Origin: a virus
Lineage: Duplodnaviria > Heunggongvirae > Uroviricota > Caudoviricetes
Length of the DNA: 29,766 bases
Strand: one strand, 5' to 3'
IMG/VR virus record: IMGVR_UViG_2541047966_000011
Span: 1 to 29,766 of that record
Part shown: positions 1 through 29,766 of the stretch, piece after piece
Position numbering within the stretch: the stretch's first letter is position 1
How the letters are laid out: each line of letters begins with the position of its first letter
Position numbers and translations under genes: made by a program
The notes under the pieces: model-generated
Databases searched by the model: none
What the model saw: only the letters and a program-made list of their open reading frames with translations
Told to the model about the DNA's origin: nothing

Positions 1-534
1 ATGCTTACCCTGGACGAGATAGGTCAATCAGTACGTAACAATATCCAGTTGATTATTGATCATGTCGGCTTACCTCTTGCTGTTGGTCCGCTCAGTGATG
101 ATGATTACAAGATTCTGTGTGGTGGCTATGGTGAGCTTGAATGGGACTATGCGTTAAGTACCTATGGCAACTCCAGAGAAAAGTATGAGTTCTGCATAAA
201 ACTTGTTCAGCAAGGTCGGGTTCAGGGAATACCATCAGGAGCAGCAATTTGTGTTTATGGGGTTGAAGAAAACATCTTTCGTATCCATATGATCGAAAGG
301 TTTTCTAGAGAAGATGAATCTCACCCATTGAAAGGGCGCATGGTTTTACTCACTCTTATGAGTGCTTTTATATTTTGTAAAGCTGTTGAATGTAAAGTTG
401 TCCACATTGTAGAGCCAGTACCAGAACTGGTGCAGTATTACGAGTCTTTTGGTTTCCGCATGGAACAGTGCGGTTATGTGATGTCGGCAGTCATTGATGA
501 GCTGCAGGATATCTTTCTTAAATTTGCTCAGTAG
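1..534 (+). CDS. hypothetical protein in AT-rich cargo; C-terminus faintly resembles a GNAT-type acyltransferase motif (uncertain)
   Basis: ATG at position 1, so the ORF may extend upstream of the window. 177 codons, visibly AT-richer than the phage backbone. C-terminal LVQYYESFGF resembles GNAT motif B, but no clear motif A (Q/R-x-x-G-x-G/A) is visible. Confidence 0.45.
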   Translation: MLTLDEIGQSVRNNIQLIIDHVGLPLAVGPLSDDDYKILCGGYGELEWDYALSTYGNSREKYEFCIKLVQQGRVQGIPSGAAICVYGVEENIFRIHMIERFSREDESHPLKGRMVLLTLMSAFIFCKAVECKVVHIVEPVPELVQYYESFGFRMEQCGYVMSAVIDELQDIFLKFAQ

Positions 535-730
535 GTATAGACGAGAAGGGTCTACAAATTGTAGGATACCCGTCCAGATTACCTTAAAGGTACATCTATG
601 GCAGTCGTTTTGTGCTTAAACTACTAAGAAACGATGTCACCAATCGACATGATCGATTGGCATAAGTTAGCGAAACAAGCTAGCTTTAAAGAAAGGGTTA
701 GAGACGCCTTTACTGTCTCGGGAGTTTTCT

Positions 731-904
731 ATGAAAGATCAAAAAGCAACCAAGCCACAGGTTAAGTTCGACACAATGAAAGCATTCGCAGGTATGGGTG
801 CTGCTGTTGAAGTTCTGATGAAGGCTGCTCCTAATGCGTTCACTCACGCTACTGTCTCTGGTAAAGAGCAGCAGGGTAAGCTTCGTCGTCGCAAAGCAGC
901 ATGA
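731..904 (+). CDS. small lysine-rich hypothetical protein (57 aa)
   Basis: Not in the ORF track (<60 aa). ATG at 731 preceded by GGGAG at 719-723; translation MKDQKATKPQVKFDTMKAFAGMGAAVEVLMKAAPNAFTHATVSGKEQQGKLRRRKAA; stop TGA 902-904, followed 20 nt later by a terminator hairpin. Confidence 0.4.
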   Translation: MKDQKATKPQVKFDTMKAFAGMGAAVEVLMKAAPNAFTHATVSGKEQQGKLRRRKAA

Positions 905-923
905 TCATAGCTGGTGCTTTTTG

Positions 924-949
924 AAAACCCGCCTTTAGGCGGGTTTTTT
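924..949. terminator. bidirectional rho-independent terminator between convergent genes
   Basis: AAAACCCGCC-TTTA-GGCGGGTTTT: 6-bp GC stem flanked by an A-run and a T-run, so it reads as an intrinsic terminator on both strands. It lies between the plus-strand small ORF and the minus-strand PrtN-like gene. Confidence 0.6.
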
Positions 950-951
950 CT

Positions 952-1233
952 TTAGTGATGTTCTTTGCCCTTCTGTTTGCTTGTTCTGACCTGTTCCCAC
1001 TCGATACGTCCTTCTTCTCGTCTTTTGTCTATGTATTCCGCAAGATCCTGAATATTGATGCAACGTTTTGCTTTTTGTGATGTGCCGATGCGATATGTTG
1101 GAACGGGCAACTTACAAGCGTTTGCTTTTGCTTCTGCCGTGGCTGGACTCATGCCAAAGTACTTTTGGCTAACTGCTGAGAGTTCAATGTTAGGGGTATT
1201 GAATTCAGCCATCAGTAAAAACAAGGTGTTCAT
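952..1233 (-). CDS. PrtN-like (pyocin activator family) DNA-binding protein, possible excisionase-like regulator
   Basis: ORF-track frame 952..1260 opens with GTG. The internal ATG at 1233 (MNTLFLLMAEF...) has GGAG 6 nt upstream and matches the usual PrtN-family N-terminus as I recall it. Family assignment from memory. Confidence 0.55.
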   Translation of the reverse strand: MNTLFLLMAEFNTPNIELSAVSQKYFGMSPATAEAKANACKLPVPTYRIGTSQKAKRCINIQDLAEYIDKRREEGRIEWEQVRTSKQKGKEHH

Positions 1234-1269
1234 AATTTTCTCCATCAAAACCGGCTGCACCCGGGAAAA

Positions 1270-1842
1270 TCATAATTCTGTGCTGGTGGCAGGAATTAAT
1301 TTCTGCCAGATAGCGGAAACATATTTTGCCTGATGACGGGCATCAGCCAGGGCGTTGTGCCGTTCGCCATCGAAAGGCATGTCCATTTTGGGGTCGAATC
1401 CGATGGAACGCCCAAGCGTAACGATCGTGCGTACATCGTGGTCATTCCAGTATGCCCACGGGCAGATTTGTCCTGCTCGCTCATAAGCTCCACGTAAAAT
1501 TACGTTGTCGAAGGTGGCTCCGTTACCCCAGACTTTTAAATATTTCGTATTGTCTGCGTGCCGGTTAATGAAATGATTTAGTTCTGAGAGAGCATCGCTG
1601 ATCGACAAAGTATCATCAATACAGATTGCAGCTCGTGCTTCAGGGCTTTGTTTCAACCACCACAGGATGGTATCGCCGTCAGGTGTAGCTCCTTGCCCCA
1701 TAGCACTTTCCAGGCTAACAACCGTATAGAATTCTTGTCCGATGTCTCCGGTTTCTGGAGTGAAGAACACCGCGCCAATGGAAACGATCGGTGCATCCTT
1801 ATTTTTCCCCATCGTCTCAAGGTCGATCATTAAGTTGTTCAT
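1270..1842 (-). CDS. DEDD-type (DnaQ-like) 3'-5' exonuclease
   Basis: N-terminal MIDLETMG carries the Exo I D-x-E motif. ATG at 1842 sits after AGGAGG (spacing 6) and overlaps the upstream gene stop as TGATG. The ORF-track start at 1845 is GTG. Confidence 0.7.
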   Translation of the reverse strand: MNNLMIDLETMGKNKDAPIVSIGAVFFTPETGDIGQEFYTVVSLESAMGQGATPDGDTILWWLKQSPEARAAICIDDTLSISDALSELNHFINRHADNTKYLKVWGNGATFDNVILRGAYERAGQICPWAYWNDHDVRTIVTLGRSIGFDPKMDMPFDGERHNALADARHQAKYVSAIWQKLIPATSTEL

Positions 1843-2633
1843 CACTTCACCTCCTGCGGCGGTTCCGGTAGCGGCATCCAGTGAGTTGCTTGCTCAATAC
1901 CATTACCCGGCTTAATCGTTGCATCTCCGCGCCGAAAGGTGCTTCCGGTATAGCGTGCGGAGCATATTAGCGGTTCAACCAGAGAGCTATCGAAATTCAC
2001 CGAAATAAGCACGTTCTGATTCTTTTCCGGCATTCGATCACTACAGCTTATCCAACTATCCGGAGTTCCCGGAGAGTTGCCATTTACATCGAAGTTTGGC
2101 TCTGCGTCCTGAACCAGGAGGATGTAACCATTCTTGGCAGTATCAAGTTCTAACGCCTCGGTGACGGTGCCGAAATAGCGATTACCTAAATCAGCATCAC
2201 AAGTGCTTACATCAATGGAAACTTCCATGCCCTCGATTAATTCTGGCAAGTTGTAAGTTTGGCTTACGGGTTCGGCTTCCAGTTCTGCTATGCGCTTTTT
2301 TGCTGCTTCCAGCTCAACACGCAGCTTCCCTACCGTTAGCGCAATTTCCTCGTTCTCCTGGTCGCGTGATTTGATGTATTGCTGGTTTCTTTCCCGTTCA
2401 TCCAGCAGCGCCTGCACTACTTCAGGGTTGAAAGCTGCGATATAACGAGCGTTGTTCTCTGCGTTTTTCTGTTCGTCGAATCCTGGCCAGTCGACAATAT
2501 CTCCGTGATGATTATCACCTGGTGTGTGTACGGCGTACGTGCCGTATTTGCCCGGCGAAATAAATGCGACCCATTCACCCTGTGTTGCCTTTTCTGCCGC
2601 ATCACGTAGCGCCTGATAATTAATTTTTCTCAC
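1842..2633 (-). CDS. Ead/Ea22-like protein with DUF551-like C-terminus
   Basis: 263 aa with a coiled-coil segment (ELEAAKKRIAELEAE) and a C-terminal W-x-PLPEPP-type region typical of DUF551 as recalled. GTG start preceded by GGAGG within the repeat CTCACTGGTTGCCTCCTTTGCGAA. Confidence 0.6.
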   Translation of the reverse strand: MRKINYQALRDAAEKATQGEWVAFISPGKYGTYAVHTPGDNHHGDIVDWPGFDEQKNAENNARYIAAFNPEVVQALLDERERNQQYIKSRDQENEEIALTVGKLRVELEAAKKRIAELEAEPVSQTYNLPELIEGMEVSIDVSTCDADLGNRYFGTVTEALELDTAKNGYILLVQDAEPNFDVNGNSPGTPDSWISCSDRMPEKNQNVLISVNFDSSLVEPLICSARYTGSTFRRGDATIKPGNGIEQATHWMPLPEPPQEVK

Positions 2634-3226
2634 TGGTTGCCTCCTTTGCGAAGCTCTGCAGCGAAATATACAGCTGCGGAAACAATAGCTGCATGTCGGT
2701 ATTCACCATCAGAAAATAAAGAATCTCCCTTAAGTGCATTGACGATACTCTGATGATTTTTTGCCAGCATCTCCACGCCCTGCGCCCGTACTTCAGCCAG
2801 AAAAGCATCGGTGGCTGGCATATTTCCTGTTGCCTTCATGTCCTCCAAAATAACCAGAACGCTATCTCGCCCAACCACCTCAGCGATAACCTCGGTGTTG
2901 TCGCCAACAACATCGCAGAATGCCTGAACTGCCTTACGAGCCAGCTCATTCTCCGCCGCAAGCGCCGAAAACTTCTCGTGTGCCAACTTAACAGCTTCAT
3001 CAGCCTGCTTAATTGACTCAATCGATTTCTGTTGGTCTTCGGCCAGCCCTGCTAAATCAGCCTCCAGTTCGGCCAGGCGTTCATTTAATGCATCTCGTTC
3101 ATCCAGTAGAGCCAGCACAACCTGAGGTGTGACTTTCATACGAAATGCCAGCAATTTTTGTGGTGTGGCTGCTATTTTTATTGCTTCTGCCGCCCCACGC
3201 AGTGCCTGATAGTCAATCTTGCTCAC
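2630..3226 (-). CDS. Ead/Ea22-like protein (paralog B)
   Basis: Shares N-terminal xxKIxYQALRxAAE with paralog A, and an internal ESIKQADxAVKLAHEKFSALAAEN block and C-terminal RKGGNQ with paralog C. Start set to the GTG at 3226 (VSKIDYQ), which sits in the same repeated RBS context as paralog A; the ORF-track frame extends to 3259. Confidence 0.55.
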   Translation of the reverse strand: MSKIDYQALRGAAEAIKIAATPQKLLAFRMKVTPQVVLALLDERDALNERLAELEADLAGLAEDQQKSIESIKQADEAVKLAHEKFSALAAENELARKAVQAFCDVVGDNTEVIAEVVGRDSVLVILEDMKATGNMPATDAFLAEVRAQGVEMLAKNHQSIVNALKGDSLFSDGEYRHAAIVSAAVYFAAELRKGGNQ

Positions 3227-3852
3227 TGGTTGCCTCCTTTGCGAATCTGTTCCGCCCATTCTTCAAGGGATTTCTCCGCATATTCACCGGACAGGCCATC
3301 AATCGGGTGCGGCTCATTAGCCAACTCTTCTTTCGCTGACAGAATCATGCGCGTAACGTCGAAAACTTCACGCAAAGACTTATTGATAAATCCGTGATTG
3401 AACGCAGCAGCAAGACGGCTGGCGGCATAATTAATCCCCTCGTTGCGTGCTTCCGCACGTACTTCAGCAAGGAAAGCGTCGGTGGCTGGGGTATTTTCCA
3501 TTAGTTTTTTTGACGTTGACCAAAGCGCGGAAAGCCACTCTTTATCAAACCATTTATCCTTATGGTGAAACATTTCATCAACTGTCTGGTGGCAGCGGGA
3601 TACCTCAAAAAGGCACCGCGCATTCTCCGCCGCCAGCGCTGAAAACTTCTCGTGTGCCAACTTAACAGCCGCATCAGCCTGCTTAATTGACTCAATCGCT
3701 TTCTGGTGGTCTTCGGACAGAGCCGAAATCTTGGCCTCCGCTTCAGCAAATTTACGCACCAGATATTCAGCATTTGTTTCATTCACTTTCAGATCTCGTG
3801 GTACACATTTCCCGCGAAGAAACCCTTCCATTTCGAAAACATTCATGCGCAT
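3223..3852 (-). CDS. Ead/Ea22-like protein (paralog C)
   Basis: 209 aa sharing internal and C-terminal blocks with paralog B. ATG at 3852 has GGAG about 8 nt upstream; stop overlaps the paralog B start (GTGA). Confidence 0.55.
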   Translation of the reverse strand: MRMNVFEMEGFLRGKCVPRDLKVNETNAEYLVRKFAEAEAKISALSEDHQKAIESIKQADAAVKLAHEKFSALAAENARCLFEVSRCHQTVDEMFHHKDKWFDKEWLSALWSTSKKLMENTPATDAFLAEVRAEARNEGINYAASRLAAAFNHGFINKSLREVFDVTRMILSAKEELANEPHPIDGLSGEYAEKSLEEWAEQIRKGGNQ

Positions 3853-4379
3853 TTGCGTAACTCCGATAACTCGTTAAAACGTTCCATAAACATCCCGTAG
3901 GCATGGCCTGGCGACAGTGGAATCACTTTGAACATCTCTGTTGCCGGGATACCTTCCAGTACAGGCCAGAAAGAGCCATCATCAAGCCCGAGATCGCGGC
4001 GTTCGGTTGCCAGCATGATGAGATCGGCATATTTCACGGGCGTGCTCATAACCGGGGGTAACCCGTATTTCTCACGGATTACGGCGTCTATTTTTTCTTC
4101 CATCCGTTTATAGTCAGGAAGAAGGCGTTTCAGTGGCGCGGGGATGTCCTGACAATACGCTTCTGTTGCATCATGCATTAACGCTTCGAAAGCAAACTCC
4201 TGCGGTACCAGTTGGCTGCAAAGCACCGCATGTTGGGCGACGCTGTAGAAGTGTGAAAGATGTCCTGCAAAGCGACAGATATTTGAAAGGGAAACCGCGA
4301 TATCGTTAATCACGATGTCGTCTTTATTTATCCTGTCATAATAAAAATGCTTCCCGGAAAAAGTTTTAATAAATGACAT
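3843..4379 (-). CDS. HD-domain phosphohydrolase (YfdR-like 5'-deoxynucleotidase family)
   Basis: H...HD...D signature in GHLSHFYSVAQHAVLCSQ...ALMHDATEAY. Start placed at the ATG at 4379 (MSFIKTF...) with GGAG 6 nt upstream; the ORF-track frame extends to 4406. Confidence 0.7.
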   Translation of the reverse strand: MSFIKTFSGKHFYYDRINKDDIVINDIAVSLSNICRFAGHLSHFYSVAQHAVLCSQLVPQEFAFEALMHDATEAYCQDIPAPLKRLLPDYKRMEEKIDAVIREKYGLPPVMSTPVKYADLIMLATERRDLGLDDGSFWPVLEGIPATEMFKVIPLSPGHAYGMFMERFNELSELRKCA

Positions 4380-4472
4380 TTTGTTCTCCACGTATATGCG
4401 CTGCACCGCGCTGAATTCTGGTAAAAGGAAGCCCTCACCATCCGGTGATTATTGAGTTAATTACGTTTCCAT

Positions 4473-4494
4473 AAATGCCCCCGCAGGGGCATTT
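4473..4494 (-). terminator. stem-loop AAATGCCCC-cgca-GGGGCATTT, possible attenuator or terminator
   Basis: 9-bp perfect stem with a 4-nt loop in the intergenic gap between the YfdQ-like and HD genes. No strong U-tract follows on the transcribed strand, so termination efficiency is uncertain. Confidence 0.35.
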
Positions 4495-4506
4495 GCAGTA
4501 ATGAAA

Positions 4507-5331
4507 TCAGGCGGTGAAAGTACCAATAAAGGTTTCTACTTTGCTGTCTTTGAATTTCTCAACAAGCAGATCACGAAATTCGTTAGCCATTTCTTCCTGC
4601 ACCGCTTCCAGCTGAATAATGCGCAGAACCAGTACAGGACGATCGCCAGTGATAATGCTGAGGCGTAATTTAAATGGACGTTCTTTCAGACCTTCAAACG
4701 GAACGCATTTAAATTCAAATGCCACTGGCATAATATCTTTGGTCTTCGCTTCGACAGACTCCATCAGGGAGCGTTTGCCGCTGAAGTCATTATCTTCAAA
4801 ATCAGCGGTCTGGTTCGCTTCAATTGTGATTTTACGGATAGCCGCCGCCGCTTTGGTTGCCTGAATGGCGTCACCATTAGCATCAAAGCCCACAAGGTAG
4901 TCGGCCCAGTCTTCAATCCATTCTGCCAGTGATTTCTGGGAGTTACGCTCGCCATTAATAGACAACAGAGCAGAGAACGGTGCTGTCTTTTTCAGTTTGA
5001 GAGTGGCGGTGTTATCTGCGTGACCTGGTTCATCAATAGTACCCAGGTTAAGCACACTGACGGCACGCATATTATCAGCATCGATAAAGCAGCGGGTGCC
5101 TTCATCTGCAAGCTCTTTAGAATAACGGGTAAAGTCATCGATGCTGGCAGTGGAAAGCGCACCACGGAAACGGAAGCGATTTAAATTAAATTTTTCCAGA
5201 TCATGAATGCGGAAATTCTCAGGCAATGCCACAGCATCGGCACCAATCTTACTGATAATTTCATTAACACCCTGAGAAGAAATAAGGGCATGGATTTGAT
5301 TAATTGCGGTTGCGTCTAAGTTCTGAGACAT
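4507..5331 (-). CDS. YfdQ-like protein (DUF2303-type) of unknown function
   Basis: 274 aa; N-terminus [17 protein letters not shown]... matches what I recall of E. coli CPS-53 YfdQ. GAGGA lies 6 nt upstream of the ATG. Confidence 0.6.
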
Positions 5332-5396
5332 AATAAGTCCTCACTATATAAAGATATTCAGTGATGAGATAAATAATCAGTTAATTAATAACGATA

Positions 5397-5759
5397 TTAA
5401 TGACCTGCTGCGCGGAGTTTTCCGTCAGGTTCACCGGCAAGAGTCAGTAATTGTCCCTGGTCTTCCTGCAGAATAGTCAGGCGACCACCGCGATTGACAT
5501 ACATCGGCGTTTCGGTGGTGTCTTCTTCGGAAATTTTCCCGCGGTTAGTCGGGCGAACATATGAGAGTTTGTGTTTGATTTTCACACGGTTCTCATCAAA
5601 CGGTTCGATTTCCAGATTGAGTGAGACCTTCCCTTTGGTTTTCGTGTTCATCACACCGGAAGCGACTTCACTGAGAACTGCGCCGATTTTGGTTTCAAAT
5701 ACGCCGCCGTCCAGCTCCCCGATAAATGCCTGCACATCAGTACTGCGTTCGCTAGCCAT
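5397..5759 (-). CDS. hypothetical early-left protein (YfdP-like, ~120 aa)
   Basis: Start placed at the ATG at 5759 (MASERSTD...) with GAGGAG 7 nt upstream; the ORF-track frame extends to 5777. It is the first gene downstream of the long leftward leader. Confidence 0.5.
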   Translation of the reverse strand: MASERSTDVQAFIGELDGGVFETKIGAVLSEVASGVMNTKTKGKVSLNLEIEPFDENRVKIKHKLSYVRPTNRGKISEEDTTETPMYVNRGGRLTILQEDQGQLLTLAGEPDGKLRAAGH

Positions 5760-5807
5760 TTTGCTGCTCCTCATCATATCGACCCTGCAAGGTCGGTTGG
5801 TTTATCC

Positions 5808-5896
5808 ACAAAACAGAGAAGAACACCTGCGGTGGCAGCCGCCCGGATGGATTGGGTTATGAGCCCGTCGTCCGGTGATGTTCTTCTCTGTTTTGT
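5808..5896 (-). promoter_or_regulatory. 18-bp perfect inverted repeat forming a long stem-loop in the early-left leader
   Basis: ACAAAACAGAGAAGAACA at 5808-5825 is the exact reverse complement of 5879-5896, with a 53-nt loop. It sits 36 nt upstream of the RBS of the first early-left gene and is not followed by a U-tract. Confidence 0.45.
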
Positions 5897-6371
5897 AAAA
5901 AGAGCGGTACCAGCCGGAAGCAAGTGTACAAACTGGTACCGCCAAAGCAGTGGCTGTTGTGGTGACCGGTGCTGATCTCCGGCTTGCGGTTATTTCAGAC
6001 TCTCACGGGCGTTTAATTGCCCCGCCGAACAGCTCTTTTCCGCAATAGCTGCAATGTCTTTCGCGCATCAGCCTGCGCATTCACCACAACGCTGAGAGCA
6101 CTTAGCCAGTTACGGCACCACACTTTGTCGCGGTTCCATAAATGCCCTCATCGTTGCACCCTGGTCTCTTCCCAGGTGTCAAACCGAACCGCCACGCTGG
6201 TTAGGCGTCTTATCAGCATCATCATTGACTTGCACATTCCGGCTACCTGGTTTGTTTGCCCGAGCAAGGAGGGGATTGTCCCCTTTAACGTCCCCAGACC
6301 GCTAACGACGCATGTGCCATACGCCGTGTTACAACCAAATTTTGTTTAATCTTGCCTGTGACATGTTTCTT

Positions 6372-6407
6372 TTGGATACATTATGTATCTCATGGGTACA
6401 TTGCCAA
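6372..6407 (-). promoter_or_regulatory. candidate leftward early promoter (PL-like) overlapped by a palindromic operator
   Basis: On the minus strand: TTGGCA (plus 6402-6407), 16-nt spacer, CATAAT (plus 6380-6385). The perfect palindrome GATACATtATGTATC (6375-6389) overlaps the -10. Confidence 0.4.
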
Positions 6408-6410
6408 GTA

Positions 6411-6432
6411 TAAAAAAACCTGCCGAAGCAGG
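6411..6432 (-). terminator. intrinsic terminator downstream of the repressor gene
   Basis: Minus-strand transcript reads CCTGC-ttcg-GCAGG followed by TTTTTTTA, 14 nt past the repressor stop. Confidence 0.5.
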
Positions 6433-6445
6433 TTATAAATATTGA

Positions 6446-7120
6446 TTAGGCCTTTATTTTGTATCTTCTTGGTTTTCCTGAGAAAATTACTGTACCAATT
6501 ATAGAGCAATTACCGTTGATCTTAATGTAAGGTTCAGGCCAGTTTGGGTTTAATGCTTTGAGGTAACGCTGTGTTCCATCTTCTATCAACCGCTTAAAGG
6601 TGGTTTCGCCTGTATCGTGCATCAATGCAATAACGTCGTCACCGTGGCAGGCAGGGACTTCAGGATCTACAAAAATCATGTCTCCCGGGCGGTACTCATC
6701 AATCATTGAATCACCAATCACCCGCAAGATATAAGTCATTTCGCCACAGGGTACAGGGCAGGGATAAGTTTCTGCTGTGCTCAAATCAACCTCAGAATAG
6801 CCAACTTCTTTCCATGCTCCGGCCTGTACCCATGATATGACAGGGACTAACGTTATTTGTTTGTTAGTAATTGAAACATCAGGTTTTTTTGTGATGTTTG
6901 TTGTCTGGTGTTCTTGATCAAGCCATCCGACAGGCAGGTCGAAACATTTTTCGATGTGCCGTGCCATGCTGTCACCGATATTTTTAGTAGCACCATCTCC
7001 CATAAACCTGCTGGTCTGGGTTGGCTCGCGATCAATCATGGTGGCAAAGGAAGAATTCCCGCCAACACCATCTCTCAGTTTTCTGGCGTTAGACCGCCGG
7101 ATGTCATGGACTGTTTTCAT
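6446..7120 (-). CDS. CI-like prophage repressor with N-terminal HTH and C-terminal S24 (LexA-like) peptidase domain
   Basis: 224 aa. The C-terminal half contains GDSM (catalytic Ser context) and a downstream Lys, typical of S24 autocleaving repressors. Divergent from the Cro-like gene. No SD upstream of the ATG, so the mRNA may be leaderless. Confidence 0.85.
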   Translation of the reverse strand: MKTVHDIRRSNARKLRDGVGGNSSFATMIDREPTQTSRFMGDGATKNIGDSMARHIEKCFDLPVGWLDQEHQTTNITKKPDVSITNKQITLVPVISWVQAGAWKEVGYSEVDLSTAETYPCPVPCGEMTYILRVIGDSMIDEYRPGDMIFVDPEVPACHGDDVIALMHDTGETTFKRLIEDGTQRYLKALNPNWPEPYIKINGNCSIIGTVIFSGKPRRYKIKA

Positions 7121-7210
7121 AACGAAATTAAAACCTTTGTACCGATAGGGTACAAGTATCTTGAAGGTTCATCTCAATCATGTAATATGTATATCGGAGG
7201 TACATATTGT
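7121..7210. promoter_or_regulatory. divergent promoter and operator region between repressor and Cro-like gene
   Basis: 90-bp AT-rich gap containing the palindrome TTGTACC-gatag-GGTACAA (7137-7155), ATATGTATAT/TACATATTGTA-type motifs, and a candidate rightward promoter TTGAAG (7161-7166)-N16-TAATAT (7183-7188). Confidence 0.5.
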
Positions 7211-7411
7211 ATGAAAGCGTATTGGGACTCTTTAACCAAAGAACAGCAGGGCGAGTTGGCCGGAAAAGTTGGCTCAACACCAGGCTACTTACGGCTGGTT
7301 TTCAATGGTTATAAAAAAGCCAGTTTTGTGCTGGCTAAAAAACTTGAGCAATGCACGTCAGGTGCAATTACGAAATCTGACTTAAGACCGGATATCTATC
7401 CGAAAGATTAA
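7211..7411 (+). CDS. Cro-like HTH regulator (YdaS family-like)
   Basis: 66 aa, GGAGG 10 nt upstream of the ATG. C-terminal ...ITKSDLRPDIY matches the conserved YdaS-type tail as recalled. Divergent from the repressor. Confidence 0.7.
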   Translation: MKAYWDSLTKEQQGELAGKVGSTPGYLRLVFNGYKKASFVLAKKLEQCTSGAITKSDLRPDIYPKD

Positions 7412-7442
7412 CAGAACACCTTCAATTTTTAACCACAGAACG

Positions 7443-8006
7443 ATGAGGCTAACCGTGGGTAAGCATCACTGGAAAGTAGAAAAACAGCCTGAGTGGTACG
7501 TGAAAGCTGTCAGAAAAACTATCGCGGCGTTGCCGGGGGGTTACGCTGAAGCTGCTGAGTGGCTGGATGTAACAGAGAACGCTTTATTCAACCGCCTTCG
7601 TGCAGATGGCGATCAGATTTTCCCGCTGGGATGGGCAATGATTTTACAGCGCGCGGCTGGCACTCACTACATTGCGGATGCTGTCGCACAGTCTGCTGGT
7701 GGGGTGTTTGTATCGCTTCCTGAAATTGAGGAAGTAGAGAACGCCGATATAAACCAGCGCCTGCTGGAAGTCATCGAACAGATCGGGAGTTACTCAAAGC
7801 AGATTCGTTCGGCAATCGAAGATGGGGTAGTGGAGCCACACGAGCAGACAGCAATTAATGATGAGTTGTATCTGTCAATTTCGAAGCTCCAGGAACATGC
7901 AGCACTGGTCTACAAAATCTTTTGCGCTCCAGAAAAGAGTGACGCCCGCGAGTGTGCAGCTCCGGGCGTCGTGGCGTTTTGTGTCTGTGGAGAAACTAAC
8001 GCATGA
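7443..8006 (+). CDS. CII-like regulator (YdaT-family-like)
   Basis: 187 aa immediately after the Cro-like gene, the position CII occupies in lambdoid phages. Family assignment from memory, not a visible motif. Confidence 0.5.
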   Translation: MRLTVGKHHWKVEKQPEWYVKAVRKTIAALPGGYAEAAEWLDVTENALFNRLRADGDQIFPLGWAMILQRAAGTHYIADAVAQSAGGVFVSLPEIEEVENADINQRLLEVIEQIGSYSKQIRSAIEDGVVEPHEQTAINDELYLSISKLQEHAALVYKIFCAPEKSDARECAAPGVVAFCVCGETNA

Positions 8007-8151
8007 ACAGTTTAACGGCAAATAACCGTTTGTCGCAACAGCTGGTGGTCAGTGTCGCTGCACACCTGTTGTTACGGCATGAATGCAGATTACCAAATCA
8101 CCTGGCTGTAAGTAACCACAGAGAACTTTACCTGACTGTGGGGGGCGAGTT

Positions 8152-8331
8152 GTGCAGGAACTTAACCGCTGGTTTCGTGACGGAAGAGGACTTTATGTTC
8201 ATGTTATTCGTTGGGAGCCAGAAACACAGCGCGTTATCTATCTTCGCAAAGACTACCCGCATGAGTGCTTTAGTCCTTTGTGGAAATTCAGGCGTGATTT
8301 TGTTGAGTGTGAAGGACCACCAGCACATTGA
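8152..8331 (+). CDS. small hypothetical protein (59 aa), uncertain
   Basis: Not in the ORF track. GTG start after a G-rich stretch (GGGGGGCGAG); translation VQELNRWFRDGRGLYVHVIRWEPETQRVIYLRKDYPHECFSPLWKFRRDFVECEGPPAH. Protein-like composition but no recognised family. Confidence 0.3.
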   Translation: MQELNRWFRDGRGLYVHVIRWEPETQRVIYLRKDYPHECFSPLWKFRRDFVECEGPPAH

Positions 8332-8608
8332 TTCTGCCATTCCGGGACGTTACACTGTTCAGGCACCTTATAAAACGGGTGCCGGGATTGGCGTCCTGAA
8401 ATTGATTACTGAGCATAACCGCGCTCATGCGGTTTTTTCGTGTCATGAGCATTGCTACGCCCAAATTATGGTGGGGCGTACAGGGCCGACTTCGGTCGGG
8501 CCGGGTTCGGTAGTCTCCGGTAACGCCAACCCTGTACGTCTCACCACCTCTGTGATTGGCGTCCCATGTGGTGAGTTTTCTAAAAAACTGACTACCGGGG
8601 CTGTCACC

Positions 8609-9166
8609 ATGACTACTCTCCCAACCCTCTCTCAACCTGAAATTGCCATCGTTGATGGTCAGGCTGTTACATCTTCTTTGGCTGTTGCTGACTTCTTCTC
8701 TAAACGTCATGACGATGTTCTGAAAAAGATCCGCATTTTGGATTGTTCTCCAGAGTTTTGTGCCCGCAATTTTGCGGAGACATCAATTTTGGTACGCCAG
8801 CCCAACGGCGGTACTCGCAAACTTCCTTGCTATCAAATAACCCGCGACGGCTTTGCGTTTCTTGCTATGGGTTTCACGGGGAAACGTGCTGCCCAGTTCA
8901 AAGAGGCATACATCAATGCCTTTAACCAGATGGAGAAACAGCTTTCAAAGCCCTCTGTACCGAGCGACGTTGCACATAACGCCAGCGTTCTCTGTTCCTA
9001 CATTTCATCAATTCATCAGGTCTGGTTGCAGCAGCTTTATCCCATGCTGGAAAAAGCTGAATCACCGCTGGCTGTAAGTCTGTATGACCGAATTAACGAT
9101 GCGGCATTTCTTGCCCGTCTTATTCATTCGTCGCTGAACTCTTCAGAGGTAAGGGGGCGCAAATGA
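8609..9166 (+). CDS. rha: phage regulatory protein Rha
   Basis: From ATG 8609: MTTLPTLSQPEIAIVDGQAVTSSLAVADFFSKRHDDVLKKI...PCYQITRDGFAFLAMGFTGKRAAQFKEAYINAF, a typical Rha N-terminal pattern. The ORF-track frame runs from 8003, but the upstream 200 codons look non-genic. Confidence 0.7.
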   Translation: MTTLPTLSQPEIAIVDGQAVTSSLAVADFFSKRHDDVLKKIRILDCSPEFCARNFAETSILVRQPNGGTRKLPCYQITRDGFAFLAMGFTGKRAAQFKEAYINAFNQMEKQLSKPSVPSDVAHNASVLCSYISSIHQVWLQQLYPMLEKAESPLAVSLYDRINDAAFLARLIHSSLNSSEVRGRK

Positions 9167-9387
9167 TCCGGAATATTTTCAAACGATTTACCAATCAGAC
9201 TTTCCGTTGTCCTCGCCCCGGTCAGTGGTACACCACGCCTGCAGGGCATGTTCTACGTGTTAGCCTGGTTGACCGTGAATGTCAGAAGGTGGTTTGTGAA
9301 CCGCTGGGCCGTAATTACCGCGTCAGTATGCCGCTTATAGCCTTTTGCTCCGGAAAAAACATGAAGCATCTCGGAGGTGCAGCATGA
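9163..9387 (+). CDS. hypothetical protein (74 aa)
   Basis: Start overlaps the rha stop (ATGA) and stop overlaps the next gene start (ATGA), consistent with translational coupling. No recognised domain. Confidence 0.45.
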   Translation: MIRNIFKRFTNQTFRCPRPGQWYTTPAGHVLRVSLVDRECQKVVCEPLGRNYRVSMPLIAFCSGKNMKHLGGAA

Positions 9388-10202
9388 GTATGGAGCTGAT
9401 GGTTAAAGCGATGAAAATTCGAGTGGGTAATCCATTGCGAAAACTGGTTCTGATCAAGCTGGCTGATAATGCCAGCGATCAGGGTGAGTGCTGGCCCAGC
9501 TATCAGCATATTGCTGACCAGTGCGAGATTAGCAAACGTTCTGTGATGAATCATATTGCGGCCCTTTGTGAGTCCGGGCTGGTAAAAAAAGTCACCCGGA
9601 AAGGTGAAAAAGGTAACTCAAGTAATATCTATCTCCTTCATCTGGATGGTGCAGGAGATTCACTAGGGGGTAGTGCAAATAATTCACTATCTGGTGCAGC
9701 AAATTCACCAGGTAGTGCAGGAGTTGCACCAGGGGGTAGTGCAGGAGATTCACCCAGAACCAGTCACTCTTTTGAACCAGTCAAAGAACCAGTCAATGAA
9801 CCAATAGCTGTTGGTGCATCAGTTGATGAGTCCGTGCGAGTTCGTTCAAACCGACCGGAATACTCTCCGGAGTTTGAGCAGGCATGGCTGGTATATCCCA
9901 AACGTGCTGGTGGCAATTCAAAATCTGCAGCCTTCAAAGCCTGGAAAGCCCGTTTGAATGAGGGAGTAAACCCCGAAACCATGCTGGAAGGTGTGAAACG
10001 CTACGCGGGATGGGTATCTGCGATGGGTAACAGCGGCACACAATTTGTGAAACAGGCTGTCACGTTCTTTGGTCCGGATCGTCATTTCGAAGAATTCTGG
10101 GAAGTTCCTGCGGTATCTGCAGCCAGACGCGAGGACCCGTACTTCAAAGCCAGTTACGACAACGTGGACTACAGCCAGATCCCGGCAGGATTCAGGGGGT
10201 GA
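9384..10202 (+). CDS. replication initiator (O-like) with N-terminal HTH and a DnaT-like C-terminal region
   Basis: N-terminal LVLIKLADNASDQGECWPSYQHIADQCEISKRSVMNHIAALCESGLVK looks like the HTH of phage replication initiators; C-terminal EQAWLVYPKRAGGNSKSAAFKAWKARL is DnaT-like as recalled. GGAGGTG upstream; the start could be ATG 9384 or 9390, and the ORF-track start at 9345 is TTG. Confidence 0.7.
   Translation: MSMELMVKAMKIRVGNPLRKLVLIKLADNASDQGECWPSYQHIADQCEISKRSVMNHIAALCESGLVKKVTRKGEKGNSSNIYLLHLDGAGDSLGGSANNSLSGAANSPGSAGVAPGGSAGDSPRTSHSFEPVKEPVNEPIAVGASVDESVRVRSNRPEYSPEFEQAWLVYPKRAGGNSKSAAFKAWKARLNEGVNPETMLEGVKRYAGWVSAMGNSGTQFVKQAVTFFGPDRHFEEFWEVPAVSAARREDPYFKASYDNVDYSQIPAGFRG
9648..9755. 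repeat. iteron-like direct repeats inside the initiator gene (candidate replication origin)
   Basis: About five imperfect copies of a GGTGCAGGAGATTCAC-like unit at roughly 22-bp spacing (starts near 9648, 9671, 9693, 9714, 9738). They encode a Gly/Ser/Ala-rich linker and are followed by GAACCAGTCAA-type repeats at 9771-9800. Confidence 0.5.
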
Positions 10203-10204
10203 TC

Positions 10205-10693
10205 ATGAGTCTTTTGAATGAAGTTCAGAAATTCATTGAAGCCCATCCGGGGTGTACTTCCGGAGACATTGCGGATGCTTTTGCAGGTTACTCACGGCAG
10301 CGCGTTCTGCAGTCAGCAAGCAAGTTACGTCAGAGTGGGCGTGTGGCTCACCGTTGTGAAGGAGATACACGCAGACATTTCCCACGCCTGACTGAGAGAG
10401 CGCAGGAGCCGGAACCACAACCAGTTCGTGAAACCAGACCTGTGCGCAATTTCTATGTCGGCACTAACGATCCCCGGGTGATTTTGTGCCTGACCCGCCA
10501 GGCGGAAGAACTGGAGTCCAGGGGCTTATACCGTCGTGCTGCAACGGTGTGGATGGCGGCATTCCGTGAAAGCCACTCCCAGCCAGAACGAAACAATTTT
10601 CTGGCGCGTCGTGAGCGGTGCTTACGGAAAAGCAGCAAGCGCGCTGTATCGGGTGAAGAGTGGTATCTGTCAGGGAATTACGTGGGGGCTTAA
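10205..10693 (+). CDS. putative transcriptional regulator; winged-HTH-like N-terminus, C-terminus reminiscent of PerC/ANR-type small regulators (uncertain)
   Basis: ATG at 10205 lies 5 nt after GGGGG; the ORF-track start at 10199 is GTG. Arg-rich C-terminal half. Stop overlaps the methyltransferase start (TAATG). Confidence 0.45.
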   Translation: MSLLNEVQKFIEAHPGCTSGDIADAFAGYSRQRVLQSASKLRQSGRVAHRCEGDTRRHFPRLTERAQEPEPQPVRETRPVRNFYVGTNDPRVILCLTRQAEELESRGLYRRAATVWMAAFRESHSQPERNNFLARRERCLRKSSKRAVSGEEWYLSGNYVGA

Positions 10694-11346
10694 TGAGTAA
10701 TAAATATTGCCAGGCGCTGGTGGAGCTGCGGAACAAACCAGCCCATGAACTGAAGGAAGTGGGCGATCAGTGGCGCACGCCGGATAACATTTTCTGGGGA
10801 ATTAACACCCTGTTTGGCCCGTTTGTTCTGGATCTGTTCACTGATGGTGATAACGCCAAATGTGCCGCTTATTACACTGCGGAAGACAACGCGCTGGCGC
10901 ATGACTGGTCTGAACGTCTTGCGGAGCTTAAAGGTGCTGCCTTTGGTAATCCCCCGTACAGCCGCGCCAGTCAGCATGAAGGGCAATACATCACCGGCAT
11001 GCGTTACATCATGAAGCATGCCAGTGCCATGCGTGATAAGGGCGGACGCTATGTTTTCCTGATCAAAGCTGCCACCAGCGAAGTGTGGTGGCCGGAAGAT
11101 GCAGATCATATTGCTTTTATTCGCGGGCGTATTGGTTTTGAACTGCCTGCCTGGTTTATCCCGAAGGACGAGAAGCAGGTGCCGACAGGCGCTTTCTTCG
11201 CTGGTGCTATTGCTGTTTTCGACAAGACCTGGAAGGGACCGGCAATCAGCTACATCGGGCGCGATGAACTTGAGGCATGTGGTGAGGCGTTTCTGGCGCA
11301 GGTTCGCCAGCAGGCAGAAAAACTGGTCAGGGAGATGGCGGCATGA
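10693..11346 (+). CDS. phage N6-adenine DNA methyltransferase (Dam-type, orphan)
   Basis: Contains the amino-methyltransferase catalytic motif within AAFGNPPYS (NPPY). ATG at 10693 (MSNKYCQ...). No adjacent restriction endonuclease gene. Confidence 0.8.
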   Translation: MSNKYCQALVELRNKPAHELKEVGDQWRTPDNIFWGINTLFGPFVLDLFTDGDNAKCAAYYTAEDNALAHDWSERLAELKGAAFGNPPYSRASQHEGQYITGMRYIMKHASAMRDKGGRYVFLIKAATSEVWWPEDADHIAFIRGRIGFELPAWFIPKDEKQVPTGAFFAGAIAVFDKTWKGPAISYIGRDELEACGEAFLAQVRQQAEKLVREMAA

Positions 11347-11669
11347 CGACGTTAACTCAATGCCAGCAGCAGGTGCTGGATATGCTGATTTCTTATCAGA
11401 AAGAACGTGGCTTCCCGCCAACCAATCAGGAGGTGGCAACCATGCTGGGATACCGTTCGGTGAATGCAGCGGTGGAGCATCTTCGCGCACTGGAGAAAAA
11501 AGGCGTCATCACGATAAAGCGTGGCGTGGCCCGGGGCATCACGCTTCATACCGCGGTGAAGGACGACGGCAGCGAGGCGGTCGGGATTATCCGCGCACTG
11601 CTTGCCGGTGAGGAAAACGCCAGGCTGCGTGCAGCCCACTGGTTACATGAGAGGGGGCTGAAAGTATGA
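11343..11669 (+). CDS. LexA N-terminal DNA-binding-domain-only protein (lacks the S24 autocleavage domain)
   Basis: Residues 4-67 align by eye to E. coli LexA residues 3-68 (LTxxQQxV...G-PPT-xE-A--LG-RS-NAA-EHL-AL--KGVI-I--G--RGI-L), with recognition-helix residues S, N, A, E conserved. The protein ends at 108 aa with no Ala-Gly cleavage site or Ser/Lys dyad. Confidence 0.75.
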   Translation: MTTLTQCQQQVLDMLISYQKERGFPPTNQEVATMLGYRSVNAAVEHLRALEKKGVITIKRGVARGITLHTAVKDDGSEAVGIIRALLAGEENARLRAAHWLHERGLKV

Positions 11670-12055
11670 AGCTAATACTGCCTTTCCCGCCCAGCGTGAA
11701 CACGTACTGGCGACACCCCAACAAAGGGGCGTTTGCTGGTAAGAGCCTGATAAGCGCGGCGGGGCGAAAATTCCAGAGCGCGGCGTGTGCAGCAATAGTT
11801 GAGCAGTTACGTCGTCTGCCAAAACCAACGTCGGCACCTGCTTCAGTGGAGATCGTGTTGTTTCCTCCGGATAACCGGATCCGCGATCTGGACAACTATA
11901 ACAAGGCGCTGTTTGACGCCCTGACCCACGCGGGGGTGTGGGAAGACGACAGACAGGTGAAAAGAATGCTGGTGGAGTGGGGACCGGTTATCCCGAAAGG
12001 GAAGGTCGAGATCACTATCAGTAAGTACAAGAAAACGGCGGGTGCAGCCGCCTGA
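11666..12055 (+). CDS. rusA: RusA-family Holliday junction resolvase
   Basis: 129 aa starting MKLILPFPPSVNTYW..., the characteristic RusA N-terminus. GAGGGGG upstream; start overlaps the previous stop. Confidence 0.85.
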   Translation: MKLILPFPPSVNTYWRHPNKGAFAGKSLISAAGRKFQSAACAAIVEQLRRLPKPTSAPASVEIVLFPPDNRIRDLDNYNKALFDALTHAGVWEDDRQVKRMLVEWGPVIPKGKVEITISKYKKTAGAAA

Positions 12056-12074
12056 TTAAGAGGAGAAACGAAGT

Positions 12075-12884
12075 ATGAATAATCTGATGGTCATTGATGG
12101 TATTGAAGTTCGTCGTGATGCTTATGGTCGTTACAGCCTGAACGATCTGCACAGGGCAGCCGGGGGAGAACAAAAAAACCGCCCGAAATACTGGCTCTCC
12201 AATAAGCAAACCTGTGAATTGATTGAACAACTTTTCACCGAGGGTGGAATTCCGCCTCTGGAACAAAATCAACCAGTTAGCGTCATTAATGGCGGAAATA
12301 ACCAGGGGACGTATGTCTGCAAAGAACTGGTGTATGCCTATGCAATGTGGATCAGCCCGTCATTCCATCTGAAGGTGATCCGTACTTTCGATATGGTAAC
12401 CAGCGCACCGGAAAAATTATCCGGGCAGGCTGCTGACAAGATGCAGGCTGGTGTGATTCTGCTGGACTTTATGCGTCGGGAATTAAACCTGTCTAACTCA
12501 TCTGTGCTTGGGGCTTGTCAGAAACTCCAGGAGGCTGTTGGCTTACCGAATCTGGCTCCGCGCTATGCAATTGATGCTCCTGCCGATGCACCCGATGGCT
12601 CAAGTCGCCCTACGCTGTCACTGAGTGCACTGCTGAAGCAGTATGGTATCCGCCTGACGGCTAATCAGGCATATCACCAGATGGTGAAGCTGGGGATCGT
12701 CGAGCAGCGCGAACGATACAGCCGTACCGCGATTAACAACATCAAAAAATTCTGGTCGCTGACAGCGAAAGGCTGCATGTTCGGCAAGAACATCACCAGT
12801 CCCGCAAATCCGCGCGAGACGCAGCCGCATTTCTTCGAATCCCGATTCCCTGAGCTGTTAAAGCTGCTCGATACCGTTCATTGA
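12075..12884 (+). CDS. KilA-N domain protein
   Basis: N-terminal ~100 aa (MNNLMVIDGIEVRRDAYGRYSLNDLHRAAGG...KYWLSNKQT) resembles the KilA-N DNA-binding domain. The C-terminal half is unassigned. Confidence 0.6.
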   Translation: MNNLMVIDGIEVRRDAYGRYSLNDLHRAAGGEQKNRPKYWLSNKQTCELIEQLFTEGGIPPLEQNQPVSVINGGNNQGTYVCKELVYAYAMWISPSFHLKVIRTFDMVTSAPEKLSGQAADKMQAGVILLDFMRRELNLSNSSVLGACQKLQEAVGLPNLAPRYAIDAPADAPDGSSRPTLSLSALLKQYGIRLTANQAYHQMVKLGIVEQRERYSRTAINNIKKFWSLTAKGCMFGKNITSPANPRETQPHFFESRFPELLKLLDTVH

Positions 12885-12885
12885 G

Positions 12886-13881
12886 GTGACCGTGAGAGCA
12901 TTACTGACCCCTGAAATTGCCCCGCGTATGGGGATCGTATTGTTCAGACCCGGTTCAGAGCTGATGCCCCTGTTTATGCAGGGGCGTGTCCTGCTGGAGC
13001 CTGAGCCAGAACGTTATTCATCTTTTGCCAGTGGTGCCGTTCCGGCGGCATCACAACCGCTGGCGGATGATCCTGCTGTTCGGGCCGTGTTCCGCAATGA
13101 GGCAGTGATCCGTCGTGCTGGTGGCGTGGAATGTCTTGAAAGCTGGTTACTTCGTGAAAAAGGCTGCCAGTGGCCTCATTCCGACTGGCACAGCGAGAAC
13201 ATGACAACAATGCGACACGCTCCGGGCGCAATCCGTCTGTGCTGGCACTGCGATAACCAGCTGCGCGATCAGTTCACGGAACGGCTGGAATCAATGGCAA
13301 CGGATAACTGTGCCCGCTGGGTGTTGTCTGTTGTGCGTCGGGATCTCGGTTTTGATGACAGTCACGTTGTGACAATGCCGGAACTGTGCTGGTGGCTGGT
13401 TCGTAATGATCTGGCGGATGCCTTACCGGAAAGCGCAGCCCGTAAGGCACTGAGATTACCGAATCCTGTTGTGCCGTCTGTCACCCGGGAAAGTGACCTT
13501 GTGCCTTCGGTTCCTGCCACCAGCATCATCCAGGATAAGGCGAAAAAGGTGCTGGCGCTGAAAGTGGATCCGGAGTCGCCGGAGTCTTTTATGTTACGCC
13601 CAAAACGTCGCCGCTGGGTTAATGAAAAGTACACGCGCTGGGTTAAGACACAGCCGTGCGCATGTTGTGGAAAGCCTGCTGATGATCCTCACCACCTGAT
13701 AGGCCACGGTCAGGGGGGAATGGGTACAAAAGCGCATGACCTCTTTGTGTTGCCTTTGTGCAGAAAGCATCACGACGAGCTGCATGCGGATACCGTGGCA
13801 TTTGAAGAGAAGTATGGCTCCCAGCTGGAGCTGATATTTCGTTTTATCGATCGTGCGCTGGCAATAGGCGTACTGGCGTAA
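12886..13881 (+). CDS. DUF968-like nin-region protein with C-terminal Cys/His-rich HNH-like motif
   Basis: 331 aa with GTG start. C-terminal CACCGKPADDPHHLIGHGQGGMGTKAHDLFVLPLCRKHHDELH resembles a zinc-binding HNH-like module. DUF968 name from memory. Confidence 0.55.
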   Translation: MTVRALLTPEIAPRMGIVLFRPGSELMPLFMQGRVLLEPEPERYSSFASGAVPAASQPLADDPAVRAVFRNEAVIRRAGGVECLESWLLREKGCQWPHSDWHSENMTTMRHAPGAIRLCWHCDNQLRDQFTERLESMATDNCARWVLSVVRRDLGFDDSHVVTMPELCWWLVRNDLADALPESAARKALRLPNPVVPSVTRESDLVPSVPATSIIQDKAKKVLALKVDPESPESFMLRPKRRRWVNEKYTRWVKTQPCACCGKPADDPHHLIGHGQGGMGTKAHDLFVLPLCRKHHDELHADTVAFEEKYGSQLELIFRFIDRALAIGVLA

Positions 13882-13894
13882 GTGGAGAACGAGC

Positions 13895-14647
13895 ATGAAC
13901 CTTGAAGCCTTACCAAAATATTACTCCCCAAAATCTCCAAAACTGAGCGATGACGCACCGGCGACAGGCTCGGGTGGTTTAACGATTACGGATGTGATGG
14001 CTGCGCAGGGGATGGTGCAGTCGAAAGCACCGCTTGGGTTTGCCTTATTTCTGGCAAAAGTTGGTGTTCAGGATCCTCAGTTTGCGATTGAAGGTCTGCT
14101 CAATTACGCGATGGCACTGGATAACCCGACATTGAACAAATTGAGTGAAGAAACCCGGTTACAGATCATCCCTTACCTTGTGAATTTTGCCTTTGCTGAT
14201 TATTCCAGGTCTGCGGCAAGTAAGGCTCGCTGTGGGCATTGTGCTGGTACTGGATTTCATAATGTATTGCGCGAAGTGGTGAAACACTCCAGAAGCGGGG
14301 AATCTGTTATCAAGGAAGAGTGGGTGAAGGAACTATGTCAGCATTGCCATGGTAAGGGAGAAGTCAGCACAGCGTGCAGAGGGTGTAAGGGTAAAGGTAT
14401 TGTCCTGGATGAAAAAAGGACCCGGCTTCATGGCACGCCTGTTTATAAGATTTGTGGGCGTTGCAATGGAAACCGGTTTAGCCGTTTACCAACCACACTG
14501 GCGCGGCATCATGTCCAGAAGCTGGTACCAGACCTGACGGATTATCAGTGGTACAAAGGATATGCAGATGTCATTGATAAACTGGTGACAAAGTGCTGGC
14601 AGGAAGAAGCATATGCTGAGGCGCAATTAAGAAAAGTGACGAGATAA
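13895..14647 (+). CDS. late-gene antitermination protein Q-like
   Basis: 250 aa with several CxxC motifs (CGHCAGTG, CQHCHGKG, CRGCKGKG, CGRCNG). It is the last gene before a promoter/terminator module and the lysis cassette, which is the canonical Q position. Confidence 0.65.
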   Translation: MNLEALPKYYSPKSPKLSDDAPATGSGGLTITDVMAAQGMVQSKAPLGFALFLAKVGVQDPQFAIEGLLNYAMALDNPTLNKLSEETRLQIIPYLVNFAFADYSRSAASKARCGHCAGTGFHNVLREVVKHSRSGESVIKEEWVKELCQHCHGKGEVSTACRGCKGKGIVLDEKRTRLHGTPVYKICGRCNGNRFSRLPTTLARHHVQKLVPDLTDYQWYKGYADVIDKLVTKCWQEEAYAEAQLRKVTR

Positions 14648-14678
14648 ATGATTTTCGCCGAAGATAGCGACATGATTC

Positions 14679-14707
14679 TTGCATTTTTCAAAAAATCTGG
14701 TTAGGAT
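14679..14707 (+). promoter_or_regulatory. candidate late promoter PR'
   Basis: TTGCAT (14679-14684), 17-nt spacer, TAGGAT (14702-14707), located 32 nt after the Q stop and about 50 nt upstream of an intrinsic terminator. Confidence 0.35.
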
Positions 14708-14757
14708 TCTCCTAACGATGGGCTTTGTATGTCTGCCGTTAACGAAATCATAACAAA

Positions 14758-14784
14758 CCTCGCTTCGGCGGGGTTTTTGCTTTT
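14758..14784 (+). terminator. tR'-like intrinsic terminator (target of Q antitermination)
   Basis: CCTCGC-ttcg-GCGGGG followed by TTTTTGCTTTT, directly upstream of the RBS (GGAGG) of the first late gene. Confidence 0.6.
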
Positions 14785-14797
14785 CTGGAGGTCAATA

Positions 14798-15055
14798 ATG
14801 CAGGGCGAAAAGCAGCAGCCATATTTTTTTAATCCTGGTATGACTGTTGAACAGCTTGAAGACTGGCTGGAGCAGCAAAAGCTTCATCTAAGCCGCTATA
14901 GCCGTCTGGTAAAAGAAAAAGCAGAGCTTGAAGAACGGCTCAGTGATATTTCTGTGGAAATTGAACGAATGTCTGCTGGTGGTTTTAACGGAAAGTTGAG
15001 TTTCCCTTGGGAGTCAAGTTCGCTTCTGAGAAATCATCAACAGGGTAGTATTTGA
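14798..15055 (+). CDS. hypothetical protein (85 aa), first late-operon ORF
   Basis: ATG at 14798 (MQGEKQQPYFF...) with GGAGG about 6 nt upstream. The longer ORF-track form (from 14729) would span the terminator hairpin. Predicted coiled-coil-like, no recognised family. Confidence 0.5.
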   Translation: MQGEKQQPYFFNPGMTVEQLEDWLEQQKLHLSRYSRLVKEKAELEERLSDISVEIERMSAGGFNGKLSFPWESSSLLRNHQQGSI

Positions 15056-15134
15056 CTGAAATAATAAACAGACTGTCATTAAGATCCCTTCCCCTCATAT
15101 CTGAGAGGACCAACAGCAATTAAGAGGGGGCTAA

Positions 15135-15521
15135 ATGTCCGATCCGATTTCCGGTACTGGGCTGGCTGGTGGTGCCCTGACGGGTGCCAGTGTTTATGGA
15201 CTGCTGACCGGAACTGATTACGGCGTTGTATTTGGCGCATTTGCAGGGGCTGTATTCTACATAGCAACAGCAGCAGATCTGAGTGCATCGCGCCGACTGG
15301 CATATTTTATTGTGTCATATATTGCCGGGATTCTTTGCTCTGGGTTGGTTGGCTCCAAGCTGGCGAACTTGACCGGATACAGTGATAAACCTCTGGATGC
15401 TATTGGTGCCGTAATCGTCTCTGCTTTAGCCGTTAAAATCCTGACGTTCCTGAATAATCAGGATATCGGCTCGCTGGTGGCGCTCATAACGCGCCGGGGA
15501 GGTTCAGGTGGAGCTAAATGA
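15135..15521 (+). CDS. putative holin (multi-TM membrane protein)
   Basis: 128 aa with three Gly/Ala-rich hydrophobic segments and a charged C-terminal tail; AGAGGGGG upstream. Position immediately upstream of the endolysin. Confidence 0.6.
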   Translation: MSDPISGTGLAGGALTGASVYGLLTGTDYGVVFGAFAGAVFYIATAADLSASRRLAYFIVSYIAGILCSGLVGSKLANLTGYSDKPLDAIGAVIVSALAVKILTFLNNQDIGSLVALITRRGGSGGAK

Positions 15522-15789
15522 CCCGACAGCAACTATAAATGCGCTGTTATGTGCTTGTGTTGTTATTACTCTGATGTTTTATCGTCGTGGTGATTCGCGG
15601 CATCGTCCTTGGGTTTCACGTTTAGCCTGGCTGATTACTGTTACATACAGTGCTGTTCCGTTGGCCTATCTCTGTGGGATTTATCCTCATTCCTCATGGC
15701 CCATTATCGTGGCGAACACTATTTTTCTTTCCGTGCTGGTGGCCGTCAGAGGCAACGTTGCACGTCTGGTTGATCATCTGAGGCACTAA
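15508..15789 (+). CDS. second holin-like or antiholin-like membrane protein
   Basis: 93 aa with GTG start after GGGAGG and two or three hydrophobic helices. Overlaps the first holin end and abuts the endolysin start (TAATG). Confidence 0.5.
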   Translation: MELNDPTATINALLCACVVITLMFYRRGDSRHRPWVSRLAWLITVTYSAVPLAYLCGIYPHSSWPIIVANTIFLSVLVAVRGNVARLVDHLRH

Positions 15790-16403
15790 TGAACCAACAA
15801 TTATTTCAAAAGGCGGCTGGTATTAGCGCCGGGCTGGCTGCGCGCTGGTTTCCGCACATTGATGCGGCGATGAAGGAATTCGGCATTACAGCACCAGCGG
15901 ATCAGGCAATGTTTATCGCTCAGGTAGGCCATGAGTCGATGGGGTTTAGCGCCGTAGTTGAAAATTTTAACTACACACCATCTGCGCTGGTGGCGACGTT
16001 CGGAAAGAGGATCACACAGCAGCAGGCTGATGCCCTTGGCAGAACATCCGGACATGCAGCTCGTCAGGATGCTATTGCCAATCTGGTGTATAGCAACAGA
16101 CTGGGTAACAAAGCACCAGGTGATGGCTGGAAATATCGTGGTAGAGGATTAATTCAAATCACTGGCCTCCATAATTATCGCATCTGTGGCGCGGCGCTGA
16201 AGTTAGATCTGGTGACTTCACCTGAACAACTGGAACAGGAACTACAGGCTGCGCGCTCAGCTGCATGGTTCTACACCTCTAAAGGTTGCATGATCTACGG
16301 TGCCGATATTAACCGTGTTACGCGCATCATTAACGGCGGTTTGAACGGTATTGAGGATCGTAAGGTCCGATACAACAAGGCGCGGGCGGCGCTGCTGGTA
16401 TGA
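15789..16403 (+). CDS. endolysin, glycoside hydrolase family 19 (chitinase-like lysozyme)
   Basis: 204 aa; FIAQVGHESMGF and GRGLIQITGLHNY blocks are typical of GH19 phage endolysins. Sits between holin and spanin genes. Confidence 0.85.
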   Translation: MNQQLFQKAAGISAGLAARWFPHIDAAMKEFGITAPADQAMFIAQVGHESMGFSAVVENFNYTPSALVATFGKRITQQQADALGRTSGHAARQDAIANLVYSNRLGNKAPGDGWKYRGRGLIQITGLHNYRICGAALKLDLVTSPEQLEQELQAARSAAWFYTSKGCMIYGADINRVTRIINGGLNGIEDRKVRYNKARAALLV

Positions 16404-16792
16404 AGATGAGTTATTGGGCGCTCATTTTAACGTTTATTGCTTGTGTCGCTGGTGGTCTTGTCTGGTCAGCGAATCACTATCATGGAAAGTTTCTGGAGGA
16501 GCAGAAGCGTGCTGATGCTGCGGAACAGCGAGCTGATTCTACTGAGGCTATCACCGCGAATGTTCTGCGTACTATGGCAATAACGAACATCATTCAGGAG
16601 GCGAATCAACATGCAAAACAGCAGATCGCACTGGAGTCACAGAGAACCCAGGAAGATATCAAAGTGGCTGTTGCGGATGATGATTGTGCTTCACGTCCTG
16701 TGCCTGCTGCCGCTGCTGACCGGTTGCGGAAGTACGCGAACAGTTTACGTCCAGGTTCCGGTAGTTCCGTTACCAGCCAGCCTGACGGCTGA
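16400..16792 (+). CDS. Rz: i-spanin (Rz-like)
   Basis: N-terminal TM segment (YWALILTFIACVAGGLVW) followed by a charged helical region; start overlaps the endolysin stop (ATGA). Confidence 0.65.
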   Translation: MKMSYWALILTFIACVAGGLVWSANHYHGKFLEEQKRADAAEQRADSTEAITANVLRTMAITNIIQEANQHAKQQIALESQRTQEDIKVAVADDDCASRPVPAAAADRLRKYANSLRPGSGSSVTSQPDG

Positions 16793-16946
16793 AACCCCTC
16801 AGCCTGATTTACCTGATCATTTTACGTGGGGCTCGAGCTTAGATCTGAATGTCGCCTTGTTGTCTGCATTGGCGCAGTGTAATACCGATAAAGCTGACAT
16901 CAGAAGGATTGAAGTTGAGCGTGGTCACATCATGCAAAAAAAATGA
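16677..16946 (+). CDS. Rz1: o-spanin (Rz1-like lipoprotein), overlapped architecture
   Basis: Alternate frame within and beyond Rz: MMIVLHVLCLLPLLTGC has a signal peptide and lipobox (LTGC), then a Pro-rich segment (VPLPASLTAETPQPDLP). The exact start (16677 or 16680) and whether the full 89 codons are used are uncertain. Confidence 0.5.
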   Translation: MMIVLHVLCLLPLLTGCGSTRTVYVQVPVVPLPASLTAETPQPDLPDHFTWGSSLDLNVALLSALAQCNTDKADIRRIEVERGHIMQKK

Positions 16947-17038
16947 TGTTAACTTTGTTTTGTTCCTTGATTTGATATGTGATGGCCCAATAGATACAAA
17001 GCACCTGATTTTGGTGACTCTTTTAAAGGGCTTTACAC

Positions 17039-17359
17039 ATGAAAGATGGTATCTATTTTGTTGTTTTCAGAAGCAATCAACGTGATTTTGGTAATGGTAC
17101 CGTAGTTGTCAAAAACAATGCAGTAAACGGCGGAGATTTTGGTTTTACGTATCAGGGAAAAATTGACGGTAGCCAACTTATTCTGCGCGTATCGCAGCAT
17201 GATTTAAATGTCACCTCGGTTTTCCCTGGGGTAAAGAACTTTGAATTGAGTCTTTCTTTGCAGGAACGAGGACGTGATTACCTGTTAAATGGATCTGTGG
17301 TCGGAATGCCTCAGATGCAGATTTCAATTAGTGCAAAATACATTGGTGATCTGATTTAG
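17039..17359 (+). CDS. low-GC moron protein (106 aa); possibly a GrlR-like small beta-barrel regulator (tentative)
   Basis: Visibly AT-rich ORF with its own AT-rich upstream region and a strong terminator. N-terminus MKDGIYFVVFRSN...GGDFGFTYQGKI resembles what I recall of GrlR-family proteins; from memory only. Confidence 0.5.
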   Translation: MKDGIYFVVFRSNQRDFGNGTVVVKNNAVNGGDFGFTYQGKIDGSQLILRVSQHDLNVTSVFPGVKNFELSLSLQERGRDYLLNGSVVGMPQMQISISAKYIGDLI

Positions 17360-17378
17360 TTTATCGAGATGATAATTG

Positions 17379-17400
17379 AACCGCCTCCGGGCGGTTTTTT
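17379..17400 (+). terminator. rho-independent terminator after the moron
   Basis: AACCGCC-tccg-GGCGG followed by TTTTTT. Confidence 0.7.
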
Positions 17401-17451
17401 ATTGCCATTTCTATGGTCTGTTCCATCGTAATAACTTAAAGGGAAGCATTA

Positions 17452-17802
17452 ATGCCGCCACGAACCCCGAAAGCCTGCCGTGTTCGCGGCTGCCGCCATA
17501 CCACTACTGACCCTTCAGGCTACTGCGAAAGCCACAAAAGCGAAGGCTGGAAGCAATACAAACCTGGACAATCCCGTCATCAGCGCGGCTACGGTTCGAA
17601 GTGGGACAGTATCCGCGCGCGTGTTCTGAAGCGTGACAAAGGTCTGTGTCAGTTATGTCTGCGTGCTGGTGTGGTGCGTGAGGCGAAAACTGTTGACCAC
17701 ATCATCCCTAAAGCGCATGGCGGCACTGATGCTGACAGTAATCTGCAGAGTCTGTGCTGGCCGTGTCATAAGGCGAAGACGGCCCGTGAACGGTTAAAGT
17801 GA
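17452..17802 (+). CDS. HNH endonuclease (terminase-associated)
   Basis: 116 aa with CxxC...CxxC zinc-finger cysteines and an HNH core (DHIIPKAHGGTDADSNLQSLCWPCHKAK). Positioned immediately upstream of the terminase genes, as in HK97-like phages. Confidence 0.85.
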   Translation: MPPRTPKACRVRGCRHTTTDPSGYCESHKSEGWKQYKPGQSRHQRGYGSKWDSIRARVLKRDKGLCQLCLRAGVVREAKTVDHIIPKAHGGTDADSNLQSLCWPCHKAKTARERLK

Positions 17803-17927
17803 TAATAATTCTCAACTGTCTGAGGGGAGGGGCGGGTCAAATCCCTGCAGCCTGACGTCTTCCGGACTGCCCGCCCCATCGTTTTTTTATACCCGCGAAA
17901 AATGAAATTTAACCAGGAGTGCCGCAT
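17803..17927 (+). other. candidate cos/packaging recognition region
   Basis: Intergenic gap between HNH and terminase small subunit containing the G-rich inverted repeat GGGGCGGG...CCCGCCCC and a T7 run. Location matches cos in HK97-like phages; end sequences are unknown. Confidence 0.3.
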
Positions 17928-18422
17928 ATGGCTGGAACGGCGGGGCGTTCCGGGCGTCGCCCCAAGCCAACAGCGCGCAAGGCGCTGGCCGGAAACCCCG
18001 GCAAGCGAGCCCTGAACAAAGATGAACCTGTTTTTACGCCCATCAAAGGTGTTGAGCCACCGGAGTGGTTCGCTGAAGAAGATCTCCCTCTCGCCACGAT
18101 CATGTGGCAACTGACAACCAAAGAACTCTGCGGTCAGGGCCTGCTGTGCGTGACTGACCTCGCGGTACTTGAGCGGTGGTGCGTGGCCTATGAGTTCTGG
18201 CGACGTGCCGTGAAAAATATTGCCAGACAGGGCAACACCATCACCGGTGCAATGGGCGGCAGGGTCAAAAATCCGGAGCTGACCGCCAAAAAAGAACAGG
18301 AGTCCGAGATGAGCAGCACGGGGGCAATGCTCGGACTCGACCCCAGCAGCCGCCAGCGTCTGATTGGCCTGGCGGGGCAGAAGAAAGCCACTAACCCGTT
18401 TCTGAAAATCATCGAGTCATGA
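17928..18422 (+). CDS. terminase small subunit (P27-family-like)
   Basis: ATG at 17928 with GGAG 8 nt upstream; the ORF-track start at 17919 is GTG. Basic N-terminus (GRSGRRPKP) and immediately upstream of the large subunit. Confidence 0.75.
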
Positions 18423-20152
18423 GCCGGAAATCTTACCCCAACGTAAATGCAGCCAATCAGTATGCCCGTGATGTCGTGCGCGGAAAGATTGTGGCCTGCC
18501 AGTTTGTGATTCAGGCCTGCCAGCGCCATCTTGATGACCTGATGGCGGAAAAAAGTAAGTCGTTTCGTTACCGCTTCGACAAGGACCTGGCTGAACGGGC
18601 CGCGAAATTTATTCAGCTGTTGCCACACACCAAGGGGGAGTGGGCATTCAAACGGATGCCCATCACGCTGGAGCCGTGGCAGCTCTTTGTGATCTGCTGC
18701 GCGTTTGGCTGGGTCAATAAAGGCTCCCGGCTGCGCCGCTTCCGGGAGGTGTATACCGAAATCCCCCGTAAGAACGGCAAATCGGCAATCTCTGCCGGTG
18801 TTGCCCTGTATTGTTTTGCCTGTGATAACGAGTTCGGCGCGGAAGTGTATTCCGGTGCCACGACAGAGAAACAGGCATGGGAAGTCTTTCGCCCGGCGCG
18901 ACTGATGTGTAAACGCACACCCATGCTGACGGAAGCGTTCGGGATTGAGGTTAACGCCTCAAACATGAACCGTCCGGAGGATGGTGCGCGGTTTGAACCG
19001 CTGATCGGTAACCCCGGTGATGGTTCATCACCCCACTGTGCCGTGGTGGATGAATATCACGAGCACGCCACAGATGCGCTTTACACCACGATGCTTACCG
19101 GGATGGGGGCGCGACGTCAGCCACTGATGTGGGCTATCACCACTGCCGGGTACAACATTGAGGGACCGTGCTACGACAAGCGGCGGGAAGTCATCGAGAT
19201 GCTCAACGGCTCGGTGCCTAACGATGAACTGTTCGGGATCATCTATACCGTTGATGAAGGTGACGACTGGACCGACCCGCAGGTGCTGGAAAAAGCCAAT
19301 CCAAATATTGGCGTGTCGGTTTATCGCGAATTTTTGTTAAGTCAGCAGCAGCGTGCGAAAAATAACGCCCGTCTGGCAAACGTCTTTAAAACAAAACACC
19401 TCAATATCTGGGTGTCGGCGCGTTCGGCGTATTTCAACCTGGTGAGCTGGCAGAGCTGCGAGGATAAATCACTGACCCTTGAGCAGTTCGAGGGGCAGCC
19501 GTGCATTCTGGCCTTTGACCTGGCGCGTAAGCTGGATATGAACAGCATGGCGCGACTTTATACCCGCGAGATTGACGGTAAAACGCATTACTACAGTGTA
19601 GCCCCGCGTTTCTGGGTACCGTATGACACGGTGTACAGCGTCGAGAAAAATGAAGATCGACGGACAGCCGAACGCTTTCAGAAATGGGTGGAAATGGGCG
19701 TTCTGACCGTTACCGATGGTGCGGAGGTGGATTATCGCTACATCCTCGAGGAGGCCAAAGCGGCGAACAAAATCAGCCCGGTCAGTGAGTCACCCATCGA
19801 CCCCTTCGGGGCGACCGGGCTGTCGCATGACCTTGCTGATGAAGACCTGAACCCCATCACCATCATTCAGAACTACACCAACATGTCCGATCCGATGAAA
19901 GAGCTGGAAGCGGCGATTGAATCGGGGCGCTTTCATCATGACGGCAATCCCATCATGACCTGGTGTATCGGCAACGTGGTCGGCAAAACCATTCCGGGTA
20001 ACGATGATGTGGTGAAGCCTGTCAAGGAGCAGGCGGAAAACAAAATTGATGGTGCGGTTGCACTGATTATGGCGATCGGTCGGGCAATGCTTAAAGAACC
20101 CGACGATTTCCTCTCATCTCTTAATCCGGACGATGATCTCTTAATTCTATGA
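18419..20152 (+). CDS. terminase large subunit
   Basis: 577 aa; size, position, N-terminal ATPase-like region and C-terminal nuclease-like acidic residues are consistent with TerL. Start overlaps the TerS stop (ATGA). Confidence 0.9.
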
Positions 20153-20310
20153 AATCACTAATTGCTGATGTTATCGGGCTGGCTGGTTTTGGCCTGCTTA
20201 CGTGCGGGTTTTACCTGCAGTTTGGTATGGCTCCGGCTCTGATGCTGTCCGGCGGTTTACTGCTGGTGGGCGCACTGGCTATGGCCAGAAGGGGGACGCG
20301 TGCTGCTTGA
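20149..20310 (+). CDS. small hydrophobic membrane protein (53 aa)
   Basis: Not in the ORF track. ATG overlaps the TerL stop (ATGA); translation [53 protein letters not shown] predicts two TM helices. Confidence 0.45.
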
Positions 20311-21526
20311 TGCTCTGTTCAGAAGTAAATCACTGGAGAATCCTTCCACCCCGATAACCGGGGATGCCGTTGATACTGATGGGCTGTTCCGGGCAGACGT
20401 TTATGTCAGTCCTGAAACTGCGATGAAACTGGCTGCGGTGTATTCCTGTATCTATGTCCTGTCTTCCAGCCTTGCCCAGATGCCGTTGCATGTTATGCGC
20501 AGGCACAATGGGAAGGTTGAGCCCGCACGCGATCATCCGGCGTTTTATCTGGTTCATGATGAGCCCAATACCTGGCAAACCAGTTACAAATGGCGCGAAC
20601 TGAAGCAACGTCACATCCTTGGCTGGGGGAATGGGTATACCTGGGTGAAACGTAATCGTCGCGGTGAAGTCATATCCCTGGATTGCTGTATGCCGTGGGA
20701 AACGACGCTGATGAATACTGGTGGCCGATATACCTATGGTTTGTATAACGAATATGGGGCGTTTGCGATCAGCCCCGACGATATGATCCACATCCGTGCG
20801 CTGGGTAATAATCAGAAGATGGGGCTGAGTCCGATTATGCAACATGCCGAAACAATAGGCATGGGGATGAGCGGTCAGAAATACACAGAAAGCTTCTTCA
20901 GCGGTAATGCCCGTCCGGCGGGGATAGTATCCGTTAAAAGCGGACTCAATAAGGACAGCTGGGGCTGGCTTAAAGATCAGTGGCAGAAGGCATCGCAGGC
21001 GTTACGCAGCCAGGAAAACAAAACCATGCTGCTGCCAGCCGATCTGGATTACAAGGCACTGACTGTGTCGCCAGTTGACGCTCAAATCATTGACATGATG
21101 AAACTGAACCGTTCAATGATTGCCGGTATTTTCAATATTCCGGCGCACATGATTAATGACCTCGAAAAAGCCACCTTCTCCAATATTTCTGCGCAGGCGA
21201 TTCAGTTTGTCCGCTACACGATGATGCCGTGGGTGACGAACTGGGAGCAGGAGCTTAACCGTCGCTTGTTTACCCGCGCTGAGTTAGCCGCCGGGTATTA
21301 CGTCAGGTTCAATCTGACGGGGCTTTTACGCGGAACTCCGCAGGAGCGCGCGCAATTCTACCACTTCGCTATTACCGATGGATGGATGAGCCGTAATGAG
21401 GCCCGCGCATTCGAGGATATGAATCCGGTTGAAGGGCTGGATGAGATGCTGGTAAGCGTGAACGCTGCTAACCCGGCAGGAGATTTTAAGCCCCCAAAAA
21501 ACGATGAGGGAAAAACCAATGAATGA
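20300..21526 (+). CDS. portal protein (HK97 family)
   Basis: 408 aa directly downstream of the terminase, with the size and position of HK97-type portals. GTG start. Confidence 0.85.
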   Translation: MLLDALFRSKSLENPSTPITGDAVDTDGLFRADVYVSPETAMKLAAVYSCIYVLSSSLAQMPLHVMRRHNGKVEPARDHPAFYLVHDEPNTWQTSYKWRELKQRHILGWGNGYTWVKRNRRGEVISLDCCMPWETTLMNTGGRYTYGLYNEYGAFAISPDDMIHIRALGNNQKMGLSPIMQHAETIGMGMSGQKYTESFFSGNARPAGIVSVKSGLNKDSWGWLKDQWQKASQALRSQENKTMLLPADLDYKALTVSPVDAQIIDMMKLNRSMIAGIFNIPAHMINDLEKATFSNISAQAIQFVRYTMMPWVTNWEQELNRRLFTRAELAAGYYVRFNLTGLLRGTPQERAQFYHFAITDGWMSRNEARAFEDMNPVEGLDEMLVSVNAANPAGDFKPPKNDEGKTNE

Positions 21527-22121
21527 CCGTGAAATCCGTTGTTACAGCGGTGAGGTGCGTGCTGAGAGGCATGACGATAACCCGGCGCACATTATCGGTT
21601 ATGGAGCGGTGTTTGACTGTCGTTCTGAGCTGATATTCGGTTCATTCCGCGAAATCATCCGGCCAGGCGCTTTTGACGATGTGCTTGGTGATGATGTACG
21701 CGCACTGTTTAACCACGATCCTAATTTTATTCTTGGGCGTAGTGCAGCAGGCACGCTGAATCTTTCAGTTGATGAGCGCGGATTACGCTATGACATCCAG
21801 GCTCCGGAGACACAGACCATTCGTGATCTGGTGCTGGCCCCGATGCAACGTGGAGATATTAACCAGTCATCTTTCGCTTTCCGTGTCGCCCGTGACGGTG
21901 AGGAGTGGTATCAGGATGAGGATGGGGTTGTTATTCGCGAGATAACCCGCTTTTCCCGTCTGCTGGATGTCAGTCCTGTGACATATCCTGCCTATCAGGA
22001 GGCTGATTCGGCTGTTCGCTCCATGAAAGCATGGCAGGAGGCGCGCAACAGTGGCGCGCTCCAGAAAGCCATTAATCAACGTATGGCGCGTGAACGCGTC
22101 CTGACCCTTCTTAACGCGTAA
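21519..22121 (+). CDS. prohead maturation protease (HK97 family)
   Basis: ATG at 21519 (MNDREIR...) overlapping the portal stop. About 200 aa between portal and major capsid genes. Confidence 0.8.
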   Translation: MNDREIRCYSGEVRAERHDDNPAHIIGYGAVFDCRSELIFGSFREIIRPGAFDDVLGDDVRALFNHDPNFILGRSAAGTLNLSVDERGLRYDIQAPETQTIRDLVLAPMQRGDINQSSFAFRVARDGEEWYQDEDGVVIREITRFSRLLDVSPVTYPAYQEADSAVRSMKAWQEARNSGALQKAINQRMARERVLTLLNA

Positions 22122-22131
22122 AGGAAACATC

Positions 22132-23361
22132 ATGAAACTGCATGAACTGAAACAGAAACGTAATACTATCGCAACTGACATGCGCGCCCTGAATGAAAAA
22201 ATTGGTGATAACGCATGGACGGAAGAGCAGCGCACTGAGTGGAACAAAGCAAAATCCGAACTGGAAGCGCTTGATGAACGAATTGCACGCGAAGAAGAAC
22301 TGCGTCGTCAGGATCAGGCGTACATTGAAAGCAATGAGGAAGAGCAGCGTCAGAATCTTGATCCGGAAAACAATCCGCAACAGGATGAGAAACGAGCTCA
22401 GGTTTTTGATAAGTGGATGCGTCACGGTGCCAGTGAGCTGACATCAGAAGAACGAAAGGCGTTGCGTGAACTTCGTGCCCAGGGTGTAGCTCAGGATGAA
22501 AAGGGCGGATATACCGTACCAGAAACATTCCTGGCGAAAGTTGTTGAGAAGATGAAATCCTACGGTGGCATCGCCAGTGTGGCGCAGATTCTGACCACTT
22601 CTGACGGTCGCACTATGGAGTGGGCAACAGCTGATGGTACTTCCGAAGTTGGTGTTCTGCTGGGCGAAAATGAAGAAGCCGGTGAAGAAGACACCGATTT
22701 CGGTATGGGAAGCCTTGGGGCGCTCAAAATGACATCGAAAATAATTCGTGTGTCTAATGAGTTGCTGCAGGACAGTGCGATCGATATGGAAGCTTATCTT
22801 GCCCGTCGCATTGCTGAACGTATTGGTCGTGGTGAAGCCCGTTATCTGATTCAGGGGACGGGGGCTGGTACGCCTAAACAACCCAAAGGGCTGGCAGCAT
22901 CAGTGACCGGCACAACACAGACTGCCGCGGCAAATGCGGTGAAGTGGCAGGAAATTCTGGCTCTGAAACACAGCATTGATCCTGCATATCGTCGCGGACC
23001 GAAATTCCGCCTGGCGTTTAACGATAATACGCTGAAACTGATCAGTGAGATGGAAGACGGTCAGGGACGCCCTTTATGGTTGCCGGATATTGTTGGTGTG
23101 GCACCTGCTTCAGTGTTGAATGTACCGTATGTCATTGATCAGGAAATTGATGATATCGGGGTGGGTAAAAAATTCATGTTCTGTGGTGACTTTGATCGCT
23201 TCATTATCCGTCGTGTGCGATACATGATTCTTAAACGTCTGGTTGAGCGTTACGCGGAATATGATCAGACCGGTTTTCTGGCCTTCCATCGTTTTGACTG
23301 TATCCTGGAAGACACCTCTGCCATTAAAGCGCTGGAGGGGAAAGGTAGCGTTGGTGGTTGA
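22132..23361 (+). CDS. major capsid protein (HK97 fold) with N-terminal delta/scaffold domain
   Basis: 409 aa; the first ~100 residues are a charged coiled-coil (delta domain) and the rest is an HK97-like capsid body. AAGGAAAC upstream. Confidence 0.9.
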   Translation: MKLHELKQKRNTIATDMRALNEKIGDNAWTEEQRTEWNKAKSELEALDERIAREEELRRQDQAYIESNEEEQRQNLDPENNPQQDEKRAQVFDKWMRHGASELTSEERKALRELRAQGVAQDEKGGYTVPETFLAKVVEKMKSYGGIASVAQILTTSDGRTMEWATADGTSEVGVLLGENEEAGEEDTDFGMGSLGALKMTSKIIRVSNELLQDSAIDMEAYLARRIAERIGRGEARYLIQGTGAGTPKQPKGLAASVTGTTQTAAANAVKWQEILALKHSIDPAYRRGPKFRLAFNDNTLKLISEMEDGQGRPLWLPDIVGVAPASVLNVPYVIDQEIDDIGVGKKFMFCGDFDRFIIRRVRYMILKRLVERYAEYDQTGFLAFHRFDCILEDTSAIKALEGKGSVGG

Positions 23362-23385
23362 TTAGTCTTTTTACGTAATACAGAA

Positions 23386-23407
23386 CGCCGCGTAATGCGG
23401 TTTTTTT
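23386..23407 (+). terminator. intrinsic terminator after the capsid gene (likely partial)
   Basis: CCGC-gtaat-GCGG followed by TTTTTTT, 27 nt past the capsid stop. A second 8-bp hairpin GTGCCCGC-gttctg-GCGGGCAC follows at 23408-23429, just before the next RBS. Confidence 0.5.
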
Positions 23408-23439
23408 GTGCCCGCGTTCTGGCGGGCACAGGAGGTTTT

Positions 23440-23763
23440 ATGCTGTTAAAAATGGAAGAGATTAAGCTTCAGCTTCGTCTGGATGATGATTTCTCTGATG
23501 AAGATGAGTTGCTTGAACTGCTTGGGAAGGCCGCTCAGAGTCGGACGGAAAACTTCCTTAACCGTACGTTGTATGCAACCGCAGATGACAGGCCTGCGGA
23601 TGATTCTGATGGGCTTGTGATATCTGATGATGTGAAGCTTGCGCTCCTGCTACTTGTCAGCCATTTCTACGAAAACCGCTCAACGGTTACAGACGTTGAG
23701 AAAATGGAGTTGCCAATGAGTTTTAACTGGTTGGTTGCTCCTTATCGCCTTATACCACTATGA
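23440..23763 (+). CDS. head-tail connector (gp6-like adaptor)
   Basis: ATG at 23440 (MLLKMEEIKLQLRLDDDFSDEDELL...) with GGAGG upstream. The ORF-track start at 23395 would overlap the terminator. Confidence 0.6.
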   Translation: MLLKMEEIKLQLRLDDDFSDEDELLELLGKAAQSRTENFLNRTLYATADDRPADDSDGLVISDDVKLALLLLVSHFYENRSTVTDVEKMELPMSFNWLVAPYRLIPL

Positions 23764-24170
23764 AAATTCGTCAGGCGCAGACCAGCGCAACCTACATTCT
23801 GCCGGACCCCGGCGAACTGAATAAACGCGTCCTGATCCGCCAGCGGGTGGATATGCCCGCGGATAACTTTGGCGTGGAGCCTCAATACCCGGTTGCGTTC
23901 CGGGCATGGGCGAAGGTTATCCAGACCAGTGCCACCACCTGGCAGGAAACCGCGCAGACCGGAGATGCCATCACCCATTACATCACCATTCGCTACCGCC
24001 GGGGGATCACTGCTGATTATGAGGTGGTCTGTGATGACAGTGTGTACCGGGTGAAACGTCAGCGCGATCTGAACGGGGCGCGGCGCTTTCTGCTGCTGGA
24101 GTGTACGGAACTGGGCGAATTTACGCAGAGTCACGGAGGCAGCAATGGCGACTCCCTTTTTTCACGTTGA
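23760..24170 (+). CDS. head closure / head-tail joining protein
   Basis: 136 aa in the conserved position after the gp6-like gene; start overlaps the previous stop (ATGA). Confidence 0.5.
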   Translation: MKIRQAQTSATYILPDPGELNKRVLIRQRVDMPADNFGVEPQYPVAFRAWAKVIQTSATTWQETAQTGDAITHYITIRYRRGITADYEVVCDDSVYRVKRQRDLNGARRFLLLECTELGEFTQSHGGSNGDSLFSR

Positions 24171-24651
24171 TGTTCAGCAGCCCGCGGAGATGCGCTTTAA
24201 CCGCGCCCGTGTCCGGCGGGCGTTTGTCACGATTGGGCAGCGTCATATGCGTGATGCCCGTCGGCTGGTGATGCGCCGTGCGCGGTCGGCACCGGGTGAA
24301 AACCCCGGTTATCAGACCGGACGCCTGGCTCGTTCGATTGGTTACATGGTGCCGAGAGCCAGTAAAAAGCGAGCCGGTTTTATGACACGCATTGCCCCTA
24401 ACCAGCGCAACGGGAAGGGGAACCGGATGATCTCTGGTGACTTCTATCCGGCGTTTCTGTTTTTTGGTGTCCGGGGAGGAGCAAAACGTCGTCGTAGTCA
24501 TCATCGTGGTGCATCCGGTGGCAGCGGCTGGCGGCTGGCTCCACGTAATAACTTTATGGTGGAAACTCTTGAAAAGAACCGCAGCTGGACACGCTATTTT
24601 CTGGCGCGGGAATTGCGTAAATCACTGAAGCCGGAGCGACGACACAGATGA
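24145..24651 (+). CDS. HK97 gp10-like tail/neck component
   Basis: 168 aa, basic; GGAGG 5 nt upstream of the ATG. Overlaps the previous gene by 26 nt. Family from memory. Confidence 0.5.
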   Translation: MATPFFHVDVQQPAEMRFNRARVRRAFVTIGQRHMRDARRLVMRRARSAPGENPGYQTGRLARSIGYMVPRASKKRAGFMTRIAPNQRNGKGNRMISGDFYPAFLFFGVRGGAKRRRSHHRGASGGSGWRLAPRNNFMVETLEKNRSWTRYFLARELRKSLKPERRHR

Positions 24652-25208
24652 AACTGACGCCTGTTATTGCTGCGCTGCGTGCCCGCTGCCCGTATTTTGA
24701 AAACCGGGTGGCAGGCGCGGCACAGTTCAAAAATCTGCCGGAGGTCGGAAAGCTGAGACTCCCGGCGGCGTATGTGGTACCGGGTGATGACTCTCCGGGA
24801 GAAAACAAAAGCCAGACCGACTACTGGCAGGAGCTGAAAGAGGGCTTCTCCGTGGTTGTCATACTGAGTAACGGGCGTGATGAGCGCGGTCAGTTTGCCT
24901 CGTATGATGTGGTGGACGATGTCCGGCAGATGCTCTTTAAGGCCCTGCTGGGCTGGAACCCGGAAGCGTGCGGTAACCCGATTACCTATGACGGCGGCAC
25001 GCTGCTGGATCTGAATCGTCATGAGCTGATTTATCAGTTCGATTTTTCGGTCATCAGCGAGCTGACTGAAGACGATACCCGCCAGCAGGATGAGCTGAAC
25101 AGTCTGGATGAACTGCGAACGCTGGCGATTGATGTTGATTATCTCGATCCCGGTAACGGGCCTGACGGCGATATCGAACATCACACCGAAATAACCCTTC
25201 CTTCCTGA
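24648..25208 (+). CDS. putative tail completion/terminator protein upstream of sheath
   Basis: 186 aa, acidic C-terminus, start overlaps the previous stop (ATGA). Assignment by position only. Confidence 0.45.
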   Translation: MKLTPVIAALRARCPYFENRVAGAAQFKNLPEVGKLRLPAAYVVPGDDSPGENKSQTDYWQELKEGFSVVVILSNGRDERGQFASYDVVDDVRQMLFKALLGWNPEACGNPITYDGGTLLDLNRHELIYQFDFSVISELTEDDTRQQDELNSLDELRTLAIDVDYLDPGNGPDGDIEHHTEITLPS

Positions 25209-25216
25209 GGATCATC

Positions 25217-25387
25217 ATGTTTGTGAAACCTGTTAAAGGGCGGTCGGTACCTGACCCTGCCCGCGGCGACCTTTTGCCCGCCGAGGGGCGAAATGTTGAT
25301 GAGAACAACTACTGGCTGCGCCGTGAAGCAGTGGGTGATATCCGGCGCGTGAATGAAAAGGTGAATACCGATGACGATAAGCTTTAA
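25217..25387 (+). CDS. small hypothetical protein (56 aa)
   Basis: Not in the ORF track. ATG at 25217 after GAGGA; translation MFVKPVKGRSVPDPARGDLLPAEGRNVDENNYWLRREAVGDIRRVNEKVNTDDDKL; overlaps the sheath start. Confidence 0.4.
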   Translation: MFVKPVKGRSVPDPARGDLLPAEGRNVDENNYWLRREAVGDIRRVNEKVNTDDDKL

Positions 25388-26867
25388 CACCATTCCGTCG
25401 AATACGCTGGTTCCGCTGTTTTATGCGGAAATGGATAACTCGGCGGCGAATACTGCACAGGACAGCGGAGCATCACTGCTGATTGGTCATGCCAATAACG
25501 GTGCAGAGATTGTTGCCAACAGTCTGGTGCTGATGCCGTCGGCAGACTATGCACGTCAGATTTGTGGTGCGGGAAGTCAGCTGGCGCGTATGGTCGAGGC
25601 TTATCGCCAGACCGACCCGTTTGGTGAGCTGTATGTGATTGCCGTTCCTGAATCCACGGGCGCGGCGGCAACGGTTACGCTGACGGTGACCGGGGCGGCA
25701 ACCGAAACCGGCACGGTAAATGTTTATGTGGGACGTACCCGCGTGCAGGCACCGGTGACCAACGGCGATAACGTCGCGACGATTGCCAGCAATATCAAGG
25801 ATGCCATCAATGCCGTTCCGGCTCTGCCGTTTACGGCCTCATCTTCGGCAGGTGTGGTCACGCTGACCGCGCGTCATAAGGGGCTTTGCGGGAATGAAAT
25901 TCCTGTCAGCCTCAATTACTACGGCTTTGGTGGGGGCGAAGTGCTGCCAGCGGGCGTACAGATTGCCGTGGCGGCGGGGACCGCCGGAACGGGCGCTCCT
26001 GTTCTCACCGGCGCGGTGGCTGCAATGGCGGATGAGCCGTTTGATTATATCGGTCTGCCGTTCAACGACACTGCCTCCGTTAACACGCTGGTGACCGAGA
26101 TGAACGATACCAGCGGTCGCTGGAGCTATGCGCGTCAGCTGTATGGTCATGTGTATACGGCAAAGATCGGCACGTTGTCAGAACTGGTGACCGCAGGTGA
26201 TCAGTTTAACCAGCAGCACATTACCCTGGCGGGGTACGAAAAAGAGACCCAGACGCCTGCCGACGAGCTGGCGGCAAGCCGTACCGCCCGCGCAGCGGTG
26301 TTTATTCGCAACGATCCGGCACGTCCCACGCAGACCGGTGAGCTGGTGGGTATGCTGCCTGCGCCGAAGGGGAAACGGTTCACGATGACCGAACAACAGA
26401 CCCTGCTGTCTCATGGCGTGGCAACGGCGTATGTCGAAAGCGGGGTACTGCGCATTCAGCGTGATGTCACCACGTACAGGAAAAACGCTTACGGGGTTGC
26501 GGATAACAGCTACCTCGACAGTGAGACGCTGCATACCAGCGCGTATGTACTGCGCAAACTGAAATCCGTCATTACCAGTAAGTACGGGCGTCACAAGCTT
26601 GCCAGTGACGGTACCCGCTTTGGTCCCGGTCAGGCGATTGTCACCCCGGCGGTGATCAAAGGGGAACTGCTGGCAACCTACCGTCAGCTTGAGCGTGCGG
26701 GGATCGTGGAAAACTACGAACTGTTTAAGCAGTACCTGGTTGTGGAGCGTGATGCCAGCGATCCGAACCGCCTGAACACGCTGTTCCCGCCTGACTATGT
26801 TAACCAGTTGCGTGTCTTTGCCGTGGTTAACCAGTTCCGTCTTCAGTATTCAGAGGAGTCTGCATAA
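25371..26867 (+). CDS. contractile tail sheath protein
   Basis: 498 aa, followed by a ~118-aa tube gene, a frameshifted chaperone pair, a tape measure gene and a Mu N-like gene, the canonical myovirus order. Confidence 0.7.
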   Translation: MTISFNTIPSNTLVPLFYAEMDNSAANTAQDSGASLLIGHANNGAEIVANSLVLMPSADYARQICGAGSQLARMVEAYRQTDPFGELYVIAVPESTGAAATVTLTVTGAATETGTVNVYVGRTRVQAPVTNGDNVATIASNIKDAINAVPALPFTASSSAGVVTLTARHKGLCGNEIPVSLNYYGFGGGEVLPAGVQIAVAAGTAGTGAPVLTGAVAAMADEPFDYIGLPFNDTASVNTLVTEMNDTSGRWSYARQLYGHVYTAKIGTLSELVTAGDQFNQQHITLAGYEKETQTPADELAASRTARAAVFIRNDPARPTQTGELVGMLPAPKGKRFTMTEQQTLLSHGVATAYVESGVLRIQRDVTTYRKNAYGVADNSYLDSETLHTSAYVLRKLKSVITSKYGRHKLASDGTRFGPGQAIVTPAVIKGELLATYRQLERAGIVENYELFKQYLVVERDASDPNRLNTLFPPDYVNQLRVFAVVNQFRLQYSEESA

Positions 26868-27223
26868 TGGCCCGTATCGGGGGAACCTGTTATTTCAAAA
26901 TTGACGGTCAGCAGCTATCGCTGACCGGCGGCATTGAGGTGCCCATGAACAGGACGGTTAATGATGACATCATCGGCCTGGACGGTTCAGTGGACCGCAA
27001 GGAAACTCACCGTGCACCTTATGTCAAAGGGACCTTCAAGGTGCCGAAGAATTTTCCGGTGAGCAAAATCACCTCGTCTGATGAGATGACCATCACTGCC
27101 GAGCTGGCGAACGGTCAGGTCTATGTATTGTCGTCCGCCTGGCTGCACGGTGAAGCGAACCATAATGCCGAAGAAGGCACGGTTGATCTTGAGTTCCACG
27201 GTGAAGAAGGGGATTACCAGTAA
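26867..27223 (+). CDS. tail tube protein
   Basis: 118 aa immediately after the sheath; start overlaps the sheath stop (TAATG). Confidence 0.65.
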   Translation: MARIGGTCYFKIDGQQLSLTGGIEVPMNRTVNDDIIGLDGSVDRKETHRAPYVKGTFKVPKNFPVSKITSSDEMTITAELANGQVYVLSSAWLHGEANHNAEEGTVDLEFHGEEGDYQ

Positions 27224-27492
27224 TGAAAGAGCTTGAGTTAAAGAAACCGATTACTGCTCATGGCGAGACATTCTCCGTACTGGAGTTTGATGAGCCCACC
27301 GGGAAGGATGTCCGCGAGCTGGGGTATCCCTACCAGATGAATCAGGATGAGTCCGTCAGACTTCTGGCGCATGTGGTGTCGAAATACATTGTGCGGCTGG
27401 CGAAAGTGCCGCAAAGCTCTGTCGACCAGATGTCTCCGGCAGACCTGAATGCAGCGGCGTGGCTTGTGGCTGGTTTTTTCCTCCAGGCCTGA
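27223..27492 (+). CDS. tail assembly chaperone (short form)
   Basis: 89 aa between the tube and tape measure genes; start overlaps the tube stop. Confidence 0.65.
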   Translation: MKELELKKPITAHGETFSVLEFDEPTGKDVRELGYPYQMNQDESVRLLAHVVSKYIVRLAKVPQSSVDQMSPADLNAAAWLVAGFFLQA

Positions 27493-27641
27493 CGGCTGAA
27501 TACCTCACTGATCGCTTCTTTGACTGCGCCAGCTACTGGCGCATTAATCCTTTCGAATTGCTGAATATGCCGATCAGTGAAATTCCCTTACTGGTCAGTC
27601 AGGCAAACAGGATAGAGCAGGAGAAACGCACACATGGCTGA
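27459..27641 (+). CDS. tail assembly chaperone -1 frameshift extension (long form 27223..27641)
   Basis: Slippery heptamer T TTT TTC at 27474-27480 lies in the zero frame of the short chaperone, 12 nt before its stop. The -1 frame continues ...FFPPGLTAEY... to a stop at 27641, overlapping the tape measure start. Confidence 0.55.
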   Translation: MACGWFFPPGLTAEYLTDRFFDCASYWRINPFELLNMPISEIPLLVSQANRIEQEKRTHG

Positions 27642-29469
27642 ATTTGAGCTTAAGGCGTTGATCACCGGTGTCGACAGGCTTTCTCCCGCGCTGTCGAAAA
27701 TGCAAAAGAAAATCCGGGGATTTAAACGCCAGGCGGAAGAAGCGTCACAGGGTGGGCTGGCGCTTGGTGGCGGACTGGCAGCGGGTCTGACGCTTTCCCT
27801 GAAATCTTATGCCGATCAGGAAAACGCCGCCACCGGGCTGAAAGTCGCCATGATGGATGCGAACGGCGAGGTTGGAAAGAGCTTTCAGGACATCAATAAA
27901 CTGGCTATTGGCCTGGGTAACCAGCTACCTGGTACAACGGCTGATTTCCAGAACATGATGCAGATGCTGGTGCGTCAGGGGATCCCGGCAGAAAACATTC
28001 TGGGTGGTGTGGGTAAAGCGACAGCTTATCTTGCGGTACAACTGAAAAAAACACCGGAAGCGGCTGCTGAGTTTGCTGCAAAGATGCAGGATGCTACCGG
28101 AACGGCGTCAGAAGACATGATGGGGCTGTTCGACACTATCCAGAAGGCGTTTTATCTGGGCGTTGACGATACCAACATGTTGTCCTTCTTCACTAAAACC
28201 AGTTCTGTTCTGAAGATGGTGAATAAGGACGGACTTCAGGCTGCACAGAGCCTTGCCCCCATCAGCGTCATGATGGATCAGATGGGGATGAACGGGGAGT
28301 CGGCAGGTAATGCCCTGCGAAAAGTTATCCAGTCCGGATTAAGCGTTAAGAAAATCAGGGACGTTAATAAAGTTATGGCCCGCCAGAAACTCGGAGTGCA
28401 GCTCGATTTTACTGACGGCAAAGGAAGTTTTGGCGGTCTTGATAACATGTTCAGGCAACTGGCAAAGCTGCGAAAACTGACCGACGTTAAGCGAACAGGT
28501 GTACTTAAGGCAATATTTGGTGATGATGCCGAAACCCTTCAGGTGGTCAATGCACTAATCGATAAAGGAAAGGATGGCTACGATCAGATCCAGCAGAAGA
28601 TGAATAAACAGGCCAGCCTGAATAAACGTGTTCAGGCACAGCTTGGTACGCTGTCCAACCTGTGGGAGGCAATGACAGGGACCGCAACTAACGGCCTTGC
28701 GGCTATTGGCGGCGCATTTTCTGGTGACGCTAAAAATATCACACAATGGCTGGGGGAGTTGGGGGAGAAATTCACGAAGTTTGCGGATGAAAATCCCCGG
28801 GTTATTCGCGGCGTCGTCGGGCTTGCTGCCGGTCTTGCGATTCTGAAACTGGGATTGATGGGCGTTGGCGGTGCCATCAGTATTGTCAGCAGGATCATGT
28901 CGATGACGCCGATTGGCATGATTGCGACGGCGATAGCCCTGGCTGCGGGATTAATTATCACTAACTGGGATGTTGTCGGACCTTATTTCAAGAAACTCTG
29001 GGAAACCATTGGTCCTTATTTTGAGGCCGGCTGGGAACTCCTTAAGAAAGTTTTTGCCTGGTCGCCGCTGGGGATGGTGATCAATAACTGGGGGCCGGTT
29101 GTTAAGTGGTTTCAGGATATGTGGGACAAGCTGAAGCCAATTATTGAGTGGTTTACCGACAGTTCCGGTGACACGGTCGATGCCATTAACTCTGCGCAGT
29201 GGGGCGCGGGTGCTTATGATGCTTATGGGACGGGAATACCGGCGCGGGGATACACACCTTATCCGGCGGTGGATCCGGCTCAGTCAAACAACGCCTCCGG
29301 TGCCACAGGCCCGAATCCCTTCATGATTAACAAAGCTTCTGCGCCAAAAGTTGATGGTGAGATCAAGGTCTCTTTTGTGAATTCGCCTCCGGGTATGCGG
29401 GTTATGGAAACGCGATCCAGCGGTTTTGATGTCAGCCATGATGTTGGCTATACGCGCTTTGGCAGGTAA
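27634..29469 (+). CDS. tail tape measure protein
   Basis: 611 aa; Ala/Gly-rich helical protein with hydrophobic stretches, directly after the chaperone frameshift pair. Confidence 0.8.
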   Translation: MAEFELKALITGVDRLSPALSKMQKKIRGFKRQAEEASQGGLALGGGLAAGLTLSLKSYADQENAATGLKVAMMDANGEVGKSFQDINKLAIGLGNQLPGTTADFQNMMQMLVRQGIPAENILGGVGKATAYLAVQLKKTPEAAAEFAAKMQDATGTASEDMMGLFDTIQKAFYLGVDDTNMLSFFTKTSSVLKMVNKDGLQAAQSLAPISVMMDQMGMNGESAGNALRKVIQSGLSVKKIRDVNKVMARQKLGVQLDFTDGKGSFGGLDNMFRQLAKLRKLTDVKRTGVLKAIFGDDAETLQVVNALIDKGKDGYDQIQQKMNKQASLNKRVQAQLGTLSNLWEAMTGTATNGLAAIGGAFSGDAKNITQWLGELGEKFTKFADENPRVIRGVVGLAAGLAILKLGLMGVGGAISIVSRIMSMTPIGMIATAIALAAGLIITNWDVVGPYFKKLWETIGPYFEAGWELLKKVFAWSPLGMVINNWGPVVKWFQDMWDKLKPIIEWFTDSSGDTVDAINSAQWGAGAYDAYGTGIPARGYTPYPAVDPAQSNNASGATGPNPFMINKASAPKVDGEIKVSFVNSPPGMRVMETRSSGFDVSHDVGYTRFGR

Positions 29470-29493
29470 TGAAAAATTAATCTGTTAATGAGT

Positions 29494-29515
29494 CCCACTC
29501 CGGTGGGATTTTTTA
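29494..29515 (+). terminator. intrinsic terminator after the tape measure gene
   Basis: TCCCAC-tccg-GTGGGA followed by TTTTTT. Confidence 0.6.
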
Positions 29516-29529
29516 TGTACGGAGTTTAT

Positions 29530-29766
29530 ATGACGTGGAAAGACAGACTTCAGGACGCGTCATTTCGCGGTGTGCCGTTTAAGGTTGAAGAAGAAAGTGC
29601 GGGAACCGGTCGTCGTGTGGAAACGCACGAATACCCGAACCGCGACAAACCCTATACCGAAGACCTGGGGAAAATCACTTTCCGCCCGTCCATCACAGCT
29701 TATGTGGTGGGAGATGACTGCTTTGACCAGCGCGATCGCCTGATTGACGCGCTGAATAAACCCGGT
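29530..29766 (+). CDS. DNA circularization protein (Mu gpN-like), N-terminal part; 3' end truncated by the window
   Basis: ATG at 29530 after GGAG; N-terminus MTWKDRLQDASFRGVPFKVEEESAGTGRRVETHEYPNRDKPYTEDLG resembles Mu N-type proteins, which follow the tape measure gene. The ORF runs off the window end. Confidence 0.6.
   Translation, partial: MTWKDRLQDASFRGVPFKVEEESAGTGRRVETHEYPNRDKPYTEDLGKITFRPSITAYVVGDDCFDQRDRLIDALNKPG

Follow-up and report, generated by a model that had tools for sequence, protein, structure and literature searches.

Positions 1–950 of the window (by which we mean the whole 29,766-nucleotide stretch of viral DNA analysed here, IMGVR_UViG_2541047966_000011:1-29766) are a compact, horizontally mobile moron cassette made up of gp23, a structured spacer, gp24 and a terminator, as listed in Table 1. 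The two plus-strand ORFs of 177 and 57 residues that had been noticed in a preliminary description of the sequence were both confirmed. The region is 99.8–100% identical to gp23 and gp24 of phage mEp460, and 100% identical to pairs of CDS annotated as "hypothetical protein" in E. coli chromosomes. Comparison with 10 orthologous loci gave dN/dS values of 0.03–0.30 for the two genes, which indicates purifying selection. Because this selection is strong, we conclude that gp23 and gp24 are genes and not chance ORFs, and the possibility that they are untranslated, which the preliminary description had kept in view, is contradicted.

Table 1. Features of the cassette, its convergent neighbor, and the gene pair that takes the place of gp23 in sister prophages. 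Coordinates are window positions unless a locus is named.
Feature	Coordinates	Strand	Description
gp23	1..534	+	177 aa, acidic (pI 4.8); predicted GNAT-fold acyltransferase of an unclassified family
Spacer	535..730	+	196 nt, conserved structured RNA
Hairpin TAGAC..GTCTA	538-554	+	Spacer RNA element
Conserved ATTGTAGGAT	558-567	+	Spacer RNA element
Hairpin H2	579-592	+	Spacer RNA element
Hairpin H3	640-660	+	Spacer RNA element, covariation
Hairpin H4	665-685	+	Spacer RNA element, covariation
Hairpin H5	701-719	+	GAGAC-N9-GTCTC
gp24 Shine-Dalgarno GGGAG	720-724	+	Spacer RNA element
gp24	731..904	+	57 aa, basic (pI 10.5), single central helix
Intrinsic terminator	923..948	+	Closes the cassette; 3 nt from the convergent xis stop
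PrtN-family excisionase (xis)	952..1260	-	Context outside the cassette; last gene of the early-left operon, convergent with the cassette
Panacea pair replacing gp23 and spacer RNA	L011 1986-2974; L012; L116, L117 1473-2461		Sister dusA prophages

The cassette is AT-richer than the phage backbone, as had been noted by eye. Its GC content is 43.1%, compared to 51.0% for the window, and a value this low is found in just 1.2% of 950-nt windows (sd 3.8%); GC3 is 0.38–0.39 in gp23 and gp24 and 0.45–0.64 in backbone genes. The sole other stretch of comparable composition, at about 6300–7350 (42.5–43% GC), overlaps a minus-strand ORF of 224 residues (6446–7120) and may be the repressor region. The minus-strand gene adjoining the terminator, described earlier as PrtN-like, matches Pfam PF11112 (PyocinActivator/PrtN, E = 4e-23), in agreement with that description, and the PrtN-like gene of mEp460 is annotated as "excisionase". 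Further along the early-left operon are two tandem Ea22-like paralogues of 209 residues on the minus strand (2630–3259 and 3223–3852), whose ORFs overlap by 37 nt and which share a central ...SIKQAD.AVKLAHEKFSALAAEN... block, PATDAFLAEVRA, and a C-terminal RKGGNQ.

The gene order in mEp460 is tail fibre, dinI, int (minus strand), a 340-nt gap, gp23 and gp24 (plus strand), and xis (minus strand). Alignment to the prophage junction of E. coli O157:H7 PV15-279 identifies the gap between int and gp23 as attP, carrying a phage copy of the dusA 5′ end. At attL, five phage codons and a TGA are fused to the promoter region and initial 35 codons of the host dusA, and identity to the phage is perfect from ATGCTCGAT onwards, approximately 150 nt 5′ of the gp23 ATG. 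The cassette is therefore the first element inside the left prophage end, between att and xis. The intact dusA promoter and 35 codons of the host are directed into it. As no predicted intrinsic terminator separates gp23 from the truncated dusA′ ORF, transcription from the host promoter could plausibly run into the cassette once the phage has integrated. The true attL core within the dusA 5′ end lies, together with the candidate −10 box of the cassette and the 5′ UTR, roughly 35–150 nt outside the window.

The preliminary description had allowed that the larger ORF might continue beyond the left edge of the window. Extension upstream, in mEp460 and in an E. coli chromosome, reveals an in-frame TGA 12 nt 5′ of position 1, so gp23 is complete; it can be lengthened by no more than one extra ATG codon, which has a worse Shine-Dalgarno spacing than the ATG in the window. 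Many IMG/VR prophage contigs start exactly at the gp23 ATG or 3 nt before it (L030, L034, L039 and others), and this suggests that the left edge of the window is a boundary set by gene calling or prophage calling, and not a biological end.

Alignments show a TAnAAT sequence that is invariant across contexts, 33–36 nt 5′ of the gp23 ATG, and reads TATAAT in E. coli. This is a candidate −10 box, recognized from its conservation: a consensus promoter scan upstream of gp23 made no call, and there is no good −35 element. At the other end, the terminator has an 11-bp stem with six GC pairs, followed on the plus strand by TTTTTTCTTT and on the minus strand by four T. It had been described as bidirectional; the strong plus-strand terminator stands, while bidirectionality is partial. 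An equivalent terminator is found 3′ of the small gene in Citrobacter, Edwardsiella, Shewanella and other distant loci. The earlier suggestion of an independently expressed module is in keeping with these two borders, the putative conserved −10 box and the intrinsic terminator.

The pair occupies very different positions in different phages. It adjoins attL(dusA) in E. coli and Salmonella; in prophages of Citrobacter, Enterobacter, Edwardsiella and Hafnia, among others, it directly follows the Q antiterminator, with the lysis genes on its far side; and in Photorhabdus it is set midway along a myovirus tail/baseplate operon. Across these contexts, homology starts approximately 90 nt 5′ of the gp23 ATG and ends at the terminator. 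The presence of the pair in at least three unrelated positions in different phage backbones gives good support to the view of the preliminary description that this is accessory cargo. In some of these places the neighbors are genes of the defence or competition type, including a RelA_SpoT/CapRel-like gene, an N6_N4 methylase, and a cloacin with its immunity gene. In Hafnia (L118–L120, approximately 1000–2110), the cassette after Q adjoins a gene of 319–352 residues with a RelA_SpoT domain (toxSAS/CapRel-like), and in one Enterobacter locus (L021) a cloacin-type bacteriocin and immunity gene are located a few kb upstream.

The pairing of the two genes is strict. A gp24 homologue lies downstream of the gp23 homologue in each of the 108 loci fetched, and even at 26% identity no gp23 homologue examined lacked a downstream partner of 50–58 residues, which generally ends in K/Q-A-A. 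The small gene always follows the GNAT gene, separated from it by a spacer of 81–197 nt. Four distant lineages retain the arrangement: Shewanella (36% GNAT identity), a dusA-int island (47%), a P2-like prophage end (32%) and an integrase island (26%). In these, an ORF of 50–56 residues begins 81–163 nt after the GNAT gene; its last three residues are KAA, QAA or AKA, and a terminator comes next. The distant partner in L112 is acidic, so complementarity of charge between the two proteins is not universal.

Within complete E. coli genomes the relationship is asymmetric. We found gp23 in 361 records (358 genomes), and at least 80% of the 950 nt is likewise present in 361 records, whereas gp24 is found, always at full length, in 566 records (562 genomes). 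The complete cassette is thus present in 6.6% of these genomes and gp24 in 10.4%. There are 205 records (36% of carriers) in which gp24 occurs without gp23, and no complete E. coli genome was found with gp23 and without gp24: the dependence is one-way, gp23 relying on gp24 and not the reverse. Moreover, gp24 is kept next to xis in every E. coli dusA-type prophage found (562 genomes), and within this lineage it behaves almost like a backbone gene. Carriers of the cassette include O157:H7, O111 and APEC strains, and also Salmonella, Enterobacter, Citrobacter and other Enterobacterales.

In the gp24-only loci that we examined, the space upstream of gp24 is taken by a protein with a SocA-like Panacea domain (PF13274, E = 2e-19) and a protein of 128–139 residues, which from their sequences are probably a PanA-type toxin-antitoxin pair; the two gave no match in PADLOC. 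In loci of this type, homology to the window begins exactly at the gp24 Shine-Dalgarno sequence. E. coli NR3736 (L116, 2814–3848) carries in addition a 344-residue CoiA-like "competence protein" gene between gp24 and the PrtN-like xis, so the slot takes further cargo. The preliminary description had proposed a cargo hotspot between integrase/excisionase and the early genes. The hotspot is borne out, because the gp23 part is swapped for a Panacea pair in sister prophages, but its placement needs correcting: the slot runs from att to xis, and int lies beyond attP.

The spacer is folded more stably than expected, with a minimum free energy of −58.6 kcal/mol (z = −3.2 to −3.5 relative to shuffled sequences). 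In 20 diverse spacers of the Enterobacteriaceae type, analysed with RNAalifold and by counting pairs, 94.8% of the cells are paired, compared to 20–40% when the partners are slid. Six pairs have compensatory changes on both sides, and H3 and H4 keep their pairing; the covariation score was reached by none of 500 shuffles. A covariance model matches 538–733 at 156 bits and nowhere else in the window, and its matches are confined to the Enterobacteriaceae clade. No significant structure was found in spacers from Edwardsiella, Photorhabdus, Shewanella and distant loci, and the RNA is therefore not universal to the cassette. Rfam 15 contains no family matching 535–730, the sole matches being below threshold and located on the terminator (853–956).

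Two elements of the spacer are invariant in all 33 Enterobacteriaceae-type sequences: TAGAC at the gp23 stop (538–542), and GAG[AG]C-N6-10-GTCTC directly 5′ of the gp24 Shine-Dalgarno sequence, where the loop varies in length and sequence. TAGAC and GAG[AG]C/GTCTC may offer alternative partners for pairing, or else be bound by a protein. A model of translational coupling in which TAGAC pairs with GTCTC was not supported, as masking a ribosome footprint at the gp23 stop did not open the gp24 start: in partition-function folds of the 33 spacers, the mean unpaired fraction at the gp24 initiation region went from 0.42 to 0.39, with controls at 0.43. A 43-residue ORF within the spacer (634–765) was rejected as a gene; it is not conserved and contains stops in the Citrobacter orthologue, and the hairpin covariation is found there instead. 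Most simply, the spacer RNA is a clade-specific leader that sets the expression of gp24.

A non-coding RNA of similar length has been published from the same type of prophage. This is sRNA-17, an ArcA-modulated sRNA of 193 nt from E. coli K1 RS218, which its authors placed in an mEp460-like prophage (Sun 2020; PMC7719688). It is, however, a different RNA from the spacer: the supplementary alignment of that paper gives an exact 30-nt match to the plus strand of the window at 5935–5964, which locates sRNA-17 in the early region, approximately 5 kb from the cassette.

Structure prediction models gp23 over its whole length as the mixed α/β fold characteristic of GNATs, in which a β-strand core is combined with α1–α2 and with the acyl-CoA module β4-α3-β5-α4, and its matches among viral structures are likewise GNATs. 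The preliminary description was therefore right to see a likeness to GNATs, but in reporting a faint C-terminal motif it put the case too weakly. The conserved residues are W48, H96, E99, the H108-P-L-x-G-R/K-M loop, E138 (within IVEPV) and Y147 (within YYESFGF); W48 is the same in all members of the family, and Y147 in nearly all. Y147 and E138 correspond in position, as we see it, to the Tyr and Glu that serve catalysis in RimI-type enzymes. Motif A is degenerate. It reads H108-P-L-K-G-R-M, invariant in the close family, and retains from the consensus Q/R-x-x-G-x-G/A the last Gly only; the loop aligns to HRGHGVGRAL of nourseothricin acetyltransferase.

In sequence searches gp23 had no match in Pfam or NCBIfam at E ≤ 1 and nothing significant in the PDB, and its sole match in the sequence libraries was PHROG 4350, listed there as of unknown function. 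The best PDB sequence matches of the family profile are nourseothricin acetyltransferase (E = 0.011) and an AAC(6′). One of 62 family members touches PF00583 (E = 0.006), and the distant members are without Pfam matches. A full-library profile search placed the family in 85 clusters at 50% identity among 1.84 billion representatives. On the basis of its modeled fold, gp23 is a member of a new, uncurated GNAT family.

The AlphaFold2 model of gp24 has a single helix, residues 15–32 (pLDDT 63), within the sequence FDTxKAFAGMGAAVEVLMKAAP, and disordered tails rich in Lys and Arg; the protein ends in ...RRRKAA. Homologues with 59–98% identity are found across the Enterobacterales, and the protein corresponds to PHROG 2741, again of unknown function there. 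No match was found in Pfam or NCBIfam at E ≤ 1, nor any RHH/DUF1778 or other DNA-binding domain, and a sequence search of the PDB gave nothing significant. The PADLOC-DB v2 defence models have no match at E ≤ 1 to gp23, gp24 or the 43-residue ORF, neither gp23 nor gp24 is named in the databases, and literature searches by accession and by topic returned nothing on these genes. Synonymous divergence in the same pairs of loci (L013, L008) is far lower for gp24 than for gp23, for example 0.08 compared to 1.5 in the comparison with Salmonella. Either the cassette is itself a mosaic whose two parts join in the spacer, or additional constraint at the nucleotide level acts on gp24.

We tentatively favor a function as an effector and its antagonist, that is, a toxin-antitoxin-like module serving prophage addiction or abortive-infection defence. 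In such a module gp23, as the effector, would use acyl-CoA to modify a cationic target (a basic protein or else an amine), and gp24 would be its dedicated antagonist or partner. Being oppositely charged, largely disordered and possibly labile, gp24 would restrain gp23 in the lysogen; the pair would be expressed from the prophage, and the structured spacer would tune the synthesis of gp24 relative to that of gp23. Several observations point this way. The one-way dependence of gp23 on gp24 is an asymmetry typical of a toxin and its antidote, a probable toxin-antitoxin pair is swapped into the same slot, and the neighbors elsewhere include cargo of the defence and competition type. The predicted GNAT fold has Tyr147 and Glu138 of catalytic type, its best PDB matches are acetyltransferases of cationic antibiotics, and the net charges of gp23 (−10) and gp24 (+7.6) are complementary. 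The mobility of the cassette, its defined borders, the obligate pairing and the geometry at attL are all consistent with such a role, and we speculate that the conserved C-terminal K-A-A of gp24 may be a degron or pseudo-substrate. Against such a role, the pair departs in defining features from the GNAT toxin-antitoxin systems already described, and the acidic partner in L112 is an exception to the complementary charges. The survival of gp24 alone in a third of E. coli carriers fits an independent function of gp24 equally well.

A more elaborate form of the effector-antagonist proposal, which we consider rather a long shot, is that the cassette represents a new two-component toxin-antidote or abortive-infection system. 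The acidic GNAT would attack a basic protein of the cell or of a phage, and not tRNA; a labile gp24 would act as pseudo-substrate or inhibitor, with K-A-A as degron or active-site plug; the leader RNA would set the level of antidote; and the whole would be a portable moron that at dusA is wired to the host promoter.

The main competing explanation, somewhat unlikely in our judgement, is that gp23 is a lysogenic-conversion enzyme with a helper. It would acetylate a host protein or a cationic small molecule (a polyamine, an aminoglycoside or streptothricin-like antibiotic, or a peptide) to the benefit of the lysogen and without toxicity, and gp24 would be a positive cofactor, a substrate-recruiting subunit or a regulator, and not an antagonist. 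However, this leaves unexplained why gp24 remains intact and conserved where a toxin-antitoxin pair replaces gp23. In addition, GNATs of the resistance type normally act alone, and the similarity of gp23 and gp24 to known proteins is below every curated family threshold.

Three further explanations are less likely than either an effector with its antagonist or a conversion enzyme. The genes might be two independent morons that happen to be linked, gp24 being a stand-alone xis-proximal gene (for example a small regulator or an inhibitor of a host factor) and gp23 separate cargo inserted upstream. The 205 of 566 E. coli records with gp24 and without gp23 are in keeping with this, as is the finding that gp23-type and Panacea-type loci become homologous exactly at the gp24 Shine-Dalgarno sequence, and the lower synonymous divergence of gp24 implies that the histories of the two genes can differ. 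We nevertheless regard independence as improbable, given that the two genes have been carried together into three or more unrelated contexts, that co-occurrence among the fetched loci is complete, and that the pair is kept in Shewanella, in a P2-like prophage and in other islands at 26–47% GNAT identity with nothing else shared.

More doubtful still is an anti-defence module, in which gp23 would acetylate a host immune protein with gp24 as accessory factor. A predicted GNAT fold in a phage accessory locus would suit such a role, and there is a precedent in AcrVA5, a GNAT anti-CRISPR that inactivates Cas12a by acetylation. Against it, the position at attL, reading on from a host promoter, and the retention of the cassette in heavily decayed prophages such as that of O157:H7 PV15-279 indicate a function expressed in the lysogen and not during infection; there is no HTH gene of the Aca type, and the PDB searches showed no similarity to AcrVA5. 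Finally, that these are conserved backbone genes or untranslated ORFs is scarcely credible in view of the strong purifying selection on both ORFs, the deviant base composition, the other positions in unrelated phages and the replacement by other cargo in sister phages, even though gp24 is always next to xis in E. coli dusA-type prophages; the backbone alternative raised in the preliminary description is thus contradicted for the cassette and retains some force for gp24 within the E. coli lineage.

Whichever function applies, the small uncurated GNAT family, its obligate mini-protein and the conserved structured RNA offer three cloneable parts. A defence or addiction module would add a class of non-tRNA GNAT effector to prophage immunity, and would show plainly that the end of a prophage can be wired to a promoter of the host, that of dusA; a plain modifying enzyme would make the cassette an ordinary moron.

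Among the known systems with which the pair can be compared are the type II GNAT-RHH toxin-antitoxins (TacAT, AtaRT, KacAT, ItaRT). In these the antitoxin gene is upstream of the toxin and adjacent or overlapping, whereas the partner here is downstream and 80–200 nt away. Their antitoxins carry an RHH/DUF1778 domain, which is lacking in gp24, modeled as a single helix in 57 residues. Unlike the tRNA-binding GNAT toxins, gp23 is acidic, which makes aminoacyl-tRNA an unlikely substrate, and it matches no Pfam GNAT or toxin model. The differences in gene order, spacing, partner fold and GNAT charge place gp23–gp24 outside the known GNAT-RHH family.

The PanA-PanT pairs fill exactly this slot between attL and gp24 in sister E. 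coli prophages (Lys8385Vzw, SKA5 and those of about 200 complete genomes), with the same gp24 and terminator behind them. They have no relationship to gp23 in sequence or fold, and show the type of cargo that the slot takes and not the identity of gp23. Among acetyltransferases, NatD/Naa40, RimI, Ard1, nourseothricin acetyltransferase and AAC(6′) have 8–16% identity to gp23, with no family threshold reached; they differ from it in motif A, which in gp23 is reduced to H-P-L-x-G-R/K-M, and none has an obligate 57-residue partner gene.

Morons are extra transcription units inserted between phage backbone genes. Like those of lambda (bor/lom) and HK97/HK022, the cassette is an apparently autonomous unit with deviant composition, its own putative −10 box and a terminal terminator, and it is present in some members of a group (mEp460 type) and absent or replaced in others (Lys8385Vzw, SKA5). 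It is found beside att, in the interval from Q to the lysis genes and inside the tail operon, all of them classic moron sites. It differs from typical morons in that its two genes form a fixed unit and are separated by a long structured RNA spacer, and in having a poor −35 element, the promoter being recognized by its conservation. The general kind, a moron with a GNAT enzyme, is therefore familiar; what is unusual is the combination of a new GNAT family, an obligate 57-residue partner and a dedicated structured RNA.

Follow-up and report, generated by a model that had tools for sequence, protein, structure and literature searches.

Gene content and organization of the locus

The window is a 29,766-nt stretch of phage DNA. 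Positions 1270 to 5759 are the early-gene block of an E. coli lambda-like prophage that is already catalogued and very common, and 4160 of 5426 complete E. coli genomes match parts of it. The genes of the block are known and of low novelty, and their function is known only in part. A DEDDh exonuclease, an HD-domain protein, and YfdQ-like and YfdP-like proteins lie where a first-pass annotation had placed them, with Pfam and PHROG E-values far past chance. All four genes are tightly packed on the minus strand (Table 1). Its gene list was right for these four but left out three Ea22-family ORFs between 1842 and 3852. Its view that the genes are not novel holds as well. YfdP, YfdQ, and YfdR are near-identical to E. 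coli K-12 CPS-53 proteins. The yfdP ORF is open to 5777; aligned to K-12, its start falls at 5759, the same end as previously given for the block. The HD ORF is open to 4406 from a GTG, and the K-12 start corresponds to 4379.

Table 1. Features of the leftward unit and its flanks
Position	Strand	Feature	Evidence and remarks
923..948	both	Bidirectional terminator-like hairpin	11-bp stem, 6 GC pairs, T-runs each side; closes leftward unit after xis
952..1260	-	PrtN-type excisionase (xis)	PF11112 E 4e-23; phrog_1300 'excisionase' E 8e-40; last gene of leftward unit
1270..1842	-	DEDDh 3'-5' exonuclease, Rv2179c-like/T4 DexA-like	PF16473 E 4e-75; phrog_255 E 4e-94; ORF open to 1845
1842..2633	-	Ead/Ea22 + DUF551 protein	PF13935 E 2.5e-33; PF04448 E 1e-21
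2630..3259	-	Ead/Ea22-like protein	PF13935 E 1.2e-9; phrog_368 E 2.5e-47
3223..3852	-	209-aa protein, YfdS-like N terminus + Ea22-type coiled coil and C terminus	phrog_614 E 5e-86; phrog_14548 E 4e-88
3843..4379	-	yfdR homolog, HD-domain protein	97.8% identity to K-12 YfdR; phrog_318 E 3e-111
4474..4493	-	GC-rich hairpin, possible internal terminator/attenuator	Fold of 4400-4510; in 100-nt yfdQ-HD gap
4507..5331	-	yfdQ homolog (DUF2303)	Pfam E 1.8e-92; 98.5% identity to K-12 YfdQ
5397..5759	-	yfdP homolog	99.2% identity to K-12 YfdP; phrog_204 E 1e-50
5895..5942	-	Candidate tL-type terminator	Hairpin GCGGUACCAG...CUGGUACCGC, then UCUUUUU; in leader upstream of yfdP
6380..6407	-	Promoter-like site, candidate pL	TTGGCA-16-CATAAT; consensus scan, 10/12 matches; consensus match only
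6417..6434	-	Terminator-like hairpin + T-run	Directly after cI-like repressor gene
6446..7120		cI-like repressor gene	Peptidase_S24 E 1.5e-26; phrog_4

Co-transcription of the leftward unit is plausible when judged from its gene anatomy. From the HD gene through xis, adjacent genes share 4 to 37 nt, except at one junction with a 9-nt gap. The leader of about 600 nt is ORF-poor, and the ORF listing has no minus-strand ORF of more than 49 aa between 5778 and 6380. The hairpin in 5885-5950 folds at -22.4 kcal/mol (z -2.9), a value equaled by 0 of 200 shuffles. In phage Ayreon, a promoter is annotated at the place equivalent to the candidate pL, and terminators are annotated at the counterpart of 6417..6434 and where the 4474..4493 hairpin sits. 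The hairpin at 923..948 has weak partial Rfam matches of terminator type, and the counterpart of the 952..1260 gene is annotated as an excisionase in mEp460. Because two hairpins lie inside the unit (5942-5904 with its U-run, and 4493-4474), read-through probably needs antitermination. No N homolog was found in the window.

A lambdoid prophage of the class without a recombination module

The genes of the block occupy the position of lambda Red/Gam. PHROG scans of the early-left and early-right operons found no annealing protein, Gam, Abc2, or SSB. The block does not have the look of a recombination module, and the earlier proposal that it stands in place of Red/Gam is upheld. By our count, the window has 19 Chi sites where 1.2 would be expected, and one strand carries 16 of the 19. 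An O-only replication module is present, with a PerC-like gene after it. The missing Rec genes, the Chi excess, and the O-only replication together place the phage in the "no Rec module, high Chi" LLS class of lambdoid phages. For this class, RecBCD-enhanced growth has been published and the yfbR(yfdR)/yfdQ/yfdP trio named (Zheng et al. 2025, PMC12315714). The LLS YfdQ is only 56% identical to the YfdQ of this phage.

The early-left operons of mEp460, cdtI, Stx2c, SfV, ST64B, and LLS likewise lack a Rec module and N, are O-only, and have abundant Chi on one strand. However, the gene content between the HD gene and xis differs from phage to phage. Phages mEp460, Lys8385Vzw, cdtI, and Stx2c match this stretch at 97-98% DNA identity, in pieces. 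The best explanation of the block is that it is the promoter-distal, delayed-early portion of the leftward (pL-type) operon of an LLS/mEp460/SfV-type lambdoid prophage without a recombination module. It is also best explained as a mosaic whose cassettes are inherited separately. Among close YfdPQR loci, yfdP is directly upstream of yfdQ in 79 of 79 and the HD gene is present in 76 of 77, but the exonuclease occurs in 12 of 48, each time with xis, so it is not co-inherited with the HD gene. The block divides into separable units: the YfdP-YfdQ pair, the HD family, and the exonuclease with its PrtN-type excisionase. The O-only layout recurs in 63 of 80 close YfdPQR loci, an association from one closely related clade that may be plain linkage.

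YfdP and YfdQ form an obligate pair

YfdP lies immediately upstream of YfdQ in all 13 distant phages, and the two form an obligate pair that usually adjoins SSB, recombinase, or polymerase genes. YfdP homologs carry PF27127. The AF2 model of YfdP (pLDDT 81) has a single long helix and a three-stranded meander, and comparison of this fold gave no informative match.

The HD protein belongs to a YfbR-like branch

The metal-site motifs of the HD protein are intact (H59, H78-D79, and D128) and are shared with the E. coli 5'-deoxynucleotidase YfbR and with Atu1052 (PDB 2gz4), the nearest solved structure (E 2e-13). YfbR is also its best Pfam and NCBIfam match. On sequence grounds, the protein is assigned to the YfbR-like branch of dNMP phosphatases. 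However, it scores under the curated cutoffs (24.2 against 25.9 bits for PF12917 YfbR-like, and 19.8 against 122 bits) and is therefore not a YfbR orthologue. No further HD-type Pfam family, HD-GYP included, matched at E ≤0.01. Unlike YfbR, YfdR of K-12 is reported to bind DnaA, and its nucleotide affinity is reported to be much lower (PMC4776307). Because the HD site is intact, weak dNMP-phosphatase activity probably persists.

The YfdR-like HD family spans 330 phage records, many virulent or jumbo phages among them. In these phages, the gene has ligase, polymerase, and dNMP-kinase genes around it but no YfdP or YfdQ, which suggests that the family originally served nucleotide metabolism as an enzyme. 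In Alteromonas phage P24, it overlaps a dNMP-kinase gene (PF21448). In Pseudomonas phage vB_PstS-pAN, the exonuclease and HD homologs overlap each other downstream of YfdP-YfdQ.

The Ea22-family proteins and the exonuclease fill the region up to xis

The three Ea22-family ORFs occupy the same place as the lambda exo-xis region, between the recombination-gene slot and xis, and the Ead_Ea22 domain is present. Unlike lambda with its Ea22, this phage has three paralogous or mosaic copies. ORF 3223-3852 has no Pfam match, and its residues 1-65 are 66% identical to K-12 YfdS. The C-terminal two thirds of ORF 2630-3259 are paralogous to it, with segments common to both translations. ORF 1842-2633 matches the Ea22 "V2" architecture of Stx phages (Ead_Ea22 plus the DUF551 variant; PMC10834534). 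In the lambda exo-xis region, Ea22 has been described as favoring the lysogenic state.

The exonuclease has an intact DEDDh catalytic set (D8, E10, D113, and H163-x4-D168). It shares these residues and the 3'-5' fold with T4 DexA (exonuclease A) and EcD (HREX). DexA is its nearest solved relative (PDB 8kel; phmmer E 8e-11 over residues 4-141). In contrast to DexA, the protein has 191 rather than 227 aa, is Rv2179c-like in Pfam, and is found in a temperate phage beside xis.

The K-12 precedent suggests a block of host replication initiation

The cryptic prophage CPS-53 (KpLE1) of E. coli K-12 carries yfdP-yfdQ-yfdR-yfdS-yfdT in the same gene order. It alone among the relatives has been characterized functionally, for DnaA binding and inhibition of initiation (PMC4776307). 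In that study, purified YfdR bound DnaA domain I in a Phe46-dependent manner and competed with DiaA and DnaB. Multicopy yfdQ and yfdR with either yfdS or yfdT inhibited oriC initiation in wild-type, hda, dnaAcos, seqA, and diaA backgrounds, and yfdP was dispensable. Extracts oversupplied with YfdQRST inhibited initiation in vitro. The authors suggested that the ancestral phage used these genes for host takeover in the manner of lambda P, and the later DnaA literature agrees with DnaA inhibition (PMC12122000). However, the DnaA effects appeared only when the proteins were overproduced, initiation was unaffected by deletion of yfdQRST, and the authors acknowledge that an artefact is possible (PMC4776307). 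Blocking the host DNA-replication initiator is the only tested function of these genes, in their K-12 homologs.

The two prophages differ beyond this shared order. CPS-53 is defective, but this window looks like an intact phage. In CPS-53, YfdS (N-terminal region plus DUF551) and YfdT are followed by TorI as the excisionase. Here, the YfdS N terminus is fused to an Ea22-type C terminus, DUF551 is on a separate Ea22 protein, and the DEDDh exonuclease and PrtN-type xis come next. Comparison with the K-12 proteins found no YfdT homolog in this phage, and its only counterpart to YfdS is a 65-aa N-terminal match, so part of the tested gene set is missing. We infer that ORF 3223-3852 can meet the need for YfdS or YfdT.

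We favor, at a probability of roughly 45%, a lambdoid mosaic without Rec genes in which the yfdPQR cassette hits host initiation, the Ea22 proteins are the exo-xis counterpart, and the DexA-like exonuclease accompanies xis. Most likely, the cassette would interfere with initiation of host chromosome replication on induction or infection. YfdR would bind DnaA domain I at Phe46, the docking residue for DiaA and DnaB, and together with YfdQ and a YfdS/YfdT-type partner it would prevent DnaB loading at oriC. Host replication resources would then be left to the phage, whose only initiator is of O type. The initiation block would be the natural role of the cassette in the phage cycle. The three Ea22-family proteins would be the counterpart of the lambda exo-xis region, the DexA-like 3'-5' DNA exonuclease would move with the excisionase, and recombination would fall to host RecBCD acting on the many Chi sites of the phage.

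Alternative functions of the block

A general role in DNA metabolism accounts for the neighbors of YfdP-YfdQ in distant phages no less well than DnaA targeting does. The pair, possibly with the exonuclease, might be an unrecognized replication or recombination accessory (an ssDNA- or DNA-end-binding oligomer, or a helicase-loading helper at O-only origins) and not a DnaA inhibitor. We consider this improbable. It is consistent with the constant YfdP-YfdQ order and with neighbors such as Gam-RecT-exonuclease-SSB in ArgO145; an epsilon-like exonuclease upstream and SSB downstream in Vibrio 24E35.2; Erf, RecE-like exonuclease, and SSB in L085 and Bolivar; and DUF2800, DUF2815, PolA, beta clamp, and VRR-NUC in Acinetobacter 4316. 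A solved YfdQ homolog has 36 chains in a single entry, which suggests a large homo-oligomer; yfdQ deletion is reported to cause MMS and H2O2 sensitivity (PMC4776307); and some lambdoid Rec modules contain DnaQ-like nucleases. However, gene neighborhood is circumstantial evidence, and Zheng et al. take the presence of both the cluster and a full Rec module in ArgO145 as an argument against a hidden Rec function (PMC12315714). Ordinary turnover is another reading, and a doubtful one. The exonuclease would degrade or trim 3'-ended DNA to dNMPs, and the HD enzyme would dephosphorylate these, adjusting pools or clearing fragments in lytic growth with no specific host target. T4 DexA scavenges host DNA to mononucleotides, the HD family goes by "dNMP phosphatase" or "5'-deoxynucleotidase" in PHROG, RefSeq, and EcoCyc-style naming, the family is widespread in virulent phages beside DNA polymerase, ligase, and dNMP-kinase genes, and both catalytic sites are intact. 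However, precursors are wasted when dNMPs become nucleosides, K-12 YfdR performs poorly as a nucleotidase, and the need for yfdQ together with yfdR in the tested phenotype is left unexplained. Host-DNA degradation is not known from lambdoid phages.

The first-pass annotation had instead suggested that the HD enzyme and the exonuclease may act on host signaling nucleotides or the dNTP pool, possibly as counter-defense, a specific reading that our results do not support and that appears unlikely. Here the HD enzyme, by itself or together with the exonuclease, would remove nucleotides that host immunity needs, either by dAMP/dNMP depletion that stops a Kongming-type dITP signal or by degrading linear nucleotide or DNA signals. 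The documented case, the only one for a dNMP phosphatase, is T5 Dmp, a dNMP 5'-phosphatase that blocks Kongming via dAMP removal and whose catalytic mutant has no effect (bioRxiv 10.1101/2024.12.20.629578). Dmp is also an early phage gene and has the same nominal reaction as the HD family (dNMP to deoxynucleoside). The P24 overlap echoes its reported co-occurrence with a dNMP kinase, the vB_PstS-pAN overlap links the exonuclease to the HD gene, and the YfdPQR-exonuclease genes are early and within a mosaic region. However, Dmp is not homologous to the HD protein (BLASTP E 3.8, no Pfam family in common). Dmp acts in a virulent phage that breaks down host DNA and has its own dNMP kinase, and neither trait applies to this phage; PHROG scans found no dNMP kinase, the reported Kongming trigger, in the window. 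The K-12 orthologue has a different tested activity, DnaA binding, and a reported nucleotide affinity much below that of YfbR. The YfbR-like rather than HD-GYP assignment, the separate inheritance of the exonuclease and HD genes in close relatives, and the kinship of the exonuclease to DexA, a 3'-5' DNA exonuclease, also argue against counter-defense. Cyclic messengers lack the free 3' end from which a DEDDh exonuclease works, which makes them no obvious substrate. A literature search for HD or DEDD anti-defense proteins found none, and none of our analyses favored degradation of signaling nucleotides. Much less probable still is that the exonuclease is a prophage-borne HREX-type defense that destroys incoming 5hmC-modified T-even DNA and protects the lysogen. 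It is a DexA homolog, and the E. coli DexA homolog EcD cleaves 5hmC DNA and, when plasmid-borne, protects against T4 (PMC12153337). However, only 9 nt separate the gene from xis downstream in the leftward operon, which is repressed, and it has no promoter-like site of its own, so it should be silent in a lysogen. The 5hmC-recognition residues are not alignable in the exonuclease. It retains the DexA tetramer residues S81 and D84 (DexA S87 and D90), which EcD lacks (A78), and is thus of DexA type rather than EcD type by the criterion of PMC12153337.

Layout of the leftward early operon

An unbroken series of minus-strand ORFs runs from the gene for the CI-like repressor to a bidirectional terminator at 923 to 948. 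From the HD gene through xis, successive genes share 4 to 37 nt, with a single gap of 9 nt. This layout makes co-transcription of the leftward unit plausible, and antitermination would probably be required.

Genes and predicted transcription signals of the leftward early region
Feature	Position (nt)	Strand	Remarks
CI-like repressor	6446-7120	-	Peptidase_S24
Promoter-like site, candidate pL	6407-6380	-	After the cI terminator (6434-6417); similar annotation in phage Ayreon
Hairpin and U-run	5942-5904 (to 5895)	-	Within the ORF-poor leader of about 600 nt; strong fold
yfdP homologue	5397-5759 (ORF open to 5777)	-	First gene in transcription order
yfdQ homologue (DUF2303)	4507-5331	-	Pfam E = 1.8e-92
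Hairpin	4493-4474	-	In the gap between yfdQ and the HD gene
HD protein	3843-4379 (ORF open to 4406)	-	phrog_318, E = 3e-111
Ea22-family ORF	3223-3852	-	
Ea22-family ORF	2630-3259	-	
Ea22-family ORF with DUF551	1842-2633	-	
Rv2179c-like DEDDh exonuclease	1270-1842	-	Pfam E = 4e-75
PrtN-type excisionase (xis)	952-1260	-	Last gene in transcription order

The leader between the candidate pL and yfdP (5778 to 6380, minus strand) is about 600 nt long and closes in the strong hairpin and U-run at 5942 to 5895. An N homologue is lacking, as is any ORF of more than 49 aa. Antitermination here may be RNA-based and put-like, by analogy with the proposal made for phage LLS, whose class of lambdoid phages is described as "no Rec module, high Chi" (Zheng et al. 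2025; PMC12315714). Over the first 146 nt past the candidate promoter, folding is no stronger than in shuffled sequences (z = -0.6), a result that neither supports nor opposes a put-like antiterminator RNA, and an Rfam scan of 800 to 7500 returned nothing except terminator-like partial matches at 884 to 956.

The first-pass annotation had placed four genes here, encoding a DEDD exonuclease, an HD phosphohydrolase, and YfdQ- and YfdP-like proteins. Pfam, PHROG, and identity to E. coli K-12 proteins show that all four are real and correctly positioned, but three Ea22-type ORFs were missing from the list. The two 209-aa Ea22-type ORFs within 2630 to 3852 (minus strand) are adjacent, overlap by 37 nt, and share long, nearly identical segments (...SIESIKQAD.AVKLAHEKFSALAAEN... 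and PATDAFLAEVRA...) and an identical C-terminal RKGGNQ. Judged from their sequences, they are tandem mosaic Ea22-type paralogues.

The annotation had also held that the genes themselves are not novel, and this is borne out. The closest relative with functional data is the cryptic K-12 prophage CPS-53 (KpLE1), to which YfdP is 99.2% and YfdQ 98.5% identical; the HD protein is 97.8% identical to K-12 YfdR over all 178 residues and is its orthologue. At the DNA level, mosaic pieces are 97 to 98% identical to phages mEp460, Lys8385Vzw, 1720a-02, cdtI, and many Stx2c phages, and of 5426 complete E. coli genomes, 4160 matched pieces of the stretch. In those genomes the genes already have RefSeq names (YfdQ family protein, 5'-deoxynucleotidase YfdR, protein YfdP, 3'-5' exonuclease, ead/Ea22-like, DUF551). 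The stretch is therefore a matter of routine annotation, with genes that are already known and present in most E. coli genomes, and the window is not distinguished from hundreds of near-identical prophages.

Absence of a Rec module, Chi enrichment, and O-only replication

By PHROG, no annealing protein, Gam, Abc2, or SSB was found in the substantial ORFs of the early-left (952 to 5777) and early-right operons, and the sole recombination gene in the early operons was that for RusA (11666 to 12055). Chi (GCTGGTGG) occurs 19 times in the window (1 to 29766), compared with a mean of 1.2 and a maximum of 4 in shuffled sequences. This density, about 1 per 1.6 kb, is roughly three times that of E. 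coli. Examples of the 19 sites are those at 7695, 8041, 9906, and 14975 to 16455. Sixteen of the 19 lie on the plus strand, the late-gene strand, where Chi acts on RecBCD that comes in from the right. The replication module (9345 to 10690, plus strand) consists of an O-like/DnaD-like initiator (9345 to 10199) alone, followed by a PerC-like gene; no match to P, DnaC, or DnaB was found in it.

The window shares the lack of a Rec module, the Chi richness, and the O-only replication of the LLS class, and no N homologue is evident. LLS has 23 Chi sites, 20 of them on one strand. The 2025 study that described the absence of a Rec module together with abundant Chi reported that RecBCD improves LLS growth, named the yfbR(yfdR)/yfdQ/yfdP trio in the LLS early-left operon, and argued against a hidden Rec module in these three genes (PMC12315714). 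We also rejected the trio as a hidden recombination module, since in the Escherichia phage ArgO145 YfdP-YfdQ directly follow a complete Gam-RecT-exonuclease-SSB set. The first-pass annotation had noted that the operon takes the place of lambda Red/Gam. This holds, and the replacement had already been explained in print by the LLS class. Its overall reading is supported in part: these are known genes that occupy the place of a Rec module but do not form one.

O-only modules were present in 63 of 80 YfdPQR loci here, whereas the published panel has them in 34 of 314, but because our sample is near-clonal we do not take this excess as a functional link. The 63 related loci carry differing O alleles with one common tail, REDPYFK(A/S)SYDNVDYSQIPAGFRG, which could dock a host or phage partner.

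YfdP and YfdQ form a conserved pair

YfdQ matched DUF2303 (PF10065) over profile positions 2 to 269 of 269 (309.9 bits; cutoff, 26.6), and every YfdP homologue listed carries PF27127. We compared a close set of 80 IMG/VR loci, in which YfdQ is about 99% identical, with a distant set of 13 loci, in which it is about 30 to 57% identical (Escherichia phage ArgO145, two Vibrio, Thalassomonas, two Pseudomonas/Stutzerimonas, Xanthomonas, Psychrobacter, Acinetobacter, and four IMG/VR contigs). In the close set, yfdP adjoins yfdQ in all 79 loci scored, and the HD gene comes next in 76 of 77. A YfdP homologue lies directly upstream of YfdQ in 13 of 13 distant loci. YfdP-YfdQ is therefore an obligate pair, widespread, and perhaps with a fold of its own, in phages of Escherichia, Vibrio, Pseudomonas, Xanthomonas, Acinetobacter, and Psychrobacter.

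The neighbours of the distant pairs are mostly DNA replication or recombination genes. In ArgO145 (5590 to 7342 of locus L088), YfdP and YfdQ come straight after SSB, the last member of the Gam-RecT-exonuclease-SSB set just upstream, and the gene past YfdQ encodes a different, 147-aa protein. The literature describes ArgO145 as having a yfbR/yfdQ/yfdP cluster plus a full Rec module; a phmmer search of the 12.8-kb ArgO145 locus gave no YfdR-like HD homologue at E < 0.01. In Vibrio 24E35.2 the pair is preceded by an epsilon-like exonuclease and followed by SSB, and in Xanthomonas-type phages Erf, SSB, and a RecE-like exonuclease lie downstream of it. In Acinetobacter phage 4316 the pair is accompanied by DUF2800, DUF2815, PolA, a beta clamp, and VRR-NUC.

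A YfdQ homologue has been solved as PDB entry 9o7m, "YfdQ Protein" (profile E = 1e-58). The entry has 36 chains of one 274-residue sequence and probably shows a very large homo-oligomer; we found no publication describing it. A reference-genome scan with the 9o7m sequence, as read off the alignment, gave a single distant (33%) relative. The AF2 models (pLDDT 78 for YfdQ; pLDDT 81 for YfdP, with one long helix and a three-stranded meander) had no informative fold match.

The HD protein and the DEDDh exonuclease

The HD protein has the H...HD...D motif (H59, H78-D79, and D128), aligned to the motifs of 2gz4, and its nearest solved relative is Atu1052 (E = 2e-13). It is placed in the YfbR-like branch of dNMP phosphatases, although it scores below the curated cutoffs of the YfbR family (PF12917, 24.2 versus 25.9 bits; NCBIfam equivalog NF003009, 19.8 versus 122 bits). 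YfdR-like HD proteins were matched in 330 phage records, many of them from virulent and jumbo phages. In six sampled cases YfdP and YfdQ were absent near the HD gene; neighbours in sampled phages included ligase and DNA polymerase, a dNMP kinase, the NinI phosphatase, and, in Yersinia YeP3, the exonuclease and xis. In Alteromonas phage P24 (3998 to 5064 of locus L100), the gene for a YfdR-like HD protein and that for a dNMP kinase (PF21448) overlap, which recalls the pairing of Dmp with a dNMP kinase reported for anti-Kongming phages.

The product of 1270 to 1842 matched PF16473 (Rv2179c-like) over profile positions 1 to 177 of 177 (251.8 bits; cutoff, 27). It has the DEDDh residues D8-L-E10, F-D113, and H163-NALA-D168, the D/E motif being aligned to the DFE of phage T4 DexA, its nearest solved relative (E = 8e-11). 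A 3'-5' exonuclease function is predicted. The gene was present in 12 of the 48 close loci with enough downstream sequence, each time with the PrtN-type xis alongside, so we rejected a fixed pair of exonuclease and HD gene for the E. coli relatives. All four genes do occur together in Pseudomonas phage vB_PstS-pAN, in the order PrtN, YfdP, YfdQ, two ORFs, and overlapping exonuclease/HD homologues (5712 to 7024 of locus L095). The block is made of three separable units: the YfdP-YfdQ pair, the gene for the HD protein, and the exonuclease together with xis. These recur in early operons near DNA-metabolism genes.

A possible role in blocking host replication initiation

The function with the best documentation is that of the K-12 homologues. 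[quoted passage not shown] Purified YfdR bound DnaA in a manner that required Phe46 of domain I, and extracts with excess YfdQRST inhibited oriC replication in vitro. Deletion gave no phenotype, and the authors left an overexpression artefact possible. By analogy with lambda P, they proposed that an ancestral phage shut down host initiation with these proteins. Later papers on DnaA cite YfdR as a prophage-encoded rival of DnaB at domain I.

The window has no YfdT homologue. Of YfdS there is just an N-terminal match of 65 residues, in the ORF at 3223 to 3852, and its DUF551 domain lies on the ORF at 1842 to 2633. By analogy with K-12, we suggest tentatively, with a probability of about 45%, that YfdR, acting on DnaA with YfdQ, would disturb the initiation of host replication. 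We do not go higher because the support comes from overexpression, and because a general part in DNA or nucleotide metabolism would equally suit the wide spread of HD-family genes and the surroundings of YfdP-YfdQ.

Alternative explanations

Plain turnover of nucleotides or DNA by the gene block is unlikely. The predicted phosphatase and exonuclease activities and the neighbours of the HD family fit it; for K-12 YfdR, a low nucleotide affinity is given where PMC4776307 cites earlier kinetics. The company that YfdP-YfdQ keep would also suit an unrecognised accessory of replication or recombination, which we consider quite unlikely. It is very unlikely that the cassette holds either of two new mechanisms. 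One would have YfdP-YfdQ and the DnaA-binding YfdR do the work of the helicase loader that O-only lambdoid phages lack. DnaB-DnaC would be drawn away from DnaA-oriC and towards the origin of the phage, in a new hijack of host replication. The other would have the HD protein and the exonuclease destroy immune signals derived from DNA or dNMPs, as a new form of counter-defence.

The first-pass annotation had put forward counter-defence by the HD enzyme and the exonuclease, a role that we consider quite unlikely. Known enzymes that degrade immune signalling nucleotides (Acb1, Apyc1, and the AcrIII-1 ring nucleases) have 2H phosphodiesterase, metallo-beta-lactamase, and DUF1874 folds, whereas Pfam places the HD protein (YfbR-like) and the exonuclease (DEDDh) in others. 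A DEDDh enzyme moreover requires a free 3' end. None of the lines tested supports degradation of signalling nucleotides, and the literature search gave no anti-defence precedent for an HD or DEDD protein. With PADLOC, the exonuclease had only a weak, generic DEDDh (Cas-associated) match (E = 2e-5), and the other proteins had none. The version of this proposal that concerns the nucleotide pool does have a precedent in phage T5 Dmp, a dNMP 5'-phosphatase that beats Kongming because it takes away dAMP, from which the dITP signal is made (bioRxiv 10.1101/2024.12.20.629578). However, Dmp is not homologous to the HD protein (BLASTP E = 3.8) and has no Pfam match, and a dNMP kinase, the reported trigger of Kongming, was not among the annotated window ORFs scanned, up to 20.3 kb. 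The exonuclease might instead be a defence enzyme of the HREX type, as the E. coli DexA homologue EcD defends against T4. We regard this as extremely unlikely, because the window exonuclease keeps S81 and D84, the equivalents of DexA S87 and D90, where EcD has A78 instead, and because its gene lies inside a repressed operon. The EcD paper ties loss of the D90 equivalent, giving a dimer-only form, to cleavage of 5hmC DNA only. The phmmer alignment to DexA ends at DexA residue 160, short of the D169 region with the conserved Trp and acidic residue for 5hmC recognition.

The interest that remains is modest and lies in the natural role of the cassette, chiefly of the conserved YfdP-YfdQ pair. Further points are helicase loading in O-only lambdoid phages and, in view of T5 Dmp, the relation of HD-type dNMP phosphatases to nucleotide-based immunity. 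Should any of them turn out positive, the biology of phage replication or the study of phage-host conflict would gain from it.

Other features of the window

Strong Rfam matches to isrK (60 bits) and C4 antisense RNA (82 bits) lie at 8363 to 8439 and 8464 to 8551 (plus strand). Both are inside a long mechanically called ORF (8003 to 9166), upstream of its Rha/antirepressor-like part. This arrangement suggests a P1/P7-type c4 RNA control of the antirepressor, with the 387-aa ORF probably over-called at its 5' end. In the nin-like region, adjoining RusA, the gene at 11343 to 11669 (plus strand) encodes 108 aa with the LexA DNA-binding domain alone (PF01726, E = 3e-19) and without the cleavage domain; its product could be a non-cleavable LexA-like repressor. 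Past xis on the opposite strand, the phrog_4350 ORF at 1 to 534 (plus strand; E = 2e-103) may be a moron. A 331-aa DUF968/HNH-like gene (12886 to 13881, plus strand) lies immediately before the Q antiterminator.

Follow-up and report, generated by a model that had tools for sequence, protein, structure and literature searches.

We propose that three neighboring genes of this virus, here called C, B and A, are very probably a mosaic of accessory genes whose modules are swapped at a linker and at other short conserved islands, the linker being population-wide and the trio stable once assembled. The genes lie on the minus strand of the window, by which we mean the whole stretch of 29,766 nucleotides analyzed (IMGVR_UViG_2541047966_000011:1-29766), and make up an accessory 'ea' gene trio of an E. 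coli lambdoid prophage of the CPS-53/e14-like kind, within its leftward early operon. The order of transcription, all from the minus strand, is yfdR-like hydrolase, C, B, A and 3'-5' exonuclease. Both flanking genes were identified by ORF and Pfam: upstream, a yfdR-like HD-domain 5'-deoxynucleotidase (3843..4406), the stop of which overlaps the start of C, and downstream, a Rv2179c-like 3'-5' exonuclease (1270..1845). Judged by their sequences, C appears to be an EaE-like gene, B an Ea22/EaE chimera and A an Ea22-DUF551 fusion, and each of them follows the tripartite Ea22 plan, in which a short N-terminal segment leads into a coiled coil and this into a C-terminal part that can be exchanged. 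A scan for promoters returned no promoter-like site within the array, the 12 terminator-like sites observed there are not in excess of the 7.3 ± 2.9 expected from shuffles, and Rfam and tRNA scans gave no match in the array. A weak terminator-like site lies inside B (2872-2857). For the three proteins, an NCBIfam scan yielded sub-threshold noise only and a sequence search of the PDB no chain at E ≤ 0.2; their PHROGs matches, because of the mosaicism, are spread over many overlapping families, all of unknown function.

Gene A (1842..2633, minus strand; ORF and Pfam) codes for 263 aa from a GTG start at 2633 and reads as a fusion in which an Ea22 N-terminal domain and coiled coil precede a C-terminal DUF551 domain: residues 3-117 match Ead_Ea22 (PF13935) with 116 bits and residues 193-260 match the full 68-position profile of DUF551 (PF04448) with 78 bits, the Pfam gathering scores being 27 and 22 bits, respectively, so that A belongs to both families. 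It is 45% identical to lambda Ea22 over residues 1-81, its coiled-coil core is 68% identical to that of P22 EaD, and its DUF551 part matches the C-terminus of P22 EaA (E = 6e-10 by BLASTP). The DNA of the core (LLDERERNQQYIKSRDQENEEIALTVGKLRVELEAAK; 2293..2417, minus strand) forms a conserved island, found in about 100 of some 185 loci, and homology breaks at the low-coordinate edge of this island (about 2282-2298); many relatives encode the Ea22 and DUF551 parts as separate genes. Gene B (2630..3226, minus strand) is an ORF of 198 aa with a GTG start at 3226, the form called by RefSeq and other records; a 209-aa ORF from the ATG at 3259, also considered for B, does not begin at the start used in public records and was set aside. 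The sequence of B suggests a chimera of the Ea22 and EaE-like families, as an Ea22-type N-terminus (VSKIDYQALR...LALLDER) is followed by an EaE-type coiled-coil block, PATDAFLAEVRAQG and an RKGGNQ tail. Residues 13-107 of the 209-aa reading match Ead_Ea22 with 39.3 bits, above the gathering score, and B is 47% identical to residues 1-45 of lambda Ea22; the similarity to P22 EaE is weak (35% over 65 aa, E = 7e-5).

Gene C (3223..3852, minus strand) is an ORF of 209 aa, a length on which public gene calls agree; an alternative ATG at 3846 would give an ATGA overlap with the upstream stop. Its layout comprises an N-terminal segment, a long helix/coiled coil, the PATDAFLAEVRA motif, a variable C-terminal region and the RKGGNQ tail. 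On sequence similarity we assign C as EaE-like rather than Ea22-like, a class defined by pairwise similarity to P22 EaE and with no curated Pfam or NCBIfam model: C is 43% identical to the C-terminal half of P22 EaE over 86 aa (E = 9e-21 by BLASTP), falls into PHROG 14548/614, and matches no Pfam family at E ≤ 0.01, Ead_Ea22 included, while its BLASTP comparison with lambda Ea22 gives E = 1.6. The preliminary description had seen three Ea22-like paralogs here, which is right for A and B, both of which match Ead_Ea22, but not for C. Close relatives of C are still named 'ead/Ea22-like' in some public records. An AlphaFold2 model of C, built from a 34-sequence alignment, is all-helical (pLDDT 67.7), with a long helix at residues 47-96; a Foldseek search of the PDB with this model returned generic helical proteins only, all at E > 1.

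The two junctions within the trio carry the same exact 24-mer, J1 between B and A at 2629..2652 and J2 between C and B at 3222..3245 (both minus strand). Such a repeat had been described before, at 2622-2645 and 3219-3242; it is real and present twice in the window, although those coordinates were slightly off. No match to the 24-mer, even with up to three mismatches, was found in 100 shuffles, and at 83% identity the repeat can be followed over 71 nt (2592-2662 and 3185-3255). On the coding strand, TTCGCAAAGGAGGCAACCAGTGAG consists of the codons for R K G G N Q and the stop TGA, and it also holds the SD sequence AAGGAGG, a 6-nt spacer and GTG. The stop and RBS, together with a GTG start, that had been read into the junction are thus confirmed on the minus strand, with the GTG overlapping the stop: at J2 the TGA of C occupies 3225-3223 and the GTG of B 3226-3224, and at J1 the stop of B occupies 2632-2630 and the GTG of A 2633-2631. 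At both junctions stop and start overlap as GTGA, AAGGAGG stands 6 nt before the GTG, and public gene calls use these starts. Because of the embedded SD and the GTGA overlap, the genes on either side of both junctions are most likely translationally coupled. The start of the exonuclease gene is also coupled to the stop of A (CAGGAGGTGAAGTGATG), and an SD sequence is again found within the last codons of A. A reading of the junctions as RNA elements was considered and dropped, as folding of both junction contexts is no better than that of shuffled controls (z = +0.45 and +1.29).

The 24-mer is not particular to this array. It occurs exactly in at least 120 IMG/VR viral contigs, nearly always as a single copy among the matches listed, and among the same matches the proteins next to it number 98 distinct ones upstream and 86 downstream; conservation is lost within some 20 nt on its upstream and some 60 nt on its downstream side. 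It is therefore the population-wide major allele of a linker, and for this reason the identity of its two copies in the window is uninformative on, and no trace of, recent duplication. We then looked at synonymous sites in 131 distinct contexts retrieved with a codon-degenerate RKGGNQ-stop pattern, a search that demanded the RKGGNQ peptide and so covers linkers with this tail, as distinct from others such as the RKGVQS of P22 EaE. The K and first G codons are AAA GGA in 131/131 contexts, and the GGC, AAC and CAG codons are each used in 129/131; in the two CAA variants of the linker, the GTG start becomes ATG. In contrast, the adjacent conserved Ala, Tyr and Glu columns freely use two to four synonymous codons. 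The near invariance of synonymous sites points to constraint on the linker at the nucleotide level. The contexts are, however, related by descent and recombination, and the invariance of the spacer (GGC AAC CAG) may come partly from shared ancestry or homogenization rather than from selection for translation.

Could RKGGNQ instead be kept for a role of the protein, as a C-terminal ligand or a degradation tag, with the embedded SD incidental? We consider this doubtful. The peptide is invariant in the sampled set, and the tail of C is predicted to be disordered (residues 206-209, pLDDT < 50), both of which would suit such a role. But a role of the peptide does not account for synonymous positions that are almost fixed in the tail while neighboring conserved residues vary in codon, nor for the use of GGA, which is not known as a preferred glycine codon of E. 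coli, nor for a tail that always ends in a start-codon overlap. Moreover, the linker core is the same at the end of P22 eaE (CAGCTTCGCAAAGGAG), which overlaps the next start (ATGA); its tail differs in peptide (RKGVQS), yet retains CGCAAAGGAG. A conserved '+GE' tail, its significance stated as unknown, has also been reported in Ea22 proteins (PMC7093339) and could be counted in favor of a protein motif; of 45 distinct '+GE' 3' ends, however, 39 have behind them an ORF of 40 aa or more whose start overlaps the stop or lies one base past it. The conserved Ea22-type tails, RKGGNQ and '+GE', are best explained as the RBS and start signal of the next gene, and not as a protein motif.

Beyond the linker, the three genes share short blocks, and both similarities noted in the preliminary description, a common N-terminus in A and B and an internal block plus C-terminal RKGGNQ in B and C, were recovered. 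Between A and B, protein similarity is confined to about 14 N-terminal residues and the LALLDER motif, and DNA sharing to 42 nt at 81% identity (5' end) and 35 nt at 80% (LALLDER block). B and C are 35% identical over 203 residues and have in common, besides the tail, a nearly identical coiled-coil block of 31 residues, 29 of them the same; A and C have no detectable similarity at the protein level (E = 1.0). In DNA, the coiled-coil block of B (QQKSIESIKQADEAVKLAHEKFSALAAEN; 2944..3046, minus strand) is 92% identical to that of C (3618..3720, minus strand) over 103 nt, with exact runs of 29 and 27 nt. A recurrence had been noticed here earlier, but as a segment of about 65 bp, shorter than it is, and with the second copy about 16 nt out of register. 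A further pair is the PATDAFLAEVRA island (2783..2825 in B and 3454-3496 in C, minus strand; about 43-46 nt at 85-86% identity), which is widely conserved in relatives, its coverage peaking at 65-68 loci.

Repeats of this kind invite the view that the trio is a young tandem duplication, in which the repeats drive unequal crossing-over and copy number differs among or within lysogens. Direct repeats are indeed at hand, the 24 exact nt with a spacing of 593 bp and the 103-nt repeat (92% identity) with one of 674 bp, and an exchange within either pair would remove B precisely or produce a C/B fusion; related phages, too, carry one to four genes of the family near the linker, and close prophage relatives have none or one Ea22-like gene in the interval. 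We nevertheless find a young duplication improbable. Outside the islands the paralogs are strongly diverged, their proteins being 20-35% identical or not alignable, and the population-wide, invariant linker accounts for the identity of the junctions. The proposed variation in copy number among lysogens finds no echo in the assemblies: all 24 of the 24 contigs that carry the exact C allele keep the order C-B-A, identity over all 2011 bp is 99.35-100% in the 16 loci with a complete array, and in every one of these the junction copies are 593 bp apart. No C-J-A deletion derivative of this haplotype was found, and 24 bp is about the shortest length on which RecA-dependent exchange can act. Fifteen of the 16 complete arrays are gap-free; the exception, L191, has two gap openings, with split C and shortened A gene calls, and since it is one of three sister assemblies of which two are intact, its gaps are probably sequencing error and no true variant. 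With one gene order and units so dissimilar, the array does not behave as a tandem array of variable copy number.

What the preliminary description had right is that the evolution of the interval proceeds by recombination. Other contigs contain each joint of the array on its own, their homology to it begins or ends at the junction or at one of the other short conserved islands, and the coverage profile across loci shows sharp conserved islands between rare segments; such coincidence of breakpoints with the linker and the islands supports modular recombination. Thus, L186 matches the window over 2298-3238 at 99.15% identity, L027 over 2003-3047 at 98.1%, L061 over 2947-3492 at 95%, and L002 over 1200-2282 at 98.4% and again over 3206-4600 at 91%. 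Breakpoints that coincide with islands are also expected from BLAST if the flanks have merely diverged, so that a crossover is strongly indicated only for near-identical segments, as at J2, itself a homology breakpoint, where an ETEC1732-like segment ends (3238) and a Lys8385Vzw-like segment starts (3206), 99% identical on one side and 91% on the other. With its diverse flanks and the coverage islands around it, J2 has the properties of a mosaic module boundary. Cassettes are swapped among relatives: prophages with about 98% identity in the alignable parts of the window have quite different cassettes in the yfdR-exonuclease interval, with none or one Ea22-like gene. All 10 SNPs between two common array haplotypes fall in a 115-bp patch in the DUF551 part of A (1923..2037, minus strand), which looks like a gene-conversion tract. 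Moreover, three loci (L006, L054 and L112) have the same arrangement with different alleles, their two junction copies sharing 16-36 exact nt. Evolution of the interval by recombination among alleles, that is, ordinary phage mosaicism, is supported.

The conserved sequence sits exactly at cassette boundaries between very diverse genes, and the exact B protein is also encoded in another operon, after the replication genes; both facts would be expected if the 24-mer were the target of a dedicated site-specific recombinase in an integron-like cassette system. This we hold to be very unlikely indeed. Neither an inverted repeat nor a stable structure is seen in the linker, the loci inspected offer no candidate recombinase linked to the array, and in its second operon B stands without the upstream half of the linker and overlaps a different 5' neighbor by 14 nt. 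Breakpoints are also seen inside genes, at other islands, a pattern better suited to homologous recombination of the general or relaxed kind than to one fixed site. The mosaic could, alternatively, have been made in silico, as an assembly chimera that joined several prophages at short repeats; the region is full of islands common to many prophages, and among complete E. coli genomes and phage records there is none with 80% or more coverage of 1700-4000. A search of complete genomes had in fact first suggested a unique or artefactual arrangement, an idea rejected when look-ups with the exact proteins found it unchanged in many draft assemblies. The probability of a chimera is vanishingly small: a 100% identical 2011-bp array is present in the independent assemblies GCA_000461635.1 and GCA_039691335.1, GCA_014748925.1 is identical over the 1,418 bp on its contig, the array is found at 99.5% in at least 10 more assemblies, including contigs of 4.3 and 5.0 Mb, and each joint is seen in other contexts too.

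Experiments with lambda and Stx phages have shown that lambda Ea22 is a tetramer with a pro-lysogenic phenotype, and the Ea22 domain plan and its mosaic variants, including one with a DUF551 C-terminal domain, have been described (PMC7093339, PMC10834534). By homology with lambda Ea22, the proteins of the trio may likewise be early, tetrameric and lysogeny-favoring. The trio resembles lambda Ea22 and P22 EaD in the N-terminal signature xSxIxYQALRxAAE ... LALLDER of A and B, in its position in the early-left, non-essential accessory region, and in the tripartite plan with an exchangeable C-terminal domain (PMC10834534). However, C has no match to the family; the C-terminal domain of lambda Ea22, a dimeric alpha-beta fold solved by NMR, is absent from A, B and C, the alignments stopping at residue 81; and ea22 lies between exo and xis in lambda, whereas the trio lies between a yfdR-like gene and an exonuclease gene. 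A is like Ea22 variant V2 of Stx phages (Ead_Ea22, coiled coil, DUF551; PMC10834534), also in that its N-terminal segment has the same extra insert that lambda lacks, the likeness being one of architecture. P22 EaE differs from C in its N-terminal half and in its tail, RKGVQS in place of RKGGNQ, and in P22, orf45 and eaF stand between EaE and eaD, unlike the C-B-A order found here; P22 nevertheless has an analogous 26-nt exact repeat at two successive junctions, orf45/eaF and eaF/eaD.

A module theory of lambdoid phage evolution is reportedly due to Susskind and Botstein, and comparisons of HK620 and HK97 are said to have brought out conserved boundary ('linker') sequences in lambdoid modular evolution. 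Conserved boundary sequences are recombination targets in phage mosaicism (PMC3233612). Here, too, a short conserved gene-boundary sequence lies between neighbors that are non-homologous or strongly diverged and coincides with breakpoints; in contrast to the lambdoid boundary linkers, it lies in coding sequence and doubles as SD and start signal, and exchange is also seen at intragenic islands, so that whole genes are not the only modules. Mosaicism of this type is already known in lambdoid phages, of which the trio is one more example.

How might such a trio come together? The linker, the Ea22 N-terminus, the coiled-coil cores, the PATDAFLAEVRA motif and parts of DUF551 are islands conserved in DNA among otherwise diverse alleles. 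They may act as homology patches, at which recombination between co-resident phages and prophages would exchange modules. B, with both types of end, can sit between an EaE-type and an Ea22-type gene, and the linker would for that reason be present there twice; once assembled, the trio is passed on stably. A bolder possibility, to which we give little credence, is that the linker (RKGGNQ/AAGGAGG/GTGA) is a standardized 'plug' that serves combinatorial, mixed Ea22-type tetramers. If so, the plug would drop any Ea22- or EaE-type cassette into an early operon, leftward or post-replication, with coupling kept; chimeras like B might form mixed oligomers with C via the near-identical coiled-coil block; and in a multi-cassette prophage the Ea22-type tetramers would be combinatorial, their C-terminal heads differing. 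As a mosaic, the trio documents well the shuffling of lambdoid accessory regions at short DNA-conserved islands, the finished combinations being stable.

All the genes concerned are encoded on the minus strand, and the trio of ea-type genes, C, B and A in order of transcription, is part of one leftward early operon. A yfdR-like HD hydrolase gene (4406-3843) comes first, followed by C (3852-3223; 209 residues), B (3226-2630; 198 residues, GTG start), A (2633-1842; 263 residues, GTG start) and a gene for an Rv2179c-like 3'-5' exonuclease (1845-1270); the starts of the trio match the public gene calls exactly. The start of C overlaps the yfdR stop. At the C/B and B/A junctions lies a 24-mer, the linker, whose coding strand (TTCGCAAAGGAGGCAACCAGTGAG) encodes RKGGNQ and the stop TGA and carries a Shine-Dalgarno (SD) sequence, AAGGAGG, 6 nt 5' of a GTG start overlapping that stop; the same device recurs, with the sequence CAGGAGGTGAAGTGATG, at the A/exonuclease junction. 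Because scans of the array found no promoter-like site inside it and no excess of terminator-like sites, and folding found no RNA structure at the junctions, we assign the genes to a single operon, in which the three are probably translationally coupled. Just downstream of the exonuclease gene is a PrtN (pyocin activator)-like gene (952-1260, minus strand). Elsewhere in the prophage, two Rfam models score above their gathering thresholds: isrK, an Hfq-binding sRNA (8363-8439, plus strand; 60 bits), and C4 antisense RNA (8464-8551, plus strand; 82 bits). Both matches fall inside or beside a 387-residue ORF at 8003-9166, and the 8363-8551 segment is a P1/P7-type antisense immunity element. A 177-residue ORF of unknown function (1-534, plus strand) is conserved beside the prophage end in relatives.

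The linker (CTCACTGGTTGCCTCCTTTGCGAA) is present exactly twice in the window, at 2629-2652 and 3222-3245, so the identical junction repeat of the preliminary description is real, although the true positions are 7 and 3 bases higher than stated there. No third copy was found in the window with up to three mismatches allowed, and 100 shuffles gave 0 matches. The repeat can be extended to 71 nt at 83% identity. The second near-identical repeat is also real, but measures 103 nt rather than about 65 bp (2944-3046 and 3618-3720; 92% identity, including uninterrupted matches of 29 and 27 nt). Weaker blocks are common to B and C (46 nt at 85%) and to A and B (42 nt at 81% and 35 nt at 80%). The three genes had been taken for Ea22 paralogs, a view that does not survive comparison of the proteins: C has no Pfam match and no similarity to lambda Ea22, is unrelated to A, and resembles the C-terminal half of P22 EaE (43% identity, E = 9e-21). 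B has a weak Ead_Ea22 match (39 bits) and is 47% identical to residues 1-45 of lambda Ea22, its remainder being like C (35% over 203 residues) and like P22 EaE. A matches Ead_Ea22 (116 bits) and DUF551 (78 bits) and is 45% identical to residues 1-81 of lambda Ea22, an architecture already described as Ea22 variant V2 (PMC10834534). Judged by sequence, then, C is EaE-like, B an Ea22/EaE chimera and A an Ea22-DUF551 fusion. AlphaFold2 predicts an entirely helical C with one long helix at its centre (pLDDT 67.7); no informative structural neighbour of this model was found, nor any PDB sequence relative of A, B or C.

When the region was compared by BLAST with about 185 retrieved loci, narrow islands were common to 65-128 loci and the intervening segments were present in only 2-35. 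The islands are the C/B copy of the linker, the Ea22 coiled-coil core (2293-2417), the PATDAFLAEVRA blocks and two DUF551 patches. The spans matched by L186 (E. coli ETEC1732; 2298-3238, 99.15%), L027 (2003-3047, 98.1%), L061 (2947-3492, 95%) and phage Lys8385Vzw (L002; 1200-2282 at 98.4% and 3206-4600 at 91%) therefore place breakpoints at 2282-2298 and inside the C/B linker. With these breakpoints, and with every joint of the array found elsewhere among the compared loci, the earlier suggestion of homologous recombination holds for the phage population. Moreover, the exact 198-residue B protein has a second home in a different lambdoid prophage (L193, L195 and L186; 3001-3597 in each), downstream of replication genes (DnaT-like, lambda P-like and DUF977), where an unrelated gene precedes it and a different Ea22-like gene of 202-223 residues comes after; the B cassette therefore moves between operons. 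The arrangement of the trio itself recurs with other alleles in L006, L054 and L112 (an EaE-type gene, a chimera, an Ea22-type gene and two linker copies). The gene upstream of the first junction in L054 and L112 is a 116-residue C allele without residues ~44-129, which comprise the coiled-coil block and the PATDAFLA motif; it keeps both its ends nearly identical to those of C, and suggests an internal deletion or insertion through intragenic recombination.

In 15 complete E. coli genomes there are prophages that match the whole window at about 98% identity (82-91% coverage). In the four of these 15 inspected, the yfdR-exonuclease interval holds other cassettes, including yfdS, a methyltransferase, zero or one Ea22-like genes and DUF551 genes or fragments; the trio was found in no complete genome and no phage record. 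Public draft assemblies of E. coli do contain the exact trio proteins, under accessions that run consecutively, and the order C-B-A is kept in all 24 contigs read with the exact C allele. Two independent assemblies (GCA_000461635.1 and GCA_039691335.1) carry the 2011-bp array at 100% identity; it is identical over the 1,418 bp that the contig of GCA_014748925.1 holds, and 99.5% identical, gap-free, in at least 10 further assemblies; the linker-to-linker distance is 593 bp in every copy. Given the uniform order, the near-identical arrays and the constant spacing, the array is thus a stable product of past modular exchange, with no repeat-driven change in copy number. The proposed variation in copy number is unsupported: the 24 contigs with the exact C all carry three genes, and other relatives hold other cassettes. 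A second common haplotype has all of its 10 SNPs within a 115-bp stretch (1923-2037) of A's DUF551 domain, the two being identical over the remaining 1,896 bp, and this patch looks like a gene-conversion tract. In one assembly (L191, GCA_020556325.1), C is split into calls of 116 and 92 residues and A is shortened to 243 residues, with two gap openings; since two sister assemblies of the same project are intact, these aberrations are probably sequencing errors.

At least 120 IMG/VR contigs contain the exact 24-mer, in nearly all cases as one copy per locus. Among the contigs listed, 98 different proteins lie upstream of it and 86 downstream, and conservation of its flanks drops to background within ~20 nt upstream and ~60 nt downstream. 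When RKGGNQ-stop was searched for in codon-degenerate form, 131 distinct contexts were recovered. All of them encode the Lys and the first Gly as AAA GGA, and GGC, AAC and CAG are each used in 129. Conserved Ala, Tyr and Glu columns beside RKGGNQ use several synonymous codons each, and in the two CAA variants ATG replaces the GTG start. Near-invariant codons beside columns that vary synonymously argue that the linker is constrained at the nucleotide level, as expected of an SD-spacer-start signal. It is unremarkable for one array to hold two copies of the linker's major allele. The linker core (CGCAAAGGAG) also stands at the end of P22 EaE, although the tail peptide differs, and P22 carries an exact direct repeat of 26 nt of its own (coding strand CAGCCCAATGAGCAACATCGACAAAC) at the successive orf45/eaF and eaF/eaD junctions (L185, 3482-3507 and 3838-3863), with the N-terminus MSNIDK common to EaF and EaD; this is the same phenomenon in a reference phage.

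A 2020 paper calls the significance of '+GE', a conserved tripeptide at the C-terminus of Ea22 proteins, unknown. The tail is encoded by AAAGGAGAG-TGA. Among the loci retrieved, Ea22-like genes that end in K/R-G-E/D have 45 distinct 3' ends, and at 39 of these an ORF of 40 residues or more begins one base past the stop or overlaps it. Because of this adjacency, the tail sequence (AAAGGAG) is probably the SD of the downstream gene; lambda ea22 (3' end at L183, 348-360) differs in having only a 5-codon relic ORF after its tail. Published work (PMC7093339, PMC10834534) already describes Ea22 as a mosaic, tetrameric protein with an N-terminal/coiled-coil/variable C-terminal plan and a pro-lysogenic effect, and the notion that recombination targets conserved boundary sequences is a classical one in phage genomics (summarized in PMC3233612). 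The array is a real but ordinary observation, which adds a well-resolved example to known phage mosaicism and a likely reason why the C-terminal tails are conserved.

Follow-up and report, generated by a model that had tools for sequence, protein, structure and literature searches.

The DNA analysed here, referred to throughout as the window, is the whole 29,766-nt stretch of IMG/VR virus record IMGVR_UViG_2541047966_000011 (Caudoviricetes). On its minus strand, a CI-controlled PL promoter is separated from the ATG at 5759 of the first early-left gene by about 614 nt in which no ORF is a credible gene. Upstream is a cI-like repressor gene (6446-7120) with its intrinsic terminator (6417..6434, minus strand), for which a terminator scan gave a 7-bp stem followed by UUUUUUA; the record of phage Ayreon has a terminator annotated at the homologous place. 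The PL-like promoter (6375..6407, minus strand; 10/12 matches in a promoter scan) combines a -35 element TTGGCA at 6407-6402 with a -10 element CATAAT at 6385-6380 and a start near 6373, and Ayreon again has a promoter annotated at the equivalent position. Two operator-like palindromes lie over it, GATACATTATGTATC at 6375-6389 and TGTATCTCATGGGTACA at 6384-6400, of the same type as TGTACCGATAGGGTACA at PR (7138-7154). The original prediction had proposed a candidate PL in this region; a PL-like promoter is indeed predicted, with its placement corrected to 6380-6407, where the palindromes overlap it. At the other end of the interval, the ribosome-binding site GAGGAG (5772-5767) precedes the likely start codon at 5759 of a YfdP-like gene of 120 aa (5397..5772 with its ribosome-binding site, minus strand), which matches phrog_204 (E 1e-49) and contains no Pfam domain. 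YfdQ-like (4507-5331) and YfdR-like (3843-4406) genes come after it. The K-12 prophage CPS-53 is 98% identical from the ribosome-binding site onward and, since it retains only this part, was rejected as a reference for the leader.

Identity with mEp460, a phage of another immunity type, ends at 6346. Because phages of different immunity type carry the block 5778-6346 unchanged (99% in mEp460), this block is part of the early-left module. Folding of the 611-nt minus-strand leader gives -232 kcal/mol, compared with a mean of -202 kcal/mol for shuffled sequences (z = -4.65; none of 20 shuffles was as stable). The long, gene-free and structured leader described in the original prediction is therefore real, at about 614 nt from PL to the first gene, and the RNA folding it had proposed as a check gives a minus-strand leader more stable than its shuffles. 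In the order of transcription, the leader consists of a 5' domain of about 240 nt, a helix that we call X, a "type A" core, an intrinsic terminator, a 25-bp hairpin, a small hairpin and the ribosome-binding site. Covariation backs the core, some of the 5' domain and, further downstream, the terminator and both hairpins. These data support a leader that is non-coding, strongly structured, conserved and transcribed from a repressor-controlled leftward promoter. The interval is a composite RNA of conserved folded modules on the minus strand; whether it is best regarded as a non-coding RNA gene, rather than as a passive untranslated region, is in our judgement evenly balanced.

The listing of open reading frames (ORFs) for the leader interval contains only short ones on both strands, none of which combines a start codon with a ribosome-binding site. 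The longest, 6017-6349 on the plus strand, suffers indels of 1, 2 and 4 nt among relatives (alignment A4), and the small ORFs that different phage records annotate in the leader differ from one another and are mutually incompatible. Short ORFs on either strand of the long hairpin have matches among PHROG families of unknown function, which we take to be products of spurious ORF prediction. The absence of an N-like gene, noted in the original prediction, is borne out, and in the window Q was the sole antiterminator protein detected. On the 3' side of the leader terminator, CGCUCUU (5907-5901) resembles boxA, and we take it to be the first 7 nt of lambda boxA; it varies in phages SfV, ST64B, Kp4866-6 and Eeyore. 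No 15-nt boxB-type hairpin follows it, and no conserved boxA or boxB was found in the leader, so that the analogy once drawn with lambda, with nutL plus an RNase III-sensitive hairpin controlling translation of the first gene, is not supported.

The 5' domain (6104..6340, minus strand) comprises a hairpin at 6327-6305, an invariant 22-mer CCAGGUAGCCGGAAUGUGCAAG at 6250-6229, a variable hairpin and a hairpin at 6177-6161 with the loop GGAAGAG. Conserved copies are found in P1 downstream of trnI, in O157 typing phage 9 ahead of a tRNA-Arg gene and in Klebsiella phage Kp4866-6; the domain has no match in Rfam. RNAalifold applied to 11 sequences found 9 pairs with compensatory change in this domain; pairs of the GGAAGAG hairpin show 5, 4 and 3 double changes. 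In helix X (6088..6151, minus strand), GAUGAGGGCAUU (6151-6140) pairs with AGUGCUCUCAGC (6102-6091), enclosing a replaceable insert and followed by CGUU; the pairing was read from the compared sequences, without a separate covariation count. The junction ..CAACRRU-GAGAGCAUU (insert) AGUGCUCUY..CGUU recurs in lambdoid, Klebsiella and lytic phages, with inserts that are unrelated to one another and in some cases tRNA-like.

The type A core (5956..6090, minus strand) is a tRNA-shaped four-way junction. Its closing helix P1 pairs GUUGUGGUG (6090-6082) with CACCACAAC (5964-5956) and is followed by AAU at 6081-6079; next come hairpin P2, GCGC-AGGCUGAU-GCGC (6078-6063), a variable insert or cargo (6062-5984), and hairpin P3, GCCGG-AGAUCAGCA-CCGGU (5983-5965). 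The loops of P2 and P3 are complementary to each other (GCUGA/UCAGC) and almost invariant, while the insert ranges from 12 to 178 nt across copies. Over 65 distinct sequences, 94.8% of cells are paired, as against at most 50% with slid partners, and 10 pairs show double changes, a count that none of 500 shuffles reached; the covarying pairs include three of the four in P2 and four of the five in P3. RNAfold gives the same junction for the isolated core segment. Each leader module is single in the 29.8 kb, with no second copy near PR or PR'.

Several known classes of RNA were considered for the core and rejected. BLAST hits adjoining tRNAs had raised the idea of tRNA genes in the leader; ARAGORN, however, found no tRNA or tmRNA gene in the window, and the Rfam tRNA and tmRNA models did not match. 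Nor does the core qualify as a tmRNA's tRNA-like domain: helix P1 lacks a G:U at position 3 (no G3:U70), no CCA comes after it, and the tag frames of lytic phages are located 5' of the core and not within it. RydB has an 18-nt hairpin in common with P3 (13.7 bits), yet its flanks do not match. The window gave no BLAST hits to E. coli RNase P RNA or rRNA; short similarities to CR-III of RNase P, 16S 350-390 and 23S 2452-2460 were not confirmed, and a true match, to 16S 243-282, is confined to some inserts in other phages. A full-text literature search for the motif sequences returned no match.

Attention had initially been drawn to this region by two perfect inverted repeats, one of 18 bp (5808-5825 / 5879-5896) and one of 10 bp (5904-5913 / 5933-5942), and a repeat search recovers both at these positions. 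The weight given to them was misplaced, as they are only downstream accessories of a larger RNA element (6340-5956) that had gone unrecognised. In the minus-strand RNA, the 10-bp repeat lengthens into the 13-bp stem (5943-5931 / 5915-5903) of what looks like an intrinsic terminator (5897..5943, minus strand; -21 kcal/mol), with a 15-nt loop and CUUUUU after the stem. A terminator of different sequence, with compensatory pairs, occupies the same position in SfV, ST64B, Kp4866-6 and Eeyore, and that of SfV aligns to the terminator of the Rfam STnc100 model. The terminator loop CUUGCUUCCGGCU could form 13 bp with the invariant 22-mer (AGCCGGAA-UGU-GCAAG), a pairing that we rejected as a regulatory switch, since the loop persists in SfV, which has no 5' domain, and the 5' domain of Kp4866-6 goes with an unrelated terminator. 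Pairing of the insert segment AAAAGAGC with GCUCUUUU in the terminator (repeat I2) was also set aside, as about three such 8-mers are expected by chance in the interval.

The 18-bp repeat extends to 25 nt at 88% complementarity (5808-5832 / 5872-5896) and forms a long hairpin (5805..5899, minus strand; 104 nt, -49 kcal/mol) whose 5' arm begins within the U tract of the terminator. Its tip, CGACGGGCUCAUAACCCAAUCCAUCCGG, is nearly invariant, the apical sequence being kept in phages of E. coli, Salmonella and Klebsiella, and several of its stem pairs show compensatory change in an RNAalifold comparison of five phages. A 25-bp hairpin is a plausible RNase III substrate. Translational occlusion, which had also been proposed, is not supported: the hairpin had been placed just upstream of the ribosome-binding site, but it ends 36 nt upstream and makes no contact with that site. 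Immediately 5' of the ribosome-binding site is a small hairpin (5778..5797, minus strand; -8.5 kcal/mol), in whose place ST64B, Kp4866-6 and Eeyore have a hairpin of other sequence (GGCGGUGGCAGCCGCC).

The same order of elements is found in SfV, ST64B, Kp4866-6 and Eeyore, and the modules behave as exchangeable cassettes. For example, SfV and the window have identical flanks (CGUU-GUGGUGAAUGCG ... CACCACAAC ... GGCGGUACCAG) around different interiors, the core is replaced by unrelated interiors in cdtI, Ayreon and Stx2c phages, and in O157 typing phage 9 a tRNA-Arg stands exactly in the core's place behind the same 5' domain. In some prophages, the type A core lies a few bases after a promoter of its own, and the 5' domain is absent. 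Exact copies of the 25-nt core motif were counted in at least 87 context clusters of IMG/VR phages and in 51 bacterial species from several proteobacterial classes, type A being present in lytic phages as well as in beta-, alpha- and deltaproteobacterial genomes. Among 116 distinct type A cores, 48 have a terminator-like hairpin at most 110 nt downstream. Copies abut tRNA genes in Massilia, Geobacteraceae, Aeromonas and P1, and some sit inside tRNA arrays, though only 9 of the 116 have a same-strand tRNA within 150 nt. Some inserts resemble tRNA or 16S helix 11, with a match to 16S rRNA 243-282 that includes compensatory changes. In Klebsiella phage 6991, the RNA has a promoter of its own and runs antisense to the genes on either side, and so is a free-standing gene. 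A search of 5426 complete E. coli genomes located some part of the leader in 2662 of them, and it also occurs in Stx2c- and Stx2a-converting phages, cdtI and P1, in records that leave it unannotated or assign it spurious small ORFs.

STnc100 and PasD are prophage-encoded sRNAs of Salmonella and pathogenic E. coli. PasD has been validated by Northern blots and RIL-seq, and its stability depends on Hfq (PMC8550237); the two have a common structure and probably a common ancestry (bioRxiv 10.64898/2026.05.13.724894). The Rfam model of STnc100 (RF02076) matches the cassette plus terminator at the leader position in SfV (39.5 bits, E 3e-7 in 501 nt searched, full model) and ST64B (35.1 bits), and it also scores 33.4 bits in P1, all below the gathering score of 47. 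In the window itself it finds no match (E <= 10 on 231 nt, E <= 10 on 2 kb and E <= 1 on the whole window). When the structure line of the model was set against the covariation-supported fold and terminator, the window element showed the same consensus architecture: the closing helix (UGGUG/CACCA in the model) and AAU lead into a first hairpin and an insert, a second hairpin then abuts the closing helix, and a spacer comes before the terminator. The length class of about 200 nt is likewise common to the window element and STnc100/PasD, as is the prophage location of type A, including positions downstream of Q and next to lysis genes, and the sub-cut-off STnc100 matches of SfV and ST64B share their leader position and identical flanks with the window. 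The hairpins differ, being GCGC-AGGCUGAU-GCGC and GCCGG-AGAUCAGCA-CCGGY in the window and CCCCC..GGGG and CCGGG-AGGCA-CCCGG in STnc100. Type A is also far more widespread than STnc100, and the window element, unlike STnc100, has a 240-nt 5' domain fused in front of it and is read from PL. Only position and architecture link the window to STnc100. The suggestion that the region may encode a small RNA gains from this architecture at 6090-5897 and from the sub-cut-off matches in SfV and ST64B, and the covariance-model search advocated with it gave these matches in those two phages, though the window leader itself has no Rfam match. We give roughly even weight to the view that the leader carries an uncatalogued, very widespread relative of STnc100/PasD that ends at its own terminator.

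Given the promoter and terminator signals, the covarying folds, the STnc100-like position and architecture, the cassette exchange and the wide distribution, a model can be proposed for how the leader might work. When CI repression is lifted, or upon infection, RNA polymerase would start near 6373, transcribe the 5' domain, helix X and the type A core, and then meet the intrinsic terminator at 5943-5897. Terminated transcripts of about 475 nt would be the main early product, if termination is efficient, and would probably be cut at module junctions. The 3' product (about 6090-5897, roughly 195 nt) would be the structural counterpart of the Hfq-dependent STnc100 and PasD and might itself bind Hfq; it would consist of a closed multi-branch scaffold with a replaceable insert, a short single-stranded spacer, the terminator hairpin and a U tail. 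Such an RNA could act in trans on targets, either pairing with them or serving as a decoy, and the active part could be its insert, its spacer or its invariant loops. Those polymerases that read through would make the early-left mRNA (yfdP-yfdQ-yfdR-like), and the terminator would therefore gate these genes; the long hairpin that starts in the U tract would likely be a processing or stabilising element of this mRNA. That PL transcription ends at the terminator to give one or more STnc100-like sRNAs, with read-through giving the early-left mRNA, seems to us about an even bet.

Some features of the element sit less easily with an sRNA. Its U tail has just five U, and the near-invariant, mutually complementary loops of P2 and P3 suit a tertiary contact better than a seed. 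Exact conservation of 25 nt across proteobacterial classes is unusual for base-pairing sRNAs, because their targets are lineage-specific. The model also leaves the function of the 5' domain unexplained. Copies in tRNA arrays, inserts like tRNA or 16S helix 11, and the replacement of the core by tRNA-Arg suggest a tRNA-related or scaffold role. More speculatively, the type A core could be an uncatalogued pan-proteobacterial phage RNA scaffold, tRNA-shaped, locked by the invariant loop-loop contact and fitted with exchangeable inserts. It is a tentative idea, too, that among these inserts are seeds for base pairing, arms resembling tRNA and a mimic of 16S helix 11, and similarly tentative that the scaffold is part of larger modular RNAs, in lytic phages also with tmRNA-like tag reading frames. 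In the N-less lambdoids of the SfV/cdtI/mEp460/Stx2c kind, scaffold and 5' domain together could conceivably be the missing RNA device that controls passage of the conserved PL-proximal terminator, which we again regard as rather unlikely.

Other explanations were weighed. A rather unlikely one is that the core is a tRNA-like stable RNA, excised by RNase P and other tRNA-processing enzymes and serving as a decoy or as a scaffold that presents the variable insert, for instance to counter defences that target tRNA or to capture ribosomal or tRNA-binding proteins. P1 would correspond to the acceptor, the 4-bp stem with an 8-nt A-GG loop to the D arm and the 5-bp stem to the T arm, with loop-loop pairing making the elbow. 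The cloverleaf-like geometry is backed by covariation, the core is conserved across proteobacterial classes, and the substitution by tRNA-Arg, the abutting tRNA genes in Massilia, Geobacteraceae, Aeromonas and P1, and the tRNA-like or 16S-matching inserts with their compensatory changes all fit; yet neither ARAGORN nor the Rfam tRNA model recognises the core, CCA and G3:U70 are missing, the T-like loop has 9 nt and no T-loop consensus, and few copies (the 9 of 116 above) have a tRNA nearby. Much less credit is due to a lambda-like N/nut leader, in which the hairpins would be nut-like or RNase III sites governing either an N-like protein that had escaped recognition or the translation of the first gene. 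A duplex of 25 bp is of sufficient length for RNase III, the invariant hairpin tip is what one expects of a protein-binding site, and CGCUCUU presumably equals the start of lambda boxA. However, this string is not kept in relatives, no ORF in the interval has both start codon and ribosome-binding site, the long hairpin stops 36 nt short of the latter, and the first gene is YfdP-like, not arginine-rich. Non-functional mosaic debris, that is, decayed genes and recombination scars folding by chance, is the least credible of all and was already disfavoured: the mosaicism is cassette-like and there may be a degenerate remnant of a tmRNA-like tag region, but many helices carry compensatory base changes, the loops are near-invariant across bacterial classes, and about half of the E. 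coli genomes searched contain part of the leader.

The absence of N, with Q as the only antiterminator protein found, also invites comparison with HK022 put, another structured RNA that in an N-less lambdoid phage lies directly after PL and before terminators (PMC9378689). By analogy, the nascent 5' domain, the core or both would bind polymerase in cis, so that it passes the leader and later early-left terminators by RNA-only antitermination in place of the missing N protein; we consider both this mode of action and this outcome improbable. RNAs of the put type suppress downstream terminators in cis through the zinc-binding domain of the polymerase beta' subunit. The element does lie directly after PL, as HK022 putL does (PMC9378689), and directly before a terminator whose position is conserved in five phages, and the lack of loop variation between hosts would fit a contact with conserved host machinery. 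At the very start of their PL transcript, SfV, ST64B and Eeyore carry another element, about 65 nt long, that we read as two stems. On the other hand, BLAST of the leader against the HK022 PL-nun interval returned nothing below E = 1, leaving no sequence similarity to putL, and a 9-mer common to the leader and put (CAUGCGUCG) is at chance level. Whereas put is about 70 nt with two stem-loops and follows each early promoter (putL and putR), the window element is multi-domain, about 385 nt long and present once in 29.8 kb, with no copy in the PR operon. Its modules, unlike put, also occur as free-standing genes, the core being an antisense gene in a lytic phage, lying in tRNA arrays and, in other copies, being followed by its own terminator, and the core can be replaced by a tRNA (typing phage 9) or by unrelated interiors (cdtI, Ayreon, Stx2c phages).

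Part of this leader, unannotated or mis-ORFed in the records, sits in roughly every second complete E. coli genome searched (2662/5426). Its recognition as RNA genes would correct spurious small-ORF annotations and extend the STnc100/PasD family to a much larger, older variant, and it would provide a concrete candidate for early-left transcription control in many N-less lambdoid phages, which a 2025 paper leaves as an open question (PMC12315714). The invariant complementary loops and swappable inserts allow simple, decisive mutational tests.

The leader RNA can also be compared with other known phage RNAs. StxS from PR' and lambda 6S RNA are terminated, promoter-proximal lambdoid leader transcripts that act as RNAs; they are short and simple, and their read-through depends on Q. 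In them, as proposed for the window, an intrinsic terminator close to the promoter makes the start of a long operon into a separate small RNA, and the operon mRNA comes from read-through; the window RNA, in contrast, is large and modular, and we know of no antiterminator for PL. T4 RNA C/D, GOLLD and ROOL are stable non-tRNA or large ornate phage RNAs near tRNAs and, like type A, are phage-borne, highly structured and sometimes inside tRNA arrays. The window has no Rfam match to GOLLD or ROOL, and compared with RNAs of that kind, type A has proteobacterial hosts and smaller, exchangeable modules. The C4 immunity RNA of P1/P7 and the CI RNA of P4 are tRNA-like and are processed by RNase P from an operon leader, resembling the leader element in their cloverleaf-like shape and in being cut from an early-operon leader, as we propose here. 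The leader element does not match the C4 model, and no conserved complementary target repeats were found for it. A true C4 RNA is present elsewhere in the window, at 8464-8551 (Rfam).

The window is a lambdoid prophage, of the type represented by SfV, cdtI, and mEp460. It encodes a Peptidase_S24 repressor (6446-7120, minus strand), a Cro-like protein (7211-7411, plus strand), and CII (CP76; 7443-8006, plus strand), followed rightward by an Ash/Rha gene, RusA, KilA-N, DUF968, and then, in the right part, the Q antiterminator (13895-14647); YfdP-, YfdQ-, and YfdR-like genes form the early-left set. A promoter scan placed a sigma-70-like promoter (PL; -35 at 6407-6402 and -10 at 6385-6380, minus strand) immediately downstream of the repressor gene's terminator (6434-6417, minus strand); the palindromes that overlap it match those at PR in type. 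A transcript starting near 6373 would have a leader of about 614 nt before the likely ATG at 5759, with GAGGAG at 5772-5767. As the original prediction had proposed, no recognisable N-like gene was found in the window. A lambda N/nut reading of the leader gained no support.

Two perfect inverted repeats had been predicted in this interval, and both are present. Folded as minus-strand RNA, the 18-bp repeat (5808-5825 / 5879-5896) lengthens into an approximately 25-bp hairpin (-49 kcal/mol), and the 10-bp repeat (5904-5913 / 5933-5942) into a 13-bp stem with CUUUUU after it (-21 kcal/mol). The fold of the minus-strand leader is 4.65 standard deviations more stable than those of its own shuffles; the structural evidence for its elements is comparative or thermodynamic throughout. 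The two repeats correspond to the terminator and long hairpin of a leader plan whose order is common to five phages of E. coli, Shigella, Salmonella, and Klebsiella. From PL, this plan runs through a 5' element, helix X, and a closed cassette to an intrinsic terminator, which differs in sequence between phages with compensatory pairs, then to the long hairpin, whose 5' arm starts in the U tract and whose stem has compensatory changes, and through a small hairpin to the ribosome-binding site. The tip of the long hairpin is nearly invariant in the five phages (CGACGGGCUCAUWMCCCAAUCCAYCCGG). Short ORFs on opposite strands of this hairpin (5774-5975) match PHROG families of unknown function, phrog_3651 (E 6e-27) and phrog_33599 (E 5e-16), which were probably built from spurious ORF calls on conserved RNA. 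A 13-bp pairing, with a 3-nt bulge, between the terminator loop CUUGCUUCCGGCU (5919-5907) and the invariant AGCCGGAA-UGU-GCAAG of the 5' domain (6244-6229) is not kept in relatives, and is thus probably coincidental.

BLAST against phage genomes found 5700-6346 kept at 99% identity in mEp460, whose repressor differs, and the leader interval 88-91% identical in cdtI, Ayreon, 2H10, and fifteen Stx2c phages. As judged from these alignments, the leader is a single conserved block that is not tied to immunity type. Of 5426 complete E. coli genomes, 2662 contain some part of it and 1136 contain at least 80%; in the RefSeq records listed, the longer matches are unannotated and some partial ones are only "hypothetical protein". 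Its sub-segments act as modules: P1 has 6163-6340 between trnI and ban, O157 typing phage 9 has 6084-6327 immediately upstream of a tRNA-Arg that sits at the cassette site, and lytic phages of very different kinds (Ackermannviridae, N4-like, T1-like, and others) share the 40-nt stretch 6062-6102 at about 92% identity. Between identical closing-helix strands, cdtI, Ayreon, and the Stx2c phages carry an unrelated stretch of about 100 nt, and SfV, ST64B, Kp4866-6, and Eeyore a third kind of interior.

In the window, the cassette holds what we call the type A core, a predicted tRNA-shaped four-way junction (6090-5956, minus strand). Its closing helix pairs GUUGUGGUG with CACCACAAC, with AAU next; a first hairpin (P2; 4-bp stem, 8-nt loop AGGCUGAU) is separated by an insert of 12-178 nt, unrelated from context to context, from a second hairpin (P3; 5-bp stem, loop AGAUCAGCA) that abuts the closing helix. 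IMG/VR pattern scans, yielding at least 120 loci each, recovered the core in at least 87 different sequence contexts, and in several prophages it begins a few bases past its own promoter. We aligned 65 distinct sequences with AAAA in place of the insert, some columns being fixed by the exact-match patterns used for collection. Paired cells reached 94.8%, versus at most 50% with slid partners, and ten pairs showed double changes, matched by 0 of 500 shuffles; these figures are biased towards the model for P3 and the closing helix's 3' strand, chosen with a pairing filter, and three of four pairs covary in P2, gathered without one. The two loops are complementary (GCUGA/UCAGC) and pair in all 65 sequences, a count limited by loop 1 being set by the search pattern, with changes only to G-U wobble. 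RNAfold returned the identical junction for the isolated window segment.

The exact 25-nt 5' motif of the core occurs in 51 species representatives, among them Enterobacterales, Aeromonas, Moraxellaceae, Lysobacterales, Martelella, a Geobacteraceae genome, and the Betaproteobacteria Massilia, Janthinobacterium, Undibacterium, and Xenophilus. A terminator-like hairpin lies within 110 nt downstream in 48 of 116 distinct cores, and a same-strand tRNA within 150 nt in only 9. Klebsiella phage 6991 has the RNA as a free-standing gene, encoded on the other strand from the genes beside it. At four IMG/VR prophage or phage loci (L187, L196, L203, L206), the insert mimics 16S rRNA helix 11 in copy-like fashion (82-85% identity to E. 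coli 16S 243-282, stem pairing kept despite changes), and in the Geobacteraceae genome (L277) it contains a whole tRNA-like unit.

Upstream of the core, the 5' domain (6340-6104, minus strand) has nine pairs with compensatory change among eleven diverse copies, one of them diverged and from Klebsiella. The helix GCGGUCUGG/CCAGGUAGCC, a variable hairpin, and a GGAAGAG-loop hairpin hold these changes. By our reading, hairpin 6327-6305 has two compensatory pairs in the Klebsiella copy, though RNAalifold favours a long-range alternative. Helix X (GAGRGCAUU / AGUGCUCUY; 6151-6140 with 6102-6091) and its CGUU linker are common to the lytic-phage RNAs, and the inserts it encloses are unrelated. In the lytic phages Magnus (L005) and 6991 (L006), both of Klebsiella, and nithesis (L007; E. 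coli), tmRNA-like tag frames precede the type A core by about 250-300 nt on the minus strand, with helix X and the core later on the same RNA. One frame, GCA AAC GAU GAU GUA GUU CUG AUG GCG GCG UAA UAG, reads ANDDVVLMAA; the others read ANEEMYLAVA and ANDDVILMAA. Rfam tmRNA matches weakly here (E 0.0004 to 0.07), and no chargeable tRNA-like domain was found on these three RNAs. Window 6229-6190 (AAUGUGCAAGUCAAUGAUGAUGCUGAUAAGACGCCUAA) resembles a degenerate relative of this tag region. On the minus strand of SfV (L263 2500-2410), ST64B, and Eeyore, the PL transcript opens, within its first ~70 nt, with a conserved element, AACAGGCAGGACGCCCACGAAGUAGCCGCC..GGAUGAUUCG, about 65 nt long, which our reading suggests forms two stems and which takes the position of HK022 putL; past a shared ACAGGCARGA, the window has the 5' domain instead.

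A covariance-model search for known sRNA families gave no Rfam match in the window's leader. Rfam STnc100 aligned with the cassette plus terminator at 39.5 bits over the full model in SfV and at 35.1 bits in ST64B, and with a P1 site at 33.4 bits; the family's gathering score, 47, exceeds all three. In plan, the STnc100 consensus agrees with the window element: a closing helix (UGGUG/CACCA), AAU, a hairpin, a variable middle, a hairpin abutting the closing helix, a spacer, and a terminator. STnc100 is a prophage sRNA with a structural relative, PasD (bioRxiv 10.64898/2026.05.13.724894), which is Northern-validated and needs Hfq for stability (PMC8550237). The P3 hairpin GCCGGAGAUCAGCACCGG (5965-5983) resembles the central hairpin of the K-12 sRNA RydB, GCCGGAGAUAAGCGCCGG (L319 3714-3781); Rfam rydB scores 13.7 bits there, and the near-identity stops at the hairpin, with differing flanks. 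P1 (L004; elements at reverse-complement 296-420, 571-690, and 1496-1685) carries, besides its trnI-ban copy of the 5' domain, a type A core with compensatory P2 changes (GCACA/UGUGC) and an STnc100-like element upstream of tciA. The upl and plp ORFs annotated in P1 lie antisense to the core and the STnc100-like element, so these annotations may be spurious.

The best-supported reading is that PL transcription would first produce a structured RNA ending at the terminator, that the 3' part of this RNA (about 6090-5897) would constitute a new, very widespread subtype of STnc100-like sRNA, and that terminator read-through would then give the early-left mRNA. We give this reading even odds, since its expression, processing, Hfq binding, and action in trans are all steps that we infer. 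It also fits poorly with two observations, the extreme conservation, across bacterial classes, of the two loops that complement each other and the tRNA that takes the equivalent place at the same site, and these keep two rivals alive. One is a tRNA-like decoy or scaffold, which we consider unlikely; the other is a cis-acting antiterminator like HK022 put. The latter would settle what specialists have left open about N-less lambdoid phages (PMC12315714), but the element is single-copy in the window, lacks similarity to put, and elsewhere is a free-standing gene, and we regard this explanation as rather improbable.

Further right, Rfam identified an isrK RNA (8363-8439, plus strand; 60 bits) and a C4 antisense RNA (8464-8551, plus strand; 82 bits), a pair also present in Ayreon (L001 5644-5832), together with a weak match to the C4 target a1b1 (8350-8402, plus strand). 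By analogy, these resemble the P1/P7-type immI control module for an antirepressor. All three lie inside a long ORF (8003-9166) in which Pfam Phage_ASH matches residues 117-212; its N-terminal part is therefore probably non-coding, and the true Rha-like gene probably begins near 8620.

Follow-up and report, generated by a model that had tools for sequence, protein, structure and literature searches.

A putative IsrK–C4 RNA switch upstream of rha in an e14/SfV-type Escherichia coli prophage, overlaid by an over-extended open reading frame

In phage P1, the C4 RNA is processed from a precursor by RNase P, and the mechanism by which C4 acts at the immI locus of P1 and P7 is said to have been described by Citron and Schuster in 1990. 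In satellite phage P4, the CI immunity RNA is processed from a leader transcript on which complementary seqA and seqC sites lie upstream and downstream; here it is transcription that ends prematurely, and no ribosome-binding site is occluded. At the immI locus of P1 and P7, the order of elements is a1b1, c4, a2b2, icd, and ant (RF01695, RF03163), and C4 blocks the synthesis of the antirepressor via a2/b2 around a ribosome-binding site, which sets the heteroimmunity between P1 and P7 (2025 review); the c4 and c4-a1b1 motifs were both listed by Weinberg et al. (2010; PMC2864571). In Gifsy-1, the isrK promoter, shown by promoter-deletion lacZ fusions to drive transcription, yields the short IsrK RNA as well as a translationally silent isrK–orf45–anrP read-through transcript, and IsrK supplied in trans activates the translation of orf45 and, by coupling, that of anrP, with compensatory mutants (G28A/C162U and G31A/C159U) proving the helix (PMC4825925). 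An RNA of roughly 80 nt, STnc1160, is processed from the orf45 region, but its constitutive expression did not relieve IsrK toxicity, and the authors regard the activation as a structure switch in cis, not as a titration of processed C4 (PMC4825925). The discussion of the same article uses the P4 CI and N15 CA RNAs as a comparison, and the likeness of these two RNAs to the locus presented here is one of description.

Here, we analyzed a window of 29,766 nucleotides, which is as a whole an E. coli lambdoid prophage of the e14/SfV type, and focused on the interval between ymfL and rha (positions 8007–8608). We conclude, with a probability of about 0.85, that this interval is a compact control region assembled from known elements, namely a DUF4222 gene followed by an RNA switch that precedes the rha antirepressor gene. 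All components fall into families already described, and their arrangement is that of Gifsy-1 and P1, so the region is known in kind and unannotated here. Its surroundings include a LexA-like repressor gene on the minus strand (6446–7120) and ymfL (7443–8006; NF041471, 169 bits), itself preceded by a ymfT-like cro. The first-pass annotation had pointed to a 387-aa open reading frame spanning both the interval and rha; this ORF is indeed present in the ORF list (8003–9166), and its ATG overlaps the ymfL stop codon in an ATGA arrangement. It had also placed the onset of Rha-like sequence at 8609, and the Rha domain does lie wholly within a 185-aa ORF that starts at the ATG at 8609 (8609–9166, plus strand), encoding a Rha-family regulatory or antirepressor protein (PF09669, 96 bits vs. 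29.9; TIGR02681, 92.8 bits vs. 45.95) whose relatives begin at the same ATG.

The interval was aligned with phages mEp460, cdtI, 2H10, and Salmonella phage 118970_sal3, with Stx2c and Stx1 phages and with the e14 element of K-12, and synonymous and nonsynonymous differences were counted in all three frames on these alignments. One part of the interval is a DUF4222 gene of 59 aa with a GTG start (8152–8331, plus strand), which is preceded by a G-rich Shine–Dalgarno sequence at 8141–8148, matches PF13973 at 51.1 bits (gathering threshold 27) and phrog_1343 at 126 bits, and has relatives encoded on at least 592 viral contigs. In its frame dN/dS amounts to 0.11–0.31, with synonymous differences only among close relatives, against 1.5–3.3 for the long-ORF frame over the same nucleotides; in the comparisons between K-12 and Klebsiella phages, the DUF4222 frame yields 0.03–0.11. 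The first-pass annotation had found this GTG-initiated ORF more protein-like than the long frame and had considered an unannotated small gene in the interval: on both counts it was right, as 8152–8331 is a real gene under purifying selection. A PDB sequence search with DUF4222 returned noise only, and NCBIfam profiles gave no match for DUF4222, YmfM, the Ash-like stretch, or the 47-codon ORF discussed below. K-12 e14 resembles the window in its ymfK–ymfT–ymfL neighbors, in the ATG lying over the ymfL stop, and in a nested 59-aa DUF4222 ORF, which is absent from the K-12 annotation; it differs in that DUF4222 leads directly into a replication gene, without isrK, C4, or rha.

The DNA between ymfL and the DUF4222 gene corresponds to the first 49 codons of the long ORF (8003–8151, plus strand), whose ATG follows an SD-like GGAG at 7990–7993, and occupies the place that the N-terminal half of ymfM has in e14. 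Its coding status appears ambiguous. Relative to a Citrobacter locus (L003) and to Salmonella phage sal3, dN/dS is 0.34–0.78 in the long frame, and another frame gives similar values in the same comparisons (0.33–0.77). The resemblance to e14 ymfM seems weak as well: the alignment with K-12 ymfM is poor (dN/dS 0.86), the two sequences share only about MNSLT..R.SQ in these 49 codons, and the BLASTP match of the long ORF to YmfM (32% over 99 aa) comes mostly from the DNA shared around DUF4222, read in another frame. In K-12 e14 and the Klebsiella phages, purifying selection acts on the N-terminal half of ymfM (dN/dS 0.31–0.45 in the ymfM frame), and the C-terminal half of this gene, which overlaps the strongly selected DUF4222 ORF, is unconstrained (dN/dS 5–10). 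An AACGG/CCGTT palindrome noted earlier in this part of the window exists, but at 8014–8030, about five bases away from the 8019–8035 first given; the segment 8007–8045 folds at −11.9 kcal/mol (z −3.1). We considered the palindrome as a terminator and rejected it, as it lacks both a U-tract and conservation in K-12 e14. A programmed −1 frameshift from the ymfM-like part into DUF4222, for which the window has a G-run at 8140–8146, was likewise set aside: the K-12 counterpart has no slippery site, and in every lineage DUF4222 is equipped with an SD and a start codon of its own.

Downstream of the DUF4222 gene, the interval is occupied by two RNA families. When the whole window was scanned against Rfam at gathering thresholds, two matches were returned, isrK and C4, both inside the interval (E-values of 1e-16 and 2.5e-12 for the two). 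A search for tRNA and tmRNA genes found none. The IsrK sRNA, of 77 nt (8363–8439, plus strand), covers model positions 1–77 of 77 of RF01394 at 60.1 bits (gathering 50); it consists of a hairpin 1, a hairpin 2 that carries an element called a1 in its loop, an element b1, and an intrinsic terminator found by a terminator scan (plus strand, stem 8417–8434 plus a U-run). The c4-a1b1 motif (RF03163) aligns to 8350–8402 with 21.7 bits, below its gathering threshold of 46.7 (E 0.0048), and passes that threshold in four relatives (L010, L011, L013, and L014), where it overlaps isrK. A putative isrK promoter, recognizable by its sequence, lies directly upstream (8328–8356, plus strand): its −35 hexamer TTGATT (8328–8333) overlaps the DUF4222 stop codon (8329–8331) and is followed, after a 17-nt spacer, by the −10 hexamer TACACT (8351–8356), which ends six bases before the IsrK 5′ end and predicts a start near 8363. 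A simple sigma-70 scan of 7900–8700 returned no promoter, this site staying below threshold with 8 of 12 matches, and the promoter was recognized only through its conservation across genera, both hexamers being kept at equal spacing in 21 loci ranging from Escherichia to Marinomonas and including Gifsy-1 (TTGACA-17-TATATT), without exception among the genera compared.

The second RNA is a C4-type antisense RNA of 88 nt (8464–8551, plus strand), which aligns to RF01695 over model positions 1–87 of 87 with 82.3 bits (gathering 45). It is made of a 17-bp outer stem, a hairpin A (8486–8499), a hairpin B with a loop element b′, and a single-stranded junction a′, and its minimum free energy structure is identical to the Rfam structure (−47.7 kcal/mol, z −6.0, equaled by 0 of 200 shuffles). 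The imperfect hairpin GGCCGAC-ttcg-GTCGGGCC, which the first reading of the sequence had singled out, is found exactly at 8484–8502 and folds at −13.6 kcal/mol (z −2.1); it turns out to be hairpin A, the first inner stem-loop of C4, extended by two flanking pairs. The accompanying idea of a regulatory element was therefore correct in spirit, except that the region holds two RNAs, predicted to be transcribed, with their target sites rather than a DNA hairpin.

The C4 RNA has two recognition elements, each with matching sites upstream, in IsrK, and downstream, in the rha leader. The junction a′ (ACGCCAA, 8523–8529) is complementary to a1 (TTGGCGT, 8388–8394, in the loop of IsrK hairpin 2) and to a2 (TTGGCGT, 8556–8562, in the rha leader), a2 being an exact repeat of a1 located 168 nt downstream, within a repeat D2, GATTGGCGTCC, present at 8386 and 8554. 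The hairpin B loop b′ (TTCGGTAGTC, 8506–8515) faces in the same manner b1 in IsrK (GATTACTGAG, 8404–8413) and b2 in the rha leader (GACTACCGGG, 8590–8599), all of these elements being on the plus strand; b′ and b2 form eight Watson–Crick and two G–U pairs in the window, and b2 overlaps the rha Shine–Dalgarno GGGG (8597–8600), which lies eight bases before the ATG at 8609.

We collected 67 distinct module sequences from related loci and aligned 56 of them for covariation. Within the RNAs (three IsrK hairpins, the C4 outer stem, and the two C4 hairpins), 91% of the cells are paired and 30 of 46 pairs show compensatory changes, a pairing level reached by 0 of 500 shuffles and compared with 38–45% for slid controls. 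Among the individual helices, pairing reaches 99% in the C4 outer stem, where 12 of the 17 pairs show compensatory changes, and 100% in hairpin A, where 5 of 5 do; IsrK hairpin 1 covaries at 6 of 7 pairs. The pairing between the two RNAs is as regular: a1–a′ is 99% paired (compensatory at 5 of 6 pairs) and b1–b′ 98% (7 of 8), and the pairings of C4 with the rha leader, a′–a2 and b′–b2, reach 85–94%, b′–b2 having about 85% of cells paired and compensatory changes at 7 of 8 pairs. The 56 modules comprise 12 types of a′, 30 of b′, and 32 combinations, the targets matching their own C4 each time; another cassette type has, for instance, TTCTTTGGTG as its b′, and the specificity cassettes of E. coli prophages sit between near-identical flanks. 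Loops and targets that are hypervariable and yet matched are the pattern expected of an immunity determinant, and we infer that they may represent an immunity-specificity code.

These results bear directly on what else the interval might be. It lies between the immunity and replication modules, and the fold of the entire segment 8007–8151 is no more stable than those of shuffled sequences (z −0.25), as would be expected if it were decaying spacer or origin-associated DNA in which hairpins occur by chance. Such a reading has, however, a practically negligible probability, given the Rfam E-values and the extensive covariation reported above, the purifying selection on the DUF4222 frame and the presence of matching sequence in 3,154 of 5,426 complete E. 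coli genomes; for 8152–8608, it is refuted by the Rfam matches, selection, and covariation. No iteron-like repeats were found either, the interval having only two-copy repeats of which the longest meaningful one is the a1/a2 target duplicate. Of the range of options offered by the first-pass annotation (an unannotated small gene, a decayed gene, a regulatory element, or an origin-associated one), the small gene and, in spirit, the regulatory element thus survive, and the origin-associated element finds no support; 8003–8151, placed like the N-terminal half of e14 ymfM but barely similar to it, might be a decayed gene.

The same observations decide on the long ORF. Under the annotation currently given to this DNA, the 387-aa ORF, or a version of about 321–383 aa as in PGAP and in phages mEp460 and cdtI, would be a real “Ash-Rha” protein and the RNA matches would be incidental. 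The window, mEp460, cdtI, a Stx1 phage, and Citrobacter all have this frame open, close relatives differ between C4 and rha by indels whose lengths are divisible by 3, the Pfam family Phage_ASH (PF10554) matches residues 117–198 of the long ORF (8351–8596; 38.9 bits vs. a gathering threshold of 26), and the PHROG profiles 821, 995, and 3960 include its N-terminal, Ash-like stretch. Yet the stretch matched by Phage_ASH is translated isrK plus C4, and it does not evolve as a protein: over 8332–8608, dN/dS is about 0.6–1.1 in every frame and about 0.8–1.05 in that of the long ORF, in addition to the high values of the same frame over DUF4222, against 0.20–0.42 from 8609 on. Moreover, the substitutions compensate the RNA stems and change the peptide radically, and a 1-nt insertion breaks the long frame in Salmonella phage sal3. 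Both RNAs are kept in loci where the rha frame is closed, namely 7–25 codons upstream of rha in Aeromonas L022 and several Marinomonas and Endozoicomonas loci, 43 codons upstream in Aeromonas L024, and at most 9 codons away in Gifsy-1. As for the 300–400-codon frames found upstream of rha in Edwardsiella, Izhakiella, and Martelella, which we considered as a possible large protein, at least those of L007 and L011 are the shadow cast by genes on the other strand. A single protein is therefore very improbable; codon-level substitution patterns together with RNA covariation rule out the 387-aa version, and the substitution test of its frame, set beforehand, came out against one protein. The earlier remark that the first ~200 codons show no domain-like pattern needs one correction, the Phage_ASH match, which falls on the two RNA genes and does not reflect conservation of a protein.

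The 387-codon ORF is thus an annotation artifact, a by-product of overlapping parts, which would arise from three sources: a ymfM-like start coupled to ymfL, an alternative frame over DUF4222, and an RNA region that is stop-free in that frame. In the RefSeq and phage records that we examined, the isrK/C4 element carries no annotation, and because the rha call is over-extended, RefSeq/PGAP leaves out the DUF4222 gene or calls it a pseudogene.

With the compact control region as our preferred reading, the locus can be compared part by part with Gifsy-1. The order of parts is shared (promoter, 77-nt IsrK with terminator, structured RNA of ~88 nt corresponding to STnc1160/orf45, regulated gene), the structured RNA begins with the same AUGGUGGGGCG, the a specificity is identical (ACGCCAA/TTGGCGT), and the helix proven by G28–C162 and G31–C159 is the a1–a′ pairing of the window. 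The two loci differ in their b specificity and in their cargo, AnrP in Gifsy-1 and a Rha-family protein in the window, between which no homology is detectable (E 0.89). They also differ in position, the Gifsy-1 module lying downstream of antQ and that of the window in the early-right operon, after ymfL and DUF4222. Furthermore, orf45 ends at an AUGA overlap, whereas its counterpart in the window (8468–8608, plus strand), which starts at an AUG inside the C4 5′ stem, is stop-free over its 47 codons and in frame with rha; the peptide that it would encode is not conserved (dN/dS about 0.9–1). It is these features that distinguish the locus: an orf45 counterpart fused in frame to the cargo, a Rha cargo, a position in the early-right operon, and its own a/b type.

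The parallel with P1 and P7 is of the same order. There too, a C4 with two exposed recognition elements has duplicate targets upstream and downstream on one transcript, the downstream site occludes the ribosome-binding site before the antirepressor, and the variation of loops and targets sets heteroimmunity; the RNA of the window fits the C4 model end to end. The differences are that the a1b1 segment of the window is a separately terminated sRNA, IsrK, that b2 covers the Shine–Dalgarno of the antirepressor-like gene itself and not that of an icd gene, and that the module resides in a lambdoid prophage whose repressor is LexA-like, and not in P1.

On this basis, a scheme of regulation can be proposed, which takes its parts, their pairing potential, and their covariation from observation, and its expression, processing, regulatory direction, and Rha target from homology. 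The isrK promoter would start the 77-nt IsrK, ending at its own terminator, and read-through transcripts would carry the 88-nt C4-type RNA and then the rha leader. By analogy with P1, from which the repressor role of C4 in the IsrK-type subgroup is borrowed, C4, either folded within the read-through transcript or excised from it, would pair with a2/b2 and leave rha untranslated in the lysogen. Free IsrK, with its decoy a1/b1, would compete for the C4 elements and relieve the block, which may permit translation from the C4-internal AUG at 8468 and/or from the rha start at 8609, and Rha could then counter the repression of the prophage. Because AnrP and Rha are not detectably homologous, the downstream effect described in Gifsy-1 (antQ activation and induction) may not be transferable to the window.

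One feature of the E. coli loci is left unexplained by this RNA model alone. In the window, the rha frame is stop-free from 8003 to 8608, and over the 86 E. coli-type loci with a DUF4222 context it is open for 148–203 codons, 202–203 in most. These loci, a sample of those in complete E. coli genomes, fall into eight cassette types, 57–88% identical; over isrK, C4, and the leader, none of the eight has a stop in the rha frame, against 24 distinct stop positions (22 of them type-specific) in the other two frames, counts that are not independent, given the kinship among types and the same-phase duplication of b1/b2 and a1/a2 (186 and 168 nt apart). The avoidance of stops is only modestly skewed over all 56 modules and becomes clear once limited to the E. 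coli DUF4222 context, where it exceeds our expectation for chance. The RNAs could be real and the open frame also be a translated leader, initiated at 8003 in coupling with ymfL or at 8468 and read through the terminator and/or C4 into rha. Pointing in this direction, besides the stop counts, are the 43 of 63 distinct modules that are open from the C4 AUG into rha, the ATGA overlap with ymfL, the situation of an IsrK terminator upstream of replication genes in the same orientation, and a Stx1 phage that has a different gene upstream and whose long ORF again begins 3 nt past the stop codon of that gene; in addition, translation of orf45 was shown in Gifsy-1 (PMC4825925). Given the nonindependence of the counts, the closure of the frame in many functional-looking modules of other genera, and the lack of peptide conservation, we nonetheless consider this alternative unlikely. 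The narrower proposition that selection keeps the E. coli rha frame stop-free from the ymfL stop or the C4 AUG, and does so for a reason other than the peptide, appears doubtful to the same degree. If it were true, ribosome passage would suppress the early-operon terminator and get around the antisense block, the product being a Rha with an N-terminal extension, and the same DNA would serve as two RNA genes and a translated leader.

We return to the RNA switch as the favored reading and to its distribution. We retrieved 74 loci by Rha similarity only, with one genome per species, and in 17 of the first twenty, isrK and C4 both precede the rha start by an almost constant distance, in hosts ranging from Citrobacter, Edwardsiella, Serratia, and Pantoea to Aeromonas and Marinomonas; in two more of these twenty, sRNA-Xcc1 occupies the isrK–C4 position. 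The module is also present in all 80 of the 80 viral contigs retrieved by DUF4222 similarity. In phage 2H10 and in the Stx2c phage, the sequence downstream of the shared start differs again, and because of this and because the AnrP of Gifsy-1 is unrelated to Rha, the RNA cassette is a portable controller for different cargo genes.

The added value of these results is modest, and consists of an annotation correction and of connecting IsrK explicitly with the a1b1 leader of P1. The error corrected is widespread, since RefSeq/PGAP, several phage records, PF10554, and PHROG take the isrK–C4 locus for the N-terminus of an “Ash/Rha” protein. As to the connection, the IsrK system of Salmonella and the C4 immunity system of P1, to which a 2025 review gives separate treatment, are one and the same device, the P1-type a1b1 leader having become a free decoy sRNA in IsrK systems. 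This device is joined to non-homologous cargo, and E. coli prophages carry it in numerous matched specificity types; with related sequence found in over half of the complete E. coli genomes, it offers a useful frame for studies of prophage cross-immunity and induction.

The K-12 e14 positional counterpart of window 8003-8331 is ymfM (e14 locus 4823-5181; 112 aa), annotated as a cell-division inhibitor gene, and there protein-level selection on ymfM is confined to the first ~59 codons. Its second half is overlapped by an unannotated DUF4222 ORF of 59 aa (5002-5181 of the same locus; TTG start, AAGGAG Shine-Dalgarno sequence, Pfam score of 67 bits), to which the purifying selection in this half belongs. 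Since filamentation was assigned to ymfM with the entire ORF cloned, and since neither start-codon nor frameshift mutants came up in a text search of the bioRxiv version of that paper, the active product could be either YmfM or the DUF4222 protein. In Salmonella phage 118970_sal3, a 1-nt insertion at about 1690-1700 of the compared locus (equivalent to window ~8205) brings the ymfM-like N-terminal part into the frame of the DUF4222 core, yielding an annotated CDS of 107 aa (1501-1824). This CDS may be a genuine fusion, or it may reflect a mutation or an error in sequencing. In the window, the ymfM-like/DUF4222 block lies between the arms of a 17-nt inverted repeat (8001-8017 and 8348-8364; 15/17 complementary), one in the region of the ymfL stop and the ATG at 8003 and the other in the isrK -10/start region. 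By a rough estimate, about 0.02 such repeats would be expected by chance in 650 nt, and the repeat could mark a mosaic junction or support long-range RNA pairing.

Regarding the RNA module itself, b1, the decoy site in IsrK, often carries C-to-T changes relative to b2, the site in the rha leader, both in the window (b1 at 8404-8413, GATTACTGAG; b2 at 8590-8599, GACTACCGGG) and in relatives. As these changes replace G-C by G-U pairing with C4, the decoy may be a systematically weaker binder of C4 than the mRNA site. In some genomes, a pair of isrK-C4 modules or of C4 copies with differing specificities lies within about 1-3 kb (L014, 1799-2059 and 2758-3012; L022, 161-248 and 2868-2954; L071, 2406-2649 and 2778-3003), an arrangement suggestive of tandem cassettes for antirepressor control. 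sRNA-Xcc1 (RF02221; L012, 2867-2953; L015, 2862-2952) takes the place of C4 5' of the rha homologue in Providencia and 'Ca. Phlomobacter'. By eye, ATCTACGAG occurs in L012 both upstream and at the Shine-Dalgarno sequence, with CTCGTAG inside sRNA-Xcc1, an arrangement that follows the same logic as that of C4 and suggests that sRNA-Xcc1 is its functional analogue.

In Edwardsiella hoshinae, the long "shadow" ORF fused to rha is produced by two small adjacent ORFs on the minus strand before the module (L007 2169-2685), of 94 aa (2169-2453) and 90 aa (2413-2685), which from their sequences may be a BrnT/BrnA-type toxin-antitoxin pair. In the window, the translation of isrK and C4 (8351-8596) is matched by Pfam PF10554 (Phage_ASH) and, in their N-terminal columns, by PHROG profiles 821, 995, and 3960. 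These "protein" families appear to rest, at least partly, on translated noncoding RNA, and because of them Rha/antirepressor genes are called too long in RefSeq and phage records.

Follow-up and report, generated by a model that had tools for sequence, protein, structure and literature searches.

The window, as we call the whole analyzed stretch of 29,766 nucleotides (29.8 kb), comes from a tailed phage and contains an early region in which a cI-like gene on the minus strand (6446–7120) is followed by a cII-like gene (7443–8006), a Rha/Ash gene (8003–9166), a small ORF, and the gene of interest here. Directly 3′ of the latter, a P-like or DnaC-like loader gene is absent, and a PerC-family regulator followed by Dam is found instead. 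The right half of the window looks SfV-like. The small ORF, the gene, and the domains of the encoded protein are arranged as follows.

9163–9387, plus strand: small ORF of 74 aa, PHROG 1153, function unknown; its TGA stop overlaps the ATG of the next gene (ATGA)
9384–10202, plus strand: predicted replication initiator gene, 272 aa (ORF list, Pfam HTH_36, PHROG 270)
9384–9647, plus strand: predicted N-terminal winged-helix DNA-binding domain, aa 1–88 (AlphaFold2, Foldseek)
9528–9569, plus strand: recognition helix I49–C62, ISKRSVMNHIAALC, within model helix 51–64
9855–10199, plus strand: C-terminal helical domain, aa 158–272 (AlphaFold2 helices 162–229 with moderate pLDDT; PHROG)

The ATGA overlap suggests translational coupling of the two genes, and the same arrangement recurs in cdtI, mEp460, and NZ_CP148393.1. 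An earlier note on this DNA had named the second gene “O-like”, which holds for its layout but not for its family: Pfam assigns HTH_36 (E 1.8e-11, aa 17–67) and gives no match to Phage_rep_O, the model of the lambda O family, at E <= 0.01. The N-domain carries the KLADNA motif of HTH_36 together with the profile match to PHROG 270, “replication initiation protein” (E 1e-87 for the initiator); its additional match to DnaD_N is weak (E 3.6e-5) and does not reach the Pfam cut-off. A complete circular relative of 44.6 kb has the homologue as its sole replication gene, and no loader or helicase gene is present anywhere in the genome; some relatives with other types of C-domain do have an adjoining loader gene. 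From its sequence, we assign gene 9384–10202 as the replication initiator of the phage.

The AlphaFold2 model of the initiator combines a confident N-domain (about aa 1–89) and a helical C-domain, with disordered residues (aa 91–157) in between. The N-domain (pLDDT 80–93) consists of helices 3–11, 17–29, 40–47, and 51–64 and a beta-hairpin wing (67–73/79–85). Foldseek searches with the model returned winged-helix proteins only, including the DnaD N-domain 2v79; with the full-length model, the matches were confined to the N-domain winged helix and all had E > 0.01. No sequence homology to solved Rep structures was detected. Variation in the otherwise nearly constant N-domain is concentrated in the recognition helix, which has invariant columns on both of its sides. 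The C-domain matches PHROG 1701, “DnaD-like helicase loader” (E 8e-33), and PHROG 26426; these labels are its sole annotation, as Pfam (even at E = 10), NCBIfam, and PDB sequences gave no match. It is presumed to be a replisome- or helicase-recruiting module, and it is exchangeable: C-domains of relatives can be unrelated to it, and DnaB-like, P-like, or “replisome organizer” genes come after these.

The N-domain is 98.9–100% identical to those of phage cdtI and of Stx2a_WGPS2, the Eru6 reference, with the latter value being 98.9%. Phage mEp460 shares 98.7% DNA identity with the window over a 1.5-kb replication segment and, being viable, must have a working replicon. The window also shows the Eru6 gene order: downstream of cI, the Rha/Ash gene is followed by the HTH_36 gene. 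The window gene corresponds to the uncharacterized “Eru6”/SfV/mEp460 replicon. The records of cdtI and mEp460 have no annotated origin features.

The central part of the initiator gene contains an AT-rich stretch, an array of five iterons, and a block that we refer to as the core.

9607–9640: AT-rich stretch left of the array (20-bp GC 0.25–0.30, the lowest-GC 20-mers of the gene)
9649–9663: iteron 1, GTGCAGGAGATTCAC (repeat search, pattern scan, family comparison)
9673–9687: iteron 2, GTGCAAATAATTCAC (repeat search, pattern scan, family comparison)
9694–9708: iteron 3, GTGCAGCAAATTCAC (pattern scan, family comparison)
9715–9729: iteron 4, GTGCAGGAGTTGCAC, with perfect 5-bp arms GTGCA/TGCAC
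9739–9753: iteron 5, GTGCAGGAGATTCAC, two bases (CC) before the core
9756–9802: family-invariant core, AGAACCAGTCAC TCTTTT GAACCAGTCAAA GAACCAGTCAAT GAACC, 47 bp (exact repeats, codon conservation)

About five imperfect direct repeats at about 22-bp spacing had been described here, and five units in register were indeed recovered, with start-to-start distances of 24, 21, 21, and 24 bp. The repeats thus stand, but the proposed unit of about 16–18 bp does not: what is conserved is a 15-bp dyad, GTGMA-N5-TKCAC, plus a T at position −2. Tandem Repeats Finder reports the corresponding periods of 21 and 24 with scores of 55 and 62. A scan of both window strands with the pattern GTGMANNNNNTKCAC gave five matches, all of them at these iterons, compared with 0.2 expected in shuffles, none of 100 of which reached five; since the pattern was derived from the five units, this count demonstrates uniqueness and not independent significance. 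The AT-rich stretch to the left corresponds to a GC dip that is common to the whole family, 150 to 130 bp upstream of the core, and is a possible secondary unwinding region.

The iterons are in frame within gene 9384–10202 and encode G89–P124, a Gly/Ser/Ala-rich segment in the predicted disordered part of the protein, which confirms the earlier view that they encode the interdomain linker. Such an array could in principle be nothing but a low-complexity linker that was made by slippage and selected for flexibility, with no function as DNA. In line with this, the encoded linker is predicted to be disordered, the units expand and contract in close relatives as tandem repeats do, and every lineage has a low-complexity peptide of some kind at this place. 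The array was viewed against about 200 relatives from phages and prophages of Gammaproteobacteria, with array statistics based on 137 non-redundant members.

Dyad arrays were found in every lineage, with 3–6 dyads spaced 21–25 bp apart. Among the 137 non-redundant relatives, 118 have 4–5 units (range 1–7) at a spacing of 21–25 bp (mean 22.5), and the last iteron always abuts the core; the unit finder used for these counts favors similarity to the last unit and palindromy and is hence biased toward dyads. Close relatives vary between 1 and 9 units, some of them in possibly defective prophages, so that five units are not strictly required. While dyad geometry and the 21–25-bp phasing stay constant, the encoded peptides are wholly different (GSAGDSP, PMPPKSIA, GVGPEST, SENFALG), and a given 15-mer need not keep its reading frame: 68 of the 137 arrays use more than one frame for their units, and GTGCAGGAGATTCAC yields SAGDSP or VQEIHQ depending on the frame. 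The arms are invariant and the spacers drift, with arm positions above 1.8 bits and spacer positions below 1 in the iteron logo. Similarly, in the lineage of the window itself, 2 of 40 arm-core sites are variable, compared with 23 of 67 elsewhere (Fisher p = 3e-4). These patterns indicate that the iterons are conserved as DNA and not as protein.

Furthermore, the sequence of the half-site follows that of the recognition helix. Each of 61 distinct helices occurs with a single half-site class, and mutual information with this class is highest at R52, S53, and M55, both without correction for phylogeny. Helices of the type S[KR]RSV[MI]xH go with the half-site GTG[CA]A, SK[ST]AVRxH with TGCC[AG], DRSTVR[KR]H with TAGGC, and GRSTVK[VL]H with GGGCA; xMR goes with GTGAC in three different helix contexts, including that of mEp044. 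The comparison supports, indirectly, the view that the specificity of the winged-helix initiator matches its repeats. A linker selected for flexibility alone predicts none of the features that speak against it, from the changing peptides and frames to the invariant arms and the tracking of the helix; an array with no DNA function is strongly disfavored, and we give it hardly any weight.

The strongest nucleotide-level constraint lies in the block that contains GAACCAGTCA and not in the Gly/Ser/Ala-coding array. Further repeats had already been noticed after the array, and these turned out to be exactly three copies of GAACCAGTCA (9757–9766, 9774–9783, and 9786–9795), which has no other mismatch-free copy in the window; a degenerate fourth copy, GAACCAATAG, follows at 9798. 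Tandem Repeats Finder reports a 12-bp array at 9774–9803 (score 53), and the core of the window is one 12-bp unit longer than the family consensus AGAAyCAGTmACTCTyyTGAAyCAGTCAwnGAACC, which was derived from an unbiased set of loci. The 10-mer GAAyCAGTmA is present in two to four copies beside the array throughout the family, and a gap of two bases separates the last iteron from the core in all relatives. In loci picked by the N-domain alone, the core is in frame in about 77 of 80. The probability of finding the same codon given the same amino acid is 0.92 in the core (0.84–1.0 per codon) vs 0.42 in the N-domain and 0.36 in the next codon. Where amino acids of the core differ, a single transition accounts for the change (T to I in 30 of 69, H to N in 11 of 69), and synonymous changes are almost absent. 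The core remains 90–97% identical at the DNA level in Vibrio and Stenotrophomonas phages despite diverged flanks, and it is shared across phage and prophage replicons of Escherichia, Klebsiella, Vibrio, Shewanella, Aeromonas, Pseudomonas, Stenotrophomonas, and Marinomonas. It also forms a local GC minimum (0.37–0.43 vs 0.5–0.64 in the flanks), which is sharpest in high-GC hosts. With about 57–63% AT, it is not a classical AT-rich tract, but is invariant in sequence instead. We propose from these features that the core is an unwinding or helicase-entry element.

Conservation of the core might also have arisen apart from initiation, either through an mRNA signal (a site of translational pausing or the target of an sRNA or an RNase) or through a patch for recombination between N- and C-modules. 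The class of the C-domain switches directly after the core, which therefore marks a module junction, and constraint at the nucleotide level could equally be explained by an RNA signal. Yet recombination alone imposes no synonymous purifying selection of the kind seen across Vibrio, Pseudomonas, Stenotrophomonas, Shewanella, and enterobacterial phages with saturated neighboring codons, and an RNA signal would require a trans factor that is conserved in all these hosts. An RNA role is also at odds with the absence of an Rfam match and of a significant fold: Rfam returned no family on 9500–9950, save a chance miRNA match below threshold, and the single-stranded fold of 9640–9810 was no better than that of shuffles (z = −0.73). 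The constant spacing of two bases between core and last iteron speaks for a DNA-level partnership of the two, and we see only a slim chance that the core is maintained for reasons unrelated to initiation.

Several other signals were considered at this locus. A 10-nt perfect inverted match exists between 9443–9452 and 9755–9764. Long-range pairing of 9443–9452 with the core was rejected because relatives do not keep the DNA sequence of the codons concerned (GTG being the prevalent Val codon). A programmed frameshift at TCT TTT GAA was dropped, as the out-of-frame stop is missing in TTA variants. No sigma-70-like site that could serve as an internal or antisense promoter in the core was found in 9100–10400. 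The cumulative GC skew has its minimum at about 7 kb, at the divergent cI/cro switch; since this is where transcription changes direction, the skew follows transcription and is uninformative on the origin.

The segment 9649–9802, embedded in the initiator gene, is very probably the replication origin of the phage. A lambda-style origin with iterons in the initiator gene was what the earlier note had thought likely, and computational support for it now comes from the identity of the initiator, the dyads in all lineages, the covariation of helix and half-site, and the spared arms. Alternatively, the iterons could be true initiator-binding sites that act in autoregulation or copy control, as an operator-like roadblock or by “handcuffing”, with replication starting elsewhere. 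Plasmid iterons also mediate autorepression and handcuffing (PMC4980987), the array sits within the initiator's own transcription unit, and a regulatory site might tolerate the variation from 1 to 9 copies among close relatives. What weighs against a purely regulatory array is its fixed distance to an invariant, AT-richer block of 10-mers, which is the layout of an origin and not of an operator, and the precedent of lambda, with its origin at exactly this position. In addition, the 29.8-kb window, which covers part of the phage only, contains no second repeat array or dyad match. We regard control without initiation as unlikely and retain the origin as the preferred reading.

In the mechanism that we propose for this origin, dimers of the N-terminal winged helix would bind the five dyad iterons GTGMA-N5-TKCAC and, because a spacing of 21–24 bp corresponds to about two helical turns, would line up on roughly one face of the DNA. 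The bound dimers would build an O-some-like nucleoprotein complex, which would destabilize the adjoining, relatively AT-rich 47-bp core (9756–9802) with its direct GAACCAGTCA 10-mers. Sequence-specific reading of the core may fall to the invariant part of the initiator or to a conserved protein of the host replisome, and the exchangeable C-domain would then recruit the host helicase. As no phage helicase or loader gene is found here, this recruitment is presumably direct or occurs through host DnaC. Rightward early transcription (the pR equivalent, judging by gene order) would cross the origin. With at most one mismatch, no DnaA box TTATCCACA is found within 9430–10340, the sole perfect one being at 5802–5810; an IHF consensus is likewise absent from 9430–10340. 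We infer that the initiator binds and that replication starts at this place, as well as where the DNA unwinds and how the helicase is recruited. No binding or replication experiments and no origin description for the HTH_36/Eru6-type family were found in the searchable literature, which does not prove their absence; for Eru phages, nothing is known about replication according to PMC8951638.

The invariant core is an unexpected extra beyond the lambda-like layout. More tentatively, and with the odds somewhat against it, the 35–47-bp core may be a previously undescribed universal “origin core” of a replicon family of Gammaproteobacteria, recognized sequence-specifically, perhaps as single-stranded DNA, by an invariant face of the N-domain or by a conserved host replisome protein, and serving as a fixed site of unwinding or helicase entry. 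If this is true, the origin would be a three-part, plug-and-play assembly whose specificity, melting site, and host coupling evolve independently of one another: to the left of the core, iteron specificity would diversify with the recognition helix, and to the right, helicase-recruiting C-domains would be swapped.

This initiator is the replication module of SfV, mEp460, cdtI, and “Eru6” Shiga-toxin phages, and replication of Eru phages has been described as unstudied (PMC8951638). The type is common, with a single protein cluster at 90% identity comprising 2,852 member sequences. In induced Stx prophages, replication is what drives toxin gene dosage, and locating the origin and its specificity code therefore makes this step testable. 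The family furthermore offers a natural series of initiator/iteron specificity swaps, with at least six half-site classes on one scaffold, which is useful for studies of DNA recognition by winged helices and for orthogonal replicons. The invariant core provides a mutable target for asking how an origin without DnaA boxes or a phage loader melts and loads a helicase. Differences in repeat number between prophages (1–9 units) may reflect origin strength or decay. Finally, the locus carries a warning for annotation, as the DNA of a low-complexity “linker” in the gene of a phage initiator can act in cis.

Among known systems, the replisome organizers of Gram-positive phages with DnaD-like domains (SPP1 G38P/oriL, Tuc2009, and others) have their origin in their own gene. 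They bind repeats inside it, as is predicted for the window, and the resemblance extends to the weak DnaD_N match and structural DnaD N-domain match of the N-domain and to the PHROG label “DnaD-like helicase loader” of the C-domain. These matches are weak, however, and the hosts of the window family are Gammaproteobacteria. To our knowledge, the invariant core has no counterpart in the Gram-positive organizer systems. Closer to the window, the Eru6 region (Stx2a_WGPS2) and phages SfV, mEp460, and cdtI have the same order of cI, cro, cII-like, Rha/Ash, small ORF, HTH_36, PerC-like, and Dam genes (PMC8951638), but existing descriptions of them consist of gene-content typing and do not include an origin, iterons, or a mechanism (PMC8951638).

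In lambda and Stx phages, the origin lies within gene O, where dyad iterons are followed by an AT-rich tract (PMC7466680). As is proposed for the window, the origin of lambda and of the Stx phages 933W and P27 is in the middle of the initiator gene (PMC7466680); it has four to six dyad sites of about 19 bp, which are phased by about two helical turns, are bound by the O N-terminal domain, and encode the interdomain linker, with an easily melted region immediately to the right and pR transcription through the origin (PMC7466680). In contrast, the N-domain in the window is HTH_36 and not Phage_rep_O, the iteron sequence is unrelated, the plain AT-rich tract is replaced by a sequence-invariant block of 10-mers common to the family, and no P-like loader gene follows the initiator. 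Phages 82 and phi80 and gene 18 of P22 are further lambda-like cases. By its sequence features, the initiator would work like lambda O while standing outside the O family; the layout is known from lambda, but is predicted here for a different, widespread initiator family with an unmapped origin.

Iteron plasmids (RK2 TrfA/oriV, F RepE, pPS10 RepA, R6K pi) share with the window a winged-helix initiator, predicted in the latter case, and helically phased direct repeats. Their adjoining unwinding element contains short direct repeats, the 13-mers (PMC4980987). The plasmids differ in that the putative origin of the window is inside the rep coding sequence, that its sites are dyads, implying binding by dimers, whereas plasmid sites are asymmetric and bound by monomers, and that DnaA boxes, a common accessory feature of the plasmids, are absent near the window origin. 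In single-stranded form, the 13-mer repeats of this plasmid element are bound by Rep proteins with sequence specificity (PMC4980987), and by analogy, the 10-mers of the core could play the role of these 13-mers.

The window comprises early and structural genes of a lambdoid prophage. Around the candidate origin lie the following:

6446-7120, minus strand: cI-like repressor
7443-8006: cII-like gene
8003-9166: Rha/Ash ORF of 387 aa
9163-9387: ORF of 74 aa, overlapping the start codon of the 272-aa gene (ATGA)
9384-10202: 272-aa initiator gene (Pfam HTH_36, phrog_270)
downstream of the initiator gene: PerC-family regulator, then Dam methylase, LexA-like gene and RusA

Over the 1.5-kb segment around the iteron array, phage mEp460 is 98.7% identical, and several Stx2-converting phages reach 97-98% identity. 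The initiator N-domain is 98.9-100% identical to those of phages cdtI and Stx2a_WGPS2. Stx2a_WGPS2 is the reference phage for 'Eru6', one of the replication-region types described in Shiga-toxin phages (PMC8951638); according to the same source, nothing is known about Eru phage replication. Within the 387-aa ORF, Rfam gathering-level matches to the isrK Hfq-binding RNA (8363-8439, plus strand, 60 bits) and C4 antisense RNA (8464-8551, plus strand, 82 bits) coincide exactly with the Pfam Phage_ASH match (aa 117-212, nt 8351-8638), the Rha domain does not begin until aa 223, and there is an in-frame ATG close to 8612. This ORF may thus run through an isrK/C4 sRNA cassette upstream of a short Rha/Ant gene, an overlap that touches the 'Rha/Ash' gene defining the Eru6, Eru7 and Eru9 phage types. 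Directly downstream of the initiator, at the position held by P in lambda, the gene at 10205-10693 (plus strand) encodes a MarR-like winged helix (PHROG 1687, aa 6-68) and a PerC/ANR-type C-terminal region (Pfam PerC, E 3e-9). In the right half (17900-29766), ORFs of terminase, portal and capsid size, together with a 498-aa ORF (25371-26867) of the size of a contractile-tail sheath protein, suggest an SfV-like myovirus whose early region is lambdoid; a search for tRNA genes alongside found none.

The initiator matches Pfam HTH_36 (E 1.8e-11, aa 17-67) and, weakly, DnaD_N, but not Phage_rep_O, so that the earlier note, accurate in describing the array, mislabeled its gene as 'O-like'. In PHROGs, the protein belongs to phrog_270, 'replication initiation protein' (E 1e-87), and its C-terminal half matches families labeled 'DnaD-like helicase loader' and 'primosomal protein'. 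A shallow AlphaFold2 model (24-sequence alignment; mean pLDDT 60, lowered by disordered regions) shows a confident winged helix at aa 1-89, with recognition helix 51-64 and beta-hairpin wing 67-85, followed by a disordered stretch (aa 91-157) and a helical C-domain (162-229). Foldseek returned generic winged-helix proteins only, the DnaD N-domain among them, all at E > 0.01. The initiator is also carried by a complete 44.6-kb circular phage genome deposited as a plasmid (NZ_CP148393.1), in whose whole record no second replication gene (O/P, helicase, loader or primase) was found. This record, the one studied in full, belongs to a set of several circular 'plasmids' of ~28-54 kb in PLSDB that carry the initiator (see also hits H149-H171), from E. 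coli, Salmonella, Klebsiella, Shewanella, Pasteurella and Microbulbifer, along with many Arsenophonus nasoniae elements; each is either replicating phage DNA that was assembled or a phage-plasmid.

The five in-register repeats that had been noticed at 9648-9800 are real and consist of 15-bp dyads, GTGMA-N5-TKCAC, next to a block that we refer to as the core:

9649, 9673, 9694, 9715 and 9739: iteron starts (start-to-start 24, 21, 21 and 24 bp)
9756-9802: core, AGAACCAGTCAC TCTTTT GAACCAGTCAAA GAACCAGTCAAT GAACC, two bases after the last iteron

As also proposed, the array encodes linker sequence, namely G89-P124 of the disordered linker in the AlphaFold2 model, and is followed by further repeats, three exact GAACCAGTCA copies within 9756-9802. 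The dyad has no further occurrence on either strand of the window, the 29.8 kb of the phage that the analysis covered; shuffles gave 0.2 expected and five in 0/100, which speaks for uniqueness only, since the pattern was derived from the five units themselves. Just upstream, a terminator-like hairpin with a T-run lies antisense at 9592-9607 (minus strand; TCACCTTTCCGGGTGA CTTTTTTTAC), and the count of such hairpins is not above that in shuffles.

Across 137 non-redundant family members, every unit found is a 15-bp dyad, the unit-finding script being biased toward dyads resembling the last unit. Four or five units are present in 118/137 members (range 1-7), their spacing is 21-25 bp only (mean 22.5, about two helical turns), and two bases always separate the last unit from the core. 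Arm sequences differ by lineage (GTGCA/TGCAC, TGCCA/TGGCA, GGGCA/TGCCC, TAGGC/GCCTA, GTGTA/TACAC, GTGAC/GTCAC), often forming perfect palindromes, and pair with the recognition helix as follows.

Recognition helices and their half-sites
S[KR]RSV[MI]xH: GTG[CA]A
SK[ST]AVRxH: TGCC[AG]
DRSTVR[KR]H: TAGGC
GRSTVK[VL]H: GGGCA
..MR..: GTGAC, found in three separate helix contexts, one of them in the more distantly related phage mEp044

None of 61 distinct helix sequences was tied to more than one half-site class, and mutual information with the class peaks at the R52, S53 and M55 positions (permutation p < 0.001, not corrected for phylogeny, with shared ancestry ignored). Outside the recognition helix the N-domain is nearly invariant; variation concentrates where the winged helix reads bases. 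In these comparisons, the repeats behave as predicted initiator-binding sites.

Although the array encodes a linker, the view that it is purely a protein linker is contradicted by this covariation, by frame shifts and by the contrast between arms and spacers. Consecutive units fall in different reading frames in 68/137 arrays, 23 + 22 bp spacing returning to frame, and one identical 15-mer, GTGCAGGAGATTCAC, codes for SAGDSP in the lineage of the window and for VQEIHQ in a different one. Separate lineages encode unrelated peptides here (GSAGDSP, PMPPKSIA, GVGPEST, SENFALG, PSDRMSP). In a logo of 404 GTG-class units, positions 1-3, 5, 11 and 13-15 exceed 1.8 bits, whereas the spacer stays below 1, and 15 distinct arrays with the window's exact geometry vary at 2/40 arm-core sites versus 23/67 elsewhere (Fisher p = 3e-4). 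The array is thus kept as DNA rather than as protein.

Sensitive blastn found 9750-9799 at 90-97% identity in Vibrio and Stenotrophomonas phages, with flanks diverged beyond recognition. Five relatives' genes share a plan of conserved N-domain, lineage-specific 21-24 bp tandem repeat, identical block (CC AGA ACC AGT CAC TCT TTt GAA CCA GTC) and unrelated C-terminal domains. The gene downstream encodes a DnaB-type helicase in a Stenotrophomonas phage, a P-like protein in a Klebsiella phage and a 'replisome organizer' in a Pseudomonas phage; none of these follows the initiator in the Vibrio phages or the window. When viral contigs were scanned for the exact pattern of the block, 120 loci were returned, and in 118/118 non-truncated ones it lies in the same frame inside a KLADNA N-domain gene. 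Because that sample was ascertained on the block, a second was drawn on N-domain peptides only, giving 80 prophage loci from a one-genome-per-species collection, a few genomes contributing two or three loci (Enterobacterales, Pseudomonas, Marinomonas, Shewanella, Aeromonas, Xenorhabdus, Halomonadaceae, Cardiobacteriaceae, Marinobacter, Microbulbifer). An in-frame block was present in ~77/80, differing at 0-7 of its 35 positions or occurring as a variant with a 3-nt indel, and the consensus from this unbiased sample is AGAAyCAGTmACTCTyyTGAAyCAGTCAwnGAACC.

In the second sample, the probability that two sequences share a codon, given the same amino acid, was 0.42 across 65 N-domain codons, 0.84-1.0 at each of 13 block codons (GCA CCC AGA ACC AGT CAC TCT TTT GAA CCA GTC AAT GAA) and 0.36 one codon past the block. 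The amino acids themselves vary by single transitions (Thr to Ile in 30/69, His to Asn in 11/69); since codons are kept while amino acids change, nucleotides rather than peptide are under selection. The block is also a local GC minimum (0.37-0.43 versus 0.5-0.64 in the flanks), sharpest in high-GC hosts. Between the N-domain coding region (9443-9452, ACTGGTTCTG) and the core start (9755-9764, CAGAACCAGT) there is a perfect inverted match of 10 nt, probably due to chance, since relatives do not conserve the upstream copy at the DNA level.

Close relatives (proteins at least 90% identical, 242-302 aa) carry 1, 2, 5, 7, 8 or 9 units (P0042, P0028, P0016, P0021, P0008, P0001/P0002/P0024), and in a cluster of 2,852 sequences five units are much the most frequent number. 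The 12-bp GAACCAGTCAAx block unit likewise varies by one copy (one extra in P0018 and L056, one fewer in L076). The unit-number differences look like origin repeat-number polymorphism through unequal recombination. In P0041, an E. coli variant, an in-frame deletion (corresponding to window ~9730-9815; …GSAGVAPG joined to VGASADES…), apparently arisen between GGTGCA repeats, removes the last iteron and the whole core; it recalls the lambda ori- in-frame deletions, and P0041 is probably an origin-defective prophage. Phage mEp044 (L210, ~1777-1900) has four GTGACACAGAGTCAC copies in alternating frames and then a diverged core, TAACCAGTCATATATAACCAGTAA. In phage SfII, whose HTH_36 initiator is more distantly related, the linker holds a 15-bp tandem repeat that contains a dyad (L209, 1717-1878; about five copies of TCAAAATCTGACSCG, followed by two of GATCCGTCAG), and a core is absent, so the habit of placing an origin in the linker extends beyond the core-bearing subfamily.

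Array, covariation and DNA-level constraint computationally support the earlier proposal of a likely lambda-style origin inside the initiator gene. If it works as lambda does, dimers of the initiator would sit on the phased dyads with the DNA wrapped around them, and the strongest candidate for the site of melting and helicase entry is the invariant block next to the array; the C-domain may recruit the helicase, as suggested by its PHROG labels and by the association of different C-domains in relatives with different downstream loader or helicase genes. Invariance of the block from Vibrio to Stenotrophomonas hosts points to the initiator's invariant face or a highly conserved host replisome protein as its reader. 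The block may instead be an RNA signal or a recombination junction, which would leave unexplained the purifying selection on synonymous sites across such distant hosts; no RNA family, significant fold or internal promoter was found at the origin. A purely regulatory role for the array is possible but less likely, given its coupling at fixed distance to the block and the lambda precedent for an origin at the equivalent position. Neither DnaA boxes nor IHF sites were found in the origin. The sole perfect DnaA box of the window (5802-5810, plus strand, TTATCCACA) lies in the leftward early region, ~4 kb off, and matches with up to 2 mismatches are over-represented window-wide (109 versus 79 expected).

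The searchable literature yielded no account of this origin, its iterons or its core. In lambda, the O protein recognises imperfect inverted repeats of 19 bp that lie midway through gene O, next to an AT-rich tract that melts (PMC7466680); the functional design is the same here, but the initiator lies outside the lambda O family, with neither Phage_rep_O nor a P gene. DnaA boxes, common in iteron plasmids, are absent from this origin. In unwinding elements of plasmids and chromosomes, the direct 10-mers of the core have a parallel in repeated 13-mers, which initiators bind sequence-specifically as single-stranded DNA (PMC4980987). The proposed origin appears to follow the known lambda-type design, with the invariant core and the clean specificity code between helix and half-site as the parts of specialist interest.

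Follow-up and report, generated by a model that had tools for sequence, protein, structure and literature searches.

A conserved LexA-type DNA-binding protein without the autocleavage domain in the nin-like region of lambdoid prophages

The nin-like region of a 29.8-kb stretch of phage DNA (the whole of the stretch analysed, hereafter the window) raises the question of what a phage might do with the DNA-binding domain of LexA once it is separated from the domain that allows LexA to cleave itself. A preliminary description had read a 108-aa open reading frame at this locus as such a domain and had proposed that its product binds SOS boxes, cannot be inactivated by RecA and might either damp the host SOS response or control SOS-box promoters of the phage's own. 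At the level of sequence the finding is already in the databases, and its value would lie in the function of the protein, given the prevalence of the gene and its possible role as an SOS off switch.

The gene and its LexA-type domain

The 108-aa reading frame stands as described, with an ATG start and a TGA stop in both the ORF list and the sequence (Table 1), and is preceded by a GGGAGA Shine-Dalgarno sequence 8 nt upstream of its start. Its placement in a nin-like region was likewise borne out: at 11343–11346 the stop codon of the Dam-type methylase gene and the start codon of the LexA-like gene share the letters ATGA, and with the second ATGA overlap, at rusA, the gene is translationally coupled between its two neighbours. 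Upstream, the window encodes PerC, a replication-type helix-turn-helix protein and a Rha-family protein, as well as an immunity region (cI(S24)/cro/ymfL) of the e14/SfV type, while rusA is followed downstream by KilA-N, DUF968/HNH and the Q antiterminator. Two other identities for the protein were considered and rejected, namely a mimic of the DNA-binding domain of the prophage's own CI repressor, to which it has no similarity, and membership of a defence system, for which PADLOC gave nothing meaningful.

Table 1. Features of the LexA-like gene and its neighbourhood, in window coordinates.
Feature	Position	Strand	Evidence
Complete gene, 108-aa LexA-like protein (ATG to TGA)	11343..11669	+	ORF list and sequence; PHROG 362; RefSeq WP_000210155.1
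Residues 1-68, LexA-type winged helix-turn-helix	11343..11546	+	Pfam PF01726; AF2 secondary structure; Foldseek to 3jso; dN/dS 0.03
Residues 39-52, recognition helix SVNAAVEHLRALEK (LexA: SPNAAEEHLKALAR)	11457..11498	+	Alignments; contact residues per PMC3091678
Residues 69-74, low-confidence linker	11547..11564	+	AF2 pLDDT <50 at residues 71-74
Residues 75-108, conserved C-terminal tail, predicted to form two helices (75-87, 93-102); candidate dimerisation element	11565..11666	+	AF2 block pLDDT 85-87; conservation; dN/dS 0.2-0.25
Ala88-Gly89 codons, opposite the LexA Ala84-Gly85 cleavage site; Gly not conserved	11604..11609	+	MAFFT; hhalign
Shine-Dalgarno GGGAGA (11330-11335) and ATGA overlap (Dam-type methylase stop / LexA-like start)	11330..11346	+	Sequence
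ATGA overlap (rusA start / LexA-like stop)	11666..11669	+	Sequence; synteny table
Context: Dam-type N6-adenine methyltransferase, upstream neighbour, not conserved	10693..11346	+	Pfam PF05869, E 9.7e-46
Context: RusA Holliday-junction resolvase, downstream, synteny conserved	11666..12055	+	Pfam PF05866
Context: DUF968/HNH-like gene and Q antiterminator, downstream in nearly all clades	12886..14647	+	Pfam PF06147, PF03589

The assignment to the LexA N-terminal domain, without the autocleavage domain, is carried by both profile and structure. Residues 1–65 match the whole of Pfam PF01726 LexA_DNA_bind (profile positions 1–65 of 65; 69 bits, E 2.9e-19), well over the gathering cut-off of 23.7 bits, and E. 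coli LexA structures were matched at E-values of 2.5e-16 to 1e-15. The AlphaFold2 model (mean pLDDT 77.5) has the expected winged-helix elements, with helices at residues 6–22, 28–35 and 40–52 and a beta-hairpin at 56–68, and Foldseek superposes it, as a monomer, on LexA bound to DNA (3jso) with an rmsd of 1.3 A and 50% identity across 68 columns, compared with 44% identity to E. coli LexA overall. The Pfam search found no Peptidase_S24 (PF00717) in the 108-aa protein, and the Ser119/Lys156 dyad of LexA is absent with it. Because the S24 protease domain is missing, the protein is unable to cleave itself and RecA* unable to trigger its cleavage. Scored against the TIGR00498 lexA equivalog, the protein reaches 69.6 bits, below the cut-off of 110.95, and aligns to only profile positions 1–91 of 203; on these profile matches it clearly belongs to the LexA_DNA_bind domain family but falls outside LexA proper.

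The gene is not new as an annotation; its family is catalogued and functionally uncharacterised. All 108 residues match PHROG 362 ('transcriptional repressor'; profile 1–106 of 106, E 1.4e-58), and RefSeq holds the protein as WP_000210155.1, a 'LexA family transcriptional regulator' encoded in a prophage 98.8% identical. The same gene occurs at 95–99% identity in 50 deposited phage genomes, with carriers that include SfV (orf42), SfII, SfIV, mEp460 (gp46), cdtI, 1720a-02 and the Stx2a, Stx2c and Stx2k phages, where it is labelled 'LexA-like protein' or, in mEp460 and SfII, 'LexA DNA binding domain protein'. In a survey of Stx phages, pham 237 (15 phages) was the only LexA pham annotated with pfam01726 (PMC8136144), and it is probably the same family as the window protein. 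The names PHROG 362, SfV orf42, mEp460 gp46, the SfII protein and, probably, pham 237 differ as annotation labels only, with no difference in sequence. Stand-alone LexA DNA-binding-domain proteins are also common among predicted viral structures. Literature searches returned catalogue mentions of the PHROG 362-type family and no functional study of it.

This is a real gene, held under purifying selection. Compared with a Salmonella homologue, dN/dS was 0.13 for the gene as a whole, with values of 0.03 for the winged helix and 0.2–0.25 for the tail, and within the close clade (58 distinct DNA versions) pN/pS was 0.057. Homologues are found in phages of Salmonella, Citrobacter, Hafnia and Klebsiella, and a length of 104–108 aa is shared by the forms in E. 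coli, Salmonella, Citrobacter and Hafnia. Of 5426 complete E. coli genomes, 2233 (~41%) carry the gene, in up to four copies each. The preliminary description had named a frameshifted remnant of a full-length LexA-like gene as the finding that would overturn it; the low dN/dS, the conserved length and the start of rusA within the stop codon reject that reading.

Recognition helix, tail and the GIL01 precedent

In LexA, contacts to DNA are made by Ser39, Asn41, Ala42, Glu44 and Glu45 (PMC3091678). Four of these five are kept in the window protein (Ser39, Asn41, Ala42 and Glu45), along with Lys53 and Arg64-Gly65-Ile66, while Glu44 is replaced by valine, leaving a helix core, SVNAAVEHL, with two differences from the SPNAAEEHL of E. 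coli LexA and close to gammaproteobacterial LexA. The comparison was extended to a set of 21 clusters of relatives (85% identity) assembled from 210 loci. Ser39 is invariant across these clusters and Asn41 and Arg64 nearly so, but no tail-bearing cluster representative has Glu at position 44, where Ala, Val, Phe or Leu stands instead, and Arg28 is lost across the tail-bearing family (Asn in the window protein). The uniform absence of Glu44, together with the loss of Arg28, indicates that the recognition surface has been altered since the origin of the family, and specificity may therefore have shifted. A further contact, Glu45, is lost in L105, the member of a sister clade (see below) that lies beside the strongest SOS boxes. 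A different dimerisation module could, in addition, change the spacing of the half-sites.

Beyond the winged helix, LexA and the window protein part ways, with a 34-residue two-helix tail standing in place of the C-terminal domain, after a stretch that is disordered in the AlphaFold2 model (residues 71–74). The preliminary description held that the protein stops before any Ala-Gly cleavage site or catalytic dyad, and this stood for the dyad and the S24 domain but not for the cleavage site: VGIIRALLAGEE of the window protein aligns with VGRVAAGEP of LexA, both in MAFFT and in a profile-profile hhalign of the family against ten LexA sequences, in which the alignment extends to LexA residue 87, just past the cleavage site. 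The corresponding position in homologues reads AGEE, AKEE, ANEE or VGEE, with the glycine absent in distant ones, and AF2 predicts a helix for this segment. Since the glycine varies (G/K/N) even among close homologues, the Ala88-Gly89 pair is not a conserved cleavage site, and from the alignments it looks like a trace of ancestry, left by a lexA truncated just past the cleavage-site region. The tail had also been described as unrelated to LexA, which applies to its second helix (residues 93–102) only, as this has no LexA counterpart, whereas the first lines up weakly with the LexA linker and cleavage-site region.

A profile search of 1.8 billion representatives found relatives that bear the tail at 40–48% identity, in which Ala97 and Leu101 are invariant and which share the pattern E-x4-(I/L)-R-x-L-x-A-x4-A-x3-A-x3-L-x3-G. 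The C-terminal S24 domain of LexA also supplies dimerisation, and the two-helix tail most likely replaces it as the dimerisation element, a role that its conservation and its predicted two-helix structure both fit. Other LexA derivatives without the protease (P0137, P0138, P0152 and P0128) carry two DNA-binding domains in one chain, which supports the idea of a continued need for two reading heads; in the window protein this would fall to the tail.

The nearest studied analogue, and the only characterised truncated LexA homologue encoded by a phage, is gp6 of the Bacillus tectivirus GIL01, a 66-aa protein that activates the late promoter P3 from a site over its -35 element, GaCACAnnTGTGaC, a palindrome that differs from the SOS box (PMC6182141). 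The case of gp6 thus demonstrates that a LexA domain without the protease can change both its specificity and the sign of its action. Like the window protein, gp6 is phage-encoded, is an early product and consists of a LexA DNA-binding domain with no protease; unlike it, gp6 has no tail, belongs to a phage of Gram-positive hosts and has a site and an activator role proven experimentally, where the window protein is known from sequence. The two gave no significant alignment in BLASTP and about 35% identity in MAFFT. The recognition helix of gp6 (SHKTAHRYL) has Lys38 as its key residue, in contrast to the LexA-like helix of the window protein with Arg at position 38, and gp6-type membership, taken as a sequence closer to gp6 than to LexA together with Lys38, does not extend to the window protein.

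Operators, synteny and a sister clade

LexA is autoregulated from its own SOS boxes, and the phage-borne gene in its nin operon differs in this respect, with no SOS box seen upstream of the LexA-like gene itself. Scans for exact and one-mismatch sites and with a matrix (built from 22 E. coli SOS boxes) found no enrichment of SOS boxes in the 29.8-kb window: CTGT-N8-ACAG with at most one mismatch occurred 9 times where 10.0 were expected, and no matrix score exceeded 8.4, compared with 13–27 for known sites. A perfect CTGT-N8-ACAG at 8106–8121 was not taken as a site (G+C-rich spacer, score of 7.3, about 0.26 expected by chance). The suggestion that the protein might control the phage's own SOS-box promoters accordingly found no such promoters within the window. 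Further, no candidate operator was found among the intergenic palindromes of the window, and across 21 divergent loci no shared palindrome was conserved, the matches falling only inside homologous coding sequence.

What stays constant across clusters is the place of the gene, ahead of DUF968 and Q in the nin region, which is kept down to about 40% identity, with DUF968 downstream in 17 of the 21 clusters. The 4-bp overlap of rusA with the stop codon of the LexA-like gene recurs in 12 of the 21, including relatives at 41–47% identity, while in one clade a 67-aa ORF replaces rusA and some loci are without it. The Dam-type methylase was rejected as a conserved partner, as the Citrobacter and mEp390 homologues do not have it upstream.

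Six of the clusters (L085, L095, L101, L105, L120 and L129), at 40–45% identity, form a sister clade whose proteins share the winged helix and the two-helix tail, and whose genes share the position upstream of DUF968 and Q, with the window protein, but carry an N-terminal extension. In place of Dam and RusA, the gene in this clade is flanked by a 101-aa and a 67-aa ORF, in a co-directional, overlapping string (101-aa ORF, LexA-like gene, 67-aa ORF, DUF968 and Q) that is headed by dinI in four of the six cluster representatives and, unlike the window gene, begins at an SOS-box promoter. In L105 a terminator precedes the string, which begins at a sigma-70 promoter (TTGACC-N15-TATACT) overlapped by a canonical SOS box, TACTGTTTATTTATACAGTA, with a score of 27, and a similar terminator and SOS box stand at the start of the string in L095. 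Five of the six sister clusters have strong SOS boxes upstream; the sixth (L085) is cut by the start of the record. The sister-clade LexA-like protein could feed back on its own promoter.

An SOS-boxed dinI also accompanies the family outside the sister clade. The closest complete prophage lies in E. coli PigCaeca_1, integrated at dusA, and matches the window at 98.8% identity over 9 kb; beyond the point where the window ends, it continues with an integrase and then a DinI-like gene preceded by two SOS boxes in tandem, CACTGTTTATCCATACAGTT and TGCTGTATACAAACACAGTA (scores of 21.7 and 21.4). The LexA-like gene and an SOS-boxed dinI are likewise found in the same phage in mEp460 and mEp390. DinI modulates RecA*, and an uncleavable LexA-type repressor beside dinI would be a second way to lower the SOS response. 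This is guilt by association, and the co-occurrence is weak evidence, since dinI is common in lambdoid prophages.

Proposed function and alternatives

As we picture its action, the protein would be made from the delayed-early rightward (nin) transcript after induction or infection, during lytic development, and would dimerise through the two-helix tail; the dimer would bind LexA-like operators with CTGT-type half-sites and, as RecA* would be unable to remove it, would hold or re-establish repression at SOS-box promoters once host LexA has been destroyed. The target promoters would be those of the host SOS regulon and of SOS-boxed prophage genes such as dinI. We infer that the protein dimerises, which operators it reads, that it represses instead of activating and that the phage gains from it, and for the chain as a whole, from delayed-early synthesis to RecA*-proof repression, we put the chance at a little short of even. 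Judged on sequence, a RecA-proof SOS-box binder is plausible: the closeness of the recognition helix to that of LexA, the four retained contacts and the SOS-boxed dinI of the sister clade and of the closest complete prophage count for binding to SOS boxes, while the replaced Glu44, the lack of SOS-box enrichment in the window and the precedent of gp6 count against it. The fullest version of the proposal is that lambdoid and SfV-like prophages, including Stx2 prophages, carry a RecA-proof LexA paralogue that acts as a phage SOS off switch, re-repressing the host SOS regulon and the SOS-boxed genes of its own and of rival prophages (dinI, LexA-controlled antirepressors and colicins) after induction, while host LexA is still being destroyed, and that in the sister clade it and dinI, driven from one SOS-box promoter, make up a negative-feedback loop. 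This version is less likely than not, and it is put forward tentatively.

The nearest competitor takes the protein as a phage-specific factor of LexA ancestry whose specificity has moved off the SOS box, in the manner of gp6, and which acts as a repressor or activator at a few phage promoters (for example in the nin region, at Q or in late timing) with no role in host SOS. The binding of GaCACAnnTGTGaC and activation of the late promoter P3 by gp6 (PMC6182141) give it a model, and it would account for the replacement of Glu44 and Arg28 across the whole tail-bearing family, for the persistent position just upstream of DUF968 and Q and for a window in which SOS boxes are not enriched. However, the recognition helix is much closer to that of LexA than the helix of gp6 is, the comparison of clades turned up no conserved candidate operator near the gene, the late genes of these phages are already served by the Q antiterminator, and the SOS-box and dinI cassettes of the sister clade point towards SOS control. 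A private phage regulator is a possible reading, somewhat less likely than SOS repression.

The other two alternatives are much less likely than either SOS repression or a phage-specific regulator. The tail or the winged helix might bind a protein, such as RusA, DUF968, host LexA or RecA, and serve for instance to recruit the resolvase or to interfere with LexA; the conserved rusA overlap, the frequent presence of DUF968 downstream and a conserved tail with no assigned function are in keeping with this. Overlapping genes are nevertheless usual all along nin regions and are no sign of complexes, rusA is replaced or missing at some loci, and the strongest constraint falls on the helix-turn-helix and its invariant or nearly invariant Ser39, Asn41 and Arg64, all of which make a role through protein contacts improbable. 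That the gene is a decaying, functionless fragment of a captured lexA would fit the hhalign match, which follows LexA only to residue 87, as a truncated capture would leave it, and the existence of scattered frameshifted or truncated copies (e.g., P0033 and forms of 87–89 aa). This reading is effectively refuted by the selection analysis, with dN/dS far below 1 in the domain and in the tail, and meets further opposition from the full-length form kept across genera and thousands of genomes, a tail conserved at 40% identity, a good Shine-Dalgarno sequence and the coupled start and stop codons; the chance that it is correct is very slight.

Should SOS repression by a protein that binds SOS boxes and is proof against RecA* be correct, a very common prophage gene would rewire the host DNA-damage response during induction, with a bearing on the induction of Shiga-toxin phages, competition between co-resident prophages, SOS-driven mutagenesis and responses to antibiotics. 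Should specificity instead have shifted, the protein would be a second independent case, after gp6 of GIL01, of a LexA domain turned into a private regulator of a phage. Carriers of the gene include the Stx2a, Stx2c and Stx2k phages and the serotype-converting phages of Shigella.

SOS-box cassettes with dinI and LexA-like genes

In a sister-clade locus (L105), the gene for the tail-bearing LexA-like protein is part of a conserved cassette in which a terminator is followed by a sigma-70 promoter with an overlapping canonical SOS box, and then by dinI, a 101-aa ORF, the LexA-like gene, a 67-aa ORF, DUF968 and a Q-like gene, with neither the 101-aa nor the 67-aa ORF having a Pfam match. The coding sequences from dinI through Q overlap one another behind the SOS-box promoter and therefore, based on this arrangement, transcription from the promoter may extend into Q irrespective of the prophage repressor. 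The most similar prophage to the window, E. coli PigCaeca_1 (L210), possesses a DinI-like gene adjoining the dusA-site integrase. Upstream of this gene lie TTGACA and two SOS boxes in tandem (CACTGTTTATCCATACAGTT and TGCTGTATACAAACACAGTA), and it is an SOS-regulated accessory gene.

Positions of the features described in the window and the compared loci
Feature	Position	Remark
Left prophage end	window:898-2195	RefSeq annotation of near-identical prophage
Two palindromes, TGTA-N9-TACA cores	window:7137-7208	cI-cro intergenic
Single long ORF	window:8003..9166	in the ymfL-to-Rha stretch
Inverted repeat CCACAG-N14-CTGTGG	window:8116-8141	after perfect CTGT-N8-ACAG
Intrinsic terminator-like hairpin	window:8417-8434	
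Near-SOS-box CTGAAATAATAAACAG with overlapping promoter-like sequence	window:15037-15073	one mismatch; all-A+T spacer
LexA-like gene cassette	L105:2200-5174	also L085, L095, L101, L120, L129
DinI-like gene	L210:15640-15984	outside window, past right end
Region with the gene for a tail-less LexA-domain protein, 71 aa	L086:2200-3210	Edwardsiella phage EPP-1
Strong SOS box, N6_N4 methylase gene start	L002:34170-34189	SfV/mEp460 locus
Strong SOS box, N6_N4 methylase gene start	L003:41021-41040	SfV/mEp460 locus

Other LexA-domain proteins without the protease

The representative search recovered proteins (P0128, P0137, P0138 and P0152; 147-222 aa) with two tandem LexA DNA-binding domains and no S24 domain, which resemble naturally occurring pseudo-dimers in which a single chain carries the LexA reading head twice. 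The tail-less Edwardsiella phage protein, which is independent, retains both Arg28 and Glu44, and its gene follows a Rha-family gene downstream of a strong SOS box (AACTGTATGTAAATCCAGTA) overlapping a TACAAT -10 element; it looks like a later capture of a lexA 5' end.

Candidate regulatory sites in the window

The near-SOS-box begins directly 3' of the stop codon of an 85-aa ORF, with the holin gene 64 bp downstream, and overlaps a promoter-like TCAACA-17-AATAAT, scoring only 7.8 on a matrix of E. coli SOS sites. SfV and mEp460, unlike the window, possess a strong SOS box in the Q-to-lysis interval, within the first codons of the N6_N4 methylase gene.

The cI-cro palindromes (TTGTACCGATAGGGTACAA and AATATGTATATCGGAGGTACATATT) are presumably the immunity operators. 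The N-terminal domain of the window CI matches no Pfam family and shows no similarity with the LexA-like protein. At the left end, genes for a YafO-family toxin and a PrtN-family (excisionase-like) protein are annotated, and the end adjoins a dusA fragment.

An unusual stretch of ~600 bp (window:8007-8640) separates ymfL from the start of the Rha domain. The initial ~200 residues of its long ORF have no family match; RefSeq places the Rha gene start at 8202 and also marks a DUF4222 pseudogene fragment there. The only perfect CTGT-N8-ACAG in the window lies at 8106-8121.
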